64,000 nucleotides of DNA from Candidatus Latescibacterota bacterium. Lineage in GTDB: Bacteria; Latescibacterota; UBA2968; GCA-2709665. The translations under genes and the position numbers were made by a program. Location: assembly GCA_965203805.1 (NCBI GenBank), contig OZ241917.1, forward strand, positions 2,176,001 through 2,240,000, read 5' to 3'. Below the pieces are notes generated by a model that was given only the letters and a program-made list of their open reading frames with translations, was not told the DNA's origin and made no database searches. The first letter of the stretch is position 1, and each line of letters starts with the position of its first letter. Of the stretch, positions 1 to 64,000 are shown one piece after another.

Positions 1-236
1 ACTTGAGAAAGCGAGTAGTACCCATTGACGGCTAAACCACCTCGTAGTCCGGATACAGTTTTTTCAGTTTGATGCGAGCATCGTTGGTCGTAAACTGCCA
101 ATTGACCGCCTTGCTTTTGTTGTTTCGGTCGTTCGCCCAGGCGGAAACCTGCTCTTTGAGGAATTCGATATCGGGGATGCGTTCCTTCAAGCATTGATTG
201 CTCAAGACGCTCATTTCGATCTCGGCGATGTTGAGC

Positions 237-255
237 CCTGCCTGCGGCAGGCAGG
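237..255. repeat. 19-bp palindrome CCTGCCTGC-G-GCAGGCAGG
   Basis: 9-bp perfect arms with a 1-nt centre, located exactly at the internal deletion of the transposase. Confidence 0.85.
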
Positions 256-315
256 CGGGCGTGTGCGTGTTGAGGTTATCACACACAAACACGACGGTTT
301 CAGCTTTTGGGTAGT

Positions 316-608
316 CCCACACCTGTCCAAAATCGATTTCTGTCTTGGACAGCATCTGGTTCACTTCCGCGAAGCAGCGCTTCGACCAAGGTAGCGTGAG
401 TTTCAAAAAGTGCCTATTTCACGGGCTTAATGAGACGGGAACAGCACGATTATGGCCACTGGATGAGTCACTTTGTTCTTGGACAGCATTGCGCAGACGA
501 TGGCAACCTGGTTTTCATTTTCCGGGTCAAACCCGTCCAAAATCGCCAATTGAAGCTATATTTCGAACCTTATCTCTGAGAATCCGACGGTTCTTGGACA
601 GCAGTGGG
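316..608. mobile_element. 293-bp MITE nested in IS630
   Basis: 5-bp target duplication gtagt (311-315 and 609-613). IRs cccacacctgtccaa / ttggacagcagtggg. Internal repeat tcttggacagca at 343, 477 and 592. No transposase. Confidence 0.88.
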
Positions 609-940
609 GTAGTCCATATCCAGGAGATCCTTGATCTCCTGGGCCCAGTCCAGTGCGGTCTTGCGTTGTCTGACACACACCTTGCGCCAGCCCGAAAGCG
701 GTTCGGTGAACATAAAGTTCACAGCGGTTCCGTTCCGTTCATACTCGTAGTCGTAGCGTTCAGGTTTGCCCGGACGTGTTGTGAGGGGAACACGCGTCTC
801 CTTGACCAACTGCACCGGGTGTTCGTCCATATTGACCACGGGCTTCAGGGCGTCGTACGGCCGCTGATAGACGTCCAAAATATCCTCCATCGCGGCGACA
901 AACGCGGCGTTCTGCTTGGGCGGAATCACCCAGCACCTTC

Positions 941-1396
941 TCAGGTGAGGCTTAAGTTTGTTTTTTTAAGCTTCCGTTGCACCGTTCGATATGAGATGCT
1001 ATCGACGATCTCTAAAGCCACCAGTTCATCGGCCAACAGCTTCAGCGTCCACCGCTTACGTCCCTTTGGAGGTTCACTGCAAGCCAACGCGATCAATCGG
1101 GCTTCCTTGGCGCCATCCAGCTTTCTTGGTGTGGGAGGATGCGCGCGCTTCTTTCGCTCGAGGGCTGAATCCAGGCCCTCCAGCACATAACGCTTCCGAA
1201 TGCCCTCAACCGTTGACCGATTGAACGAAAAGGCCTCCGTGATCTGTCGATCCAGCCAGGCCGGACCCTCTGCATCGGCCTTGAGAAGGACATGGGCGTG
1301 CCTTATTCGGAAGGCTTGTGTCTTGCCTTTGCTTACCAGATCCTGCAGTTGCTCGCGTTCTTCGGGCGTCAGACGCACAATGTATTTCTTCGGCAT
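941..1396 (-). CDS. IS630 transposase OrfA (HTH region)
   Basis: MPKKYIVRLTPEEREQL...RWTLKLLADELV. An A7C slippery site (T7 at 961-967 on +) shifts -1 into KKNKLKPHLRRCWVIPP of OrfB. Confidence 0.9.
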   Translation of the reverse strand: MPKKYIVRLTPEEREQLQDLVSKGKTQAFRIRHAHVLLKADAEGPAWLDRQITEAFSFNRSTVEGIRKRYVLEGLDSALERKKRAHPPTPRKLDGAKEARLIALACSEPPKGRKRWTLKLLADELVALEIVDSISYRTVQRKLKKTNLSLT

Positions 1397-1509
1397 GCCG
1401 ATGGCTCCTTCCGCTTCAGGGGAGACATCATACTATAGGCACGCGCAGTCTTAGAAGTCAATAGGTACTAATGGTATTCGCGAACTGCTCAGTAGAAAGG
1501 ATTCTTAAC

Positions 1510-2691
1510 GTGGTTCAATTCTGGATACTATTGATTCTGTTTTGGCCTGTTGCTATTCTTTCACAGACAACAACTCCTCGATCACCACAACCTTTGCGTT
1601 TTTCGTTTAGACCACATGAAGCAATAAAAGGTATGGTCTTTAGGGATACAGGCGAATATTATGCTGTCAAACCTCATGAAATGATAATAGGCACGCTTAT
1701 TGGTGATTTTAAGGGTATAGGTCAAAAAGGAGCATGGTTACGAATAATGACGACGCCGCATTATATGGACCACTTAGTTTTCTATGATCCTGAATCACAA
1801 CGCGAATTTTTCGGTCGGCAATTAACATCAGGTGAAGAGACAAACTGGTTTCAAGTAGATATTGAAGGCGATGGGATTCTGGAGCTGATGGTTGTCACTC
1901 CCTGGCTTTATAATCCGAAACGTTTTGAAACAGACGGGCTCATAAAACATCCTACCGTGACTATTTACCGTATAAGCAATGGCAATCTTATTCATAATGA
2001 GCAGGAGGAGTTCTATGGACAATGGGCTAGTGTGGGTAATATGACTGGTGATTTAAAAGATGAACTCATTTTGTTTCAGTACCCTAATCCTGACAATGAT
2101 TATTATAGAGGGCCTATTGATATTTTGGTTCTTTCTTGGAATAGAAATAAGTTTGAACAGATTGCCCAAGTTTCTTTACCCGCGATATACCTACATGTTG
2201 ATGTATTTGATATAAATAATGATGGTCGTGATGAGATTATTGCGCTGAAATCAGGTTACGATAAAACGGGCAAACCTCGGCCAATAAAGTTGGCGATTTA
2301 TTCTTATGTAGAGCATCCTGAGTTAGCTCTGATTGATGAAGTTGATTTTCAAATAGAATTAAGTGGTGTGAGGTGCCTAAACCACCTTTGGACGCAATCG
2401 TTGAAAAATGGAGGATATCGTATTATAGTACCTATTCCTGAAATATATGTGGAAGGTAAGGGTTTTCCTGGTATTTTGGAATATCGTAGTTATCGCTTAA
2501 TAGCGAATCGGTTGTTTAGAGATCCAGAGCCATTGGATTTTAAATGGGAGTCTTATAACGGCGATCTACCCTTGTCACTATCCTGGCCCCCTTCGCCGAA
2601 ACCGCAAGTTGTCAAAGGATATTTACAGATTCGTGATAAGAAAGGTATGGAATTTATAAGAGAAGATGCTTCGGACTCACCGAAGCAATAA
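1510..2691 (+). CDS. Secreted FG-GAP/VCBS-repeat protein
   Basis: Signal peptide after GTG 1510 (SD aaagga). Repeats DIEGDGILEL, GNMTGDLKDEL and DINNDGRDEI. Confidence 0.75.
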   Translation: MVQFWILLILFWPVAILSQTTTPRSPQPLRFSFRPHEAIKGMVFRDTGEYYAVKPHEMIIGTLIGDFKGIGQKGAWLRIMTTPHYMDHLVFYDPESQREFFGRQLTSGEETNWFQVDIEGDGILELMVVTPWLYNPKRFETDGLIKHPTVTIYRISNGNLIHNEQEEFYGQWASVGNMTGDLKDELILFQYPNPDNDYYRGPIDILVLSWNRNKFEQIAQVSLPAIYLHVDVFDINNDGRDEIIALKSGYDKTGKPRPIKLAIYSYVEHPELALIDEVDFQIELSGVRCLNHLWTQSLKNGGYRIIVPIPEIYVEGKGFPGILEYRSYRLIANRLFRDPEPLDFKWESYNGDLPLSLSWPPSPKPQVVKGYLQIRDKKGMEFIREDASDSPKQ

Positions 2692-2745
2692 AGCTCGGGA
2701 CACACTCTGGGCTTGTCGCGCTCGGTTCAGTTTGCTAGATTTCCA

Positions 2746-2841
2746 CTAGCGTCTTTTCCTGGGTCGTTTGCGCCAATGGCCTTGGACCCAGACCTTATCG
2801 GACCTGCGATCCTTACGGCGGCGCTGGTTCTTACTGGGCAT
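2746..2841 (-). CDS. 31-aa highly basic peptide (not in ORF track)
   Basis: MPSKNQRRRKDRRSDKVWVQGHWRKRPRKRR*, preceded by a strong SD (gaagggaggtga) just upstream of ATG. Confidence 0.6.
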   Translation of the reverse strand: MPSKNQRRRKDRRSDKVWVQGHWRKRPRKRR

Positions 2842-2870
2842 CGGAGTTCACCTCCCTTCAGACGCTATTC

Positions 2871-2901
2871 AGAACGCCTGTTCCTGCAGGCGTTCTTTTT
2901 T
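2871..2901 (+). terminator. Intrinsic terminator
   Basis: Stem agaacgcctg / caggcgttct followed by a T-run. Confidence 0.7.
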
Positions 2902-2992
2902 ATATAAAGATGCTGTCTTTTGTAATCACGATAGTTACTATTAAGGTGGCTTTAAATAACGTAACCTTTAATATTAACGAAGGTGATTATAA

Positions 2993-3325
2993 ATGTCAAC
3001 AGGCGGTATTGGCATTGCGCGTGATGAATTGGAGAAACTAGGCGCGGAAACCCTGCGGGATGAAGAACTGTTGGCAATACTTCTCCGGACCGAAGCAGAA
3101 AGAGCAGAGGGCATTTTGAAACAAAGCTCCTTACAAGTGCTAATTGGGATGCAACTATCTGAACTGATCGCCGTAAAGGGTGTTGGGAGGATAAAGGGAG
3201 CTGGATTGATCGCCGCGTTTGAACTCGCCAGAAGGGCACTTAACCAGGGCTTGGGGATAGAACCATCCATTACCAAGCTCGCTATACTGGTGAGGGTCTT
3301 CTTGTATATTTGGAACCATGTTTAA
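2993..3325 (+). pseudogene. radC: RadC (UPF0758) N-terminal fragment, JAB domain missing
   Basis: EKLGAETLRDEELLAILLRT...VKGVGRIK...AAFELARR. Similarity stops after IEPSITK. Confidence 0.8.
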
Positions 3326-3344
3326 AATGAGGGGTATACAACAT

Positions 3345-3911
3345 ATGAGAATCCCTATTATCATCCTACTGAGCCTGGGCCTATTGTCCTGTGGCACTGA
3401 TCCTACCTTTGCGCCGAATCCAGCAGAAGATTTGATTGGACAGTGGCAAGCTACTGAGATGGGTTTCTCTTATATTTTCTCAGGTCGGTTGTCCTATTAC
3501 TTATTAGACAAGAATATTGACAGCCTTCGAGTCCAGGCGCGATTACAGGCAGCTCGTGCAATAGCGGATACCTTTGTCGTATTTGAGCGGGTTCGTATTA
3601 CCGAGTTCAAAGAGGATGGGACTTATACAGATACAGAAGGGGGTGTTGGCCGGTGGAACGTGGAGTCTCGTGGAAATTATCTATTGAATCTGGTGGACTC
3701 AAGAGGACGGCAAATAGAGTATAGAATTCATCAGAGCAATTTTGATTATTTCGAAAAGGAGTTGAATAAGGAACAGTTTATGCATATATTAAGACAATTG
3801 ACAACTATAAGTGATGAGATGTTGGCTGTGATCGAGGTCGTATTTGATAAGAAGTATGTTGGCGATTACGGTATATCGTACGCGTACAGACGGAGAGGCG
3901 TGACACCATAA
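3345..3911 (+). CDS. Lipoprotein, lipocalin-like
   Basis: Lipobox LGLLSC; LIGQW and EFKEDGTY motifs; SD gagggg. Confidence 0.7.
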   Translation: MRIPIIILLSLGLLSCGTDPTFAPNPAEDLIGQWQATEMGFSYIFSGRLSYYLLDKNIDSLRVQARLQAARAIADTFVVFERVRITEFKEDGTYTDTEGGVGRWNVESRGNYLLNLVDSRGRQIEYRIHQSNFDYFEKELNKEQFMHILRQLTTISDEMLAVIEVVFDKKYVGDYGISYAYRRRGVTP

Positions 3912-3937
3912 CCCATCTTCATTGAAAGGGGATTCAC

Positions 3938-4174
3938 ATGTCTGCTCTCCCACTAGTACACCAACCCTCATTCAAATGGTTCTGCTGCCGCTACCTGCTC
4001 CGCGTGTTGTGTATCGACACCAGTTACAGCGACAAGCGGGCGGAGGTCTTCTTCAAGTGTCGAGACGGTCGCTACAAACCGGGTCGGCCCGGTATGCTGT
4101 GTGAGAAGCGCGCTTGTTTGAACTGTCGAAAAGAACACGGGATACCGAAGACAGTGCATCGGTTTTATTCCTGA
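3938..4174 (+). CDS. Small Cys-rich hypothetical protein
   Basis: SD gaaagggg; 7 Cys including CxxC; followed by a hairpin and a terminator. Confidence 0.45.
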   Translation: MSALPLVHQPSFKWFCCRYLLRVLCIDTSYSDKRAEVFFKCRDGRYKPGRPGMLCEKRACLNCRKEHGIPKTVHRFYS

Positions 4175-4217
4175 TTCTCTACTCGCGCGTTAGGTGTCCC
4201 TCCCTTCACCGAGCGCG

Positions 4218-4264
4218 AGAATCCCCCTGGGCGGCTGGAGAGAGGCCCAGGGGGATTCTTTCTT
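4218..4264 (+). terminator. Intrinsic terminator
   Basis: 15-bp stem agaatccccctgggc / gcccagggggattct followed by ttctt. Confidence 0.75.
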
Positions 4265-4332
4265 GACGTCCATTTTATCGTCTCCCTATATTGATGATGC
4301 TACCAATCATTATCAACGCAGGGAGGCTTGTT

Positions 4333-4587
4333 ATGTTTAGACGTAGAAAAAAGCAAGTAGATAAAGATTATGGTTTGGTGGATGGAACAGTAGAGGAAAT
4401 GGCGGTGGCGTTGGCTTTGACGATGATAGATGTCCTCCATACATTATCACCGACAATCCGTGCTCAGGTTGCATCGCGGATTCGAGAAAATCAGTTGCAA
4501 TTGGGAAATCTATCTTATACCTCAGAATTGGTGACTAAGAGGCAGGTGCAACGTATTCGGACTGTATTTATGAGAGCCTGTGAATAA
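4333..4587 (+). CDS. Hypothetical protein
   Basis: SD gggagg before ATG 4333; first gene of an apparent operon with the putAbiC-like gene. Confidence 0.55.
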   Translation: MFRRRKKQVDKDYGLVDGTVEEMAVALALTMIDVLHTLSPTIRAQVASRIRENQLQLGNLSYTSELVTKRQVQRIRTVFMRACE

Positions 4588-5262
4588 AAAGGGAGAATAA
4601 AGTAATATGAAATTGAGAATTCTTAGTGTGCAGAAATTGGTGTGGTTTGGAGTCGCTGTCTTGTTAGTTTGGGTTGCGGTTCCTGGGATAATTTGGTGGA
4701 TACTTGATGGATGGAGTTGGAGTGAACGGGGTCAATTTGGGGATATGTTTGGTACTGTGAATGCATTATTTGCAGGATTAGCCTTTGCGGGATTGTTATG
4801 GGCCTTAATGCTACAAAGAGAAGAATTGAAACTACAACGAAAAGAATTAAAATTACAGCGAGAAGAACTAATTGAAACACGGCAAGAGATTAAGGGACAG
4901 AAAGAACAATTAACAATTCAAGCTCAGACTTTACAAAGACAAAATTTCGAAGATACCTTTTTTCAGTTATTGCGTTTTCATAATAATATCGTTGATTCAA
5001 TAGTATATGAGGGTAATCGTATTGGCCGAAATGCTCTTGCGGCAATGCATAATGATTTTAAGAACACATATAAGGAATCGACATACGGACGTGATCATAG
5101 AGATATTTCGGTCAGATTTGGATACAACTCATTACACCTTATAGTAGCATCTTGATGCACTATTTTCAACATATATGTAATATTTTAGTTTTCGTAGATC
5201 AACATCCATTTTTACAAGAACAAAAGGATCGTCACTATTATGTAAATTTTATTAGAGGTATG

Positions 5263-6351
5263 CTAGTGTCTTGTCCCATGAATTAGTTCAAAAAGTCTAG
5301 TAATCTTGTCAAGGATCGATTCTGCGGTGGCGGTCCAGACGAACGGTCGTGAGTTGGTGTTGTAATGGTTGGTGAAATCCTGAATGTTGGCGATGAGGTC
5401 TTTCACCTTTTTGAAGGTCCCGCGTCGGATGGCTTTCTGGGTAATGATGCCGAACCAGATCTCGACCTGGTTGAGCCAGGACGCATAGGTCGGTGTATAG
5501 TGAACGTGGTATCGGGGCCTGGCTGCGATCCAGCGTTTGATTTTTTCGTGCTTGTGCGTGGCGTAGTTGTCGACGACGAGATGAATGTCAAGGTCCTTCG
5601 GGACGTTTTGGTCGATATATTTGAGGAATTGTAAAAATTCCTGGTGTCGATGTCGGGGTTTGCATTGGGCCAGCACCTTGCCGGAAGCGACCTCCAGCGC
5701 GGCGAACAAGGTCGTGGTGCCGTGCCGGATATAATTGTGGGTGACCCCTTCCACATAGCCCAACCCCAAAGGCAATATCGGCTGCGTTCGTTCCAATGCC
5801 TGGATCTGACTCTTTTCGTCAACGCATAATACCATCGCGTTGTCGGGAGGGTTCAGATACAGGCCGACAATGTCACGTACCTTCTCGACAAAGAACGGAT
5901 CATTGGACAGCTTGAAGTGTTTTTGTCGGTGCGGCTGTAGACCAAACGCTTTCCACACGCGCTGAACCGTGGACTTGGACAGTTGCGTCTGGGCTGCCAG
6001 AGAGCGGCAGGTCCAGTGGGTGGCTCCCGACGGCTTGTCTTTGAGCGTTGCATGAATCAGCGAGGCGATGCGCTCATCGCTGATCGACCGGGGGCCCCCG
6101 GGGCGCAATTCATCATAAAGCCCCATCAGACCTTGTTCTAAAAACCGACGGCGCCACTTCCCGACTGTGGCTCCCGACAGACCAAGCTGTCGTCCGATCT
6201 GCTGATTCGACAGCCCTTGATCACTCATCAGAACGATCTTCGCCCGGCACACAAGACTGTGCGACATGCTTCTTGAACGGGAAATGGTTTCCAGTTGCGC
6301 ACGAACCTCATCCCCAATACTCAGTGGCGCTAACGGACGTCCCCTGGCCAT
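5263..6351 (-). CDS. IS630 transposase
   Basis: CVDEKSQIQAL, VVDNYATHK and HYTPTYASWLNQVE motifs. Confidence 0.95.
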   Translation of the reverse strand: MARGRPLAPLSIGDEVRAQLETISRSRSMSHSLVCRAKIVLMSDQGLSNQQIGRQLGLSGATVGKWRRRFLEQGLMGLYDELRPGGPRSISDERIASLIHATLKDKPSGATHWTCRSLAAQTQLSKSTVQRVWKAFGLQPHRQKHFKLSNDPFFVEKVRDIVGLYLNPPDNAMVLCVDEKSQIQALERTQPILPLGLGYVEGVTHNYIRHGTTTLFAALEVASGKVLAQCKPRHRHQEFLQFLKYIDQNVPKDLDIHLVVDNYATHKHEKIKRWIAARPRYHVHYTPTYASWLNQVEIWFGIITQKAIRRGTFKKVKDLIANIQDFTNHYNTNSRPFVWTATAESILDKITRLFELIHGTRH

Positions 6352-6427
6352 AGATTCCTCCTTTCGCTATAGGGAATCTATGGCAAGTGAACTATTTTTG
6401 CAAGTTATTCCTGGGACGAAACACTAG
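5263..6427 (-). mobile_element. IS630-family insertion sequence (copy 2, intact)
   Basis: ctag at both ends. IRs ctagtgtcttgtcccatgaatta versus ctagtgtttcgtcccaggaataa. Confidence 0.95.
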
Positions 6428-6656
6428 CTTCTTATGAAATGACATTGCTCTTTTACTATTGTCTGATCTCAACTCGAACTGGACATATTTTGCAATCTTT
6501 AATTGAAAAGTACCATATATTTACTGATGTCCATGGTGAGTTATTTTTTGAACCAAGGCATCAAAATTATTTCGCACAATCGGCCTTTGATCAAGAATAA
6601 TTCATCTGTGATATCGGCGATTATTTATGGGAATCTATTGTTAGGAAAATAGATAA

Positions 6657-7391
6657 ATGTCGCGTGCCATTGAAGAAGAACCAGAAAATTTTATTGAACG
6701 ATATAATCGTCTTTTTAGTCTTGCACAAACAGCCTTTGAAAAATGGGCTAATAGTGAACGTACTAATCAGTTTCCACAAGTCGTAGTAAGTGGCGAGCCT
6801 ATTGATCTAGGTTTTAAATCTGTTGTTGATTTACTTCCTACAGAAACAACAGTGCTTGATCGTGACCATCTTATTGCTGTATATTGTGCAATTATTGAGG
6901 CTTATTTATATCGTAGCGGACATTGGTCTGCTGGACAGTTATTTAGGATATTTTCAAGTAATTATCAAAATATGCTTGAGGTAGAGAAACAATCAGTTAT
7001 TCAAAAAGGTTTCTCTATGGTTGTGCATAAGGTTGGCAGCGCTGAAGCATTGGAAGCAGTCACACCATTGAAAACCGTTACCAATGATCAATATTCAGAA
7101 CTTTATGAGGAATTGGTTGAAGACTGGGGAAACCCAGTGCAGAAAAAAGTAGCTGCAATAATGCGAGGGCAATTAAAATTCATCCATACTTTTCTTCCTC
7201 GACATAAAATAGGAGATAATTTTGAACGAGAACGAAGAGATCGGATAGAACCTTTACCACTTTATATACGAAATGAAATTCATCATCCAACTATAAAGGG
7301 ATTACCCGAGACCCCTGCATTTCGACGTGATAAAAGTATTGGCTATGCGATCATGGAAGTATGGCTATCTATAGAAAAAGATATGAATTAA
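6657..7391 (+). CDS. Hypothetical protein with C-terminal HEPN-like motif
   Basis: LPLYIRNEIHHP contains R-x4-H; preceded by TNDQYSELY. Confidence 0.6.
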   Translation: MSRAIEEEPENFIERYNRLFSLAQTAFEKWANSERTNQFPQVVVSGEPIDLGFKSVVDLLPTETTVLDRDHLIAVYCAIIEAYLYRSGHWSAGQLFRIFSSNYQNMLEVEKQSVIQKGFSMVVHKVGSAEALEAVTPLKTVTNDQYSELYEELVEDWGNPVQKKVAAIMRGQLKFIHTFLPRHKIGDNFERERRDRIEPLPLYIRNEIHHPTIKGLPETPAFRRDKSIGYAIMEVWLSIEKDMN

Positions 7392-7475
7392 AAAGTATCC
7401 TTGATTTTAAGGATACTTTTCTTTATGATATTTCCCGCTACTGATCACTATTTATCTTTACGCGGGGAGACTTTT

Positions 7476-7715
7476 ATGTCTGAACAGAATGAGCAAGGAA
7501 GGGTTGTATCGAAGTGGTATCAGGACAGTAAAGGAAATACGTCATCGGGCCGTATAATGTCGATGATTGCTTTGTGGGCCGGTATTGTAATCCTTCTCCT
7601 CTTAGCCTCGGGAAAGGCTTGCGAGGCTTGTGATTTGGATCTCGCGCTGGTTGCTCTTTTGGGCGGGGCTTTAGGAGGAAAAGCGTATCAAAGTAGATAT
7701 GAGAATACTCGCTAA
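7476..7715 (+). CDS. Small 2-TM holin-like protein
   Basis: SD ggggag; QDSKGNTSSGR followed by two hydrophobic helices and a charged tail. Confidence 0.5.
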   Translation: MSEQNEQGRVVSKWYQDSKGNTSSGRIMSMIALWAGIVILLLLASGKACEACDLDLALVALLGGALGGKAYQSRYENTR

Positions 7716-7954
7716 TCCTTTAAGACATCTTTAACCATCCCCTAAACTAAATCAAACCGGTCCTACTCTTCCATCTCATTTTGCTGAAGCGTTGGATCAT
7801 TGGCCGGAACCTCACGAAATAAGGGATATTGCTGATAAATTAGAAAATCTAACGCGAGAGGTACAAGAGATGGAAGAGCAACTTAAAGCAAGGAATATAC
7901 CCATTAGCTACGACTCAAAACATATCTCTAGTTATTAACCCATACCATCAATTG

Positions 7955-7992
7955 TAAACCCCTGGGCCGAGTAGCTCAGGGGTTTATTTTAT
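7955..7992 (+). terminator. Terminator hairpin at island edge
   Basis: taaacccctg / caggggttta stem with a T-rich tail. Confidence 0.65.
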
Positions 7993-8036
7993 TGTCTCTT
8001 AACCTATTTAGGGAAATATTGTTACCGTACTCCCTC

Positions 8037-8606
8037 TCACGCGGTCCAGCGCATGACGTCGTCGAGCGGTTTTCGGCGGGGGGACGGAATCTCACTCGGA
8101 TACCCCGTATAGAAGAATCCGATGATATACTCCCTGTCCCGGTCCACGCCGAGCAATTCGTAGGTTTCCTTCTGCATGGTAATGGGGCCCGTGCTCCACT
8201 GCATCCCCACCCCCAGTTCCCAGGCCGCGAGCTGCACGTTCTGCATGGCGCAGCAGACCGCCGCGTAGTCCTCCCGTCGCCGCTGTTCGTCTCCCTCCTG
8301 CACGCAGGAGACCGCGACGATCGTGGGTTTGGACATGAACTTGTCGTACCCCGCCTGCCAGAGCACCCTTCTGGCGTCTTCGCCGGCCTTTTCGGACGCC
8401 TTCCCCTCCTGGATGTCCCCATATCGCCGCGCCAGCGTCTCCTTCGTCGTTTCCCCCAGCACGACGAACCGCCAGGGCTCCGTCACGTGGTGGTTCGGCG
8501 CCCACAGGCCGAACTCGAAGATGCGCTTCAACATCTCGTCAGATACGGGCCTGGCGTTGAATTTGAAGATCGTCCGCCGCGCCTTCAACACATCGAGTAC
8601 GTCCAT
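8037..8606 (-). CDS. Nitroreductase family protein
   Basis: ARRTIFKF, WAPNHHVTEPWRF and QNVQLAAWELGVG motifs. Confidence 0.9.
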   Translation of the reverse strand: MDVLDVLKARRTIFKFNARPVSDEMLKRIFEFGLWAPNHHVTEPWRFVVLGETTKETLARRYGDIQEGKASEKAGEDARRVLWQAGYDKFMSKPTIVAVSCVQEGDEQRRREDYAAVCCAMQNVQLAAWELGVGMQWSTGPITMQKETYELLGVDRDREYIIGFFYTGYPSEIPSPRRKPLDDVMRWTA

Positions 8607-8675
8607 CCCGACCCTCCGAAAAATGAACAGGGCCCCCCGGCAACGTCTCTCCATGGGGACCTCACAGCCGTTTAA

Positions 8676-9944
8676 TCATCCCCGCTGTCCCAGCAACCCC
8701 TCCGTAACCTTCCTTACCGCCCGGGCGGCGGCGTTTGCCTCGGCCACGGTATTGTGCTGGGTCATCCGAACCGCCCCCACCCGTTCTCCATAGGTCCTGG
8801 CGTTGGGACATGCCTCAAGCGGATACGCCCCCTTTTCCAGCCTGCCGGGCCTGTAGCTGTTGAACGCCGCGGGATTCCGGTGCAGCCGCCGGAACACCTG
8901 CCAGCCCACCACGTACTGCTGGGGGTTCCCGAATGCCGGTATCCCCTCCGCGGCGACCATCCGGCAGAATTCCGGCGCATTCACCCCCAGGACATCCGCG
9001 TCCACGGAGAACAGCGCCCACCAGTAACTGGGTTTCGCCCCCGCGGGCTGCGGATGCGGTTTGACGCCAGGCACCCCCGAGATCCCCAGATCGAACGCCT
9101 CGCCGAACGCCTGGCGCCTGGCAATCCACTTCGGTACGCGCTTCAGCTGCACCGCCGCCAGGGCAGCGTTTACGTCGCTGAGCCGTACGTTCAACGCCGG
9201 GAAGGCGGGCGTCGCCGGCGCTCCCGGAAACCTCGGATAGCATTTGTCCGAAAACAGGTCCGCCGTTTCGGCCAGTTTCCGCCGTCTTGTCAGAACGAAC
9301 CCGCCCTCGCCCGATTTCATGTGCTTGCTCTCATTCGTGCTCCACGCGCCGAGCTGTCCGAACGTGCCGAGATACCTGCCCTTGATGGAGGCGAGATGCG
9401 CCTGCGCGCAATCCTCGATCACCATCATCCGATGGCGGCGGGCGACCCGCATGACCGCGGGCATATCCACGGCGTACCCCCCGTTATGGATTGGCATGAT
9501 CGCACGGGTATGAGGCGTGATCGCCGCTTCCATCGCCCCCACGTCCATCAGCAACCCGTCCGGCTGCACGTCGGCGAAAACCGGGATCGCGTTCAACTGA
9601 AATATCCCCATAATGCTGCCGTAGTCGGTCAGGGGACTCAATATCACCTCATCCCCCGCGCCGATGCCCGCCGCAGCCAATGCCACGTGGATGGCCGCAC
9701 TGCCGGAACTCGTGGGCACGGCATACGGCAACCCGTAAAGCTTCTGCAGCCCGTCGCGATAGGCCATCACGGCCTTGCCGCGCGCCAGCGGCAGCGCCGG
9801 ACCTGAAAGCAGCTTCTCCAACGCCGCCAGTTCCTCCCTGAAGTGGAACGCTCCCGAACGCCACGGTCTGCTGTGTACCGGCCTGCCGCCGTGGGCCGCC
9901 AGATCGGATTTTCCGGAACCTTTAGCCAAACCACCCTCCTCCAT
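8676..9944 (-). CDS. DegT/DnrJ/EryC1/StrS PLP aminotransferase
   Basis: SSGSAAIH, IEDCAQAH and STNESKHMKSGEGG motifs. Confidence 0.9.
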   Translation of the reverse strand: MEEGGLAKGSGKSDLAAHGGRPVHSRPWRSGAFHFREELAALEKLLSGPALPLARGKAVMAYRDGLQKLYGLPYAVPTSSGSAAIHVALAAAGIGAGDEVILSPLTDYGSIMGIFQLNAIPVFADVQPDGLLMDVGAMEAAITPHTRAIMPIHNGGYAVDMPAVMRVARRHRMMVIEDCAQAHLASIKGRYLGTFGQLGAWSTNESKHMKSGEGGFVLTRRRKLAETADLFSDKCYPRFPGAPATPAFPALNVRLSDVNAALAAVQLKRVPKWIARRQAFGEAFDLGISGVPGVKPHPQPAGAKPSYWWALFSVDADVLGVNAPEFCRMVAAEGIPAFGNPQQYVVGWQVFRRLHRNPAAFNSYRPGRLEKGAYPLEACPNARTYGERVGAVRMTQHNTVAEANAAARAVRKVTEGLLGQRG

Positions 9945-10000
9945 TGTCCAGTCTATAGAGTATCTTACCGCTCCACCGCGGATTCATCCCGCCTGCTGAA

Positions 10001-11095
10001 TTATATCGCGTATGTTTCCAGCACCTCTCTGTCGATCTCGATTCCCAGACCCGGACGCTGAATCACCGGCACGTACCCGTCCACCGCGTGGATCGGCTCC
10101 CTGGCGAGTTCGGTTCGGAGACGATTTTCCGTCATGTCGAATTCGAACAACGACGGGAACGGATTTAACGACTCGGGCGTGTCCGGCAGTGTCGCCTGCC
10201 AGTGTATCGTCGCGGCGAGGCGTATGCTGGTTCCCCACATATGGGGCAGTACCCGCACGTGGTTGGCGCTTGCCAGCGCGGCGACCTTTCGGCACTCCGT
10301 AAACCCGCCGGCATCGCAGATGTCCGGCTGCACGATATCCAGCCCGCGTTTCTGGATGAGATCGCGGAACGCCCACCTCCCCTGGAGCGCCTCGCCGCCG
10401 GCAACGCGCACCCCAAGCGTCTGTCTTATCTCGCGGTAACCGGCGACGTCGTCGGTTGAGACCGGTTCCTCGTACCACAACAGGTCGTTCTCAAGCAACT
10501 GACGGCCAACGTGGATGGCCGTACCGGTATCGTACCCGCAGTTGGCATCCACCGCAAGCAGAACCGAATCGCCGATCGCCCGGCGCACCGCGGCCACGTT
10601 TGTGACATCGTAGTCCACGCCGAATCCGATCTTCATCTTCACGGCCGGGAATCCCAGGTCCGCGTAGGCTGCCGCCTCGTCGATCAACGACCGGGTCATA
10701 TCGGCCTTCCGCCGGCAGAACAGTCCGCTGGCGTAAGCCGGAATGCGTTCCCGGAACGCGCCGCCCAGGAGCCGGTATACGGGCATCTCCAGGGCTCTGC
10801 CCACAATATCCCAAAGCGCGATGTCCACCGCGCTCAACTCCGAAAAACCGACCCCGCCACGCAGATGCAGGTCGTTCCAGATGACTTCGATGTCAAAAGG
10901 ATCGCGGCCCACCAGCCTGGCGCGCAGCGACGCTTCGTTCAGACCCGATACCCCTTCGCCCCATCCGGTTACGCCCGCGTCCGTGATGACCTCGATCACA
11001 CCCGCGTTCCGTGCCGTATTCCATGCGATGGCGTTCGCAAACGGCTCTTTCAGAGGGTACCGGAGATTGTAGACCCTGATGTCGGTGATCTTCAT
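10001..11095 (-). CDS. Mandelate racemase/enolase-superfamily enzyme (acid-sugar dehydratase or cycloisomerase-like)
   Basis: KMKIG, VDAN, YEEP, GGE, QPD and PH motifs. Confidence 0.9.
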   Translation of the reverse strand: MKITDIRVYNLRYPLKEPFANAIAWNTARNAGVIEVITDAGVTGWGEGVSGLNEASLRARLVGRDPFDIEVIWNDLHLRGGVGFSELSAVDIALWDIVGRALEMPVYRLLGGAFRERIPAYASGLFCRRKADMTRSLIDEAAAYADLGFPAVKMKIGFGVDYDVTNVAAVRRAIGDSVLLAVDANCGYDTGTAIHVGRQLLENDLLWYEEPVSTDDVAGYREIRQTLGVRVAGGEALQGRWAFRDLIQKRGLDIVQPDICDAGGFTECRKVAALASANHVRVLPHMWGTSIRLAATIHWQATLPDTPESLNPFPSLFEFDMTENRLRTELAREPIHAVDGYVPVIQRPGLGIEIDREVLETYAI

Positions 11096-11114
11096 TTCGA
11101 TTCACATACCTGTT

Positions 11115-11915
11115 TCAAACCGAAGTCCGGCGTCGGTTGTACTCCACCGCCTCCGGAAACAGGCGCGTCAGGTGGCTCAGCGACTCGGCGATTTCACACT
11201 CGCATGCCGAGGCGGGGTACGGGAGCTTGCCCGTGGCGCGAAATCGTCTCCCGTTTCCGGCATGAAAATCGCCGCGCCGGTCCATGAACTGCCCCCAGTG
11301 CCCCATCGTATAGCCGATACGGGGATTCACGACCTCGCTTTCCGCCCAGCGAGTCGGGAACAGAGACCGGAAACGCGGCGTGGCATTCATCCAGCTGCTG
11401 CAACGAACCATTGTGACGTCGGGGCGCCGCGCCCGTGAGTCCGCAAGCATCCGGACCAGCGACGCCGCGAAAGGCGTGAACATCTCGCTGAGCGGCGAGT
11501 CGGGCCTGTATACATTATCGATGTGGATGTTCAGCCGGCCCGACGACGTATAGTCGTAAGACCAGCACTCGTACGGCCGGTCGCCCGACAGACCCTCGTC
11601 GGCCACCCTCAGACGGGCCTCGAGGCTGGGCCACAACATTGCCAGCCCCGCATTCTCGAAGCCCGTCGCCCGGGGATCATCCATATGCCGGATGAAGAGC
11701 GACGCCAGCCGGTCGACCAGGTCCGCCCACTCCGGTCCGACGTTGTCACCGGAGGGATGGTGTTTCCCGTCATAGAAGGACGTGTTCCGGTAGATGTTCA
11801 CCCGCTTGTTTACCACGTCGGCAAAGGGTTCCCTGCCGGTTCTCGCCAGACGCCACACATACCACAGGGAAAGCCTTGTGAATCCCTTCAGATAGCTGAG
11901 GCGAATCGGATCCAT
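11115..11915 (-). CDS. Hypothetical protein, possible GNAT-like acyltransferase C-terminal domain
   Basis: LNIHI...SPL...VRCSSWMN resembles the HIP / C-x-SW motifs of GNAT_C-type proteins; lies in an operon. Confidence 0.55.
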   Translation of the reverse strand: MDPIRLSYLKGFTRLSLWYVWRLARTGREPFADVVNKRVNIYRNTSFYDGKHHPSGDNVGPEWADLVDRLASLFIRHMDDPRATGFENAGLAMLWPSLEARLRVADEGLSGDRPYECWSYDYTSSGRLNIHIDNVYRPDSPLSEMFTPFAASLVRMLADSRARRPDVTMVRCSSWMNATPRFRSLFPTRWAESEVVNPRIGYTMGHWGQFMDRRGDFHAGNGRRFRATGKLPYPASACECEIAESLSHLTRLFPEAVEYNRRRTSV

Positions 11916-11976
11916 ATCCGGTGTCGAATTCCAGTGACCAGACGGGAACGCGCGACGGATCGCGGGTGAAGGGCGC

Positions 11977-12867
11977 TTATCCTCTCCCCGGAAACGTCAA
12001 TTCGGCAACGCCCGACTTGTCCAGTTCGCCCTTGCCGACTTCAATCATACGGTCGTACTGGCGTTTGGTGGCATCCGCAAGCGGCAGTTGCAACCCGGCG
12101 TCGCTTGCCAGATTCAGGGCGATGCCGGAATCCTTGGCCGCGTGCGCTGATGAGAAATAACACTCGTGGTCCCGGGCCACCATGTCCTCGCCGTCGGTTT
12201 CCAGCACCCTTGAATTGGCGCCCGTCTGGGAAAACACCTGCTGGAGCATCTCCAGATCGAGGCCCAGCGCCGACCCAAGCCCCAACCCTTCCGCCAGTCC
12301 CGCCGTATTGATGTTCATAACCATATTCACGAGCGCCTTGACCTGCGCCGCCTGTCCGGCCGTTCCGATATACTTCAGGTCCGTACTCATCGAGTCCAGA
12401 ATCGGCCGCACGTCGTCGAATACTTCCCGCTTGCCGCCGCACATCAGATACAGCGTGCCTTCCCGGGCCTGGGTGATGCTGCTTGCCATACACCCTTCCA
12501 GGCTTCTCGCGCCCGCCTGTTCCGCCAGCGCTTCGACGTCGACGTGTACCTGCGGCGTGATGGTTGCGCAATTGATGAAGACTTTCCCGTCCGCGTCGTT
12601 CAGCAGACTGTCTCCTCCGGTTGAAAAAACCGCACGCATCGCGTCGTCGTCGGTGACGACCGTAATGATCTGGTCCGCCGCCGCGGTGACGCCCGCCAGC
12701 GTCGCCGATGCCTCGCACCCGAGTTCCCGCGCCAGTTCGGAAGCGGCATCGGGTCGGACGTCGTGGACCGAAGTCACGGAAAAGCCGTCGTCCTTCAGAT
12801 GCCTTGCAATATTCGCGCCCATGCGCCCGACACCCACCACACCGATTCTGAATTCAGAAGTCGCCAT
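11977..12867 (-). CDS. NAD(P)-dependent beta-hydroxyacid dehydrogenase family
   Basis: GVGRMG, KALVN and KD motifs. Confidence 0.9.
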   Translation of the reverse strand: MATSEFRIGVVGVGRMGANIARHLKDDGFSVTSVHDVRPDAASELARELGCEASATLAGVTAAADQIITVVTDDDAMRAVFSTGGDSLLNDADGKVFINCATITPQVHVDVEALAEQAGARSLEGCMASSITQAREGTLYLMCGGKREVFDDVRPILDSMSTDLKYIGTAGQAAQVKALVNMVMNINTAGLAEGLGLGSALGLDLEMLQQVFSQTGANSRVLETDGEDMVARDHECYFSSAHAAKDSGIALNLASDAGLQLPLADATKRQYDRMIEVGKGELDKSGVAELTFPGRG

Positions 12868-12951
12868 GTTTCCCTCCGGCATACAAAGAGCGTTCAACTG
12901 CCGGCTCACAAACAGATGCAGCCAACGGTCGAACGCTCCGGTCGGAACATG

Positions 12952-13386
12952 CTACAGGTTATTGTGGAATTCCGTCCAATCGTCCAGATTGTTCAGGTTT
13001 ACCGCATCCAGAATCGACCCGTCATCGGCCACGCCGGCCGCGGACAGGATCGCCCCGCGGGTCTCGTCATCGTGGTGGTATCCGTTAATGGCCGCATTGG
13101 AAGCGTCGATTTCATCCTGAGGAATGCTGCCGCCGCGCTGATCCACCACCCAGTTCTCAAACTCGATATAGGTTGGAAGGTTGCTCTTCACGTAGTCTAC
13201 CGCCGCGTCACGATCGACTTTCAATCCGTCCAGCACCATCTGGTCGTAACCGGCGCCGCATTCCGGATAGTCGTCCGCCAGCCGGCCCTTTGCTGAAAGC
13301 GTCAGCTTCAACCACAACCTGGGGAGGTGGATGGCGCCCAGAGGACCCGCGACACCGGAACTGATAAGGGGAATCGTGCCTGCCAT
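12952..13386 (-). CDS. DUF5069-like protein
   Basis: GPLGAIHLPRLWLK...GYDQMVL; SD aaggag. Confidence 0.7.
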   Translation of the reverse strand: MAGTIPLISSGVAGPLGAIHLPRLWLKLTLSAKGRLADDYPECGAGYDQMVLDGLKVDRDAAVDYVKSNLPTYIEFENWVVDQRGGSIPQDEIDASNAAINGYHHDDETRGAILSAAGVADDGSILDAVNLNNLDDWTEFHNNL

Positions 13387-13603
13387 GGTGCGTCTCCTTC
13401 TGAAGTTGGGGAGTTGAAAGGAAACCGCGATATGGACACCGCGACCAATGCACCCCGTTCATCGGCCCGAGTGACTCATAGATGTACAGGATGACAACCC
13501 TGTCAAGTTGAAAAACACCGGACTTGCGCGCTTGGCCGTTCAGAGTGACTATTGACATCGCCGGACCCGCGCGCTGCCGGCAAGTCGTGATCTGAATGCC
13601 GTA

Positions 13604-13648
13604 CACAGAACGAGCGGATGAGATTGAATCTCATCCGCTCGTTCTGTG
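13604..13648. repeat. Perfect 22-bp inverted repeat with 1-nt spacer
   Basis: cacagaacgagcggatgagatt-g-aatctcatccgctcgttctgtg, immediately downstream of the DUF151 gene. Confidence 0.85.
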
Positions 13649-13657
13649 CAGGTCCCG

Positions 13658-14329
13658 TCAGGCTTCCCGGCTGTTTTTCAACCGGTCTATTTCGTCCCTG
13701 AGTCTGCCTGCTTCTTCGTAACGCTCCTGCCTGCTGGCCTGCTCCATCTTTCGACGGAGATCGTTGATCCGTACCTCGACGGGGTCGCCGGTGTCGGCCG
13801 ATCCGCTTTTGGGGACTTCGGCCACCGTCATCAGCGCTTCTTCCTTTTCCTCAGTACGTTTGGGCGGGGCCCACGCTTCGATGGTCTCGGGCTCCTCGTC
13901 TCCCTCGCCCGGCGGGTCGTCGTGTCCGGCCTCGGCGACGACGGCTTCCGATACGTAGATCGGCGCTTCGTATCGCAATGCCAGGGCAACGCAATCGCTC
14001 GGACGGGCGTCGACACGCCAGCGCTTCGCGCCGCGCGCCAGCGCCAGTTCCGCGTAAAAGATGCCTTCCTTCAACGCGACAATGTAGACGCCTTCGATTG
14101 TGGTGTCGAGTTGCCCCAGAATCGACCGGACCAGATCGTGTGTAAGCGGGCGCGGCGGGCGTTCGTTCGTGAGTTCGGCGTAGATGGCGCTGGCCTCCAT
14201 CAGCCCGATCACAATCGGCAGCAGCACCTGTTGCTCGCGGTTGCACAGCCAGATCATGCGCGGTTGGGAAACCTGGACGGGTCGTAACGCGTTCAGCGTT
14301 CGATCAATGTCGATCTTGACTTCAACCAT
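13658..14329 (-). CDS. Bifunctional nuclease (DUF151) with C-terminal UVR domain
   Basis: LPIVIG..EA, RPLTHDL and DARPSD motifs; ERYEEAGRLRDEI. Confidence 0.92.
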   Translation of the reverse strand: MVEVKIDIDRTLNALRPVQVSQPRMIWLCNREQQVLLPIVIGLMEASAIYAELTNERPPRPLTHDLVRSILGQLDTTIEGVYIVALKEGIFYAELALARGAKRWRVDARPSDCVALALRYEAPIYVSEAVVAEAGHDDPPGEGDEEPETIEAWAPPKRTEEKEEALMTVAEVPKSGSADTGDPVEVRINDLRRKMEQASRQERYEEAGRLRDEIDRLKNSREA

Positions 14330-14416
14330 CGCCTTCCTCCGGGTTTTCATCGCCGGAAACGCGGACCGCAATATACGAAAGCCAGGTTCCCCGACAAGGG
14401 TAATTTTCGCCCTTTT

Positions 14417-15718
14417 TTAGACGCGTTGCGGCGCAAACCGTTCCAACAGGCGAATACACGCCGCCTCCAGCCGCTCCGCGCTTCCCGGCGCGACCCGCGA
14501 CCAGGGTCCGGGCACGACCTCGTATCCGCCCTCCGCGTAGGCGCGGTGGATGGGGAAGTAACCGATCCATCCATTTGCGTTGCCCGTAACGAACCATGCG
14601 CCCGCCCGTTTGATCGCAAGCCCCGTCTCCACAAACACCTCCCCCGGAAGTGCGATCCAGCGCAGCCGTCCCAGAGCGATGGCCTGAATCTCGACGTGAA
14701 GCGGTCCCTCGGCGAGCTTGCGCGCGAGGCGCGACGCCAGGCGGTTTTGCGAGGACGGATCCCGCACCGCGTTTTTCTCCGCCTCTTCCAACGGCGGACA
14801 CGGCCTCGCGTCCAGTTCCAGTCGATCCGTCATGTACGCAACTTCGGCGGACGGGAGCGGATCCCCCGTCTTGAGCCGGACGATTTCGTCCAGCGCCGCT
14901 CGACCCAGCGTTCGTCCGATCCGGGACACGTCGTCGAAATTGGTCGTGACGCAGCTCGAGTTCACATTTCCGCACGCGCCGTTGAGAAAGAGACATGGCG
15001 CGCCGTCGAGGCCCTCTTCCACCGAGGCCGCGAGGGCGCCGGGATAGTCGGCGGACACCGGCGGGAGCAGCATGGCCACGACCGGATGCGCGGCATAGTT
15101 CACCATCGCGGCCTGCGGCTGGCCGGTCAGGGCTTCCAGATAAAGAACCGACAGCGCCTCGTCCACGGCCCAGGGTCCGGCAGCCTCCCCGCGCGGAGGC
15201 AACGACCCGGAACGGTTCAGCGAGCCGTCTTTCAGGAGAATCCGCCGATGCCTGGCCACACCCGGCACCTGCGTCGCCCCGGCATACGCCCGGACCGCTG
15301 TCCGCCTTTCCCACGCCTCGGTAACCGTGGATGCAAGCGAGTCCAGATGCGCCTCCAGCCAGTCCTGAATCCCTTCGGTTTCTCTGAACGGCGTCAGGCC
15401 AAGGGTTTCCGGCGTGGAGTGCGAGTGGGTGGCCGACAGCATCACGCCTTCTGCCGGCAAACCCGTCCGCGCGGATATCCGCGAACGCAGTTCATCCGTG
15501 AAATTCCGCCCGGGCCCCAGAATCGCGTTGTCGTAACCGACGGCGTCCACCGCCAAAATCGCGACCGACGCGCAGCCGTCGTCGAGCACCAGGGCCCTGG
15601 CGTACAGGTCGTCGTGGACGCCGTCGAACGGCGCGCAGGTCCCGTTTCCGGACGACGTCAGATAAGGCACCCACGTGGGCGGGGTCACACGCCGCTTTGC
15701 CGCACCGGCCATCAGCAA
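14417..15718 (-). CDS. Neutral/alkaline ceramidase-like amidohydrolase
   Basis: HDDLYARALV, SATHSHSTP, NYAAHP, SADYPG and LPGEVF motifs. Confidence 0.8.
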   Translation of the reverse strand: MLMAGAAKRRVTPPTWVPYLTSSGNGTCAPFDGVHDDLYARALVLDDGCASVAILAVDAVGYDNAILGPGRNFTDELRSRISARTGLPAEGVMLSATHSHSTPETLGLTPFRETEGIQDWLEAHLDSLASTVTEAWERRTAVRAYAGATQVPGVARHRRILLKDGSLNRSGSLPPRGEAAGPWAVDEALSVLYLEALTGQPQAAMVNYAAHPVVAMLLPPVSADYPGALAASVEEGLDGAPCLFLNGACGNVNSSCVTTNFDDVSRIGRTLGRAALDEIVRLKTGDPLPSAEVAYMTDRLELDARPCPPLEEAEKNAVRDPSSQNRLASRLARKLAEGPLHVEIQAIALGRLRWIALPGEVFVETGLAIKRAGAWFVTGNANGWIGYFPIHRAYAEGGYEVVPGPWSRVAPGSAERLEAACIRLLERFAPQRV

Positions 15719-15843
15719 CTTCGCATACCTCCATTCACCGCGGCCGCGCGATGCGCTGGATGGCTCGCGCGCCATCCGATCCCGGGTTGACATGATCGGT
15801 CCGAACGGATAAATTACGCGCATCCGTCAGGAGAGGAGAATCA

Positions 15844-16668
15844 ATGGAACTTTCGCTTTCCGTTCGGGTTGCCGAGAGCTTCAGCAACAAACGGGTCGTG
15901 GACATCGCGCTGCCCGACCTTGCGGGCATCGCACGCAGGGCCGGATATGCCGCGCTTTGCATGCGCGCCTCGGTCGTGGGTGTCCGGAGCGCCCCCGAAA
16001 CCGTGGCGTCCGCAAGCGCACTGCTGAAACGGGAAGGCCTTGCGGTCTCCATGGTCACCGGCGACTTTGCCGTTCCCGAAAACGGTGACGACGGCCCGGG
16101 CTGCCTGCGGAACATCGCGCCGCACCTGGACCTGGCTCAGGCTCTGGGCTGCGATCTCATTCGCGTCTGCATCAAAACCGAAGCCGACATCCCGTTCGCG
16201 CGAAAATCCGCCGACGAAGCCGCCGACCGGAACATCCGCCTCGCCCACCAGAGCCATACCCTCAGCCTGTTCGAGACCGTGGAGGGCTCCCTGGACGTCC
16301 TCAGAAAAATAGGCAGGTCCAACTTCGGACTGATCTACGAGCCGGCCAACCTCGCGCTGTGCGGCGAAGACTACGGCCCCGACGCGCTGCGAAGATTTCA
16401 ACCGTACCTGTTCAACGTCTACCTGCAGAACCACGCGCCCGACCCGGACGGCGATCGCCCGATGACCACCTGGGCGAGAGGGTCCGTGATGTCGACGCTA
16501 CGTCCTCTGGATGCGCCCGGGGGCATCGACTTCGGCAGCGTCTTCGAGGGGCTGCACGCCATTTCCTACAGCGGCTGCGTCACCGTACACCAGGCATTCG
16601 GCGGGCACCTGACCCCGGATGAAGCCGCCGCCCGATCCGCAAGATTCCTCAAGTCGTTCATCGATTAG
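15844..16668 (+). CDS. Sugar phosphate isomerase/epimerase (xylose-isomerase-like TIM barrel)
   Basis: NFGLIYEPANL and GGIDFGSVF...YSG motifs; SD aggag. Confidence 0.75.
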   Translation: MELSLSVRVAESFSNKRVVDIALPDLAGIARRAGYAALCMRASVVGVRSAPETVASASALLKREGLAVSMVTGDFAVPENGDDGPGCLRNIAPHLDLAQALGCDLIRVCIKTEADIPFARKSADEAADRNIRLAHQSHTLSLFETVEGSLDVLRKIGRSNFGLIYEPANLALCGEDYGPDALRRFQPYLFNVYLQNHAPDPDGDRPMTTWARGSVMSTLRPLDAPGGIDFGSVFEGLHAISYSGCVTVHQAFGGHLTPDEAAARSARFLKSFID

Positions 16669-16709
16669 GGGGACGGCGTCGGGAGCGGACTGTTGATGCC
16701 CGCCGCGAC

Positions 16710-17075
16710 TCAATTCTCTCCCCCCCGCGCATATTCGGCGGTGATTTCGTGTTCGATCCCGCCCCTGACGTTGAACCGGCCGACCACCGCCATTTCCACG
16801 GGCGCGCAGACCAGAACCAGATCGTCCAGAATCCTGTTTGTCACGTCTTCAAAAAAAACGCCCGTGTCGCGAAAAGACCTGAAATAGTACTTGAGCGACT
16901 TGAGCTCCACGCATTGCTCGCCCGGAACGTAGCGCACCGTTATCGTGGCAAAGTCGGGCTGCCCCGTCAGCGGACACAACGACGTGAATTCCCGGCACGT
17001 GAATTCGATCGTGTACCGCCTGCCCGGACGCGGATTCTCGAACACGTCCAGAATTTCGCCAGCCTCACCCTGCAA
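16710..17075 (-). CDS. queF: 7-cyano-7-deazaguanine reductase, type I
   Basis: [23 protein letters not shown] and RGGI motifs. Confidence 0.92.
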
Positions 17076-17109
17076 TCCCGACCCCTCCTGAAATTGGCCG
17101 CGCCCGCGG

Positions 17110-17469
17110 CTAGACCGCCGCCTTCGCCGAATCCGCGGTCACGGTTGCCGCGATTCCTCCCCGAACCGCGAACTCGCCGACCACCTCCATTTTCGAGGGA
17201 TGGCACGCCGCGACCAGATCGTCGAGAATCCCGTTGACCGCGGCCTCGTTCGACACGGTCCGGTTCCGATACGTGCCCAGATAATGTTTGAGCGATACAG
17301 TCTCCAGACACCTGGCGCCCGGCACGTAGCGAATCGTGACCGTTGCGAACACCGGTTCATTGGTCACCGGATACACGGCCGTGAATTCCGGGAAGACGAA
17401 CTCAATGGTATAGGGCCTCCCCGGCTGAGGGTTTTCCACCGTATTCAGACCCACCTCGACTCTCCACAT
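17110..17469 (-). CDS. QueF-like paralogue lacking catalytic Cys and Asp
   Basis: Colinear with QueF: [30 protein letters not shown]. Confidence 0.85.
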
Positions 17470-17524
17470 TCGCGATGCGACCCGGTTCGCGCGCCGATAA
17501 ACGAGCCCCGAACCGCCGGCGTCA

Positions 17525-18526
17525 TCAATATCCGGGAACGGACACGGGCTTGCCCGAGCGCACCGATTCGAAGAGCGCCACGCAGATGCCCGAGGTGCGG
17601 ACAGCCTGTTCCAGGTTCACCTGCGGCTCCGTGTCGTCTTCTATCGCCTGAAGCAGGTCCTCTATCAGCTTCCGCCGGCTGTCGCGACCATCGTCCGCGA
17701 CTTCAATGGGCGCCCATTTTCGGGTGTGCAGATCCGACACCAGGTGGGCGGGAGGCGCCTGGGCGGTGAGAAATGTCTTGCGCGTGCCGTATATCTGCAC
17801 ATTGCGAAAACCGGGCCGGGCCGAACCCATGGTGGTCAACGTTTTGGCCACGCATCCGTTCTCGAACCGGATGATTCCCACCACGCAATCGGTCACGTCC
17901 AGGCCGTGCGATCCGGCGGATATGCCGTTTCCGTATGCCGCCACTTCTACCGCCGGAGAGTCCACAATCCACTGGATCACATCCACGGGGTGGATGCTGC
18001 CGCCGGCCGCCGCGTTATAGCGCGGGCCAAGCCCGCCTCGCCATCCCTCCCGGAACAGATCCAGGTGGTTCGAGATATAGTCCGCTTCGGCGTAGAACAC
18101 CTGCCCGAACGCCTGGGCTTCGACCTGTCGTTTCAACTCCTGAAACGTCTTGTCGAACCGGATCTGGCAACCGTGCGACACCTTCCGTCCGGTCCGGCGC
18201 GACGTCCGTACGATTCTCTCGATATCCTCAAAGGACGTGGCCAGCGGCTTCTCTACAAGCACGTGCTTTCCGGAGGCCAGCATGGCAACCGCCGGATCCG
18301 CGTGCAGATGGTCGGGCGTGCAGATCGAGACCACGTCGATGTCATCCATATCCGCCAGGTCGCGATAATCCGAAACCCGGCGCCGCACGCCGTACTCCTC
18401 GCCGACCTGTTCCAGCAACGTCTCGTTGACGTCGCAAATCGCCGCAACCGCCGCGCCGGCTTCGCGGTACGCAACGATATGCCCCGTGCCCACACCCAGT
18501 CCGATCACCGCCGCGTTCAGTGCCAC
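17525..18526 (-). CDS. Gfo/Idh/MocA oxidoreductase
   Basis: VIGLG, ICTPDHLH and GKHVLVEKP motifs; GTG start with SD ggagg. Confidence 0.92.
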   Translation of the reverse strand: MALNAAVIGLGVGTGHIVAYREAGAAVAAICDVNETLLEQVGEEYGVRRRVSDYRDLADMDDIDVVSICTPDHLHADPAVAMLASGKHVLVEKPLATSFEDIERIVRTSRRTGRKVSHGCQIRFDKTFQELKRQVEAQAFGQVFYAEADYISNHLDLFREGWRGGLGPRYNAAAGGSIHPVDVIQWIVDSPAVEVAAYGNGISAGSHGLDVTDCVVGIIRFENGCVAKTLTTMGSARPGFRNVQIYGTRKTFLTAQAPPAHLVSDLHTRKWAPIEVADDGRDSRRKLIEDLLQAIEDDTEPQVNLEQAVRTSGICVALFESVRSGKPVSVPGY

Positions 18527-18629
18527 CCGCCAGACCTCCGCTGATGTGATCCTCGCGTACGACTTCCGTAAATTGTACTGCGTGCCGATACGCGGCACAA
18601 ATCGCCGGGTTTCGCTGTCCGGCTTACGA

Positions 18630-19814
18630 TTAACTGCGCCCCGGCACGATCGGAACCAGGCTGGCGCCCTCCGGCCGCGGCGCGGAGGGTGTGATTGGCG
18701 GACGCCGGTACGAGCGGTACCGGACACCGAGGTGCGGCGTCTCGACTCTCTCGTGGCCCCGGTGGCGGGAATCCATCAGTGCATCCAGCGCCCCGCTCAC
18801 CAGGAGCGTCCGTTCGACCGGATACGGCGGTTTACCGGTGAGGAAGAGTTCGTGGATATTCCGGCTGAGGTAGCTGAAATGGGCATGGGGATCGTCCGGC
18901 AGGAACACCTCCATCCCCCGAACGTCGCCCTGCACGCGGCCGGCGTAACCGAACCCCGAGGTGTACCCATTCAACATCAGGGTGGCCGCCTTCAACCCGT
19001 CGGCGTATTCCAGCAGGAAGACCGCCGGGTCGGCACAGTGCGCCTTCATGTCGCCCTCGGCCTTTGCCTCGATATGTTCCCTGGCCGAATCGGCGAGCTC
19101 GAGCGACCAGCGCCCCTCCGCGCCGGCCCGCCACACGGCGTCCCCTTCAAGGCACTGCACGGCGGCAATTCCCGTCTCGCCGCCGTGCCTGCGTTCAACC
19201 ATACACTGCAGCAGTTCGAGCGCGTGGAACCCATACGAATCGAGACCGGAATACCCGATCGACAGCGCTTCCTCCAACGGCGTTTCCAGCTCGTACTCGA
19301 GATACGGGTTCCTCCATGCCAGCGGCACGGAAGAACCGGCCAGATAAGGTACCTGGAGCGTCCGCGCCCGGTCGTACATCCACTTTGAATTCACCCAGTC
19401 ATAGGCCAGGTGTTTGTCGTTGAATACGGGTACGGACCGGCCGGACGTGGCGAATACCCCGCATACCTGCTCGAAGATGAACCGGCGCGGATACATACGC
19501 TGCTGCTTTTCGTTCCAGGCGTAATCTCCGTGCTCGCCGATGATCAACACCCCGTCTACCGCCAGTTTCCCTCCGTCCAGCGTCAATGCTTTCGGAATGC
19601 TGTTGTAGACGGGCACCCCGTGTTCCCGGGCGAGTTCGAGGCCCACGTCCTTTTCGTGCACCTGGTCCATATACAGGGAAACGACTTCCACCTGCGGCGG
19701 GATCAATCCGTCGTCCGAAGGAAATCCCTTCAGGAACTTCGTGACGATAACATCCGCGTGGGACCGCGCGTACCAGGTTGTCACGATTGCCGCGATTTTC
19801 TTTGTCTTGGACAC
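18630..19814 (-). CDS. Conserved hypothetical protein (oxidoreductase-like)
   Basis: [26 protein letters not shown] and YGFHALE motifs; GC-rich codon pattern. Confidence 0.75.
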
Positions 19815-20106
19815 GGAACACCCGCCTTTCTGCGCGTCAGTCGAACACGATGGCCGCCTGTACGACTGCACCTCTCTTGAGGTGCGCGTCGGACAGCCGC
19901 ACGAACGCGGATGGGGGAAGCCCAACGCCGTCCGTCTCCCTTTCCGCGAGGCAAATATGGTATTCGCCAAAATCGATGTCAAGGTGAAATCAACTTCTCA
20001 GGCAGACGGCAACTCGCGCTATAACCGGCTTGATTTTCGGATACGGATCGTCTATTTTGGTGGCGCAGGACAGGTTGCCCCTTATCGACCCCTCGGGATG
20101 CTCAAT

Positions 20107-21294
20107 ATGGCCTACGGCGGCATGAAATCCGTGTTGGAAGACGAACTGGAGTCCATCCGGGAAAACGGCCTTTTCAAGACAGAAACGCCGATCGCCACAC
20201 CCCAGAACACGCTGATCAGAACCCCGGACGGCGAAGCAATCAACTTCTGCGCCAACAACTACCTGGGGCTCGCCAGCCATCCGGAGATCGCGGAAGCCGC
20301 TGCGGAAGGACTGGACGCGTACGGATACGGCATGGCATCCGTGCGATTCATCTGCGGCACACAGGACCTGCACAAGTCCCTTGAACGCCGCATCTCGGAA
20401 TTCCTGAATACGGAAGACACCATCCTCTATACGTCCTGCTTCGACGCCAATGCCGGTCTGTTCGAAACCCTGTTCGGACCCGAAGACGCCGTGATCAGCG
20501 ACACACTGAATCATGCCAGCATCATCGACGGCATCCGGCTCTGCAAGGCGCGTCGCAGTATCTATCGCCACGCCGACATGACGCATCTGGAAGACCGGCT
20601 CAAGGACGCGGGCGACGCGCGTTTCCGGGTGGTCGCCACCGACGGCGTGTTTTCGATGCACGGCGACGTCGCGCCGTTGAAAGAGATCTGCCGCCTCGCG
20701 GACGCCCACGACGCGCTGGTGATGGTGGACGATTCGCATGCGACCGGATTTCTGGGCGAGAACGGCCGCGGCACCCCGGAGTTCTGCGGCGTTGAGAACC
20801 GGATCGATATCCTGACCAGCACGCTGGGAAAGGCGCTTGGAGGCGCCTCGGGCGGATTCACGACGGGGCGGGGAGAGATCGTCGAGTACCTGCGGCAGCG
20901 CTCCCGCCCCTACCTGTTTTCCAATACGCTGGCGCCGCCGATCGTCGCGGGCGGATTGAAAGCGCTGGAACTCGTACAGACGCGTCCCGAATACCGGCGG
21001 GCCCTGATGAAAAACACCGGCTACTTCAGGAAGACCATGGGTGAACGGGGATTCCTCATCTCGGAGGGCGTCCACCCCATCGTCCCGATCATGCTCGGCG
21101 ATGAACAGAAGACGGTGCGCATGGCCCGGTCGATGAACCGGCGCGGCATCTTCGTGGTGGGATTCAGCTATCCCGTGGTGCCCAGGGGCGAAGCCCGCAT
21201 CCGCGTGCAGGTCTCCGCGGCCCACACGCGAAATCAGCTGGACCGCGCCATCGAAACGTTCGTGGACGTCGGCACGGCCCTCGGCGTCATATAA
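20107..21294 (+). CDS. kbl: Glycine C-acetyltransferase (2-amino-3-ketobutyrate CoA ligase)
   Basis: [35 protein letters not shown] and [11 protein letters not shown] motifs. Confidence 0.96.
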
Positions 21295-21374
21295 CCCGGC
21301 TCATTGACGCTTATTCTCAGTTGCAGGACAGGATGCGGTTACGGCCGCAACCGCAACAATAAAAGGACACGAAA

Positions 21375-22142
21375 ATGGAAATGCCCCAGCAGCAACCCCT
21401 CCGTGACCGCATCGCCATCGTGACCGGGGCGGGGCAGGGGATCGGCCGGGCCGTCGCCCAGACTCTGGCCAGACACGGCGCCCACCTCGTCGTGAACGAC
21501 CTCGACGAATCCAACGCCGAACGTACGGCCGACGAGCTGGGTTCGGCGTTCGCCAGGGCCTTCCACTTTCAGGCCGACGTCACGGACGCTCCCGGGGTGC
21601 AGGCCATGGTTGACTGGACGGCGGATACCTTCGGCGCGGTCCACATCCTGGTCAACAATGCGGGCATCCTCTTCCCGACCAGCGTCATCGACATCGACGA
21701 AGACGAATGGGACCGCGTCATCGACGTCAACCTCAAGGGCGCTTTTCTCTGCTCCAAGGCCGTCCTCCCGCAGATGCGCGACGCGGGATGGGGCCGCATC
21801 GTCAATTTCTCCTCGACCGCGGGCAAGAACGTCAGCACGGTGGGCGGCGCGCATTACACGGCCGCAAAGGCCGGCGTGCTGGGGTTCACCCGCCACCTCG
21901 CCAGGGAAGTCGCGCCTTACAACATTACGGTAAATGCGGTCTGTCCCGGACTGATCGATACCGAAATGGTCCGCGGTACCATCGACGAAGAACGAACACG
22001 CGCCTACGCGCGCAGCTTCCCCATCCCCCGTCTGGGCAGACCGGAGGAAGTCGCCGACCTGGTGGCCTTTCTCGCTTCCGACCAGGCCGCCTATATCACC
22101 GGCGCATCGCTGGACATCAACGGCGGCGACCTGATGATCTAG
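21375..22142 (+). CDS. Short-chain dehydrogenase/reductase
   Basis: TGAGQGIG, NNAG and YTAAK motifs. Confidence 0.93.
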   Translation: MEMPQQQPLRDRIAIVTGAGQGIGRAVAQTLARHGAHLVVNDLDESNAERTADELGSAFARAFHFQADVTDAPGVQAMVDWTADTFGAVHILVNNAGILFPTSVIDIDEDEWDRVIDVNLKGAFLCSKAVLPQMRDAGWGRIVNFSSTAGKNVSTVGGAHYTAAKAGVLGFTRHLAREVAPYNITVNAVCPGLIDTEMVRGTIDEERTRAYARSFPIPRLGRPEEVADLVAFLASDQAAYITGASLDINGGDLMI

Positions 22143-22179
22143 CAAGGTGTTTCGTACGGTCTCCTGGAGCATCCTGACA

Positions 22180-23340
22180 ATGCAGGTTGTGAGCGTCAAG
22201 ACGTTTCTGGTTCATCCGGGCAGCGCGAAGAACTGGCTGTTTGTCAAGGTGGTGACGGACACGGGCATCCACGGATGGGGCGAGGCCTACACCCAGCACG
22301 ACAGGGACCGGAGCGTCCAGGTGCACCTGGAAGAACTGGGCCGGTACCTGGTTGGACGGTCGCCGTTCGACATCAGGCATTTCACGTACGTGGCCTACAC
22401 GGACTTCGCAAGCAAGCGCGGCGCGATGGACCTCTACGCCGCCATCAGCGCCATCGAACAGGCCTTGTGGGACATTGTCGGCAAGACCCTGAACCAGCCC
22501 GTCTACAACCTGCTCGGCGGCGCCTGCAGGACCCGAATCAAGGTCTACGCCAATGGCTGGGGAAGCTGGTACGATCCCGGAAAGGCGCCGGAGCAACTCG
22601 CCGAGCGGGCCGCGGCGGTGGTGGCGAAGGGGTTCACCGCGCTCAAATTCGACCCCTTTCCCGGCCCCTGGCGCAGCATCATCGACGTGAAGGACGAACA
22701 GACCGCCGTGGACCGGGTGGGGGCCGTACGCGAGGCCGTGGGCCCCGACGTGGATATCCTGGTGGAAGTGCACCGCCGGCTTTCTCCGGCAAATGCCATC
22801 CGTGTTGCGCGGCGCATGGAGCCATTCAACCCCTTCTGGTACGAGGAACCGGTTTCCTCCCGCGACCTTAACGGTCTGGCTGAAGCCAGACGGAACATCA
22901 ACATCCCGGTGGTCACCGGCGAGGAACTCTATACCAAAACCGAATTCCGCGACGTGTTCGAGAAACGCGCCGCGGACATCATCAACCCGGACGTCTGCAA
23001 CTGCGGCGGGATTCTGGAGCTTCGCGAAATCGCGGCCATGGCCGAGTCCTGCCACGTCGCGGTGTCGCCCCACAACTACAACAGTACGACGGTAGGCCTG
23101 GCCGCCACAATGCAGGCCGCCGCCGGCATGCCCAACTTCCTGATTACCGAATACTTCGTGAATTTCGAACCCGCGGGCAACGAAATCGCGGTCGGCCCCT
23201 TCGTCGTCGAAGACGGTTACATCGCGCTTCCCGATTCACCCGGCCTGGGCATCGACCTGGACGAGGACGCGCTTACCCGGTATCCGTTCCGACCGTTCCC
23301 TGCGAGAACACTGCGGCGTCCGCGCGACGAAGGACCGTAG
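22180..23340 (+). CDS. Galactonate dehydratase-like enolase-superfamily enzyme
   Basis: YANGW, KFDPF, EVH, YEEP, TGE and SPHN motifs. Confidence 0.9.
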   Translation: MQVVSVKTFLVHPGSAKNWLFVKVVTDTGIHGWGEAYTQHDRDRSVQVHLEELGRYLVGRSPFDIRHFTYVAYTDFASKRGAMDLYAAISAIEQALWDIVGKTLNQPVYNLLGGACRTRIKVYANGWGSWYDPGKAPEQLAERAAAVVAKGFTALKFDPFPGPWRSIIDVKDEQTAVDRVGAVREAVGPDVDILVEVHRRLSPANAIRVARRMEPFNPFWYEEPVSSRDLNGLAEARRNINIPVVTGEELYTKTEFRDVFEKRAADIINPDVCNCGGILELREIAAMAESCHVAVSPHNYNSTTVGLAATMQAAAGMPNFLITEYFVNFEPAGNEIAVGPFVVEDGYIALPDSPGLGIDLDEDALTRYPFRPFPARTLRRPRDEGP

Positions 23341-23437
23341 CGTTTGCATTTTCGCTGTAACCTGCAGCGGTAATTGTACCCGAACGATTCAACCCGGATT
23401 CCAGGCAAACCCGTAATTCACGCGAAGGAGGTCGTCG

Positions 23438-24475
23438 ATGGATCGCGACGAATTAAGAGAGAAATTGGAGGCACTGGAAGTCAGACTGCGCTGGCAGAAA
23501 CGGGCGATTGCAGGATTGCTGGTTGTCTTCCTCTTCAGCGCGTCACCGGCGTTGACCCAGGCGTCGAAGTGGTTCGGGAGCATGCTTCCGGCAAAGCCGG
23601 CCGCGCTGAGCCTTCAACACGGCTGGACGACCGGCGACGTGCGGTTTGGCGATCTTTCGCCCAACAGGGCCGAACTCCCGTTGCCGGAGGCCGGTAACGA
23701 TGGACTGAGCAAAGTCGCTCCCGAGCAAGTCATCGACGCCGGCGATACGCTACGGGTCGGTACCCTCCACATCGTCAATGCAAGCGGGGACGTTGTCGCG
23801 GAAATCGGGTCGGAAGCGTCGGGAGACGGTTCGCTCGTGATAAGAAACAGCAACGGCGCCGTGGTGACCGTTGTGGGCGTAGGCAGAGACGGACACGGCA
23901 CCATGGGCGTCCTCAACACGGCCGGCCGGGTCGCGGCCGCCATGGGCGCCGACCCGTCAGAACAGGCCAATGGATGGGTCGACGTCAGGAGCGCGACGGG
24001 TTCGTTGGCCGCACTCGCATTCGATAATGCCGGAGACGCCGTTATTGCGGCGTTTAACAGGGACGAACACCTGGTCTCCGGATTCGGTATTGACAACACC
24101 GGCGCCGGCGCCTTGCGTATCTCGAATGCGGAGGGCGGGGTCATTGCCGCTATTGGGGCAAATGATAATGGACACGGTCTCATCGGATTCATAAATGCGT
24201 CCCAGCGCATTGTTGCCGGCATGGGAGCGGATTCGACCGGCGTTGGGGGTCTGGGTATTGAGGGGGGCAGGTTCAGGGCCACTGTTGACGGGAACGGCAA
24301 CGGCGTGGCGGAAACTCGAGACAACGACGGTGAGGTTCGCTGGTCCTCTGAAGCGGCCCTCGTCGGGGACACCGGCACGACGAGCGGCCTCATTGGGGAT
24401 TTTGACGGAGACGGCGACGTGGACTTCGCCGACTTCCTCACCTTCACCAGGAATTTCGGCAAAACGAGCGGATAG
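23438..24475 (+). CDS. Membrane-anchored beta-repeat protein with C-terminal dockerin/EF-hand-like motif
   Basis: Coiled coil plus hydrophobic helix, about 8 repeats of roughly 23 aa (GxGxhxhxNxxGxxhxxhG), then GDFDGDGDVDFADFLTFTRNFGK. Confidence 0.8.
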   Translation: MDRDELREKLEALEVRLRWQKRAIAGLLVVFLFSASPALTQASKWFGSMLPAKPAALSLQHGWTTGDVRFGDLSPNRAELPLPEAGNDGLSKVAPEQVIDAGDTLRVGTLHIVNASGDVVAEIGSEASGDGSLVIRNSNGAVVTVVGVGRDGHGTMGVLNTAGRVAAAMGADPSEQANGWVDVRSATGSLAALAFDNAGDAVIAAFNRDEHLVSGFGIDNTGAGALRISNAEGGVIAAIGANDNGHGLIGFINASQRIVAGMGADSTGVGGLGIEGGRFRATVDGNGNGVAETRDNDGEVRWSSEAALVGDTGTTSGLIGDFDGDGDVDFADFLTFTRNFGKTSG

Positions 24476-24681
24476 CATCGGCAGGCCGGGCGGCGACCCC
24501 TGACCGCTCGTCCTCGTTGTGGGGATGGAAGGTATCGGATGGCTCTGGATGGTCGGCAAGGTCCTTCGTATGAAGCGAGTCAATCTGAAGAATCCGAAGT
24601 TCCCAACGCCGCAATCGCCGGTTTTCTGTCGCGTTTTGCGGCTTTTTTTTCGGGAGAGACCTCAAAATCATACGTTCTCTA

Positions 24682-25149
24682 TTGCTCTGCGCACTTGCTT
24701 TGGTCGGTTGCCAGGATCAATTGAAAGAAACCTTCGCTGAATTAGATACCGATCTGCGGGGTGAGAAAAAAGGAATCTGGAAAATAAACATCGAGGCTCA
24801 GAATATTCGCTGGCGATTTTTCTCATACTCTCCCCTGGGTGAACGTAAAAAGGTTTCTGGAGCCTATGAAATAGAATGGAAGAACCGATTTCAAAAAGAA
24901 ATAACTATTGACTGGGGAGCGCGATTTGTAGACGTATATGGGTTGGTGATTGCAGAGTTACCCAATGATACAATTGACGACGTAGTTCTTGTGGCAAAAG
25001 GAACTCATTACCTGGCAAGACCCTTTACAATAGTTGTTGATAAAGTGACAACAGCGAACGAGATCCGGCGCATGGTTTTGTATGTGATGGTCAATGGCAA
25101 AAAGCACAATATCCGAACGGATTTGCGGATAATAAGGGGGTTTCGGTGA
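24682..25149 (+). CDS. Putative lipoprotein (start uncertain)
   Basis: In-frame KIIRSLLLCALALVGC lipobox; beta-rich mature region. Confidence 0.55.
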   Translation: MLCALALVGCQDQLKETFAELDTDLRGEKKGIWKINIEAQNIRWRFFSYSPLGERKKVSGAYEIEWKNRFQKEITIDWGARFVDVYGLVIAELPNDTIDDVVLVAKGTHYLARPFTIVVDKVTTANEIRRMVLYVMVNGKKHNIRTDLRIIRGFR

Positions 25150-25228
25150 AAGAGGCGGCAGAGGTTCAGAGGTTATTTGCGACCGATAACATCCGCATCG
25201 CCATCTTCCTATTTTCCCGATAGGCGCC

Positions 25229-25375
25229 ATGTGGACGCTTACAAACAGACTCGAAGACAAAATTGACGCTCGTTTTGACAAGGTCGAATCCCGCCTGGAC
25301 AGGATCGACGCCCGCTTTGATTCCTTCGGCGAACGTATTGCAATCAACGAAGCCAGACTGAACGACAAAGAGTAA
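25229..25375 (+). CDS. Short coiled-coil peptide or gene fragment
   Basis: MWTLTNRLEDKIDARFDKVESRLDRIDARFDSFGERIAINEARL with a repeated IDARFD. Confidence 0.4.
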   Translation: MWTLTNRLEDKIDARFDKVESRLDRIDARFDSFGERIAINEARLNDKE

Positions 25376-25499
25376 AACCCCTCCCTATCTCACCGATTCT
25401 CAAGCCACGCTTCAAATTCCCACGTTGGCTTGTCCCCCTTGCCCAATTTCACCAATGGGGGATCGCCCGCAAACAACCCTCCTGCAAACTCACCCGGTG

Positions 25500-25790
25500 T
25501 AGCTTGATACTGACGTCTCGTTGCATCTCCGCTTTCGCAGGATGGTGGAGATTACTCGGCATGGTTTCTCGATGTGTTTGTTGTGTTGCAGTCGCAGGGT
25601 AAAACGGGCTTGGGATCGCACGATATAGCTTGCTCGTTTGATGAGTTCGAACCGGATGTGCGTATGGATTTAAGCGGCCACCTGCCGGCAGGCGGGTCGG
25701 TTGGTTTTTTCGTGGTGCGACTGGTTTTTGACCGTCAGCGTTGAAGTGAAGCCGTCGACGCCCTTCTCAATGCGCTGCCAATGGGTGCAT
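25500..25790 (-). pseudogene. Remnant of IS1380-like transposase C-terminus
   Basis: Frameshifted RWPLKSIRT / IRFELIKRASYIVRSQARFTLRLQHN; contains the palindrome cctgccggcagg (25681-25692). Confidence 0.5.
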
Positions 25791-26464
25791 TGACGGATAT
25801 GCCGCTGCTGGAGTTACGCGCCTTTCACGGCGCCCGTCTCCCGAGTCTTCAGCAGACAGGTAACTGGACCAGCCGCTTCCTCCGCTGCAGATCACGAATT
25901 AATCACTGTTACAGGCTATGTTTCCACAGACACGTCACGCATAGATGTGTACATTTGACTCGACATATTTGAGCGACAATGGTCGCAAATATCCGCAAAA
26001 ACACAGATGTCGGGAGGGTGCGCAGGTTTGGGCTCAATCACATCCGGGTAGACTGGGACAGAATAACCGCAATCGAGGAGGAGTAAATCGCGTCGCTGAG
26101 GATTGGCGACGAATGGCGGAGGCGGTAGCGTGGGACGTTTCACAGGGGCGGCCGAAGTAGAGCACCTCACGAGACGCGCGAGTCCCGCCTCTACCTCTGC
26201 CGCTCGTCGGACCCGCCATGCCGAATCGCTCACGGATTTATCGACCGCCAACGGACGTGCCTCCTTGCAGACTCGGGTGAATGACAGACCTCTTGATATT
26301 ATCCGAGGCCACGGACAGTTGCTTCGGCAGCCTGTCGACTCCCTCAGTATGGCAATCCGAGCGAACGGACGACGGACAACTTTCGCGCAAGATTCTGGCA
26401 TTTCCTTGCCGCTGCGTCGACCTCATCGGCAATGACGCCGATGTTTTACCACGGGAGGGATCAA

Positions 26465-27607
26465 ATGAATCCGCTTGAAGAACGACTGAATCGACTGGAA
26501 ACGCGCGTAACGCGCTATCGCAATTTCAACGTCCTGTTGTGTCTTCTGCTGGTAGCCGTTGTGACGGTGGCCGCAAAAGACGGCGCATCGCCGTTTCAGG
26601 CGAAGTCGGCCCCAGCATCGGGCCCGATACCCGAAGCCGATGGCCGAATTCCCGATTTACCGGGCCGTGGCGTAGATGTCGAGATGCAACCGGAGGTCCA
26701 GAGTGCGGGGAAATTGGCCGCGCAGACGCAGGGTGTGATTCGCGCGACAGGACTGCAAATTGTAAACAGCGACGGACAGGCAGTGGTTGAACTCTTCCCC
26801 AGCACTGCCGGCGGTGGGCTTATCTTTGTGAATTCTGCTGAGGACAAGAACCTCGTCTACATTGGATCGTCAGCCTCGAACGGCAATGGATTGGTGCGTA
26901 TCAATTCAGCCCAGGAAAAGAACTTGATAGGTCTGGGATCAATTCCCGATACCAATGATGGATCTATCGATATTAGAAATAGAAACGAAGAACGATTGAT
27001 CACTTTGAATACTTCCGAGGCAAATGGTTGGATTAGAATCAACAAGACCGGCAATGAAAACCTGGCGTATCTGGGTGCGAATACTCGCGATAATGGGCTC
27101 TTGAGTCTAAGCAACAAATCTGGCAAAGGCATGGTGTCGATGTTTGCAGATGAAACCGCCGGTAATCTGAGTTTGCGAAATCAAAGCGACAAGACGATTG
27201 CGTACCTGGGGTGGAGCGGCGAAGGTCAGGGACTACTAGAAATCAACTCCAAAACGGGTACGGAACTCATTACCGCAGGATCAAACGTCGAAGATGACGG
27301 ACTGTTCAGGGTAAGCAATCGCTATGGCACCCTCGGGTATTTCGTCATTAGTTCTGACGCACATGGCTATGCGGCAATTCAGGATAACCAGGAGAGGCTG
27401 CTTGCAGACCTGACCGCGACTGCATCCGGGGACGGACTTGTCCGCACGTTGTCGCGACAAGGCATCACGACCTGGTCGAGCGCTACCGGACAAGGCAACT
27501 CCGGGACGACGTCATTGCTAAGGGGTGATATGGACGGCGATGGAGATATTGACGGGGATGATTTCCTGATCTTCTCTGAAAACTTCGGCAGGAAAAATAA
27601 TCAATGA
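26465..27607 (+). CDS. Membrane-anchored beta-repeat protein with dockerin/EF-hand-like tail (paralogue of 23438)
   Basis: LEERLNRLE plus TM, about 11 repeats, GDMDGDGDIDGDDFLIFSENFGR; SD gggagg. Confidence 0.8.
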   Translation: MNPLEERLNRLETRVTRYRNFNVLLCLLLVAVVTVAAKDGASPFQAKSAPASGPIPEADGRIPDLPGRGVDVEMQPEVQSAGKLAAQTQGVIRATGLQIVNSDGQAVVELFPSTAGGGLIFVNSAEDKNLVYIGSSASNGNGLVRINSAQEKNLIGLGSIPDTNDGSIDIRNRNEERLITLNTSEANGWIRINKTGNENLAYLGANTRDNGLLSLSNKSGKGMVSMFADETAGNLSLRNQSDKTIAYLGWSGEGQGLLEINSKTGTELITAGSNVEDDGLFRVSNRYGTLGYFVISSDAHGYAAIQDNQERLLADLTATASGDGLVRTLSRQGITTWSSATGQGNSGTTSLLRGDMDGDGDIDGDDFLIFSENFGRKNNQ

Positions 27608-30504
27608 TTCTCTTTCCGAAATCTCCACGAAGCCGTTTTGTTTTCCCTGCTTTCGTCCTCATTAGTTATGGCGGCGTGGCTTTCGGAACGCCGCCGATTG
27701 AGTACGTAAAGGAAGATCATCACCCGAAGCTGGAGGGTGTGCTGGCTCGGATTCAAAAGAGCTGGGTGGCGCGAGAAAGGTCCCTTGCGAAAGCGACGGT
27801 AAGACAATATGGCGCGGCGGTTATCGATGGCGAGAATATCAGGGTCGTTTTGGAGCCAACCGAAGGGAAGCTCTCCGATAGTATTGATTTCTCGGCGTTG
27901 TCCGATCTGGGCGTCAGCATTGTCGCCAGATCACGGCATTTATTGAAAGTTTCCACGCCGATAGCTGCACTCGAGAATTTGGCACGGGTGGAGGGCGTAC
28001 AATTCGTTCGGCTGCCCATAAGGCCAAAATTGGATGCCGTTAGCAGCGAGGGCGTGGTGCGCATCAATGCAATGGTGTATTTGAGCAAGAGGTTTACCGG
28101 AAATGGAATAAAGGTCGGGGTCATCGATGCCGGTTTTGTAGGGGTCCGATCACTGCAGAATCGTGGCGAATTGCCTGCTTTGTCTTATCGGGATTTTACT
28201 GGCGAAGGGATTTTTCAGCAGGGTCGTCTTTCTGCAAGGGAAGGGAAGCATGGTACGGCCTGTGCCGAGATCGTTCACGACGTCGCTCCGGATGCGGAAA
28301 TCTATCTGTATAAGGTAAATTGCCTTGTGAGTTGGGCAAACGCCAAGGATGCTGCGATTGAGGAGAGCCTAGACATTGTCACGGTATCGATGTCCTTCCC
28401 GGTAACAGGTTTTGGCGATGGCACGGGTGATGCCTGTGAAATTGTGGATAGTGCTTTTCAAAATAACGTCCTGTGGGTGAATTCTGCTGGGAATTATGCC
28501 CAGAAACAAGTCTCAGTTCGATTAAGCGACCCCGATGGAAATGGTTTTCACAACTTTGATAAAGACAGTGAAATCGTCAACTTGAAGAATATTCGGGAAG
28601 GCGATAAAGTCGAAGCATGGTTGACATGGAATGAATGGCCCCAGACGTCTCAAGACTATGATCTCCTGCTCTATAAATTCGACACGAATGGCAGAACCGA
28701 GCGTGTTGCAAAAAGTGACACGAAACAAGATCAGCATCAGTCAAAGCCCAGAGAACATCTTGTCTATACGATTACGGAAACAGGATCCTATGGCTTTGCG
28801 ATTTGGGGGGCATCTTCTGCCCGAGTTACTCTATTAAAATTGATCAGTCTGAGCCACGATCTAGACGGTCCTGTATCCATATCAGGATCCGTAAGCACGC
28901 CAGGGGATGCTCGCGGGGCGCTGACGGTTGGTGCATTGCATCATTGGCAATGGACTACAGGCCCTATTGCTGGCTACAGTTCGCAAGGACCTACCTTTGA
29001 TGGACGAATCAAGCCTGACCTGGTTGCGCCTGCGGGCGTACTCACCATAAGCTATGGATCTGATGGGTATTTCGGGACATCAGCTGCGACGCCTCACGTC
29101 GCCGGAGCGGCGGCGCTCCTGAAGTCTTCAGATCCGATCTACTACAATGCCAAGAATCTAAAAGACGCGCTGGTTCGATCTACAGTCGATATGGGAGATC
29201 CGAGCCCCAATAACGTCTTTGGACATGGGCGATTGGATCTGTCGTTGCTTCCTCCCATTGGCAGGCCCGTTATGGAACTTTCGCGCAACGTGCTGGATTT
29301 CGGCGCGGTTCTGCTGGGACAGTCCGAGACGCGGAACCTGAGCATTGTCAACCCCGGTCGGGCGTCATTGGTGATTACGGAAATACTCCTGCCGTCCGGT
29401 GAGTTCCGCATCTCGGAACCAACCTTTACTGTCGAGCCTGGGCGCAGCAATCGGACCGCCGTCACGTTTTCGCCTCGGAGCGAGGGCGATCAGTCCGGCA
29501 GCATGACCATACTGAGCAATTTGCCACGGGCCACCGTAACGCTTCAGGCGCGAGGCGTTCGGCAACCCGTTGTTCCGGTACCGCGGATTGCGGTGGATGC
29601 GGCTCTGCGCAATTTCGGCGGCGTCGACGTCGGCAGTTCAAAGTCATTGACTGTCACGGTCACGAACTCCGGAGACGCGTCCCTGTCGGTCACTGATATT
29701 GTCTCCAGCGATGAACGTGTGAGCGTTTCGCCCCGTCAGCTTTCGATTCCGCCAAAGCAGAACGGCTATTTTACGATTCGATTTGAGCCCAGCCAGTCAG
29801 GTGATCTGTCGGCGCGCGTCACCATTTACAGCAACGATTCAGAATCATCCGCGGTCAGTTTTTCCGTTGCCGGAAGGGGCCAACAGCCCGCAACCAGGTC
29901 CTTTGCATTGTCACTTACCGCTGACGCGCCGAAGAATCAGGGCGTCTATGCCGTACCTGAGGACGGCGAAATTGCGGTCGAAATACACGGGCAGCAGATC
30001 AACGACGCCATAGGATTTCGCGCCCTGTTTGACTTTGACGCGGCGGCGTTTGCGTACAGGAGCTTCGATATTGGAAACGGCATTCCGAACGGCCATTCGC
30101 CCGGACACCGTTATCCTTCCCCGGATTCTTCATCCATTGAAGTCACCGCGGCGTCGTTCGGCGGCAAGATTGCGGGGCCGTCGGCGAAACTCGGGACAAT
30201 ACGATTTGCCGCTTCGGACACGTTTCAGGCGGGTCAGATCCGACTGCAGTTCGCGCGCATCCGGCGGTCGGGGGAATTCGAAGGCTTCGCCGATCCCGTG
30301 ATCTTGGAGTTTTCGAAACAAGGCGGACCGACTGCCGACTTCGATGGAGACGGCGCCGTCGGCTTTACGGACTTTTTGCAGTTTGCCGGCGTGTTCGGTC
30401 TGACTCGCGGTGACGCGGGGTATGACGCACGTTATGATCTGGACGGAAATGGCATGATCGGATTCAGTGATTTTCTAATCTTTGCCGGCAGCTTTGGCAC
30501 GTAG
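27604..30504 (+). CDS. S8 subtilase with two ASH/Ig-like domains, cohesin-like and dockerin-like modules
   Basis: Triad VIDAGF / HGTAC / GTSAATPHVAG. LDFGAV and NFGGV Ig domains, GF...FDFD...LGTIRF, and two EF-hand loops ADFDGDG and DLDGNG. ATGA overlap with the upstream gene. Confidence 0.88.
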   Translation: MILFPKSPRSRFVFPAFVLISYGGVAFGTPPIEYVKEDHHPKLEGVLARIQKSWVARERSLAKATVRQYGAAVIDGENIRVVLEPTEGKLSDSIDFSALSDLGVSIVARSRHLLKVSTPIAALENLARVEGVQFVRLPIRPKLDAVSSEGVVRINAMVYLSKRFTGNGIKVGVIDAGFVGVRSLQNRGELPALSYRDFTGEGIFQQGRLSAREGKHGTACAEIVHDVAPDAEIYLYKVNCLVSWANAKDAAIEESLDIVTVSMSFPVTGFGDGTGDACEIVDSAFQNNVLWVNSAGNYAQKQVSVRLSDPDGNGFHNFDKDSEIVNLKNIREGDKVEAWLTWNEWPQTSQDYDLLLYKFDTNGRTERVAKSDTKQDQHQSKPREHLVYTITETGSYGFAIWGASSARVTLLKLISLSHDLDGPVSISGSVSTPGDARGALTVGALHHWQWTTGPIAGYSSQGPTFDGRIKPDLVAPAGVLTISYGSDGYFGTSAATPHVAGAAALLKSSDPIYYNAKNLKDALVRSTVDMGDPSPNNVFGHGRLDLSLLPPIGRPVMELSRNVLDFGAVLLGQSETRNLSIVNPGRASLVITEILLPSGEFRISEPTFTVEPGRSNRTAVTFSPRSEGDQSGSMTILSNLPRATVTLQARGVRQPVVPVPRIAVDAALRNFGGVDVGSSKSLTVTVTNSGDASLSVTDIVSSDERVSVSPRQLSIPPKQNGYFTIRFEPSQSGDLSARVTIYSNDSESSAVSFSVAGRGQQPATRSFALSLTADAPKNQGVYAVPEDGEIAVEIHGQQINDAIGFRALFDFDAAAFAYRSFDIGNGIPNGHSPGHRYPSPDSSSIEVTAASFGGKIAGPSAKLGTIRFAASDTFQAGQIRLQFARIRRSGEFEGFADPVILEFSKQGGPTADFDGDGAVGFTDFLQFAGVFGLTRGDAGYDARYDLDGNGMIGFSDFLIFAGSFGT

Positions 30505-30596
30505 CCTCCTTCATTCACCAAAACGAAACACACATACACAGGGAGGGACAGGATAAATACAGAACAGCGGGAAGAAGGCATTCAATTCCGGATTAT

Positions 30597-31983
30597 GAGA
30601 TATTGTCAAATGTTGTGGATGGCGGCGAGCGTATCCTGATGGATCAGGCGGCGGCTTTGACGTCTCCATCCTCGAATTCGACGCCCTGGACCACGAGTTC
30701 AATGAGCTTGTGACTGTGTAATCGTTGCCAGTGTTTCTGGGCTTGGTCGGCCAGTTTGTAAACCATCATCAACGTGGCGTTTCGAGAGCCGCATCCTTTG
30801 GTCTGGCGCGTGCGGTGGCGAACGGTGCTGAAAGTGGATTCAATGGGATTGGTGGACCGGAGGTGTCGCCAGTGAGCGGCCGGGAAATCGTAAAAGGTGA
30901 ACAGCACGTCCTTGTCTTTTTCCAGGCACGCACACGCTTTGGGGTATTTGGCTTCATAAAGGGACAGAAAGTCCTCGTAAGCGGCCAGGGCATCCTCTCT
31001 GGTGGGTGAGAGATACATCTCGTGGAGGCGCCCTTTGGCCTGCGCCTGGACCGTTTTGGGGAGGTTATCCAGCACGTTGGCACTCTTGTGCACCCAGCAG
31101 CGCTGATGGCTTGTCTCGGGGAAGACTTCCTCCAGCGCGGCCCAGAAACCCAGGCCGCCATCGCCAATGGCCAGGGCAGGCGCTTCTTTCAACCCTCTTC
31201 TTTTCAGGTCCCTGAGCACACCTTCCCAGGACAGCTTGCTTTCACGATGTCCATCCTCGATCGCCAACAGTTCCTTACGGCCATCCTTCGTGGCACCGAT
31301 GATGACTAAGACGCAGGGCCGGTCCGGTTCCAGTCGCACCTGGAAATAGATGCCATCGGCCCAGACATACACGTAGTGTTTATCTGAAAGATCCCGTTGT
31401 TGCCACGCTCGATATTCTTCGTCCCAGATCTGCTTGAGCCGAACGATGTTGGCCGGTGACAGCCCCACCGCATTCTCACCCAAAATCGCAGAAAGTGCCT
31501 CGGGGAAGGACGACGTCGAGACCCCCTTGAGATACAGTGCCGGAATCAACGCATCGATAGAGGGTGCCCGACGCATATATCTCGGCAAAATGGCTGAGCT
31601 GAATGTCTTTCCCTTACGCCTGTCGTGCACACGCGGCTGCCGGATCTCAAGGTGTCCTACGCCCGTGATCAGTTCCCGTGGCTTGTGAGATCCATTCCTG
31701 ACCACTTGCCGGTGACCACGTTCATCCTTCTCCGCTTGCAACCCTTCAACGTAGGCGTCCACTTCAAACTCCAACGCGGCTTGCAGCATCCGCCTGGCCC
31801 CAACACGAATCAGATCTTCCAGGCTCAACGTCACTTCATCTTTGACTATCGTCTCAACTTCGGAGGCCGTATATTGTCTCATCGAGCGTATCCTTCCTCC
31901 CTCGTCTGAGGGATCTCGGGTTAATAGTGATACTATAGGATACGCTCTTTTTTTACCTCATCCACAACTTTTGAATATAACTC
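30597..31983 (-). mobile_element. IS256-family insertion sequence
   Basis: IRs gagatattgtcaaatgttgtggat / gagttatattcaaaagttgtggat; 8-bp TSD cggattat (30589-30596 and 31984-31991). Confidence 0.95.
30644..31882 (-). CDS. IS256 transposase
   Basis: YVWADG, IGDG, QRCWVH and RSTNPIES motifs. Confidence 0.95.
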   Translation of the reverse strand: MRQYTASEVETIVKDEVTLSLEDLIRVGARRMLQAALEFEVDAYVEGLQAEKDERGHRQVVRNGSHKPRELITGVGHLEIRQPRVHDRRKGKTFSSAILPRYMRRAPSIDALIPALYLKGVSTSSFPEALSAILGENAVGLSPANIVRLKQIWDEEYRAWQQRDLSDKHYVYVWADGIYFQVRLEPDRPCVLVIIGATKDGRKELLAIEDGHRESKLSWEGVLRDLKRRGLKEAPALAIGDGGLGFWAALEEVFPETSHQRCWVHKSANVLDNLPKTVQAQAKGRLHEMYLSPTREDALAAYEDFLSLYEAKYPKACACLEKDKDVLFTFYDFPAAHWRHLRSTNPIESTFSTVRHRTRQTKGCGSRNATLMMVYKLADQAQKHWQRLHSHKLIELVVQGVEFEDGDVKAAA

Positions 31984-32144
31984 CGGATTATTACGATAGA
32001 TCCGTCCAGTGTTGGTAAGTTCGGCCTGATTCGGCAACTATACAAACCGTCGATAAATTTCACATCACCGTCAATTGAGAGCAGCCGATTATTCAACAAA
32101 ACCACCGGCTATCTCGAATAACTCAATCCAGGGAGGGGCGTCTC

Positions 32145-32618
32145 ATGAGAAGTGTCATGCCAATTTCGGTCATCTTGGTTTTTGCATTATTGCCTGACGC
32201 GGTTCAAGCCAGGGACCTGATATTCGGAAAGAGCAAGATCGTCGTCGTCGATCTCGACGGAAAGACAAGACAAAAAAAAGCCATTGTTGCGTGGGGCGAT
32301 TCGACTGTATCCTTGCGGTTCAAGGACGGTGACGACTCGGTCCGGTATCGAGAGTATGAAGGTATAATCCGTTACGACCGGATGTCGGACTTGACATATT
32401 CGCATACCAAACATTGGAGAGTTGCCAGCGCCATTTTGTTGTCTCCCCTGACGCTCTTTTCACGGCGAAAGCACCATTGGTTTTCGTGGAATTACGTGGA
32501 TGATGCAGGCAAAAAACATGCGGTAATACTTCGAATTGACAAGAGGGAAGAGAAGCTCTATAGGCGGCACGTTCCTCTCCTTACAGGCTTGGAATTGGAG
32601 ATTGAAATGGAGAATTAG
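32145..32618 (+). CDS. Secreted hypothetical protein (homologue of 36430-36996)
   Basis: Signal peptide ending AVQA; KKAIVAWGD...YEG...MSDLTYS. Confidence 0.75.
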   Translation: MRSVMPISVILVFALLPDAVQARDLIFGKSKIVVVDLDGKTRQKKAIVAWGDSTVSLRFKDGDDSVRYREYEGIIRYDRMSDLTYSHTKHWRVASAILLSPLTLFSRRKHHWFSWNYVDDAGKKHAVILRIDKREEKLYRRHVPLLTGLELEIEMEN

Positions 32619-32885
32619 CCGGTCGCGTTTCCAACTGACACCGAGTCAATAGTAGAAAAAAATCCTAAATCCGACTTGGATCAGAGCAGTTTTTAAATGG
32701 TCCGGATCGGTAATCCTCTTCAGAACTTCGGATAGTCGAAATCTACCTGCTCCATAGTGCGAACGAAATATGGAAACTCTCCGAACCTACTGATTGACCG
32801 GTTCAATTATTGCCACGAGCACTCTAAAGTTCACACTATTACACACCATTGACCCGGCGCCCCGAGCCGCTCCCTGAACATGCGG

Positions 32886-32968
32886 CGCCCTGAGCTTGTC
32901 GAAGGGTCGACGGGTCGGCGAAGGGTCAAAATGGCAGCCAAGCGGGGGGCGCTTCGACAAGCTCAGCG
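32886..32968. repeat. REP-like inverted pair
   Basis: ctgagcttgtcgaag (32890-32904) and its perfect reverse complement cttcgacaagctcag (32952-32966). Confidence 0.75.
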
Positions 32969-33485
32969 TCCCCGTACGGGCAAGTCCCTTTCCACCTTAG
33001 GATGAGCTCAAGACGTCACCTATTTGCCGGTCCTGGCAATAACAGTCATTAGGGCGATATCATCACGGCACACCGGGCACCCGCTGCCCAGGCGTCATCA
33101 CCTGTCTGACAGTCTGTTGATAAGGATGCGCATTGCAGCGCTTCCAACGGGACGTCGAGCAATACTCAGGAAGACGCACTGTTTGGCCCGTGGATACAAC
33201 CCAGCAGATGCAACGAACTTTCACCGGGATGGTCGGGAAGTGGTTACGGTATCTCGATCCGGTGTCGTGAAATACCCATGTGACCGTGTGCGGAAAAGTC
33301 GCCATCTATACCTTGCCTCGTTGAGTGCGATCCATTACATTATTGTCATAGATTACAACCCGGTCAGGTACGCGAAACTTCAATTCGAGGACGTCGTTAT
33401 TGCTTTATAGCGAGATGCCGGTGCCCCGGTCGTACTCCGATTCATCTAAGAACGGCAGGCGGGTGTTCGTGACAACACCATTGAA

Positions 33486-33674
33486 TTGGAAGGGGTGGAT
33501 TTTATGTTAGGTATTTATGAGGCGGTCAAGAAGAAAAACCGGGAGAAGGGACGGGAAGAAGGATTTCAGGAGAGGGATAAGTTGATTAGCGAGTGGTATG
33601 AAAGCGAGAAGGCAAAGGGGACTGAAGGTTTCCAAAATCCACCACCGTTTCTCAACAACGGGTCCACTGAGTAA
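33486..33674 (+). CDS. Small hypothetical protein or C-terminal remnant (EKGREEG...W...PPP)
   Basis: Followed by a terminator; the upstream frame is broken by a stop at 33410. Confidence 0.45.
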   Translation: MEGVDFMLGIYEAVKKKNREKGREEGFQERDKLISEWYESEKAKGTEGFQNPPPFLNNGSTE

Positions 33675-33695
33675 TCTGCTAAACCCACAAATTGG

Positions 33696-33731
33696 AGCGG
33701 CGGTGAAATTGAGCACCGCCGCTTTCTCTTT
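33696..33731 (+). terminator. Intrinsic terminator
   Basis: agcggcggtg / caccgccgct stem with a T-rich tail. Confidence 0.65.
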
Positions 33732-33842
33732 GCCCGATTAGGCCACCCCTTTTATAAGGGAATTATATACTTTACTAACGAGTCGGACTTCTGTATATTT
33801 TATTCAAGAGCAGACACCAACCGATCTTGAAAGGACTGAAAA

Positions 33843-34781
33843 ATGGGACATGAAGCTCCGGGAAAAAGGCACAGGCAAGGTATCAGCGTTATCGAACTGG
33901 CCGAGATGTTTCCGACCGAGGACGCCGCTACAGACTGGTTCGTTGCTCAACGCTGGCCGGAAAGCCGTCCTTGCCCTCGCTGTGGGTTTGGTGAGACGAT
34001 GGTCGTTGCGAATTCCAGGCCGATGCCGTTTCGATGCAAGAAGTGTTGGAAATTCTTCTCCGTCAGAACGGGTACGGTCCTGGAACGGTCGAAGGTTTCA
34101 TTGAAAAAATGGGCCTATGCTGTTTATCTCTGCACCACCAGTCTGAAGGGCGTTTCTTCGATGAAACTGCATAGGGACTTGGGTGTTACTCAGAAGACTG
34201 CCTGGTTTATGGCTCATCGCATTCGTGAGGCTCTGACAACTCCCGGCGGTATGTTTTCCGGTCCGGTAGAGGTAGATGAGAGCTACTTCGGGGGCAAGGA
34301 AGGAAATAAACACAGTTCGAAGAAGCTGAGGGCAGGTAGAGGGACGGTCGGGAAAACGGCTGTTGTTGGTGCGAAGGACCGGGAAACCAATAAAGTCAAC
34401 GCCAAGGTTGCGGATGTTGTTGACGGCAGAAACCTGAGGCAGTTTGTATATGATCATGTAGAACCAGGTGCTGATGTTTTTACAGATGAAGCAAATGCGT
34501 ATAAGGGCCTGTCAGGCGTTCACCACAAGCAGGTGAAACATAGTGCTGGCGAATATGTGGACGGAATGGCCCATACCAACGGGATCGAATCCTTTTGGTC
34601 GATGCTCAAACGCGGTTACTACGGAACCTATCACAAGATGAGCGTCAAGCATCTGCACCGGTATGTCTGTGAGTTTGCCGAGCGCCATAACATCCGAGAC
34701 CTGGATACCATCGACCAGATGAAAGATGTTGTCGCAGGTATGGTCGGAAAACGACTGATGTACAGGGATCTGATTGCATAG
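33843..34781 (+). CDS. IS1595 transposase
   Basis: Zn ribbon CPRCG...CKKC; VEVDESY, FTDE, HTNGIESFWS and EF..RHN motifs. Confidence 0.95.
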   Translation: MGHEAPGKRHRQGISVIELAEMFPTEDAATDWFVAQRWPESRPCPRCGFGETMVVANSRPMPFRCKKCWKFFSVRTGTVLERSKVSLKKWAYAVYLCTTSLKGVSSMKLHRDLGVTQKTAWFMAHRIREALTTPGGMFSGPVEVDESYFGGKEGNKHSSKKLRAGRGTVGKTAVVGAKDRETNKVNAKVADVVDGRNLRQFVYDHVEPGADVFTDEANAYKGLSGVHHKQVKHSAGEYVDGMAHTNGIESFWSMLKRGYYGTYHKMSVKHLHRYVCEFAERHNIRDLDTIDQMKDVVAGMVGKRLMYRDLIA

Positions 34782-34915
34782 AAATCTTAACGATTAATTG
34801 AGATCTGAAGGTTCTGGATATGGCCCTTTGTCTTGTTGATGTGAATGAGGTAGAACAAGTATGGTAGACCTCTGGGAAAGCACATTAATAAGACAGCGCC
34901 GTATTGCGTTTAGCT

Positions 34916-34946
34916 AAAAACCCCTGCTCAACGTGAGCAGGGGCGA
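34916..34946 (-). terminator. Terminator of the toxin operon
   Basis: On the minus strand: cccctgctca-cgt-tgagcagggg followed by ttttt. Confidence 0.7.
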
Positions 34947-34964
34947 AGGTCAGTCGGCTGCCGA

Positions 34965-35270
34965 CTATTGTTTTATGATTCTGTTTAAGTATCGCTCATA
35001 ACCGTTATGCTTGTCCACGTGTAAAACTCGCATCATGTTTTCATCTTTATCGATCTTAAAAGACAATCGATACCTTTTTCCGAGCCTAGCAATCCATACG
35101 CCATTTTGTTGTCTGATATACCTTCCTGGTTTAATCGATTGTGTTTGTGCTTCTTCAAAAAACCGCTTAAGGTTATTCGTCGTCCTTGAATCAAGCCTTT
35201 TGACTGCCTTCTCTACGCTCTTGTTGTGGAACTGGATTTTGCTTATACAAGGGAATTGACTTTCGCACAC
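34965..35270 (-). CDS. RelE/ParE-superfamily toxin-like protein
   Basis: Basic 101-aa protein with WIARLGKRYRLSF...RVLHVDKH. Confidence 0.7.
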   Translation of the reverse strand: MCESQFPCISKIQFHNKSVEKAVKRLDSRTTNNLKRFFEEAQTQSIKPGRYIRQQNGVWIARLGKRYRLSFKIDKDENMMRVLHVDKHNGYERYLNRIIKQ

Positions 35271-35291
35271 TTTTGCCTCTAATTATTAAGG

Positions 35292-35807
35292 CTATAACGT
35301 GTCGATTAATTCCTGCACTGAATAGATCGCCCCCGTTGACGGTTCTTTCTGGCGTATCAAAACAGTAATCAACCAGTCTGTTTCGTACAGAAGTGCATTT
35401 AATGTATTTAGCTCGATAAGCGTTTTTTTGGGCGTATTAACAACTTGCGGGCGGTCTTTCTCAAAAGAAGATATTAATTCCTCTACGTCTCTTATGGAGC
35501 CTTTAGTTTTCTTGATTTGCTCTTTTATATCTATGTACTGTGATACTTTATCTAAGTCGTCTTTTTTGTGATCGTTGTTTTGCAAGAGGTCATAAAATTC
35601 CTTTTGCACCGCTAAGTACTTACAGACAGCGTTATAATGCTTCTCACATGCTTTTTCCAATTTAATAAACAGCTCTTCGAGCTTTTCTTGGTGGTCTAAA
35701 TACCGAGACAAACGCGAAGTTACACTTGGAGATAAATCCTTAGCAGATCCATTCACCAAAGTAGCTGAATTTACCACATGTGGCAATATGGACATCATGG
35801 GGGACAT
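35292..35807 (-). CDS. Putative antitoxin (helical)
   Basis: 21 bp upstream of the toxin; C-terminal GAIYSVQELIDTL resembles RelB-type tails. Confidence 0.5.
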   Translation of the reverse strand: MSPMMSILPHVVNSATLVNGSAKDLSPSVTSRLSRYLDHQEKLEELFIKLEKACEKHYNAVCKYLAVQKEFYDLLQNNDHKKDDLDKVSQYIDIKEQIKKTKGSIRDVEELISSFEKDRPQVVNTPKKTLIELNTLNALLYETDWLITVLIRQKEPSTGAIYSVQELIDTL

Positions 35808-35931
35808 ATTAGCCTCTTTTATGGAAATGACGCGGGATTGCGGCTAAAGGTACAATATGCCGTCTTATAATATACGGAATTACAAAATTCACACAAGGAT
35901 GAATATCTCTCAAATTCGTGAGATACTTCTT

Positions 35932-36126
35932 TCAAATGTTCATCACTTCATCTGCAGAATCACGTTTGAGGGAATCCTGCACATCGCTACGAGAAACACC
36001 CGACGCCTTGTGTTTGCCTTGATTTTCTGAATCGCCTTCCAAATCCTTACCCACAGACCGCAACAGAGCCTTGGCCAGTTCTTCCGGTGTCATATTCAGC
36101 GGGGGTATGGAAACAGCACGTCCCAT
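35932..36126 (-). CDS. Small hypothetical protein
   Basis: SD aggagg; IPPLNMTPEELAKALL. Confidence 0.55.
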   Translation of the reverse strand: MGRAVSIPPLNMTPEELAKALLRSVGKDLEGDSENQGKHKASGVSRSDVQDSLKRDSADEVMNI

Positions 36127-36137
36127 AAATCCTCCTC

Positions 36138-36344
36138 CTATTGCTTAAGCACAGAACTGAGAAACCGCTTTGCCCTATCCTCAGGCTTGGCTTCCTCTTC
36201 TACCTCCTCTTGAGAACCTTCCAGGAACGCCTTTACGACGTTCTTCGAGTCATCTCCTTTGATCACTCGTTCTATCATTTCCCTCGTTCTATCATTTCCT
36301 GTGAAGTAGTCATAGAACCTCCTGTTTCTTGTATTCAGTTTCAA
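36138..36344 (-). pseudogene. Probable 5'-truncated gene
   Basis: No SD; the frame begins next to the internal IR-like site at 36357. Confidence 0.35.
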
Positions 36345-36429
36345 ATTATAATCTAAGGGAAATATAACTATTAGTTAGCACAAAACAAACCAGGAAACTT
36401 AATTACTCTACGGGGCGTTAAGTTTTCGG

Positions 36430-36996
36430 TCATCTGTGAAGATCTCTCTTGTCTACCCAAGTGACATTCAAAATTCCATCAGCCGACGCCGCTCTAAGCA
36501 AATTCCGGTACGCCTTTCGCTCTTTCCCGCTCTTCACAAGCATACCTATATGGACTACCTTGCCGTCAGAATTTTTCGCCGTAAAAGACACCCATCTGTC
36601 CCGACTTCCAGCAAAATACTCCCCTGCGCCTACCAAAAGCGCCTCAACAACAGCTTCGCCAATGGGTCTGTTATGGGGCGAATACCTCACATCGCTCATA
36701 CTGGCATAGCTGTACGTCCCTTCATATCCCGGCCATTTCGACCCATCTTTCCAATTCTTGTACCGAATAGCAACCGCCGTATCACCCCAAGTAACAATGA
36801 CCTTTTTGCGAGAATACCATCCGGTTTCATCTTCGACATGCAGCTTGGCTTTCTTGAATACTCTGTGATGCTCAGAGGCAAGAACCCTTTTGGCATTTGC
36901 CTCTAATGAATCAGCCCGAACATCGTTCCCATCAATAGCTTCGACCGATCCCCCAAAAGCTACAACTACCAGTACTGCAAAAACATACCGCCCCAT
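36430..36996 (-). CDS. Secreted hypothetical protein (homologue of 32145-32618)
   Basis: SD ggagg; signal peptide ending VEA; KKVIVTWGD...YEG...MSDVRYS. Confidence 0.75.
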   Translation of the reverse strand: MGRYVFAVLVVVAFGGSVEAIDGNDVRADSLEANAKRVLASEHHRVFKKAKLHVEDETGWYSRKKVIVTWGDTAVAIRYKNWKDGSKWPGYEGTYSYASMSDVRYSPHNRPIGEAVVEALLVGAGEYFAGSRDRWVSFTAKNSDGKVVHIGMLVKSGKERKAYRNLLRAASADGILNVTWVDKRDLHR

Positions 36997-37247
36997 CGCA
37001 ACCTCCCCCTACATGTGAGTGTAGACTTCCCCTCGGCACCTGAAAAAGGTGCCAGGTGGTTGTCAACGTCCTCGCAGTATGGTTGCGGGAAGGTTCCTGC
37101 TTATTCGCCAGAGACGGGAGCGACCCGCCCCTTTGATAAGAGGCTCTTGTATTCGGCAGGCCACCCGACATGCGGAGGCTGCAAGGACATTGACAAGAGC
37201 CAATATAACATTTTGGCTTGACAAAACAACGGGAATTTTAATGATTT

Positions 37248-37457
37248 TTATGAGAGCAGATTACGAAACCAACCCCTTCTGACTTTGGGATTCTCAGGAA
37301 CAGAGGTACGTGAAACCAATTCCCCAACCTGCAATAGACGAAACCGCGTGCGCGCATCTTCCTCAGAAGTGGCAGCGATACTATGTTCCCAATTGCCTCT
37401 CTGTTTTTCGTTAATATAATTATATCTGAACGTGTACAATTGAAATGAGCCATCCAT
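37248..37457 (-). CDS. Small hypothetical protein
   Basis: SD aaggagg; IAATSEEDA. Confidence 0.55.
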   Translation of the reverse strand: MDGSFQLYTFRYNYINEKQRGNWEHSIAATSEEDARTRFRLLQVGELVSRTSVPENPKVRRGWFRNLLS

Positions 37458-37489
37458 CTCAGAACCTCCTTATGACTGGGGAAAACGAA

Positions 37490-37762
37490 ATGGCACAGCA
37501 AAGACGGTCCGCAAAATATCTCATCAGTTTTAGATCCAGAGTAACGCGAGGTTTTACTTACTTCGTCCGAGAGACAGAGGACAACGAATGGTATTGGGTC
37601 TTGGTATGTAACGAGAACGGTGAAACAATCGCGGACTCAGAACAGTGCTACGCCAACAAAAGAGACTGCATATACGGCCTTCGAATTGTAAGAAACTCCG
37701 TAAGTTGCCCAGTGATTGAACAGCCATTCGAAGAAGATGACGACGAAATCGACGACGTTTAA
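37490..37762 (+). CDS. YegP/DUF1508-like protein
   Basis: EWYWVL...NGETIADSEQCYANKRDC. Confidence 0.75.
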   Translation: MAQQRRSAKYLISFRSRVTRGFTYFVRETEDNEWYWVLVCNENGETIADSEQCYANKRDCIYGLRIVRNSVSCPVIEQPFEEDDDEIDDV

Positions 37763-38179
37763 CATGGCCACTCATTTCCTTTGCCTATCTCCAACAATAG
37801 ATCCCTAATTCTATTAATTTTTTAATATTTCGTTAGCTAAGTATATAATCCCCTTTTATAAAATTCCCGTCGTATTGAGAGGGAACAATGCTGGCGATGA
37901 TGTCCTGTAAAGGGAATTTCCAATATAACAACCAAAACATGCTTCCACGTTTCGTCATTGCAATTTCAGACTCTCTATAGATAGTCACGTCAGGAAATTT
38001 GACTCGTGCCGGGCGTCACGGCCCGTCGATCCGTCAAACGTCCAGCCGGCCGCCCCAATTCGTGATACGTCGACGTCTTCGATATTTACTCCGCTGATGT
38101 TATTGAAAATAAACCGATTATACAAGAAATCCGATGGTTTTCAAGAATAATTCGAATGGAAAGATTCGGGCAAGAAAAT

Positions 38180-38207
38180 AGCCCCGGGAATTAAATCCCG
38201 GGGCTTC
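38180..38207 (-). terminator. Intrinsic terminator
   Basis: agccccggga / tcccggggct stem downstream of the gene ending at 38229. Confidence 0.7.
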
Positions 38208-38228
38208 AAATTAGGTCGAACAAAATGA

Positions 38229-38549
38229 TTATTCATCAAAGGTTTGTTGCACACGAACCAGGGCGAAAATACGAATCAGGTTTAGCAAGAATAAACTTAG
38301 TCCGCCCACGACCAATAAGTGAATAATAGCGCAAATTTCAACAACGAGCGTTTTTTCATCACCCACGTAATATTGACCAAGTAGAAAAATCGAGTATAAG
38401 ACCAAAAGTAAGTGAACCAGAAAAAAGATCACATACATAATAATAAATAAACGGGTTTTTGTGGCTTCCAGAACTTTCTCATTGCCCTTTAAAAGCGCCA
38501 ATATAGAAGCTATAATGGCCATGAGAATGTAAAATTGAACCGGCGGCAA
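38229..38549 (-). CDS. Small 3-TM membrane protein
   Basis: Three hydrophobic segments; 11 bp downstream of the preceding gene. Confidence 0.55.
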   Translation of the reverse strand: MPPVQFYILMAIIASILALLKGNEKVLEATKTRLFIIMYVIFFLVHLLLVLYSIFLLGQYYVGDEKTLVVEICAIIHLLVVGGLSLFLLNLIRIFALVRVQQTFDE

Positions 38550-38560
38550 TAATGCTGTTA

Positions 38561-39158
38561 TTAAACGACCATCTTTTCGAAATCTACGTCTTTCTGACGA
38601 TACTTACCAAAAGCATATTCAGTTAATTTATCGCGCACGCGTTCAGGGACCTGTGTGGTATCGAACAATCTGAATTTCCGATTATGAGCCCCGATCGGAT
38701 GTTTCGAGACGTATGCCGTGCAAGAATCCACAATCTTATAATGTATGTCACTCTCAGGCCGTTGGCCAGGCTCCCGTCGGGAAAATAGCTGAACTCGTTC
38801 CTCATCGACAAAAGTTCTAGTAAATAATGTATTCCCAGCAATATTAAAAAAAACGCCTAACCTCAAATTCAGGATAAGCGTATAATTTTTCACGTATCAA
38901 TCGCACAAAGCGAGAATCATTATACAAAGAACCTTTAACGTCATTTCCATCATCATACAGCTCGATTTTCTCCTTAGATTGTTCCAAAAGATGCAGGGCA
39001 GACTCAATAGCCATTTGATCATTATTGACAGCTTCGCGTCTGGACCTGATACGAAAAATACTATAATTCCAATACATAGCCCAGAGCATGAGTATAGTAC
39101 CAATTAGAATCCAGAGAAGGAGAAGAGATAAAACAAGGATTTCAAGATTCGTCATCAC
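38561..39158 (-). pseudogene. TM plus PLD-like domain gene split at a T8 tract
   Basis: Loss of one T at 38846-38853 fuses ...EFEVRRFF to NIAGN...DIHYKIVD...AYVSKH. Confidence 0.6.
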
Positions 39159-39638
39159 TTCCCTCTACGAACACGTTTGTGCGTTGTTTTTGTACACGTA
39201 ATTTACAGCGCCCGTCTGAGCACGTTAACGTCTCCTTACCGATGACCCCGGCATATCGACAAATTACACATTTACTGAAATAAGTCAATAACGTCGATAT
39301 TTTAACAACGAGTCCCCTCAGCAATCGGGGGTCTATAGGAGCCGAGGCAGCGCAAAACCACATTGCCCCTCAAGGGGGGAGTGATAAAACCCTTAGACGG
39401 ATTCGCGCGTTCACTTGATTCCATTCGGTTGCTGCTGAACGTCGCAAAGGCCCAGCAGAGAAGGAGTGCCGAATACTTGGTATTGTAAGACAAAAACAGA
39501 TTATATTTGTATTACCGACTTTCGTTACGACCTTCAAGTGCATCTCCTTGACCTGCATTTACGCGCACTTCGATGAGCCGTTTCGACAAGGTTAACCCAA
39601 GCAGCGACCGCGTTCCTCCTGAATCAGCTGAATCGTCT

Positions 39639-40910
39639 ATGTCCCAGCAATCCGAAGGTCCCTCCGAAACACCACCCCCTCCGAACGGCGCGCTCGCGCC
39701 GCTGAGCAACCCCGACTATCGCAGGCTGCTGGCCAGCAACGCGCTCTGGTGGCAGTTCATGTGGATGGAAATCATCGTGGCCGGCTGGCTGGTCCTGGAG
39801 CTTACGGACTCGGCCTGGCAGGTGTCGCTGATCGGGTTCTACCGCATGGCCCCGCTGCTGCTGATCGGCTTCGTCTCCGGGCCCCTCATCGACCGGTTCG
39901 GCCGCAGGAGGATCATCATCTTCTCCCAGGCGGTCAACCTCGTCGTCTCCCTCCTGATCGCCCTGATCATCCTGACGGACCGCCTGGCCGTTTGGCATCT
40001 GGCCGTCGGCGCACTCGTGATGGGCACGACCTGGGCCGTGGACTGGACCGCGCGGCGTTCGCTGTTGCCGGATCTGGTGGGCAAGGCCCGAACCATGGAC
40101 GCCATGCTCCTCGAGGGAATATCCCAGAACGTCACCCGGGTTGCCGGGCCCTTTTCCAGCGGCGCCCTCTACGCGACCCTGGAACCGCTTGGCTGCTATC
40201 TGATCCTGACCGGGATCGCCCTGGCGTCTCTGATGATCCTCGGACGGCTCTCCAGACAACCCGCCCTCGAAAAAGCGCCCGCGGACGGTTCCCACTGGAC
40301 CCGGACCGTGGAGGGGCTGCGCTATATCCGACGAAACCCCGCGATTCTGGGGGTCACGCTCATTACAGTCGCCATGAACTTCCTGGTCTTTCCCTACCAG
40401 ACCCTGTTGCCGGTGTTTGCGAGGGACATCCTGAATCAGGGTCCCGTGGGATTCGGCGTACTCGCCTCCGCCAACGGCGTCGGCGCGTTTGCCGGCCTGT
40501 GGATTGTCAGCAGGCTCCGCCGGAGCGTGACGACAACGCTGCTCTATGCGGGCGGTTCGTTTCTGATGGCCGCCGCCGTGGTTGTCTTCGCGACGTCGAC
40601 CGACTTCTATTTTTCGCTGGCGCTCCTCACCCTGTCGGGAATCGGCCATGCGGCCTTCGGCCTTCTCCAAAGCACGATCGTCCTGCTAGCGGCGCGGGAC
40701 GACATGCGCAGCCGCGCGATGGGCGGCATCGTCCTCGCCATCGGCACGGGTCCCCCCGGCCGCCTGAGCGCGGGCGCCGTCGCCGAACGCTTCGGCGCGC
40801 CGTTCGCCGTCTTCGTTGCGTGTGCCATCGCCTCCCTGATCGTCGTTGCGGTGACACTGGCCATGTCGGGATTCCGAAACGCATCGGCCGCGCGTGAGGC
40901 GAACGCATGA
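39639..40910 (+). CDS. MFS transporter
   Basis: GPLIDRFGRRR motif A; 12-TM pattern. Confidence 0.92.
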   Translation: MSQQSEGPSETPPPPNGALAPLSNPDYRRLLASNALWWQFMWMEIIVAGWLVLELTDSAWQVSLIGFYRMAPLLLIGFVSGPLIDRFGRRRIIIFSQAVNLVVSLLIALIILTDRLAVWHLAVGALVMGTTWAVDWTARRSLLPDLVGKARTMDAMLLEGISQNVTRVAGPFSSGALYATLEPLGCYLILTGIALASLMILGRLSRQPALEKAPADGSHWTRTVEGLRYIRRNPAILGVTLITVAMNFLVFPYQTLLPVFARDILNQGPVGFGVLASANGVGAFAGLWIVSRLRRSVTTTLLYAGGSFLMAAAVVVFATSTDFYFSLALLTLSGIGHAAFGLLQSTIVLLAARDDMRSRAMGGIVLAIGTGPPGRLSAGAVAERFGAPFAVFVACAIASLIVVAVTLAMSGFRNASAAREANA

Positions 40911-40936
40911 AAAAACCGGCCCATCGGGCCGGTTTC
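40911..40936. terminator. Terminator between convergent genes
   Basis: aaaccggccc-atc-gggccggttt. Confidence 0.7.
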
Positions 40937-40977
40937 GCCGCCATCCAAAGCGTATAGCCGTTGGCACCGTCGATGAC

Positions 40978-41967
40978 TCACGTCGACAGAATCCGTTCGA
41001 TCTCCCCTTTGAGCGACACCTCCAATCTGGGACCGTACTGCGCCACCACGCGCATCGACGCGTAGTTCGCGAGTTTCGCCGACTGCGCCGCGTCGAGTCC
41101 ATGGGTAATCCCATACAGATAGGCCCCGGCGAACATATCCCCCGCGCCGTTGGTATCCACCGCATCAACGTTGAATCCCGGGGAGTGAAACCGTTCGCCT
41201 CCGTCCCGCACCACCGCGCCGTTGGCCTCACAGGTGACGGCGTATGCGCCAACCATCGTTTCGAGCGCGGCGCAAGCGCCATTCGTATCGCCGGTTTCCG
41301 TAAACGCCTTCGCTTCGTCTACGTTGCAAAAAAGCATGTCCACCCCGCCGGACACCAGCGTTCGCATCCGGTCACCGAACGCGGCCACGATGGATGGGTC
41401 GCTCAGCGTGAGCGATACCCGCGTCTTCCGCGCGCGCGCCTCGGACTGGGCGGCCAGCGCCGCGTCGAACCCTTCGTCCGAGGCGACAAGATAACCTTCG
41501 ATATACAGGTATTCGCTGCTTCCGATCACCTCGGGTTCGAGCTGTTCCGGACCAAACGTACCGGTGATGCCCAGGTACGTATTCATCGTGCGATCGGCGT
41601 CGTCCGTGATCATCACGAGGCACTTGCCCGTAATCCCGTCACCCTGAAACCGGTTGGAAGCCACCCCCGCCGCCTCCAGGTCCCCGAGGTAAAAATCTCC
41701 GTACGAATCCTTCGCCACCTTGCACGCATAATATGCCCTGCCGCCGAAGTCCGCCACGGCGATCATGGAATTCGCAGCCGAACCACCCGACGAGCGCTTC
41801 AGAACGTCATCACCCAGGCGTTCGAGGAGTTCGTGATGCCGGTCTTCTTCGATCAGCGTCATCACGCCTTTCTCGATTCCTGCCGACGCGAGAAAGCCGG
41901 GCGTGACCCGGTACTGAATATCCACCAGTGCGTTGCCCATTCCGTACACGCTAAACGCTCTGCCCAT
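40978..41967 (-). CDS. PfkB-family adenosine/sugar kinase
   Basis: GNALVD, GGSAAN and DTNGAGDMFAG motifs. Confidence 0.93.
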   Translation of the reverse strand: MGRAFSVYGMGNALVDIQYRVTPGFLASAGIEKGVMTLIEEDRHHELLERLGDDVLKRSSGGSAANSMIAVADFGGRAYYACKVAKDSYGDFYLGDLEAAGVASNRFQGDGITGKCLVMITDDADRTMNTYLGITGTFGPEQLEPEVIGSSEYLYIEGYLVASDEGFDAALAAQSEARARKTRVSLTLSDPSIVAAFGDRMRTLVSGGVDMLFCNVDEAKAFTETGDTNGACAALETMVGAYAVTCEANGAVVRDGGERFHSPGFNVDAVDTNGAGDMFAGAYLYGITHGLDAAQSAKLANYASMRVVAQYGPRLEVSLKGEIERILST

Positions 41968-42024
41968 TCGCGCTCCTTGCAAAATCGATTGGATTCCTTA
42001 TCATAATGGCACTCGCGGACGCAG

Positions 42025-42053
42025 GCAGGGGCAGGTTTGAAACCTGCGCCTGC
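42025..42053. repeat. REP-like palindrome
   Basis: gcaggggcaggttt-g-aaacctgcgcctgc. Confidence 0.6.
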
Positions 42054-42119
42054 AATTGGGAACCCTAACCATAATACAATGAGCCGGATAAGGAAACACC
42101 CTTTTTAAAGGAATCGGAT

Positions 42120-42872
42120 TTGAGCACGATCATTACCTGCAACGTGCGGGGCAAGGTCATCCTCATCGACGTTGAGTCTGAACGCGACGGCGAGGCCTCG
42201 CGCAACCACGAGCTCTGGCGGGCGAATTCCTTCAACGAAAAGGAGCCCGACACCCTGGACTGGATCGATGCCTGCTTTCAACCCGGTGAGACCTTCTACG
42301 ACGTCGGCGCGAATATCGGTCAATACGCGTTGTACGCCGCGCGCAGGCTGGGGGGACACGCCCGGATTCTCGCCTTCGAACCGGAAGCCCTGAACCACGC
42401 CAAACTGAACAGGAACATCCTGCTCAACGACCTGGGTGATGTCGTTACGGCCTATCCCATCGCCGTATCGGACCGCACGGCCATTGAGCACTTCTATTCG
42501 AAAACCTTCGCCCCGGGCGCCGCGCTCCACGCGCTCGGGGAACCCGTTACCCAGGGCGCGGTTCCCTTCGCGCCGCAGAACCGGCAGGGAGCCATGGCCG
42601 TGTCGCTGGACGACCTCACCGGGCGATTCGGCCTGCCCTTTCCCGACCACGTGAAAATCGACGTTGACGGCATCGAAGACAAGATTGTCGCCGGCGCATC
42701 GCGAACACTTGAAGACGCCAGATTGAAAACGGTACTCATCGAAGTCTTCATGTTCGAAGACATGGCCGGAAAGATCGAATCCGCCTTCTTCGCCCGGGGA
42801 TTCTCCCTCGCGAACGCCGTCCCCGTCGACTACACGGAGGGCATTGTTCAAAACCTGGTTTTCAGGCGATAA
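42120..42872 (+). CDS. FkbM-family methyltransferase
   Basis: YDVGANIG, AFEP and KIDVDGIE motifs. Confidence 0.9.
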   Translation: MSTIITCNVRGKVILIDVESERDGEASRNHELWRANSFNEKEPDTLDWIDACFQPGETFYDVGANIGQYALYAARRLGGHARILAFEPEALNHAKLNRNILLNDLGDVVTAYPIAVSDRTAIEHFYSKTFAPGAALHALGEPVTQGAVPFAPQNRQGAMAVSLDDLTGRFGLPFPDHVKIDVDGIEDKIVAGASRTLEDARLKTVLIEVFMFEDMAGKIESAFFARGFSLANAVPVDYTEGIVQNLVFRR

Positions 42873-42895
42873 TCAGCCTGAAATGAGAAGATACC

Positions 42896-44170
42896 ATGTC
42901 CATCTTTGAAGACGACGTCCTGGAACGCCGCCGGCAGCGAGCTCGCGGGGCGCTGGGAGACAACCCGCCAATTGTGCTCTTCGGCGCCGGAAAGCCCGTT
43001 CAGGTTCCCGGCGGCCAGGACCAGACCTACCCGTTCGTCCCCTACCCCGAATACTACTGGCTGACCGGCTCGAGGCGCTGGGGCGGCGTGCTCGCCTTCG
43101 ATCCTCGGGAGGGCTGGACCCACTTCGTGCGGCCGGTTTCACAGAACGAACGACTGTGGGAAGGCGGCATCGAGTCGGTCGACGGCGAGGACGTCGCCGA
43201 CCTGCCGGGCTGGGCGGAGAAACGGGGCGACCGCGCCGTTGCGGTCATCGGCGGGTCCGTCGAAAACGTGGAGAGCGATCCCCAGCTCGCCTCGCGTCTT
43301 CACGCGTCGCTGGACGGGGTCCGCCGCCGGAAGGACGCCGCCGAAATCGAGCTGATGGAGCGGGCGGCAAATGCGACCGCGGCCGGCCATGCGACGGCCC
43401 GCGACGCCATCCAACCGGGCGTCAGCGAACGCCGCATCCGAATTGAACTCGAAGCAGCAATGTACCGGAACGGCGCCGACGACGTCGCCTTCGACACGAT
43501 CGTCGGCGCGGGAACCCATGCTGCCGTGCTCCATTTCGAACCCGGCGCCCGGACAGTGGAGGCAGACGACCTGGTCCTCATCGACGCAGGGGCGTCCATC
43601 GCCGGCTACGTGGCGGACGTTACCCGCACCTATCCAGCCGGGGACCGTTTCACGCCCAGGCAGCAAGCCATCTACGATCTCGTTCTCGCCGCCCAACTGA
43701 AAGCCATTTCCACCTGTCGGAAAGGCGTGGAATGGCACCAGGTACACCGCGCGGCGGCCGGTGTCATCGCCCTGGGACTCCGGGACATCGGCATCCTCAG
43801 GGGAACACAGGACGACCTCCTCGACAGCGGCGCCATTTCTCTCTTCCTGCCGCACGGCGTCGGCCACATGGTCGGCCTTGGCGTCCGCGACGTGGGCGGC
43901 CGGGCGGCCGGGCGCGAAGTCAGCGTCCATTGCGGCATCCGAATGCGCCTGGACCTGCCTCTGGAGGAGGATTTCGTGATGACCGTCGAGCCCGGCGTCT
44001 ATTTCGTGCCCGCGTTGCTCGACGACCCAGAGCGTCGCGAACGCTTCGCCGGAATGGTCGACTGGGACACGCTGGAATCCTGGCGGACCGTCGGCGGCGT
44101 CCGCATTGAGGACAACGTGCTTATCACCGCCGCCGATCCCCGTATCCTGACCTCCGCAATTCCCAAATGA
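42896..44170 (+). CDS. Xaa-Pro aminopeptidase (M24)
   Basis: IDAG..YVADVTRT, PHGVGH, TVEPG and GVRIED motifs. Confidence 0.93.
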   Translation: MSIFEDDVLERRRQRARGALGDNPPIVLFGAGKPVQVPGGQDQTYPFVPYPEYYWLTGSRRWGGVLAFDPREGWTHFVRPVSQNERLWEGGIESVDGEDVADLPGWAEKRGDRAVAVIGGSVENVESDPQLASRLHASLDGVRRRKDAAEIELMERAANATAAGHATARDAIQPGVSERRIRIELEAAMYRNGADDVAFDTIVGAGTHAAVLHFEPGARTVEADDLVLIDAGASIAGYVADVTRTYPAGDRFTPRQQAIYDLVLAAQLKAISTCRKGVEWHQVHRAAAGVIALGLRDIGILRGTQDDLLDSGAISLFLPHGVGHMVGLGVRDVGGRAAGREVSVHCGIRMRLDLPLEEDFVMTVEPGVYFVPALLDDPERRERFAGMVDWDTLESWRTVGGVRIEDNVLITAADPRILTSAIPK

Positions 44171-44247
44171 TTCCCGCAAGCACTCCCCAGGGGCTGGTCG
44201 GAGTGCGGCGCCGCGCCGGAACAGTATGTACGATGGTAGAGTAAATC

Positions 44248-45609
44248 ATGCCTGATCCATCCGCTGCCACCTCGCGCGCCCCCGGACCGGCCGGGCTCCC
44301 GTTTCTGGGCTGCGTCCTGCCGTTTCGGAAGGACCCGATCGGGTTTCTGCGGGATGCCTGGTCCACGTACGGCGACGTGGTCCGGATGGACGTCCGGGGC
44401 AAGACGGTGCACCTGGTCACCCGCCCGGAGCACATTGAACACGTGCTGGTGCACGGGAGGCGCACTTATTTCAAAGGTTACGGGTACGACGACCAGAAGC
44501 TGCTGCTGGGAGAGGGTCTGATAACGAGCGAGGGAGACCTCTGGGAACGCCAGCACCGGATCATGCAGCCGTTCTTCACGCCCCGGGGCACGATGCGCTT
44601 TATGGATGTGATGGTGAACGCGATTCGCGATATGCTTGCGCGGTGGGAACCCCTCGCGGGTCGCGATCGTGCGATCCAGGTCGACGAGGAGATGGCGCGC
44701 CTCACGGGGAATATTATCGTTCGCATCCTTTTCAGCAGGGATCTGAACGACGAGGCATCGGGGATCGACGAGGCGTTTCAGTACTGCGTGGGATTCATCG
44801 ACCGGCGTTCCGCCGACCTGATCGCGCTTCCCATGTTCCTCCCCACGCCGGCAAACCGCCGATTCAGGCATTGTCTGAACGCCATCCACCGGTACATCGA
44901 CGAGAGAATCGAGGAGCGGCGTAGCCAACCGGGAGGGGAGGACCTGCTTTCTGTACTGATGGGCGCCCGCGATGAGGAAACGGGCGAACGCATGGACCGG
45001 GGGCAACTCCGCGACGAACTCGTCACGCTCTTCGTCGCCGGATACCAGACGACGATGCACGCGCTCACGTGGACCTGGTACCTTCTGGACCAACACCGGC
45101 AGGTGGCGGGAAGGCTTTGGGAGGAGCAGCGTTCGGTCCTGAACGGATGCGTGCCCGCGATCGAGTCCGTCCATGAACTTCACTACGCCCGAATGGTGTT
45201 CCAGGAAGCGATGCGCCTCTATCCGCCGATCAAAGTGATCGTGCGCGAGGCAGCGCACGACGACGAAATCGACGGGTACCACATCTCCGCGGGCTCGCTC
45301 GTGCTCGTGAGTCCGTATATCACACAACGCCATCCGGCGCTATGGGAGCATCCGGAGACGTTCGATCCCGGACGATTCACGGCCGAGCGGACGGAACGAC
45401 GTTCCCGATACGCTTATCTGCCCTTCAGCGCCGGACCCCGGGTCTGCCTGGGCGGTCATTTCGCCATGCTGGAGGCCGTGCTGGTGCTGTCGATGGTGAT
45501 CCGGGAGTACCGGCTTCAACTCGTGCCGGGCCACCCCGTCGAACCTTCCATGGACGTGAAGACCTGGCCGCTCCACGGGATGCCCATGACGGTTCACCGG
45601 CGGGAATAG
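44248..45609 (+). CDS. Cytochrome P450
   Basis: AGYQTT I-helix, EAMR and FSAGPRVCLG heme motif. Confidence 0.95.
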   Translation: MPDPSAATSRAPGPAGLPFLGCVLPFRKDPIGFLRDAWSTYGDVVRMDVRGKTVHLVTRPEHIEHVLVHGRRTYFKGYGYDDQKLLLGEGLITSEGDLWERQHRIMQPFFTPRGTMRFMDVMVNAIRDMLARWEPLAGRDRAIQVDEEMARLTGNIIVRILFSRDLNDEASGIDEAFQYCVGFIDRRSADLIALPMFLPTPANRRFRHCLNAIHRYIDERIEERRSQPGGEDLLSVLMGARDEETGERMDRGQLRDELVTLFVAGYQTTMHALTWTWYLLDQHRQVAGRLWEEQRSVLNGCVPAIESVHELHYARMVFQEAMRLYPPIKVIVREAAHDDEIDGYHISAGSLVLVSPYITQRHPALWEHPETFDPGRFTAERTERRSRYAYLPFSAGPRVCLGGHFAMLEAVLVLSMVIREYRLQLVPGHPVEPSMDVKTWPLHGMPMTVHRRE

Positions 45610-45629
45610 CTGCGCGCTGGTTGCTTTTC

Positions 45630-46222
45630 CCTTTGTTACTTTGTGCCCTTGTGTCAGATGAATGCCGTTCTTGCTGGTCTTACGCTGTGGTCGCGTTTTG
45701 CGACACTCGGAGCGTTGGCATCTTGCCCTCGTCGCGCCATTTATGGTCCTGCTTCACGGCGCACAAGTCGGTGATAGATATCGCGTGCCACGATCGCTAA
45801 CCCGGTTCAGCTGACAACCGACGGCGATTTGCTTCTCTGACTCACGAAAACAAGCCGCTTCGAACGCGGAAACCTGCCTGGAGGGCTACCAGAGCAGAGC
45901 GCGCTGATCCGTCCAGCAACGTCGTTCGATGTGCCACCGAGGGTGTAGGGGCAGCAGATTCTGTGCATCCTGTGAGGGTGTTCGCGCTGTGCATATGGCA
46001 GGCCCCGCGCCCAGCGGCGACTTTTGGTTCCTTTTGGTCGCTTCAAAAGGAACCCGCCGGAGGCAGGGAATTTGGGGAGATGTGGACGTTGAATTTGAAG
46101 TTGATTTTTGTCTTTTGATTCAAGCTGTTCTCTGCCTTTCCCTTTGTGTCTTTGTGTCTTCGTGCGAGCTGATTTTCGATCTTGATTCAAGCTGATTGCT
46201 GACGGCTGACCGCTGAAAGCTG
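45630..46222. repeat. Composite intergenic repeat tract
   Basis: ctttgtg-type repeats (about 45630 and 46141-46164), hairpin ggttccttttg / caaaaggaacc (46026-46054), and (gctgaNN)x4 at 46191-46222. Confidence 0.6.
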
Positions 46223-46229
46223 CCTTTTG

Positions 46230-47903
46230 CTACGCTTCGTCCACCTCGAGCGTCTGCAGAATCGCATCGGCGTCTTCCTCGATGGGTTCGGCGCTGAGAA
46301 TCCGCCACTTGTACTGGATGTCCCGCTTTCCCGCACCCGCGGCGCGCAGCACCTCGTCTTCCGCCCACCCCGGGCGCATCAGATGGATGCAGGGCGGCGC
46401 CAGCCTTCTCGAGCGGCGTTTTTCGGCATACTCCACGTTGACCTCCGCCAGTGCGCGGTCCAGATAGGGAATCACTTCGTTTCTCAGCAGGTCCCGCGCG
46501 ACCTCTCCCTTGAATTCCGCGTGGATTTCGTACCGGTGCGTTGCCACGTTCGCCACCACCCGGAACTGCTCGACCACGGACACGTCATACCGCCGGCGGA
46601 CCTCCTGCAGCGCCAGCAGCAGATGGTTGACATGCATCTTCTCGCCCGTGATGCTCGTCATGTCGCGGCCCTTGCGAATGAAAGCCAGCATGGGGGCGTT
46701 CCGGTAGAACCCGGTCACCTGTACGATGTCGTTGATGTCGTACCGGTAAAGGCCGCCCGGGGTCGTCAGCAGGACCGCGTAGTTTGCGCCGGATTCCAGT
46801 TCGTGGCTGGAGAGTACGGGTGGGTCCGGGGCATCCATGGCTGCTTCGGGAATGAACTCATAATAGTTCCCGCTGAGCGAGAGAATGCCCGACGCCGTAT
46901 GGTCCTGGTTCGGAACCGTGAAGTGTCCTTCGCTGGCCAGGAAACCCAGGTCGCGCATGGGTACGTCGCCGTAATAGTCCGGAAGTCTTCGTGCCTGCAC
47001 GCCCACGCTGCCGCCCAGCCAGCACCCGATGAGTTTCAGGTCCGGCCAGCAATCCCCCGGACGGAGCGCCCCGACCCGCGCCATCACGTCCTCGAGGAAC
47101 CGCGCGCGCTCAGGGTCCGGCTTCAATGTGGCGGCCAGTTGTCCGGCAAGCTCGGGCTGGTCCGGCAGATCGATGCCCGGGGCGCCATCGTGGACCGCGC
47201 GGACGATGGCTTCCGCGTTTCTGAGTGCGGTTTCCCCCAGTCGGATGAGCGTGCTGGGATTGGGCGTGCCGATGTACGAAACCCGCCTGGCCAGCGCGAG
47301 CCGTGCGGCTGCGAAGTATCGGCGGTCGTAGTCCTTGATCTCGGACACCGCGTAAGGGATCGCGTAGGTGCTTCGGATCAGCCCGGGAATGCGCTGATAG
47401 AGCATCCCGGACGCGCTGCCGTACGGGAGGCCTGAGGGCGTGTGTCCCTCGATTGCCCGGCTGACAATGCCGACGAACGCACCATTCAGGAAGTCCGGAT
47501 GATCCTGAAGCGCGCGATAGATCCACTCCAGCGAGAATCCGGACGCACGGCGCATGGACTCGGGCGTTACCGGGATGTACTTCGGTTCCCCCGTGGTCCC
47601 GCTGGTCATGTTCAGCATCCGCGTGGCGGCCGATGTCAGCACCGCCTGCTCCCCCGCGATGATCCGGTTGACGTAGGGACGCAACCCTTCGTAGTCGCGG
47701 ATAGGCACATGGCGGCGGTAATCGGCTTCGGTGCGGATCTCCGCGAAGCCATGGTCCTTTCCGAATGCCGTGTTGGCATTTCGCTTCATCAGGCGGCGAA
47801 GGAGGTTTTTCTGCACGTCGTGAGGACGTTCCGCCGCCCCATCGAGTTCCCTGGCCAGGCCGTACCCCTTCAGCCGGATGAGTGTCTTGACAAGCCTTCC
47901 CAT
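46230..47903 (-). CDS. GH3-family acyl-adenylate amido synthetase
   Basis: TSGTTGEPKYIP, ASEG, GGLYRYDINDIV and ITGEK motifs. Confidence 0.92.
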   Translation of the reverse strand: MGRLVKTLIRLKGYGLARELDGAAERPHDVQKNLLRRLMKRNANTAFGKDHGFAEIRTEADYRRHVPIRDYEGLRPYVNRIIAGEQAVLTSAATRMLNMTSGTTGEPKYIPVTPESMRRASGFSLEWIYRALQDHPDFLNGAFVGIVSRAIEGHTPSGLPYGSASGMLYQRIPGLIRSTYAIPYAVSEIKDYDRRYFAAARLALARRVSYIGTPNPSTLIRLGETALRNAEAIVRAVHDGAPGIDLPDQPELAGQLAATLKPDPERARFLEDVMARVGALRPGDCWPDLKLIGCWLGGSVGVQARRLPDYYGDVPMRDLGFLASEGHFTVPNQDHTASGILSLSGNYYEFIPEAAMDAPDPPVLSSHELESGANYAVLLTTPGGLYRYDINDIVQVTGFYRNAPMLAFIRKGRDMTSITGEKMHVNHLLLALQEVRRRYDVSVVEQFRVVANVATHRYEIHAEFKGEVARDLLRNEVIPYLDRALAEVNVEYAEKRRSRRLAPPCIHLMRPGWAEDEVLRAAGAGKRDIQYKWRILSAEPIEEDADAILQTLEVDEA

Positions 47904-47906
47904 GAC

Positions 47907-49070
47907 CTATCCCCAACCAAGCGTCGTCACGGTCTCCGCGTGTACGCGCAGGATATCATCGCGCACGTCCACGCCAAGACCCGGACCCCGCATCAGCGGC
48001 GCCGTTCCGCCGCGGCTGAATGCAACCGGTTCTTCGGACACGTCTTCGACCAGCAGCAACTTTCCGTAGGACCCCTCCACAAACGAAACCCCGTCCAGAT
48101 GGGCGGCTACGTGCCGGCCCGCCGCGGAGAGGATCGCGGACTCGCCCACCTGGCACCCCAACTGCAGACCCACGCCGGCGCGGACGGCCAGTTCGGCGAT
48201 CTCCAGCGTGCGTGCAATTCCGCCGCACTTCGATAGACGCAGATTGAAGAAATCGCAGGCTTCCTCGGCGATCAGCGCCTTCGCGTCGGCCACGGTAACG
48301 AGCGATTCGTCCGCCATGATCGGAATCGAGGACCGCGACCTGACGCGCGCGAGGACCGCCGGATCGCCTCGGGGAATGGGCTGTTCGGCGCACGCAACGT
48401 CAAACGGCGCCAGGGCCGCGAGCGTCGCGACGGCTTCATCAGGCGTGTAGGCGCAGTTCGCGTCGACTCGCAGGGAGACGGAGGCCCCCACCGCCTTTCG
48501 TACGGCCGCAACGCGATCGCGCGCGTCGTCGCCGTCGATCTTGATCTTGACGGCCTGAAGCCCGTATTCTGCGCAGACCCTGGCGAGCCGGACCGCGTTC
48601 TCAATCGACCCGCCGGTGATGACGCCGCTGTAAGCGACGGCATCCCGCTTCGGAGGCAGAATCGCTGCCAGAGACAGGTCCTGGCGACGGAGCAGCAGGT
48701 CGATCAGGGCCAGTTCGCAGGCCGTCCTCGCGGCATGCCAGGCGATAACGCCGTCCCCGCCGGTATCGGGGAACGATCGGGCCGCCCCGGAGAGCGCCTG
48801 GAGGGGATCCTGGCTGGGTTCGGGCGCGGTGAAGCGGGAATCCGCGATGGCCGGCCAGAGACAATGGGAAATGTGATCGACGCACGTCTCCACGGTCTCG
48901 CCCGTCACGTACGGTCGCGGCAGGCCTTCGCCATACCCCACCGTGCCGTCGGCGGCCGCGAGGCGCACGACCACCGAGTCCGATCGGGAGCGGACTGAAG
49001 CGCTGTGGCCGAAGGCCTCGACAAAGGGAATACGGAGGGCGAAACAGGTCGCGCCGATGATCTTCATCAC
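47907..49070 (-). CDS. Dipeptide epimerase/MLE-subgroup enolase
   Basis: KIK, DAN, EQP, DES, NLRLSKCGG and GCQVGE motifs. Confidence 0.88.
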   Translation of the reverse strand: MMKIIGATCFALRIPFVEAFGHSASVRSRSDSVVVRLAAADGTVGYGEGLPRPYVTGETVETCVDHISHCLWPAIADSRFTAPEPSQDPLQALSGAARSFPDTGGDGVIAWHAARTACELALIDLLLRRQDLSLAAILPPKRDAVAYSGVITGGSIENAVRLARVCAEYGLQAVKIKIDGDDARDRVAAVRKAVGASVSLRVDANCAYTPDEAVATLAALAPFDVACAEQPIPRGDPAVLARVRSRSSIPIMADESLVTVADAKALIAEEACDFFNLRLSKCGGIARTLEIAELAVRAGVGLQLGCQVGESAILSAAGRHVAAHLDGVSFVEGSYGKLLLVEDVSEEPVAFSRGGTAPLMRGPGLGVDVRDDILRVHAETVTTLGWG

Positions 49071-49133
49071 TATCCTTAAAGCGAGGCGAGGCCACAGCGC
49101 CCCGGCCCCATTTGCTCATATTACGAGACGTAC

Positions 49134-49186
49134 CTGGATGGACAGGATCAAAAACGGATCAGGATTTGCAGGATGAAGCAGGATGA
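49134..49186. repeat. caggat short-repeat tract
   Basis: Four caggat units plus variants in an intergenic region. Confidence 0.5.
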
Positions 49187-49329
49187 AAACCAAGAGCAGG
49201 ACAATTGCTCGCTCTTCCAGGCAACAGCGATGAAGCCGTCCGCGATAGGCTGCAAGCCGATACTCCGACCAACCCGATCCAATGTTGCAACGGTTGCCGT
49301 TACGTTCTGCGCTGAAGTTGTCGAATGAT

Positions 49330-49995
49330 TTACCGCAGGTCGATGGCCCGGAGTTCCCGGATCGACGAGATCGTGAAGTCGGGTATTTCCGCGGCGCGCC
49401 GGGGGGTCTGAAACCGAGAAAATCCCTGCTTTACCCGCATCGTCAAACAACCCTGGGATTTGGCGGGTCCGATATCGTTATCCAGCCGGTCTCCAACCAT
49501 CAATACGCCTTCAGGGGCACATCCCGCCTCCGAGATGGCCGCCTGGAATATCCTCGGATCGGGCTTGGAAAGGCCGAGTTCGGCGGATGCGAGAACCATA
49601 GAAAAATGGTCCCGAATGCCCCAATCCGAGAGCCGGTCCTGCGTACCTTCGGACTGGTTGGCGATGACGCCGAGTCTGAATTTCCGCGAAAGCGTATCGA
49701 GAATCTCAGGGACACGGGGATACAATACTTCATGCTCTTTCGCGTATCGCACAGCACTCGCAACGGCGCGGCGCTGTTCCACCGTCATATCGAGCCGCGC
49801 CAGCATGGCGCGAAACGGACTCGGGGCGAAATCCGTCGCGGCATGCTCGCACATCCGCATGAGTTCATCGACCCGATATCGCACGCCGAACTGACCGACA
49901 TGGTCGCACACGTCCATTAGACGTGCCCGGTGCGCCCGGGTTTCGTCCACGAGCGTCCAACCCAGGTCCAGGAATATCCACTCGATGTTGGTCAT
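49330..49995 (-). CDS. HAD-family hydrolase
   Basis: DLGWTLVD, ANQ, KPDPRIF and GDRLDND motifs. Confidence 0.9.
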   Translation of the reverse strand: MTNIEWIFLDLGWTLVDETRAHRARLMDVCDHVGQFGVRYRVDELMRMCEHAATDFAPSPFRAMLARLDMTVEQRRAVASAVRYAKEHEVLYPRVPEILDTLSRKFRLGVIANQSEGTQDRLSDWGIRDHFSMVLASAELGLSKPDPRIFQAAISEAGCAPEGVLMVGDRLDNDIGPAKSQGCLTMRVKQGFSRFQTPRRAAEIPDFTISSIRELRAIDLR

Positions 49996-50316
49996 GGGGG
50001 TGAAACTGCGAAAGGGTGGATAGAGACGACCGATGTGACCGTTACGTATAGAGGCGTATCTGGAAGCCAGTTTTTCTGGCAAGGCAATGTCGAGGGTGAA
50101 CAATCGCCTGTCGCAATCGACATGTTGCCGCGTCCTTTAATACTCCGCTTTTGGATGCGGTCGACGCTGCCGATGCGAAAAAAGACCGGCGGTTCCCGGA
50201 TCATATCGACATTGCACGAAGCGGCCGGTTTCAGTTCCGTCCGACAGTTGACAGCCTGTCAGTATTACAATATACTGTTGCGTTTGCGTTTCTCAAGCCG
50301 TTTCCCGGAGCGTGCT

Positions 50317-50715
50317 ATGGTTTGGATTCTCGTCTTTCTCGCGTCGCTATCGGCGGCTGAAGGCAACCCGGCGATGTCCGCCAGGCACGTGGCGACCGTC
50401 GTTTCTGTCTACGACGGCGACACGATCACGGTTGACGTGGTCCTCTGGCCGGGCCTGACCTGGCGGGGGAAGGTGCGGTTGCGGGGTGTGGATACGCCGG
50501 AAATTCAGACGAAGAGCAGGGCGGAGAAGAAACGGGCGCTGCTGGCGCGGGATTTTGTGCGGGAACGGATCGGGGAAACCATTTATCTGGAGAACGTGAA
50601 ACTGGGCAACTTCGCGGGGCGGGTGGTGGCGACCGTCCGGCTGCAGGACGGGTCAGACCTCGCGAAGGTGTTGATCCGCGAGGGACACGGAAAGGCGTAC
50701 AAGCGGAGACGATAG
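50317..50715 (+). CDS. Thermonuclease (SNase-like), secreted
   Basis: DGDTI, VRLRGVDTPE and GR motifs; N-terminal signal peptide. Confidence 0.88.
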   Translation: MVWILVFLASLSAAEGNPAMSARHVATVVSVYDGDTITVDVVLWPGLTWRGKVRLRGVDTPEIQTKSRAEKKRALLARDFVRERIGETIYLENVKLGNFAGRVVATVRLQDGSDLAKVLIREGHGKAYKRRR

Positions 50716-50844
50716 GGGAGAAGGAAAAAGGAAAAACGAAGAAGGTAGACGTCGCGGTAACTTTTCCGTGTGTGACACGCGCGAATGGGCTGTCGTCGCG
50801 CGCAACGAGAAGCTGAGCGCGGGACCGGCGCGCCGCGTGGTCCT

Positions 50845-51588
50845 CTACTTGAGAGAGATGATTTCGCGCTGGGACGGGGTGAGGCGATCGGCGAAGCCAG
50901 GGCTGAAACGCAGATGCTGCCCGCCCCAATCAGGCATATAGCCGATGCTGTAACAATAGTAGAGCGACCGGCGGGGGCGGCCGGACACGTTCACCGTGGA
51001 CCCGTGCGTGAGCGCTTCGGTAAACAGGATGACATCGCCCGCGCGCGCCGGAACCGGCTGTAAGGGAGGATTATCATTGGGGTGGCCGCCCCAGGGTCTC
51101 GCGAAATTGCTCTTGTGCGCACCGGGGATCGCCGCGAAGCACCCGTCATCGGGCCCGCAATCGATCATTGGGAAAACCGCCTTCGTCAGCGTCGAGACCA
51201 TCTGCCCGTTGCGGCAGTGGTACTGGCATTTCGGAAGGATCGGCGTGCCGTGCATGTGCATCCCGGTATACCCGCCGCCCCAGCGATAGATCGTGTAGGT
51301 GTGGTTGAGACGATAGGGTCCGCCGGTGACGCATTCGACGGCGTCCAGCAGTTCGGGCAGTTCCATTAAGGGAATCAGGGCGTCGTCGCCTTCGATGATG
51401 TTCGAAATATACAGGTTCTCCGGGCTGCGTTCCTGGCCCAGGACCAGCGGCGGGGGGTAATCCGCAGGCTCCATCGTTTCGAAACGGTCCAGCGCGGCAT
51501 TGCAGGCCGCCACCATTTCCGGCGGTACGATCTGCTCCAGAACGATATAACCCTGCAGGTCGAAGAGATATTGCTGCTCCTGTGTCAT
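50845..51588 (-). CDS. PhyH-family Fe/2OG enzyme
   Basis: FDLQGY, IPGAHK and AGDVILFTEALTHG motifs. Confidence 0.88.
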   Translation of the reverse strand: MTQEQQYLFDLQGYIVLEQIVPPEMVAACNAALDRFETMEPADYPPPLVLGQERSPENLYISNIIEGDDALIPLMELPELLDAVECVTGGPYRLNHTYTIYRWGGGYTGMHMHGTPILPKCQYHCRNGQMVSTLTKAVFPMIDCGPDDGCFAAIPGAHKSNFARPWGGHPNDNPPLQPVPARAGDVILFTEALTHGSTVNVSGRPRRSLYYCYSIGYMPDWGGQHLRFSPGFADRLTPSQREIISLK

Positions 51589-51638
51589 CCCGCCTCCTCG
51601 TTCACCGGTTCGCTTCAACATTAGACCCGGGGTATCCG

Positions 51639-52817
51639 ATGTCCAATCCGAACGTTTCTCCGCTCGCACAGGATTTCGTCATTGCCGCGCGGGTGCCGGA
51701 TCCAGTGCGGTATTTCTTCCACGACCCCGACCTCACGCGCCTGGACGACGGCACGCTGCTGCTGGCCGCGCCGCAGTGGCACCGGCCGGGCTGGGATTAT
51801 TCCCGCCGGCTCCGACTCCTCCGGAGCGAAGACGGGGGCGTCACCTGGGAGGAACTGCCCGGGCTGCCCTATGAAGAGGCCACCCCCTTCGTACTGGACG
51901 GGCAACTCCTCATGTTCGTCCAGAAAAAATGCCACAAGGACTTCCTTGTTGTAATGAGCGAAGACAAGGGCGAAAACTGGACCGACCCCGTAACCGTGAT
52001 TGAAGGGCCCATCTGGAATATCTCCACGTCCCGTGTTCTGCGCCCCGAAGCGCTCTACTGGACAATGGACTTCGACCTGCCCAACCAGGGGCATGGCGGA
52101 AAGACGATGCTCCGGGTGGACCGGAGCATGTCGCCCCTGGACCCGGGAGCATGGACGCTTTCCAACATCGTGCGGCAGCCGGAGATCCCGGACGCGATGA
52201 CCCGCGATCTCTTTCCCGACGGCAACCGCCCCCAGCTTTCCGGCGGCTGGAGAGATCCACTCGTCTGGCTGGAACCGAACACCGTCGAAGTCAGGGGCCG
52301 TATCCGCGCCTTCTGCCGGTGCGTTTTCGACGAATACGCGGCCGCCCACATCGCCGCGGTTTTCGACTATGATCCCGAGGCGCATCAGCTGAGTTTCACG
52401 CAATTCGCGGCCTGGCCGGGCGCGCAGTGCAAGTTCTACGTCATCCACGATCACTCGGAATCCATGTACTGGATGCTGAGCAACCTCATCACCAACTCCC
52501 AGGACCTTCTGGGCTGGGGCGAGCGGATGCGCGAATCCGGGTATCACGGCGGACCGGGCAATGAACGGCGCTGGCTCTACCTACACTACAGTATCGACTG
52601 CCTGAACTGGTTCCCCGCGGGCTGCGTGGCGCGGTGGCCGGACAACGTCTACCGGAGCTTCATGTATCCCAGTGCCGTCGTGGACGGAGACGACTTCGTG
52701 GTGCTCTCCCGCACCAGCAGGGATTCGGGCGACCAGCACGACGCCGACCTCTGCACCATCCACCGGATCCGAAACTACCGTAGCCTGGCCATGGACCTCC
52801 ACGCGGGCGGTCTTTAG
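51639..52817 (+). CDS. Sialidase-like (BNR/Asp-box) protein
   Basis: SEDGGVTW and SEDKGENW Asp boxes. Confidence 0.8.
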   Translation: MSNPNVSPLAQDFVIAARVPDPVRYFFHDPDLTRLDDGTLLLAAPQWHRPGWDYSRRLRLLRSEDGGVTWEELPGLPYEEATPFVLDGQLLMFVQKKCHKDFLVVMSEDKGENWTDPVTVIEGPIWNISTSRVLRPEALYWTMDFDLPNQGHGGKTMLRVDRSMSPLDPGAWTLSNIVRQPEIPDAMTRDLFPDGNRPQLSGGWRDPLVWLEPNTVEVRGRIRAFCRCVFDEYAAAHIAAVFDYDPEAHQLSFTQFAAWPGAQCKFYVIHDHSESMYWMLSNLITNSQDLLGWGERMRESGYHGGPGNERRWLYLHYSIDCLNWFPAGCVARWPDNVYRSFMYPSAVVDGDDFVVLSRTSRDSGDQHDADLCTIHRIRNYRSLAMDLHAGGL

Positions 52818-52827
52818 CCGTACGGGT

Positions 52828-53556
52828 TCAGGTGTTGGCGAGGATCTCCAGATACGCCTTCACTGTATTCGCAAGCCCCATCTCCAGCGCCTCGCCGATC
52901 AGCGCGTGGCCGATGGAGACTTCCAGCACACCCGGTATTGAACAGAACCTGCCCAGGTTCTCCAGGTTCAGATCGTGCCCGGCGTTGACGCCGAGCCCCG
53001 CCTCCTGAGCGACGGCCGCCGCCTTTGCATAGCCCTCGAAAACCTCGTCCGGATTCTCGTTCTCGCGGAACGCCGTCGCGTACGGCTCCGTGTACAGCTC
53101 GATCCGGTCGGCGCCGACTATCGCGGCGCGCGGGATGTCGTCCGAGTCGTAGTCCATAAACAGGCTCACCCGGCTTCCCAGCGCCTTCAACTCCTGAATG
53201 ACGGGCGTCAGGCGGTCGCCCTCCTTCGACAGGTTCCAGCCGTGGTCCGACGTGAACGCGTCCGGCGAATCCGGCACCAGCGTGCACTGCGTGGGGCGGA
53301 CTTCCCGCACGATGTCGAGGTACCCCGCTTCGAAGGGATTCCCCTCGATATTGAACTCCACGTCCGTGACGAGCGCGTTCAGTTCGTACACGTCCGAGGG
53401 CCGGATATGCCGCTCATCGGGCCGGGGATGAACGGTTATTCCGTACGCCCCGGCATCGATGCAGATCTGCGCGGCCCGCGTCACGCTGGGGATACCGATG
53501 GTCCGCGTGTTCCGGAGCAGCGCTACCTTGTTCACGTTCACGCTGAGTCGGGTCAT
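52828..53556 (-). CDS. pdxJ: Pyridoxine 5'-phosphate synthase
   Basis: ITVHPRPDERHI, NIEG, IELYT, NAGHDL and EVSIGHA motifs. Confidence 0.96.
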   Translation of the reverse strand: MTRLSVNVNKVALLRNTRTIGIPSVTRAAQICIDAGAYGITVHPRPDERHIRPSDVYELNALVTDVEFNIEGNPFEAGYLDIVREVRPTQCTLVPDSPDAFTSDHGWNLSKEGDRLTPVIQELKALGSRVSLFMDYDSDDIPRAAIVGADRIELYTEPYATAFRENENPDEVFEGYAKAAAVAQEAGLGVNAGHDLNLENLGRFCSIPGVLEVSIGHALIGEALEMGLANTVKAYLEILANT

Positions 53557-53844
53557 CGCAGTCGCCTTTCGTGGATGCCGTTGAGACGTCAGATCCGGCA
53601 GACAACACAAGTGCTTCCTCACCTGGAAATATAGCGCCGATGCAATCCGTTTTCAAGGATCAATCATCCACTCCGAATTGGTGACAGCCTCGAATAACGC
53701 CCTCAGGATTGCCTTACATTGTGATGTTCTTCAGTGGGCAAAACTCTTGCAAGACGGCAACCGGCTCGGTTATATTGATACCCACGCTCGCGTGGAATGC
53801 GAACCGACGTCGACTTTTCCCTTTTGAAATTCCCTGTTACAATT

Positions 53845-54423
53845 ATGTCGAGTCCGCAGCTTGTCGTCATCGGAGGACCCAATGGCGCCGGCAAGAGCAC
53901 GGTCGCCCCACGGCTGCTGAGGGATACGTTTCATCTGATCGAATTTGTCAACGCCGATGCCATTGCGGCAGGACTTTCAGGATTCAGGCCAGAATCAGCG
54001 GCTATCCAAGCCGGGCGCGTTATGTTGCGCCGCCTCCGCCAACTGGCATCGAACCGAACGGATTTCGCGTTTGAGTCCACACTCGCGAGCCGTAGTCTCG
54101 CCCCCTGGATCCGCCACCTCAGACAGGACGGATACGTCTTCCATCTGGCATATTTGTGGTTGCCAGAACCGGAATTAGCGATTGCCAGGGTGGCGGCGCG
54201 AGTCCGTGCCGGCGGCCATCATATCCCGGAGATCACGATACGCCGGCGATACGCTTCGGGTCTTCGCAATTTCTTCGGGTTATATCGTCCAATTGCGGAT
54301 TATTGGCGCTTCTACAACAATGCGGCAGCTTCGGCGCCCCGCCTTATCGCAATGGGAAAAGGTGCGATCGAAGTCGAAGTTCGCGATGTTGAACTGTGGA
54401 AACGCATCAGAAGGGATGTATGA
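53845..54423 (+). CDS. Zeta-toxin-like P-loop kinase/ATPase
   Basis: GGPNGAGKST, FVNADAIA, FESTL and RVRAGGHHIPE motifs. Confidence 0.88.
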   Translation: MSSPQLVVIGGPNGAGKSTVAPRLLRDTFHLIEFVNADAIAAGLSGFRPESAAIQAGRVMLRRLRQLASNRTDFAFESTLASRSLAPWIRHLRQDGYVFHLAYLWLPEPELAIARVAARVRAGGHHIPEITIRRRYASGLRNFFGLYRPIADYWRFYNNAAASAPRLIAMGKGAIEVEVRDVELWKRIRRDV

Positions 54424-54427
54424 GATC

Positions 54428-54637
54428 ATGGAAGAGTTGCCTCGAAAAGATATCAGCCGGATCTTCGAAGAAGGCACACCGATCGACAACGCTCTGAGAG
54501 AAGCCGTACGCGATGCCCTTTTGCATCACAAACGCAACGGAAATCCAATCGCCGACTGGCAAGACGGAAAGGTGGTGTGGATCCCCGCCGATCAGATCGA
54601 AGTGGACGTGGACGACGACGAGGAATCCGACGGATGA
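54428..54637 (+). CDS. Small acidic partner protein (putative antitoxin)
   Basis: ALREAVRDAL..HKRNGNPIADWQDGKVVWIP; directly follows the kinase. Confidence 0.7.
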   Translation: MEELPRKDISRIFEEGTPIDNALREAVRDALLHHKRNGNPIADWQDGKVVWIPADQIEVDVDDDEESDG

Positions 54638-56076
54638 ATCCAGCCAACCTCCTCTTCATCCTCTCCGACCAGCACACGCGGGACATCACGGGCTGCTACG
54701 GTCACCCCGTGGTACGGACGCCGAACATCGACAGCCTCGCCCAACGCGGGACCCGCTTCACCAGCGCCTATACGAACTGTCCCATCTGCGTGCCGGCCCG
54801 CGCCTCCCTGGCCACCGGGCGATACGTCCATCAGACCGGAAACTGGGACAACGCCTTCGCGTACGACGGCAGTGTGCCGAGTTGGGGGCACCGTCTCAGG
54901 GAGCAGGGATTCCAGGTCGACTCCATCGGGAAACTGCACTTTCGCGCGGCGGATGACGACAATGGTTTCTCGCAGGAAATCGATCCGCTTCACGTCGTGG
55001 ACGGCGTGGGGGATATTCTGAGCTGCATTCGGGAACAACCTCCCTTCCGCAACAAGCGCGGCGCGATCCTGAACGCCGGCCCGGGAGACTCGACCTACCT
55101 GCAGTACGATATCTCGAACGCCGACCGCGCGTGCGCCTGGCTGGCCGAGCATCGCGACGACAACAGACCCTGGGTCCTGTTCCTCTCGTTTGTCTGTCCC
55201 CACCCGCCCTACGTCGCACCGCCGGATCTCTTCGAGTCCTATTCGCCCGATCGGCTTCCCCTGCCCCCCCAGTGGCATCCCGACGACTGGCCCGCCCACC
55301 CGGCCATCCGGCGCTTCCGACGGTTCTTCCACTACGACCGGCCTTTTTCCGAACCCGAGATGCGCAACCTTGCCGCCGCATATTACGGCGCCTGTACTCA
55401 CCTGGACCGTCAGATCGGCCGCGTATTGCAGGCTCTCGACGAACAGAACCTTGCCGACACCACGCGTGTCCTCTACACCTCGGACCACGGGGAATCCCTG
55501 GGCGCGCGCGGCCTGTTCGGCAAGTTCACCATGTATGAGGAGGCCGCTTCGGTGCCGCTTGTCCTCGCCGGCCCGGACGTCCCGGTGGGCCGGATTGCGC
55601 GTACCCCGGTATCCCTGGTGGATTGCTTCCCCACCGTTCTGGAATGCGCCGGCGCCACACTGGAAAGCGAGCGACTCCCCGGCCGCTCCCTCTGGCAGAT
55701 CGCGCGGAACGCCGACGAGAATCGCACGGTCTTCAGCGAGTACCACGCGGTCGGCTCCCGCAATGCCGCCTACATGCTCCGCGATCGAACCTGGAAGTAC
55801 ATACACTACGTGGACGAGCCGCCGCAACTCTTCAACCTGGAAGACGATCCGATGGAAACAACGGACCTTTCGGGTTCTCCGGAGCATCAAACCACGCTGG
55901 TGTCGTTCGAGCGGCGGCTGCGCGGACTTCTGGATCCCGAAACCACGGATGCGCGCGCCAAGGCGGACCAGCTGGCGAAAATCGCGACTTTCGGCGGAGA
56001 AAAAGCCGTTCGGAACCGGGGCGCATTCGACAACTCGCCGGTCCCCGGCGAGGCGCCGGCCTTCCGGGTCCACTGA
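54634..56076 (+). CDS. Formylglycine-dependent sulfatase (choline-sulfatase-like)
   Basis: SDQH, CVPARASLATG, GKLH and TSDHG motifs. Confidence 0.93.
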   Translation: MNPANLLFILSDQHTRDITGCYGHPVVRTPNIDSLAQRGTRFTSAYTNCPICVPARASLATGRYVHQTGNWDNAFAYDGSVPSWGHRLREQGFQVDSIGKLHFRAADDDNGFSQEIDPLHVVDGVGDILSCIREQPPFRNKRGAILNAGPGDSTYLQYDISNADRACAWLAEHRDDNRPWVLFLSFVCPHPPYVAPPDLFESYSPDRLPLPPQWHPDDWPAHPAIRRFRRFFHYDRPFSEPEMRNLAAAYYGACTHLDRQIGRVLQALDEQNLADTTRVLYTSDHGESLGARGLFGKFTMYEEAASVPLVLAGPDVPVGRIARTPVSLVDCFPTVLECAGATLESERLPGRSLWQIARNADENRTVFSEYHAVGSRNAAYMLRDRTWKYIHYVDEPPQLFNLEDDPMETTDLSGSPEHQTTLVSFERRLRGLLDPETTDARAKADQLAKIATFGGEKAVRNRGAFDNSPVPGEAPAFRVH

Positions 56077-56142
56077 CCGCCCGGCCCGTGTCGATATCAC
56101 ATTTCGGTCTTCCACACTCAACGACCTGACGGAGCCGCTACC

Positions 56143-56895
56143 GTGACCGACGAAGAAAAATTCAGCTTCGACCTGGAGGGCTATCTGGTGGTCCGGAACG
56201 TCCTTGACGCCGGCGACCTGACGCGGCTGAACGCGGCTGCGGAACGGGCCGTGCCGGATTGGGGTGGCTCGGACATCAGCACCGCCGGCCGGGTTTCTCA
56301 ATGGGGGCCGGATTTTCAGGCGCTGATGGACCACGATACGATCGTGCCTTATCTGGTCGAATTGCTGGGTCCCAAATTCCGCATCGACCACGATTACTGC
56401 ATCTTCATGAAAAGAGGTGCGACGCGCGGCGGCCTGCACGGCGGCGAGAAGGACTCCGAGGCGGACCACTGGTACAAATATCGAGACGGCGTGATGCGCA
56501 ACGGACTGACCGTGGTCACCTACTTTCTTTCACCCGCAAGGGCCGGTGACGGCGGATTCGCCTGCATCCCCGGAAGCCATAAATCCAACTTCGTCGACCG
56601 GGTGCCGCGGGACGTTCGGCGCTTCGAACGCGACGCCCATTACGTGGTGCAGCCCGATGTGGATGCCGGTGACGCCCTCATTTTTACGGAGGCGCTCATC
56701 CACGGCACAAAGCCCTGGACGGCCGACCACGATCGCCGCGCCCTGCTTTACAAGTACAGTCCAGGGCACTCGGCCTGGTCACAAGGATATTACAACCCCG
56801 AGGAGTACGCGGACCTGACGGAGCAACAGCGACGCCTTATGGCGCCACCCTCCGTTGGAAGGCGTCCGGATACGATTGGGCTGGCGAACGATTAG
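56143..56895 (+). CDS. PhyH-family Fe/2OG enzyme
   Basis: FDLEGY, LHGG, IPGSHK and FTEALIHG motifs. Confidence 0.88.
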   Translation: MTDEEKFSFDLEGYLVVRNVLDAGDLTRLNAAAERAVPDWGGSDISTAGRVSQWGPDFQALMDHDTIVPYLVELLGPKFRIDHDYCIFMKRGATRGGLHGGEKDSEADHWYKYRDGVMRNGLTVVTYFLSPARAGDGGFACIPGSHKSNFVDRVPRDVRRFERDAHYVVQPDVDAGDALIFTEALIHGTKPWTADHDRRALLYKYSPGHSAWSQGYYNPEEYADLTEQQRRLMAPPSVGRRPDTIGLAND

Positions 56896-57028
56896 CCCGG
56901 TCGCGCCCGTTTCCACCGTCTGTTTCCGGCAGGGTACGGGCGTTGTCATTCCGGAGACGCCTCGTTTCACGCAACGACCCCGGATCGGCCATTCTTCAGA
57001 ATTCATGTATTCGATAGGAGACCCTGCA

Positions 57029-58489
57029 ATGCCCGCGCTCGATCCTTGTCCGCTATTCATCAACGGGGAATGGGTCCTGCCCTCCGGGACGGCAACCGAA
57101 CCGGTCTATAACCCCTCGGAAGGCACGATCATCTCCGCAACCCCCATGTGCGGCGCCGATGAAGTAGACCGCGCCGTCAGCGCCGCAAACACCGCGTTTC
57201 CGGCCTGGGCCGAAACCCCGGCCGTCGATCGCGCCCGCCTCATGTTTCGCTTCAAGGAGCTCCTGGAAAAACACTTCGAGGAACTTTCGCGGATCGTCAC
57301 CCGCGAACACGGCAAGACGCTGGACGAATCCCGGGGATCCGTCCGGCGCGGGATTGAAGTCGTGGAATTCTCTTGCGGGGCGCCCTCTCTGCTGATGGGT
57401 GAAGCCCTGGAGAATATCGCACCCGATATAGACTGCGACACGATCCGGCAGCCGCTCGGCGTATGTGCGGGCATCACGCCGTTCAACTTCCCGATTATGG
57501 TGCCGCTCTGGACCCTGCCCGTCGCGCTGGCGTGCGGAAATACCTTCGTGCTCAAACCCTCCGAGAAGGTGCCGCTCAGCGCGATCCGAATGGTGGAACT
57601 CCTCGAAGAGGCAGGTCTTCCCCGGGGCGTTCTCAATCTGGTCCACGGCGGTCGTGACGCCGTGGATGCCCTGCTCCATCATCCGGACGTGCGCACCGTG
57701 TCCTTCGTCGGTTCCACGCCCGTGGCCAGAACTATCTACGAGACCGCGACCCGAAACGGCAAGCGGGTGCAGTCCGCGGGGGGCGCCAAGAACTATATGG
57801 TCGTCCTTCCCGACGCCGAACCCGACGCCACGATAGACGCCGTCATGGGATCCGCGTACGGATGCGCCGGGGAGAGGTGCATGGCGGGCAGCGTGCTCGT
57901 ATGCGCGCACGATGCCGCGGAGCGGTTTCTGCCCAGGCTGAACGACGCGGCGCGCAATTTGCGCGTGGGCCCTACCGACAGGGATGCCGGCGCGGAGATG
58001 GGTCCGCTGGTTACCCCCCAACATCTCGAAAGCGTACGAGGCTCCATCGGGACCGGCATTTCCGAGGGCGCCGATCTGATCGTGGACGGGCGCGACGTGG
58101 TTGTCGACGACTGTCCCGGCGGTTTCTATCTGGGGCCGACCATCTTCGACCACGTACAGCCCGGGATGCAGATTGCCAGGGAGGAAATCTTCGGTCCGGT
58201 ACTTTCGGTGATGCACACGGACGACCTGGATGCAGCGATCGAAACCTGTAATGACAGCGGTTACGGCAATGCCGCCGTGCTCTTTACCGGGAGCGGAGGC
58301 GCCGCCCGCACGTTCCGTCACCGCATCAACGCCGGCATGGTGGGCATCAATACCGGCGTACCGGCGCCCATGGCATTCTTTCCCTTCTCCGGCTGGAACA
58401 ACTCCTTCTTCGGCGATCTGCACGTCCAGGGTCACGAAGGCGTCTCCTTCTTTACCCGTCAGAAAGTCACCATCAGCCGCTGGGGATGA
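57029..58489 (+). CDS. mmsA: CoA-acylating (methyl)malonate-semialdehyde dehydrogenase
   Basis: ITPFNFP, GGAKN, GCAGERCMA and GMVGIN..VPAP motifs. Confidence 0.92.
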   Translation: MPALDPCPLFINGEWVLPSGTATEPVYNPSEGTIISATPMCGADEVDRAVSAANTAFPAWAETPAVDRARLMFRFKELLEKHFEELSRIVTREHGKTLDESRGSVRRGIEVVEFSCGAPSLLMGEALENIAPDIDCDTIRQPLGVCAGITPFNFPIMVPLWTLPVALACGNTFVLKPSEKVPLSAIRMVELLEEAGLPRGVLNLVHGGRDAVDALLHHPDVRTVSFVGSTPVARTIYETATRNGKRVQSAGGAKNYMVVLPDAEPDATIDAVMGSAYGCAGERCMAGSVLVCAHDAAERFLPRLNDAARNLRVGPTDRDAGAEMGPLVTPQHLESVRGSIGTGISEGADLIVDGRDVVVDDCPGGFYLGPTIFDHVQPGMQIAREEIFGPVLSVMHTDDLDAAIETCNDSGYGNAAVLFTGSGGAARTFRHRINAGMVGINTGVPAPMAFFPFSGWNNSFFGDLHVQGHEGVSFFTRQKVTISRWG

Positions 58490-58492
58490 CCG

Positions 58493-59563
58493 TTGAACAA
58501 ACGCCTGCAGAAAATCTTCCGCGACGTCCTCTCTCTGCCCACGGCGCCTTTTTACGAAGACGCCGTTGCGGCATACATCCGGACCTTCGCCAGGCGGCGG
58601 CGGATCCCGGTCCACGCGGACCGGTACGGTAACGTCGTCCTTCACTACAAGCATGGCGATCAACCGGAACCGGTCGCGCTTACCGCCCACATGGACCACC
58701 CCGGGTGCGAGATCGTCGATGGCGGCGGCCGGGACCTCACCGCCCGCTGGCTGGGGGCGTGCGACCCCCGCCATTTTCCCGGCGGGCGTGTCACCATCGT
58801 CTCGGGCGGCGACGAGATATCCGGCAGAGCGGTGTCCCCGCTGGGCGATGACAAGGTCTTTTCATTGCGCGCCGCACGTCCGCTTCCGCAACCCGACGGC
58901 GCGTACGGCTACTGGCGGCTCAGGCCCGTTGCGTTCGACGGCGACGTCATCCGGACCAAAGGCGCGGATAACCTGGCAAGCTGCGCCGCTATCCTGGCCG
59001 TGATGGACAGGTTGCGACGGGAGAAAGCAAACGCCGACCTTCTGGGCGTTTTCACGCGCGCCGAGGAAGTCGGCCTGCTCGGCGCCGGCGGTATCGTGCG
59101 TGCACGGACCGTCCCCAGGCAGGTGCCGATTATCGTGCTCGAGACCAGCAAGGCCCTTCCCGGAGCCGAAATCGGCGGCGGCCCGGTCATCCGTGTGGGC
59201 GATGCGATGAGCGTATTCGATCCACGGGTCGAATACGCCATACACAGCACCGCACGAGACCTCGGAAAGACAAAGCGGAGTTTCAAATTCCAGCGCCAGC
59301 TGATGAGCGGCGGGGTCTGCGAAGCCACCCTGTACGTTCTGTACAATATGGTTGTGGGCGCCCTTGCCTTCCCCCTTGGCAACTACCACAATATGGGCAG
59401 ACGCTGGCCGGAGGAAGAATTCATCTCCGCGTCCGACGCCGTCCACATGGTCGACCTCTGCCATGCGCTGGCTGTCGACCCGCCCGTCGGAGAAACAAGA
59501 AACCCTATGAAGAAACGCTTTTCCGCCTCGTTCAAATCCAGGGGGAAACGCCTGCTCGGTTAG
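58493..59563 (+). CDS. M42/M28-type metallopeptidase
   Basis: AHMDH, ADN, AEEVG and NYHN motifs. Confidence 0.82.
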   Translation: MNKRLQKIFRDVLSLPTAPFYEDAVAAYIRTFARRRRIPVHADRYGNVVLHYKHGDQPEPVALTAHMDHPGCEIVDGGGRDLTARWLGACDPRHFPGGRVTIVSGGDEISGRAVSPLGDDKVFSLRAARPLPQPDGAYGYWRLRPVAFDGDVIRTKGADNLASCAAILAVMDRLRREKANADLLGVFTRAEEVGLLGAGGIVRARTVPRQVPIIVLETSKALPGAEIGGGPVIRVGDAMSVFDPRVEYAIHSTARDLGKTKRSFKFQRQLMSGGVCEATLYVLYNMVVGALAFPLGNYHNMGRRWPEEEFISASDAVHMVDLCHALAVDPPVGETRNPMKKRFSASFKSRGKRLLG

Positions 59564-59609
59564 CAGGTGTCTCTTCCCGCAGACAGCCTGACCGCGGTCC
59601 CTTGAACCC

Positions 59610-60875
59610 ATGCCATCCTACCTGCACACCCTGCGCCTGTTCAACCGCGACGTCCGGCTGTATCTCGCCGCAACGATCCTCTTCGGTTTCAGCCTTTTCG
59701 GGGGCATTACCTCCCTTCTGCTCAACCTGTACCTGCTTCGTCTGGGATACGGACCCACCTTCGTCGGGTGGGTAAACGCCACCGGCGCGTTCTCCTTTGC
59801 AATTTTCAGTCTGCCGGCCGGGTTCATGGGGGCCCGGTGGGACCCGCGTGTCGTCATGATCGCGGGAATCGGCATCGCCATCGCCGGAAATGGCCTTCTT
59901 TCTCAAGCCGAACTCGTGTCCGCCGGCGCCAGGGACGTGTTCGTTCTGGCCACCAACGCGCTGGGACTGCTGGGTGTGGCCCTCTACATCGTCAACGGCG
60001 CCCCGTACCTGATGGGCGTTACCGGATCGCGGGAACGCAACCACGTTTTCTCCATGCAGGGCGCACTCTTTCCACTCGCCGGCTTCTTCGGAAGTCTCGT
60101 GGGCGGCATCCTCCCGGGCCGGATCGCCTGGCTGATGGACCTCGCACCCTACAATCCCGCACCCTTCCGCTACACGCTGCTCGCCGCTTCCGCCCTGCTC
60201 ATTCCGGCTCTGTTCCTTCTCGTCGCCATGCAGAAACCTCAGATCCGGCAGCCGCGTGAACGCGCGGAAGCATCCGATGCGCCGTTTCCGCTTGGGCTTA
60301 TCGCGCTGATCGCACTCACTTCCCTTCTGCACGTTGCCGGAGAGGGCGCCGTTCGTACCTTCTTCAATGTCTATCTGGACGCCGGGCTGCGCGTACCCAC
60401 CTCTCTGATCGGCACGATCATGGCCACCGGGCAGCTGCTCGCCGTGCCGGCCGCACTGATGCTGCCGTTCTTCACAAGGCGTTTCGGCAATCAGCCCACG
60501 GTTGTACTGGCCGCCCTCTGCACACCCCTTATGCTGATTCCAATGGCCTTCATCCCGCACTGGGTTCCAGCAGGGTTCTGCTTCATGAACATCGTGGCTC
60601 TGGCCGCCATCCGGCGCCCGGCCTTCGTCGTTTACAACCAGGAGATCGTGTCCCCGCGCTGGCGCGCGACCATGTCCGGCGCTTCCTCTATGATGGCGGG
60701 CATCGGCTATTCCGTGATCGCGATGGGCGGCGGCTACATCATCTCCACCGCGGGGTATCGCGCGCTGTACCTTTCCAGCGCGGCATTCACCGCGCTCGGC
60801 ACGCTTGTTTTCTGGGCTTACTTCCGCACCCCTCGGGGCGAATTTGCCCGGCAGGCATCAAGAAACCCTTCCTGA
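59610..60875 (+). CDS. MFS transporter
   Basis: 12-TM pattern; LLNLYLLRLG and ERNHVFS. Confidence 0.9.
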   Translation: MPSYLHTLRLFNRDVRLYLAATILFGFSLFGGITSLLLNLYLLRLGYGPTFVGWVNATGAFSFAIFSLPAGFMGARWDPRVVMIAGIGIAIAGNGLLSQAELVSAGARDVFVLATNALGLLGVALYIVNGAPYLMGVTGSRERNHVFSMQGALFPLAGFFGSLVGGILPGRIAWLMDLAPYNPAPFRYTLLAASALLIPALFLLVAMQKPQIRQPRERAEASDAPFPLGLIALIALTSLLHVAGEGAVRTFFNVYLDAGLRVPTSLIGTIMATGQLLAVPAALMLPFFTRRFGNQPTVVLAALCTPLMLIPMAFIPHWVPAGFCFMNIVALAAIRRPAFVVYNQEIVSPRWRATMSGASSMMAGIGYSVIAMGGGYIISTAGYRALYLSSAAFTALGTLVFWAYFRTPRGEFARQASRNPS

Positions 60876-60887
60876 AGGAGACCCGCG

Positions 60888-61781
60888 ATGGAATATCGAA
60901 CCCTCGGAAAGACCGGACTGCGCGTTTCGGAAATCGGATACGGCGCAGCGCAGGTCGGCAATATGAACCTGTCCGAAACCCTCGTGGACCGCGCCCTCAA
61001 CGCGGTTCTGGACGCGGGCATCAATTTCATCGACACGGCCGCGATGTACGGCGTGAGCGAAGAACGGATCGGGCGGTATGTCTCTCATAGACGGGACGAA
61101 TTCATCCTGGCCACGAAGTGCGGCGACTACGTGGGGGAGTCCGATGGCGAACGTCGGATCGTGCGGGACTACAGCCGGGAGGGCATCCTGCGTACGATCG
61201 ACGAGAGTCGAAGAAAACTGAACATGGACGTGATCGATATCGTACAGTTTCACGGGCTGCCGGATCCGGACGACGACGACGAGGTGGCCTTCGAGGCCCT
61301 TCTGGACGCCAGGGAAAGAGGCTGGACTCGGTTTGTTGGCGTGTCGGCAGACGGACCGAGGGCCGCGGCGGCGGCGCGGCGCTGGGCTCTGGACACCCAG
61401 GAATTCACCTACAACATTCTTTACCAGGAATCCGCCGAGGATCTCATGCCGACGTTGAAGGCGCAGCGGATGGGCACCATCATCAAGCGGCCCATTTCCA
61501 ATGCCGTTTGGCAACTGAACGAACGTCCCGAAGGCGACTATATGGGCGGCCCCTGGGACCGGGCGCAATCCATACCTCTGGCCGACCTGGCGGGCGGGAT
61601 GCCCATCCTCGAATTCGTGCTGCGTTTCACGCTTTCGCATCCGGACGTCTGCACCGCCATCATCGGCTCTACCCGTCCCGACCATATCCGAGCCAACGTC
61701 GACGTCTCCGACGGGCGCGAACTGCCCGACGACGTCGTGCGGGAAGCCAGAGCGGCGTTTCGGGCGAAATTCGGCGACTGA
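60888..61781 (+). CDS. Aldo/keto reductase
   Basis: RTLGKTGLRVS, IDTAAMYG and LATKCG motifs. Confidence 0.93.
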   Translation: MEYRTLGKTGLRVSEIGYGAAQVGNMNLSETLVDRALNAVLDAGINFIDTAAMYGVSEERIGRYVSHRRDEFILATKCGDYVGESDGERRIVRDYSREGILRTIDESRRKLNMDVIDIVQFHGLPDPDDDDEVAFEALLDARERGWTRFVGVSADGPRAAAAARRWALDTQEFTYNILYQESAEDLMPTLKAQRMGTIIKRPISNAVWQLNERPEGDYMGGPWDRAQSIPLADLAGGMPILEFVLRFTLSHPDVCTAIIGSTRPDHIRANVDVSDGRELPDDVVREARAAFRAKFGD

Positions 61782-61810
61782 ATCGGGTCGCCGATTTCAA
61801 TGCCTCACCT

Positions 61811-61840
61811 GCCCGGTATTTATCTGCCGGGCGTTTTTAT
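61811..61840 (+). terminator. Intrinsic terminator
   Basis: gcccggta / tgccgggc stem followed by gttttt. Confidence 0.7.
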
Positions 61841-61895
61841 TTGTCTGATATTTAGAGGGTTATCGTCAGATACACGGAATTTTCGAATTTTCCCA

Positions 61896-61924
61896 TTGAC
61901 ATATGACCATTCGAAATGTATTAT
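61896..61924 (+). promoter_or_regulatory. Sigma70-type promoter
   Basis: TTGACA-17 bp-TATTAT. Confidence 0.75.
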
Positions 61925-62074
61925 AGAGCGGGCGATAATTTTAGTAATAAAACAATAATTATATATACTCAATTATCGACTGCTTTGCGAACCGGCTGGT
62001 GCAGCTTGAGACCGACGCGCAGCGCGCAGGAGCTGCAGGGGACGCGCACGTTTCACTCAAGGGAGGGCTATCCC

Positions 62075-62470
62075 GTGGATGAGTCCCGCATTCTGGCGAA
62101 CAACAACGAGAACGGGCAACCCACGTGTATCTATCGATGCGGCAAGGGGGGCATCCATGTCTTTTACGGATACGTGAACATCGGCATGCCGCCGGAGCAC
62201 TTTCGCCGGTTTACGGAGGCGGTGGTTGGCGTCCTGAATCGCATTACGGACGGCGATTGGGACGGATACGTGACCCTCCACTACGGCACGACCGCGCTCA
62301 TTCTGCCGCAGGAGGAGTTCATACCGTTCGCCGTTACGATCCGCGAGGCCGCCAAAGCCCTCGAGGTTCCTGAGGCGGGCGACAAGACGAGGCCCCGCAG
62401 ACCTGAGGCCGTTCCGGACCACTTCTGCGACCCTGTCTTTCAGCCGTACGATGGAAACCGTTTGAACTGA
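62075..62470 (+). CDS. Hypothetical protein with internal duplication (DUF6686-like)
   Basis: GTG start with SD gggagg; IHVFYGYVNIGMPPEHFRRF aligns with VTLHYGTTALILPQEEFIPF. Confidence 0.6.
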   Translation: MDESRILANNNENGQPTCIYRCGKGGIHVFYGYVNIGMPPEHFRRFTEAVVGVLNRITDGDWDGYVTLHYGTTALILPQEEFIPFAVTIREAAKALEVPEAGDKTRPRRPEAVPDHFCDPVFQPYDGNRLN

Positions 62471-62562
62471 AATGTCAGAAGTCAGTGGACGATACCTCGG
62501 GCGAAGCCGGACCCGTACCGGGAAAATTTGACGCACTTTGATGACGTTTGAGGAAATTCGGG

Positions 62563-62591
62563 TTGACATATAAGTCATCGAAGTGTATTAT
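62563..62591 (+). promoter_or_regulatory. Sigma70-type promoter
   Basis: TTGACA-17 bp-TATTAT, with a spacer similar to the promoter at 61896. Confidence 0.72.
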
Positions 62592-62970
62592 CTTATTTTC
62601 ATAAATTTTATATATATAACAGTTGACAATCCTACGAAATGACCGGCGGATATGCTTAATGTTTGCCCGGTATGCAAATAATCGGGCGTGTTCATCCGGG
62701 ACTTTCGCCATTTCAGCAGTCTTGCGCTCCCCTCGCGTGGTTCTGTACGGATCACCGAACGTCTAACCTTGATTCGTCATTATTCGGGGACGTTAATTCG
62801 AAAATGTGCCTGTGAATAAAGGCGATTTAACTGCTGATTTCCATGATCCTTCAGGTCACTGGACGTGAACGGAAAAAATGTCCTTCCAGACGACCTTTTC
62901 GGCCCGTTTCGGAAGGTTTCGTCGCAGCGACCCGTGGCTGTTTTTGTCGAATTAAGGCTAAGGAGAGCCG

Positions 62971-63864
62971 ATGTTCGGACGGACAATATTGATTCTATTG
63001 GGGCATATCCTCGCGGTAGCCCCGTTTGCTCGGGCCGGTTTCGAAGACGGCGACGGCGGTCGCTCCACCGCCTCGCGCGTCGTATCCGTCGGCGGATCGC
63101 TGACTGAAATCGTCTATGCCCTGGGCGCGACTGACGCGCTCGTGGGAACGGACACGTCCAGCGGGTATCCGGAAGCGGCTACCCGGCTGCCCCAGGTGGG
63201 GTATCAACGGCGGCTCTCTGCCGAGGGAGTGCTGTCGCTCAACCCGACGCTGGTGCTGGCCACCGCCGACGCCGGCCCGCCCGCCGCGATGGAGCAGATC
63301 CGCTCAGCCGGAGTGCCGGTAATGACGGTGCCGAGCGCGCGAACGCCCGAAGGAATCAAGCAGAAGATCCGCACGGTGGCCCGGGCGCTCGGGCGCGAGG
63401 AAAAGGGAGAGGAATTGGCGCGGATCCTGGACGCGGACCTGCTCCTGGCGAAAGCCTACCTGGCCGGAGCCAATATGAAACCGAGGGTTCTATTCATCTA
63501 TGCCCGCGGCCAGGGCACGATGATGGTGTCGGGATCCGGCACGTCGGCGCACACGATGATTCAACTGTCGGGTGCGGAGAATGCGGTTTCCGGATATGAC
63601 AATTACAAACCGCTTACCGCCGAAGCTGTGGTGGCCGCCGGGCCCGACGTGATTCTCATGCTTTCGTCGGGGCTCGAAAGCCTTGGCGGCGTGGACGGCC
63701 TCCTGAAAGCGCCCGGGGTCGCGCTTACCCCGGCCGGTAAGAATCGCCGGATCGTGGCGATGGACGGACTCTATCTGCTAGGATTCGGCCCGCGAACGGG
63801 AAAAGCCGTACTGGAACTGGCTCGAGAATTCCATTCGGAGACGTGTGTTTCCAGGGATCAATAA
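62971..63864 (+). CDS. hmuT: Heme-type ABC transporter substrate-binding protein
   Basis: GGSLTEIVYALG, DTSS.YP, VGYQRRLSAEG and LLGFGPR motifs. Confidence 0.88.
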   Translation: MFGRTILILLGHILAVAPFARAGFEDGDGGRSTASRVVSVGGSLTEIVYALGATDALVGTDTSSGYPEAATRLPQVGYQRRLSAEGVLSLNPTLVLATADAGPPAAMEQIRSAGVPVMTVPSARTPEGIKQKIRTVARALGREEKGEELARILDADLLLAKAYLAGANMKPRVLFIYARGQGTMMVSGSGTSAHTMIQLSGAENAVSGYDNYKPLTAEAVVAAGPDVILMLSSGLESLGGVDGLLKAPGVALTPAGKNRRIVAMDGLYLLGFGPRTGKAVLELAREFHSETCVSRDQ

Positions 63865-63865
63865 C

Positions 63866-64000
63866 GTGGACGTCACCGACGAGCTTTCGTCCGGTCCTAT
63901 ACCGAAGCCGTCGGAAGCGGGCATCGTTGCAGACCGCCCGGACCGGCGCAGGAAACGCGCGGTTGCGGTACTTGCAGGGTTGGGCGTTCTGCTGGCCGCA
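63866..64000 (+). CDS. Probable FecCD/HmuU permease (5' part, runs off the window)
   Basis: GTG 1 bp after the hmuT stop; basic patch followed by the first TM helix. Confidence 0.6.
   Translation, partial: MDVTDELSSGPIPKPSEAGIVADRPDRRRKRAVAVLAGLGVLLAA

Follow-up and report, generated by a model that had tools for sequence, protein, structure and literature searches.

What do proteins do that start with a hydrophobic helix, continue as a long repeat ribbon and end in half a dockerin? Two genes for such proteins lie on the + strand of the window, the whole 64,000-nucleotide stretch of DNA analysed here. ORF A (23438..24475, +) encodes an A-type half-dockerin stalk protein of 345 aa and ORF B (26465..27607, +) a B-type one of 380 aa, counted from its probable start. 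The reading frame of B opens at 26432; because its homologues are about 377 aa long and cover 96% of the 391-aa ORF, the second ATG at 26465 is probably the initiation codon. We propose that the stalks tether an S8 protease to the cell, with the half-dockerin docking onto a divergent cohesin. We put the probability of this explanation as a whole at roughly one half, including the view that A and B are envelope stalk proteins of one lineage-restricted family within a non-cellulosomal cohesin-dockerin system.

Judged by their sequences A and B are paralogues, as the earlier note had claimed. BLASTP aligns them with 27% identity over 289 columns (E 2e-9), and HMMs of the cores, built without the tails, recognize each other (A-type core to B, 1.4e-21; B-type core to A, 1.2e-9). 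A paralogue census, proposed earlier as a check, found five stalk-family members in the genome, A, B, C, D and E. No Pfam or NCBIfam model exists for this family, which was seen in a few Gemmatimonadota genera; the bacterium is sponge-associated. All 15 genomes of genus g1, including the one studied here, match A at E <= 1e-100, and A follows an enolase-superfamily gene in five of five same-genus loci compared and also in G014 and G009. The spacer between A and B (24476..26431) measures about 2 kb and is lower in GC. The five same-genus loci lack it and have some 110-2200 nt between A and B; a contig of run X16 covering 23300-26610 includes it. A lipoprotein-like ORF within the spacer (24682-25149, +) has no BLASTP match in these five loci.

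The tails of A and B are, on homology to accepted dockerins, true single dockerin repeats. They comprise residues 320-341 of A (24395..24460, +; GDFDGDGDVDFADFLTFTRNFG) and, in a divergent form, residues 354-375 of B (27524..27589, +; GDMDGDGDIDGDDFLIFSENFG). A Gly/Thr linker and one GDxDGDGDxDxxDFLxFxxNFG motif had been described previously and can be read directly in both translations, where a Gly/Ser/Thr linker precedes GD.DGDGD.D..DFL.F..NFG. Two tandem repeats of about 22 residues were not found in either protein: the Gly/Thr linker lies before the motif, 1-2 residues are left past the 24-residue motif window, and since only 5-6 residues separate motif and stop, the repeat is single. At positions 1, 3, 5, 9 and 12 dockerin loops carry acidic or amide residues, and a helix follows the loop. 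Acidic residues stand at all of these positions in A, and the predicted calcium loops read D-F-D-G-D-G-D-V-D-F-A-D in A and D-M-D-G-D-G-D-I-D-G-D-D in B; in the AF2 model of A a helix follows at residues 330-339. The A tail scores 36.3 bits against an HMM of the first repeats of the genome's own double dockerins and matches a double-dockerin ORF at E 1.7e-6. For the B tail the scores are 16 bits (repeat-1 HMM) and 21 bits (repeat-2 HMM), and 62 sequences agree without exception at 16 of its 22 positions.

By motif the genome contains 41 two-repeat dockerins, and all five stalk tails score 16-47 bits against the repeat HMMs built from them. Dockerin_1 matches at E <= 0.01 number 24, of which 15 exceed the cut-off (13 alone, 2 with in-frame neighbours). 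Among 28 single-motif ORFs inspected, the five stalk tails are the only C-terminal single repeats; two others have an N-terminal single repeat and the rest a degenerate second one. PF00404 gave no row for A or B in a Pfam search at E up to 1, and the NCBIfam model dockerin_GC scored 12.2 bits on B (cut-off 29). A single repeat amounts to half of the model.

The shaft between helix and tail is periodic. In a BLOSUM autocorrelation A has its peaks at 23/46/70 and B at 22-24/45/68, with z-scores of 7.5 and 5.2, respectively, and the observed values were reached by none of 1000 shuffles. According to the AF2 models each repeat is a β-hairpin with two strands per unit, which corrects the previous description. 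The core of A (residues 105-305; 23750..24352, +) has 18 strands at a pLDDT of about 80-86 and ends in VRWSS, while that of B (residues 92-340; 26738..27484, +), delimited by AF2 and the repeat layout, has about 21 strands and ends in TTWSS. The B model has a mean pLDDT of 74, and its core reaches 79-95 per 10-residue block. Mapped onto the AF2 strands, A consists of 8 units of 21-25 aa, with one further strand that opens the series and one that closes it; B comprises 10 units and the WSS strand. The earlier count of repeats of roughly 23 aa (about 8 versus 11) thus came close to the 8-9 and 10-11 found here, and the elongated shafts do differ in length, as had been stated. The WSS end, also noticed before, is (near-)invariant in 61 A-type (W302, S303, S304) and 62 B-type sequences (W337, S338, S339). 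Strands of the B-type follow the pattern x-h-h-x-h-x, and at positions 3 and 5 of most strands all 62 sequences carry a hydrophobic residue.

The AF2 monomer models of A and B are long antiparallel β-hairpin meanders. Structure searches identified engineered OspA single-layer sheets, the CPAP TCP10/G-box domain and MORN proteins as nearest folds (MORN1 6t4r: Z 10.5, rmsd 5.9, 201 residues aligned; junctophilin: Z 9.5), and giant-virus MORN proteins were the top matches in the viral structure library BFVD. As modelled, the stalks have the fold that characterizes the MORN repeat (PF02493), i.e. hairpin repeats of about 23 aa in a single-layer sheet. The MORN family model itself matched neither A nor B in Pfam at E up to 1, and the Gly spacing of the stalks (G.G + 8 + G) is unlike what we take to be the MORN consensus. 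We regard the ribbon as a bacterial, unannotated counterpart of the MORN/G-box single-layer sheets. MORN and G-box sheets can be stable monomers, so that a hydrophobic face is no proof of oligomerization.

An N-terminal hydrophobic helix had been postulated for both proteins, and the models and hydropathy agree with it. Residues 1-46 of A (23438..23575, +) form a helix that leads into a hydrophobic helix and may serve either as a signal anchor or as a signal peptide whose n-region is long. AF2 predicts a single N-terminal helix at residues 3-34 in A and 3-38 in B, and a second one at residues 37-46 in A; the highest 19-residue Kyte-Doolittle windows are 1.74 in A (residues 23-41) and 2.17 in B. 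The label 'coiled coil' goes back to a heptad-like pattern in this helix, read by eye. Invariant residues are L13, E14, W19 and R22 in the 61 A-type sequences and E5, R7, L11, E12, Y18, R19 and N22 in the 62 B-type sequences. Among the ORFs of the genome, an N-terminal HMM finds A, C and D below E 1e-4 and no others. XhlA (PF10779) was considered and rejected: it scored 16.5 bits (cut-off 34.7) and covered only residues 4-34 of A. Residues 47-104 of A (23576..23749, +) are a Pro-rich linker of low confidence (pLDDT 23-47), and a disordered linker of about 55 residues is part of the stalk architecture in the AF2 models. It is followed by a rigid ribbon of 8-11 hairpins that the WSS strand closes, and a short, flexible linker then leads to the dockerin repeat.

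The candidate partner of B is encoded immediately downstream. The S8 protease gene (27604..30504, +; 966 aa) shares the 4 nt at its start with the stop of B, and its product comprises a signal peptide, two Ig-like domains, a divergent cohesin and a full dockerin (Peptidase_S8 1.2e-27; choice-of-anchor D 2.7e-28). Residues 761-905 (29884..30318, +) have no direct Pfam Cohesin match in hmmscan at E up to 1, and they are linked to the cohesin family, as a cohesin-like module, by way of their relatives. Twelve of 30 homologues of the 206-aa module match PF00963 at E <= 0.01, five of them over the cut-off and always just before a dockerin, which is the equivalent position; profile A3, moreover, matches the solved cohesin 4uyp_A (E 5.2e-4). 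Cohesin clusters retrieved from the ESM Atlas at 0.89 for this module are a lead only. Residues 911-964 (30334..30495, +) are a two-repeat dockerin that matches the 2y3n_B dockerin (E 7.7e-5 with the single sequence, 3.2e-10 with a profile). This dockerin begins about 5 residues after the cohesin and might occupy it in cis. The B-S8 segment is bounded by an IS256-family insertion sequence (30627..31947, -; Transposase_mut 5e-74) with 20-nt inverted repeats, 80% complementary, at 30627-30646 and 31928-31947.

Linkage of stalk and cohesin genes extends beyond this locus. In 15 of 15 genomes that hold both genes (9 of the 15 of genus g1 and 6 of genus g6), the S8 orthologue lies directly downstream of B on the same strand; the other 6 g1 genomes were matched by neither query. 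In genus g5 a stalk gene with 27% identity precedes, by 9 nt, an S8 gene with 34% identity, and the product of the latter carries two cohesin-like modules and a dockerin. Only four ORFs of the genome studied here match an HMM of the cohesin part, and three of these adjoin the stalk genes B, D and E. The partners of D and E are WD40 and LRR/cadherin proteins, i.e. non-proteases that share the cohesin-dockerin module. No cohesin-bearing neighbour was found at the loci of A and C.

Based on these data we envisage that the N-terminus of the stalk holds the protein in the cytoplasmic membrane. The ribbon would self-associate, most simply as a parallel dimer, which is favoured because one of its faces is uniformly hydrophobic. 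The half-dockerin would dock onto a cohesin, in the case of B that of the co-transcribed S8 protease, and two tails may share one cohesin by analogy with the group-2 dockerins of R. flavefaciens. The protease would thereby be tethered to the cell with its own full dockerin free for another cohesin, for example one of the genome's two canonical cohesin proteins (1776 aa and 360 aa) that end in type-IX (T9SS) sorting domains. Polarity would thus be reversed relative to a cellulosome, the (half) dockerin being on the anchor and the cohesin on the enzyme, and A would be the ancestral, stand-alone paralogue. A complex prediction of the S8 cohesin part with two B tails lends this docking weak support: it scored 0.45, as compared with 0.14 for the best of 3 controls, at a partner pLDDT of only 45-46. 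Of 157 solved complexes 116 pass the mark that it passed, as do 2 of 215 mismatched pairs, with only 18 of the 157 and both passing mismatches reaching it at 0.60 or under. Three runs agreed in at least 96% of contacts, the fold of the tail itself being uncertain there. The pass may reflect likeness to known structures because cohesin-dockerin complexes have already been solved.

Gemmatimonadota are taken to be diderm. In such a bacterium the periplasm would be the place of a stalk held by the inner membrane, whereas canonical cohesins with type-IX tails should be outside the cell. Either the N-terminus of the stalk is cleaved, or docking takes place in the periplasm. It is tempting to speculate further that membrane-held MORN-like ribbons dimerize so that two half-dockerins form one docking unit capturing enzyme-borne cohesins, a scaffold in which assembly of the stalk is coupled to capture of its cargo and by which the sponge symbiont would keep the protease at its envelope, together with eukaryote-like WD40/LRR proteins. 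We put this reversed-polarity scaffold forward as a tentative model.

Alternatively, the stalks might themselves be the cargo: secreted fibres or adhesins, released from a cleaved signal peptide, that plug their half-dockerin into type-IX-anchored surface cohesins, with the protease linkage reflecting co-regulation or processing. The sorting domains of the two canonical cohesin proteins fit such a role, as do the plain signal peptide of paralogue E, the isolation of A and C from cohesin genes, and small residues at -1 and -3 after the hydrophobic helix, which by eye are possible signal-peptidase sites. TIGR04183, with 13 matches in the genome, matched none of the five stalk proteins. We nevertheless consider this explanation rather unlikely. 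The helix preceding the membrane segment is as conserved as the remaining protein, which would be unexpected for a discarded signal peptide, and both the retention of the B-S8 pair down to 27%/34% identity and the position of three of four module genes next to stalk genes point to a direct partnership. It is more doubtful still that the stalk serves S8 as a substrate, as an inhibitor or as a partner in maturation, with the linker, for instance, being cleaved to release the ribbon and the calcium loop stabilizing the C-terminus without any docking. The 4-nt overlap, the strict co-occurrence of B and protease and the long, disordered linker would suit it, but D and E pair with proteins that have the cohesin-dockerin module and no protease domain, which makes this module, and not proteolysis, the common denominator. 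The near-invariance of the B tail likewise goes beyond the needs of a cap.

The earlier note had instead pictured trimeric fibres resembling the shafts of phage spikes; such a trimer would carry three single EF-hand halves at its tip. An elongated ribbon whose 5-7-residue strands with Gly/Asn turns could face a three-sided prism, the heptad-like helix and a hydrophobic face that needs burial are in line with this picture, which we judge improbable overall. The monomer models are antiparallel meanders, not β-helices, and the comparison with gp5/VgrG-like β-helices suggested at the time listed no gp5/VgrG or tail-spike chain among the structural neighbours of these models; in the viral structure library a T4-like gp37 fibre appeared only at rank 34 (TM 0.12). 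Searching PHROGs with A and B returned 0 families up to an E of 1. The stalk loci compared have metabolic or surface-protein genes as neighbours, with no phage gene noted there. An Asn at a heptad core position favours dimers in GCN4, and by this analogy N22 of B would do the same. Published truncated dockerins bind as pairs and not as triplets (PMC12270676). The suggestion that EF-hand halves pair thereby gains a published precedent of two truncated dockerins per cohesin, although one from another system (PMC12270676).

Tethering by half-dockerin stalks can be set against several known systems. Phage shafts (T4 gp5, VgrG, gp37) share with the stalks an elongated repeat shaft and a terminal binding element, yet they are intertwined β-helices, whereas the stalks are predicted meanders lacking a sequence-family or convincing structural match to them. 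T. brucei MORN1 (6t4r), CPAP TCP10/G-box (4bxp) and engineered OspA (2fkj, 8xwg), like the stalks, arrange hairpins of about 23 residues in one long antiparallel sheet (VIA-align Z-scores 10.5-11.5 over 165-243 residues). The stalks differ from them in that one face is fully hydrophobic and in having an N-terminal anchor and a dockerin tail. Compared with type I dockerins (PF00404) and cohesins (PF00963), the tails show the loop-helix signature of the genome's bona fide dockerins, but the repeat of A and B is single and too short for Pfam, and the S8 cohesin is seen only through homologues and profiles. Peer et al. (2009) are said to have surveyed non-cellulosomal cohesin/dockerin modules.

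The closest parallel is found in R. flavefaciens. Duarte et al. (2025; PMC12270676) describe group-2 naturally truncated dockerins bound to the ScaE cohesin, two of them sitting on one cohesin, with one-loop forms being functional; according to the authors, functional natural half-dockerins are known from this one rumen bacterium only. As described there, they resemble the stalk tails in having one calcium loop plus a helix at the C-terminus of proteins of other function, and one member is joined to a cohesin-like module (PMC12270676). The setting differs: R. flavefaciens has a Gram-positive cellulosome with the cohesin on a cell-bound scaffoldin (PMC12270676). In the sponge-associated Gemmatimonadota bacterium the presumed anchor bears the half-dockerin, and the cargo, a protease, bears the cohesin. 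In another phylum, a whole protein family ends in a half-dockerin and is genetically locked to cohesin-carrying proteins, which would be a variant of cohesin-dockerin docking new in form. If docking is real, single-repeat dockerins would be a general solution instead of a rumen oddity, the display of proteases and eukaryote-like repeat proteins by sponge symbionts would gain a testable handle, and cohesin-dockerin connectors could be wired with the plug on the anchor.

The window contains two neighbouring genes for stalk proteins, A (23438–24475, plus strand, 345 amino acids) and B (26432–27607, same strand, 391 amino acids). Immediately downstream lies a gene for a 966-amino-acid S8 protease (27604–30504, plus strand); the two reading frames share 4 nt at the stop of B and the start of the protease gene. 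Judged by sequence, A and B are paralogues as they share 27% identity (BLASTP, E 2e-9), and their repeat cores alone match each other with E-values of 1.4e-21 and 1.2e-9 in searches with core HMMs. The true start of B is probably the ATG at 26465 because its homologues of about 377 amino acids cover 96% of the ORF; residues of B are counted from this position. AlphaFold2 models were based on alignments of 61 (A) and 62 rows (B) and reached a mean pLDDT of 68 and 74, with 76–86 and 79–95, respectively, per 10-residue block of the core. Both models start with a single helix (residues 3–34 in A, 3–38 in B), the second half of which is the most hydrophobic stretch of each protein. About 55 low-confidence residues follow, then 18 (A) or 23 (B) strands of 5–7 residues connected by turns of about 5 residues, and finally a short tail.

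When the sequence is laid on the modelled strands, the repeat unit corresponds to one hairpin of 21–25 amino acids. The earlier note had counted about 8 versus 11 repeats, which is close to the eight units of A and ten of B; opening and closing strands are to be added. The periodicity is far beyond chance (z 7.5 for A and 5.2 for B; none of 1000 shuffles scored as high). Strands follow the pattern x-h-h-x-h-x with positions 3 and 5 being hydrophobic in most strands of all 62 B-type sequences, and thus one face of the sheet should be uniformly hydrophobic, the two faces being assigned solely from this alternation. An invariant W-S-S sits in the closing strand and is followed by a Gly/Ser/Thr linker and a single GD.DGDGD.D..DFL.F..NFG motif. 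BLASTP, HMMs, periodicity and models thus bear out the previously described anatomy of two paralogues with a repeat shaft, a WSS end, a Gly/Thr linker and one dockerin motif.

By contrast, the proposal of trimeric beta-helix fibres similar to phage spikes is not supported by the monomer models, which predict the shaft to be a ribbon of hairpins like those of MORN, G-box and OspA proteins rather than a beta-helix. In Foldseek comparisons of the monomer models with the PDB, engineered OspA single-layer sheets ranked first for A (E 2.5e-9) and OspA 2fkj_A was the best match of B (E 5e-9, TM 0.48); Rhs and teneurin shells came next. A search independent of Foldseek yielded OspA (Z 11.5), the TCP10/G-box of CPAP (Z 10.7), Trypanosoma brucei MORN1 (Z 10.5) and junctophilin (Z 9.5). 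Giant-virus MORN proteins topped the hits in a viral structure library, where a T4-like gp37 fibre appeared only at rank 34 (TM 0.12), and neither A nor B had a match above cut-off in PHROGs, Pfam or NCBIfam. A curli-like beta-solenoid was set aside because AlphaFold2 pairs both strands within each repeat. Likewise, a hetero-oligomer of A and B was set aside given their different repeat numbers and the occurrence of A without B in six of the 15 genomes of the genus.

Core HMMs recovered exactly five members of the stalk family in the 5.87-Mb genome (G000). Besides A and B these are C (1826505–1827680; 392 amino acids, 60% identical to A over the full length), D (4161139–4162302; detected as core HMM match) and E (3426512–3427120; 203 amino acids, with an ordinary signal peptide). 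At E ≤ 0.001, a large protein collection contained 129 relatives of B and 124 of A; no precomputed Pfam domain was present among the best 120 of either set, and the 11 named relatives among the matches listed (one for B, ten for A) all come from Gemmatimonadota MAGs and are labelled "hypothetical protein". Paralogue D as query found only six proteins at the same threshold among 8000 scored candidates, which is no guide to a wider range. All 15 genomes of the genus carry an A-type gene; full-length B-type genes were found in nine of these and in nine of 21 genomes of a sister-family genus. In a third genus, 12 of 31 genomes have weaker matches limited to the repeats, and phylum-wide 35 of 168 genomes match at E ≤ 1e-15.

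The C-terminal repeat of A and B has the sequence characteristics of half a dockerin. The genome encodes 41 two-repeat dockerins as identified by motif, and Dockerin_1 matches number 24 at E ≤ 0.01, with 15 over cut-off (13 alone and two together with neighbours in frame). Of 56 motif-bearing ORFs, 28 have one motif; inspection revealed a degenerate second repeat alongside in most of them, and true C-terminal single repeats were found only in A, B and the three further family members. The five stalk tails score 16–47 bits against HMMs of first or second repeats, those of A and C resembling first and those of D and E second repeats while B is the most divergent; all acidic loop positions can be read from the sequences. 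The portions available to us of the literature on dockerins in Gemmatimonadota or sponges, and of that on truncated, half, short or single-repeat dockerins, contain no description of such stalk proteins.

The S8 protease downstream of B ends in a candidate partner module. Its last 55 residues form a two-repeat dockerin (match to 2y3n_B with E 7.7e-5 by sequence and 3.2e-10 by profile), and a search of 1.84 billion representatives with its 206-residue C-terminal module found 3346 relatives at E ≤ 0.001. Pfam Cohesin matched 12 of 30 short module relatives scanned at E ≤ 0.01 (five over cut-off), always in the segment directly before the dockerin, and the module profile matches the solved cohesin 4uyp_A (E 5.2e-4). 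Only four ORFs of the genome matched an HMM of the cohesin part. They are the S8 protease adjoining B, a WD40 protein encoded convergently to D, a protein with cadherin, fn3 and LRR domains at 2.2 kb from E, and an LRR protein without a stalk neighbour. C is directly preceded by a tandem pair of WD40 beta-propeller proteins (contig C1, 1822916–1826377; locus L046); each has a signal peptide and a double dockerin, and no cohesin-like part was recognised in either.

In each of the 15 genomes matched by both searches, the S8 gene directly follows B on the same strand. Neither query matched in the other six genomes of the genus, which have A alone at the same site and no such cohesin within 16 kb. 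In a distant genus (genome G021; L055, 4772–9504), 9 nt separate a stalk gene (439 amino acids) from the S8 gene downstream of it (1134 amino acids); the proteins are 27% and 34% identical to their counterparts, and the dockerin of this protease is preceded by two cohesin-like modules. Relative G026 carries two tandem B–S8 pairs. The A-type gene of G013 and the S8 genes of G011, G040 and the second copy in G026 are split over two frames (frame-split genes at L045, 4710–5884; L043, 7938–11308; L049, 6917–10459), a sign that the cassette may be frameshifted or decaying in those relatives.

The patchy, accessory distribution fits the location of the B–S8 pair in a segment of lower GC content (0.53–0.55 versus about 0.63) bounded by an IS256-family element. 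The window is mosaic in GC content at 1–8000 and 24000–40000, with segments of 0.42–0.55 in a background of 0.60–0.65; the latter region begins right after gene A and contains the B–S8 pair together with two transposases. The IS256-family insertion sequence (30627–31947) directly downstream of the S8 gene has 20-nt inverted repeats (80% complementary) and a minus-strand transposase ORF (30644–31882; Transposase_mut, E 5e-74). An IS1595/ISXO2-like transposase with a zinc ribbon is located at 33843–34781, also within this lower-GC segment (DDE_Tnp_IS1595, 8.7e-38). Around the A and B genes, no relevant repeats besides those of the insertion sequence were found, and Rfam gave no match at gathering score over the 64,000 nt. 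A 155-amino-acid lipoprotein-like ORF (24682–25149; N-terminus ending in LVGC) lies in the 2-kb spacer that separates A from B; it has no Pfam or NCBIfam match and no homologue in five same-genus loci compared. A metagenome contig of run X16 contains this spacer too. Contigs of RNA library X19 map to parts of A (23404–23554, 23855–24045), the spacer ORF and the S8 gene (27711–27938, 29169–30443), which is no proof of expression since such libraries may contain DNA; the missing coverage of B is uninformative because the same sample's DNA contig is too diverged there. Near-identical DNA occurs in sponge metagenome runs of two studies (shares 0.27–0.41) and in marine and coral runs, and most of the stretch is covered by contigs of two sponge runs (90–99% alike). 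These records and the WD40, LRR, cadherin and fn3 cargo fit a sponge-associated bacterium.

The genome's only two Pfam-level cohesins belong to proteins of 1776 and 360 amino acids and directly precede T9SS-type sorting domains (C1, 3329402–3330061, L052; 3837822–3838487, L051), of which the genome has 13. Ending in type-IX sorting domains, both proteins should be on the outer surface and would therefore be out of reach of a stalk anchored in the inner membrane; they are probably the surface anchors for the approximately 41 double-dockerin proteins. The conserved N-terminal helix of the stalks may stay in place as an anchor or may belong to an unusual signal that is cleaved off. In a dockerin-rich stretch (C1, 3413000–3433000; L050), two proteins (3413693, 3417057) carry a lone dockerin repeat at the N-terminus; the short paralogue E is also encoded there, as are a T9SS-tailed protein (3428963–3429199) and the cadherin/fn3/LRR protein, whose cohesin-dockerin module is N-terminal.

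The architecture, the half-dockerin, the neighbour's cohesin-plus-dockerin module and the genetic linkage are all observed. From them we infer that the N-terminus would anchor the stalk, that the ribbon would self-associate through its hydrophobic face, and that the half-dockerin would dock on the neighbour's cohesin. The protease's own dockerin might, however, fold back on its own cohesin. Complex prediction with S8 residues 761–908 and two copies of B residues 331–380 scored 0.45, rated as weak support, as compared with 0.14 for the best of three controls, at a partner pLDDT of only 45–46; runs agreed in at least 96% of contacts. Of 157 solved complexes, 116 reach the mark, as do two of 215 mismatched pairs; at scores ≤ 0.60 it is reached by only 18 of the 157 and by both mismatches that passed. 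As cohesin–dockerin complexes have already been solved, the pass may reflect likeness and adds only a small increment. Docking by single dockerin halves, as envisaged in the earlier note, is thus predicted and backed by context and precedent rather than proven.

The precedent, which makes such docking reasonable, comes from Ruminococcus flavefaciens. According to PMC12270676, group-2 dockerins of this species have one calcium loop and bind the ScaE cohesin, a crystal places two copies on one cohesin, and the authors know of no other naturally truncated dockerins that are functional. The tails of A and B resemble them in having a single repeat. The shaft has the predicted hairpin-ribbon fold in common with MORN, G-box and OspA proteins but lacks their sequence signature, and the unannotated stalk family would represent a variant of cohesin–dockerin docking.
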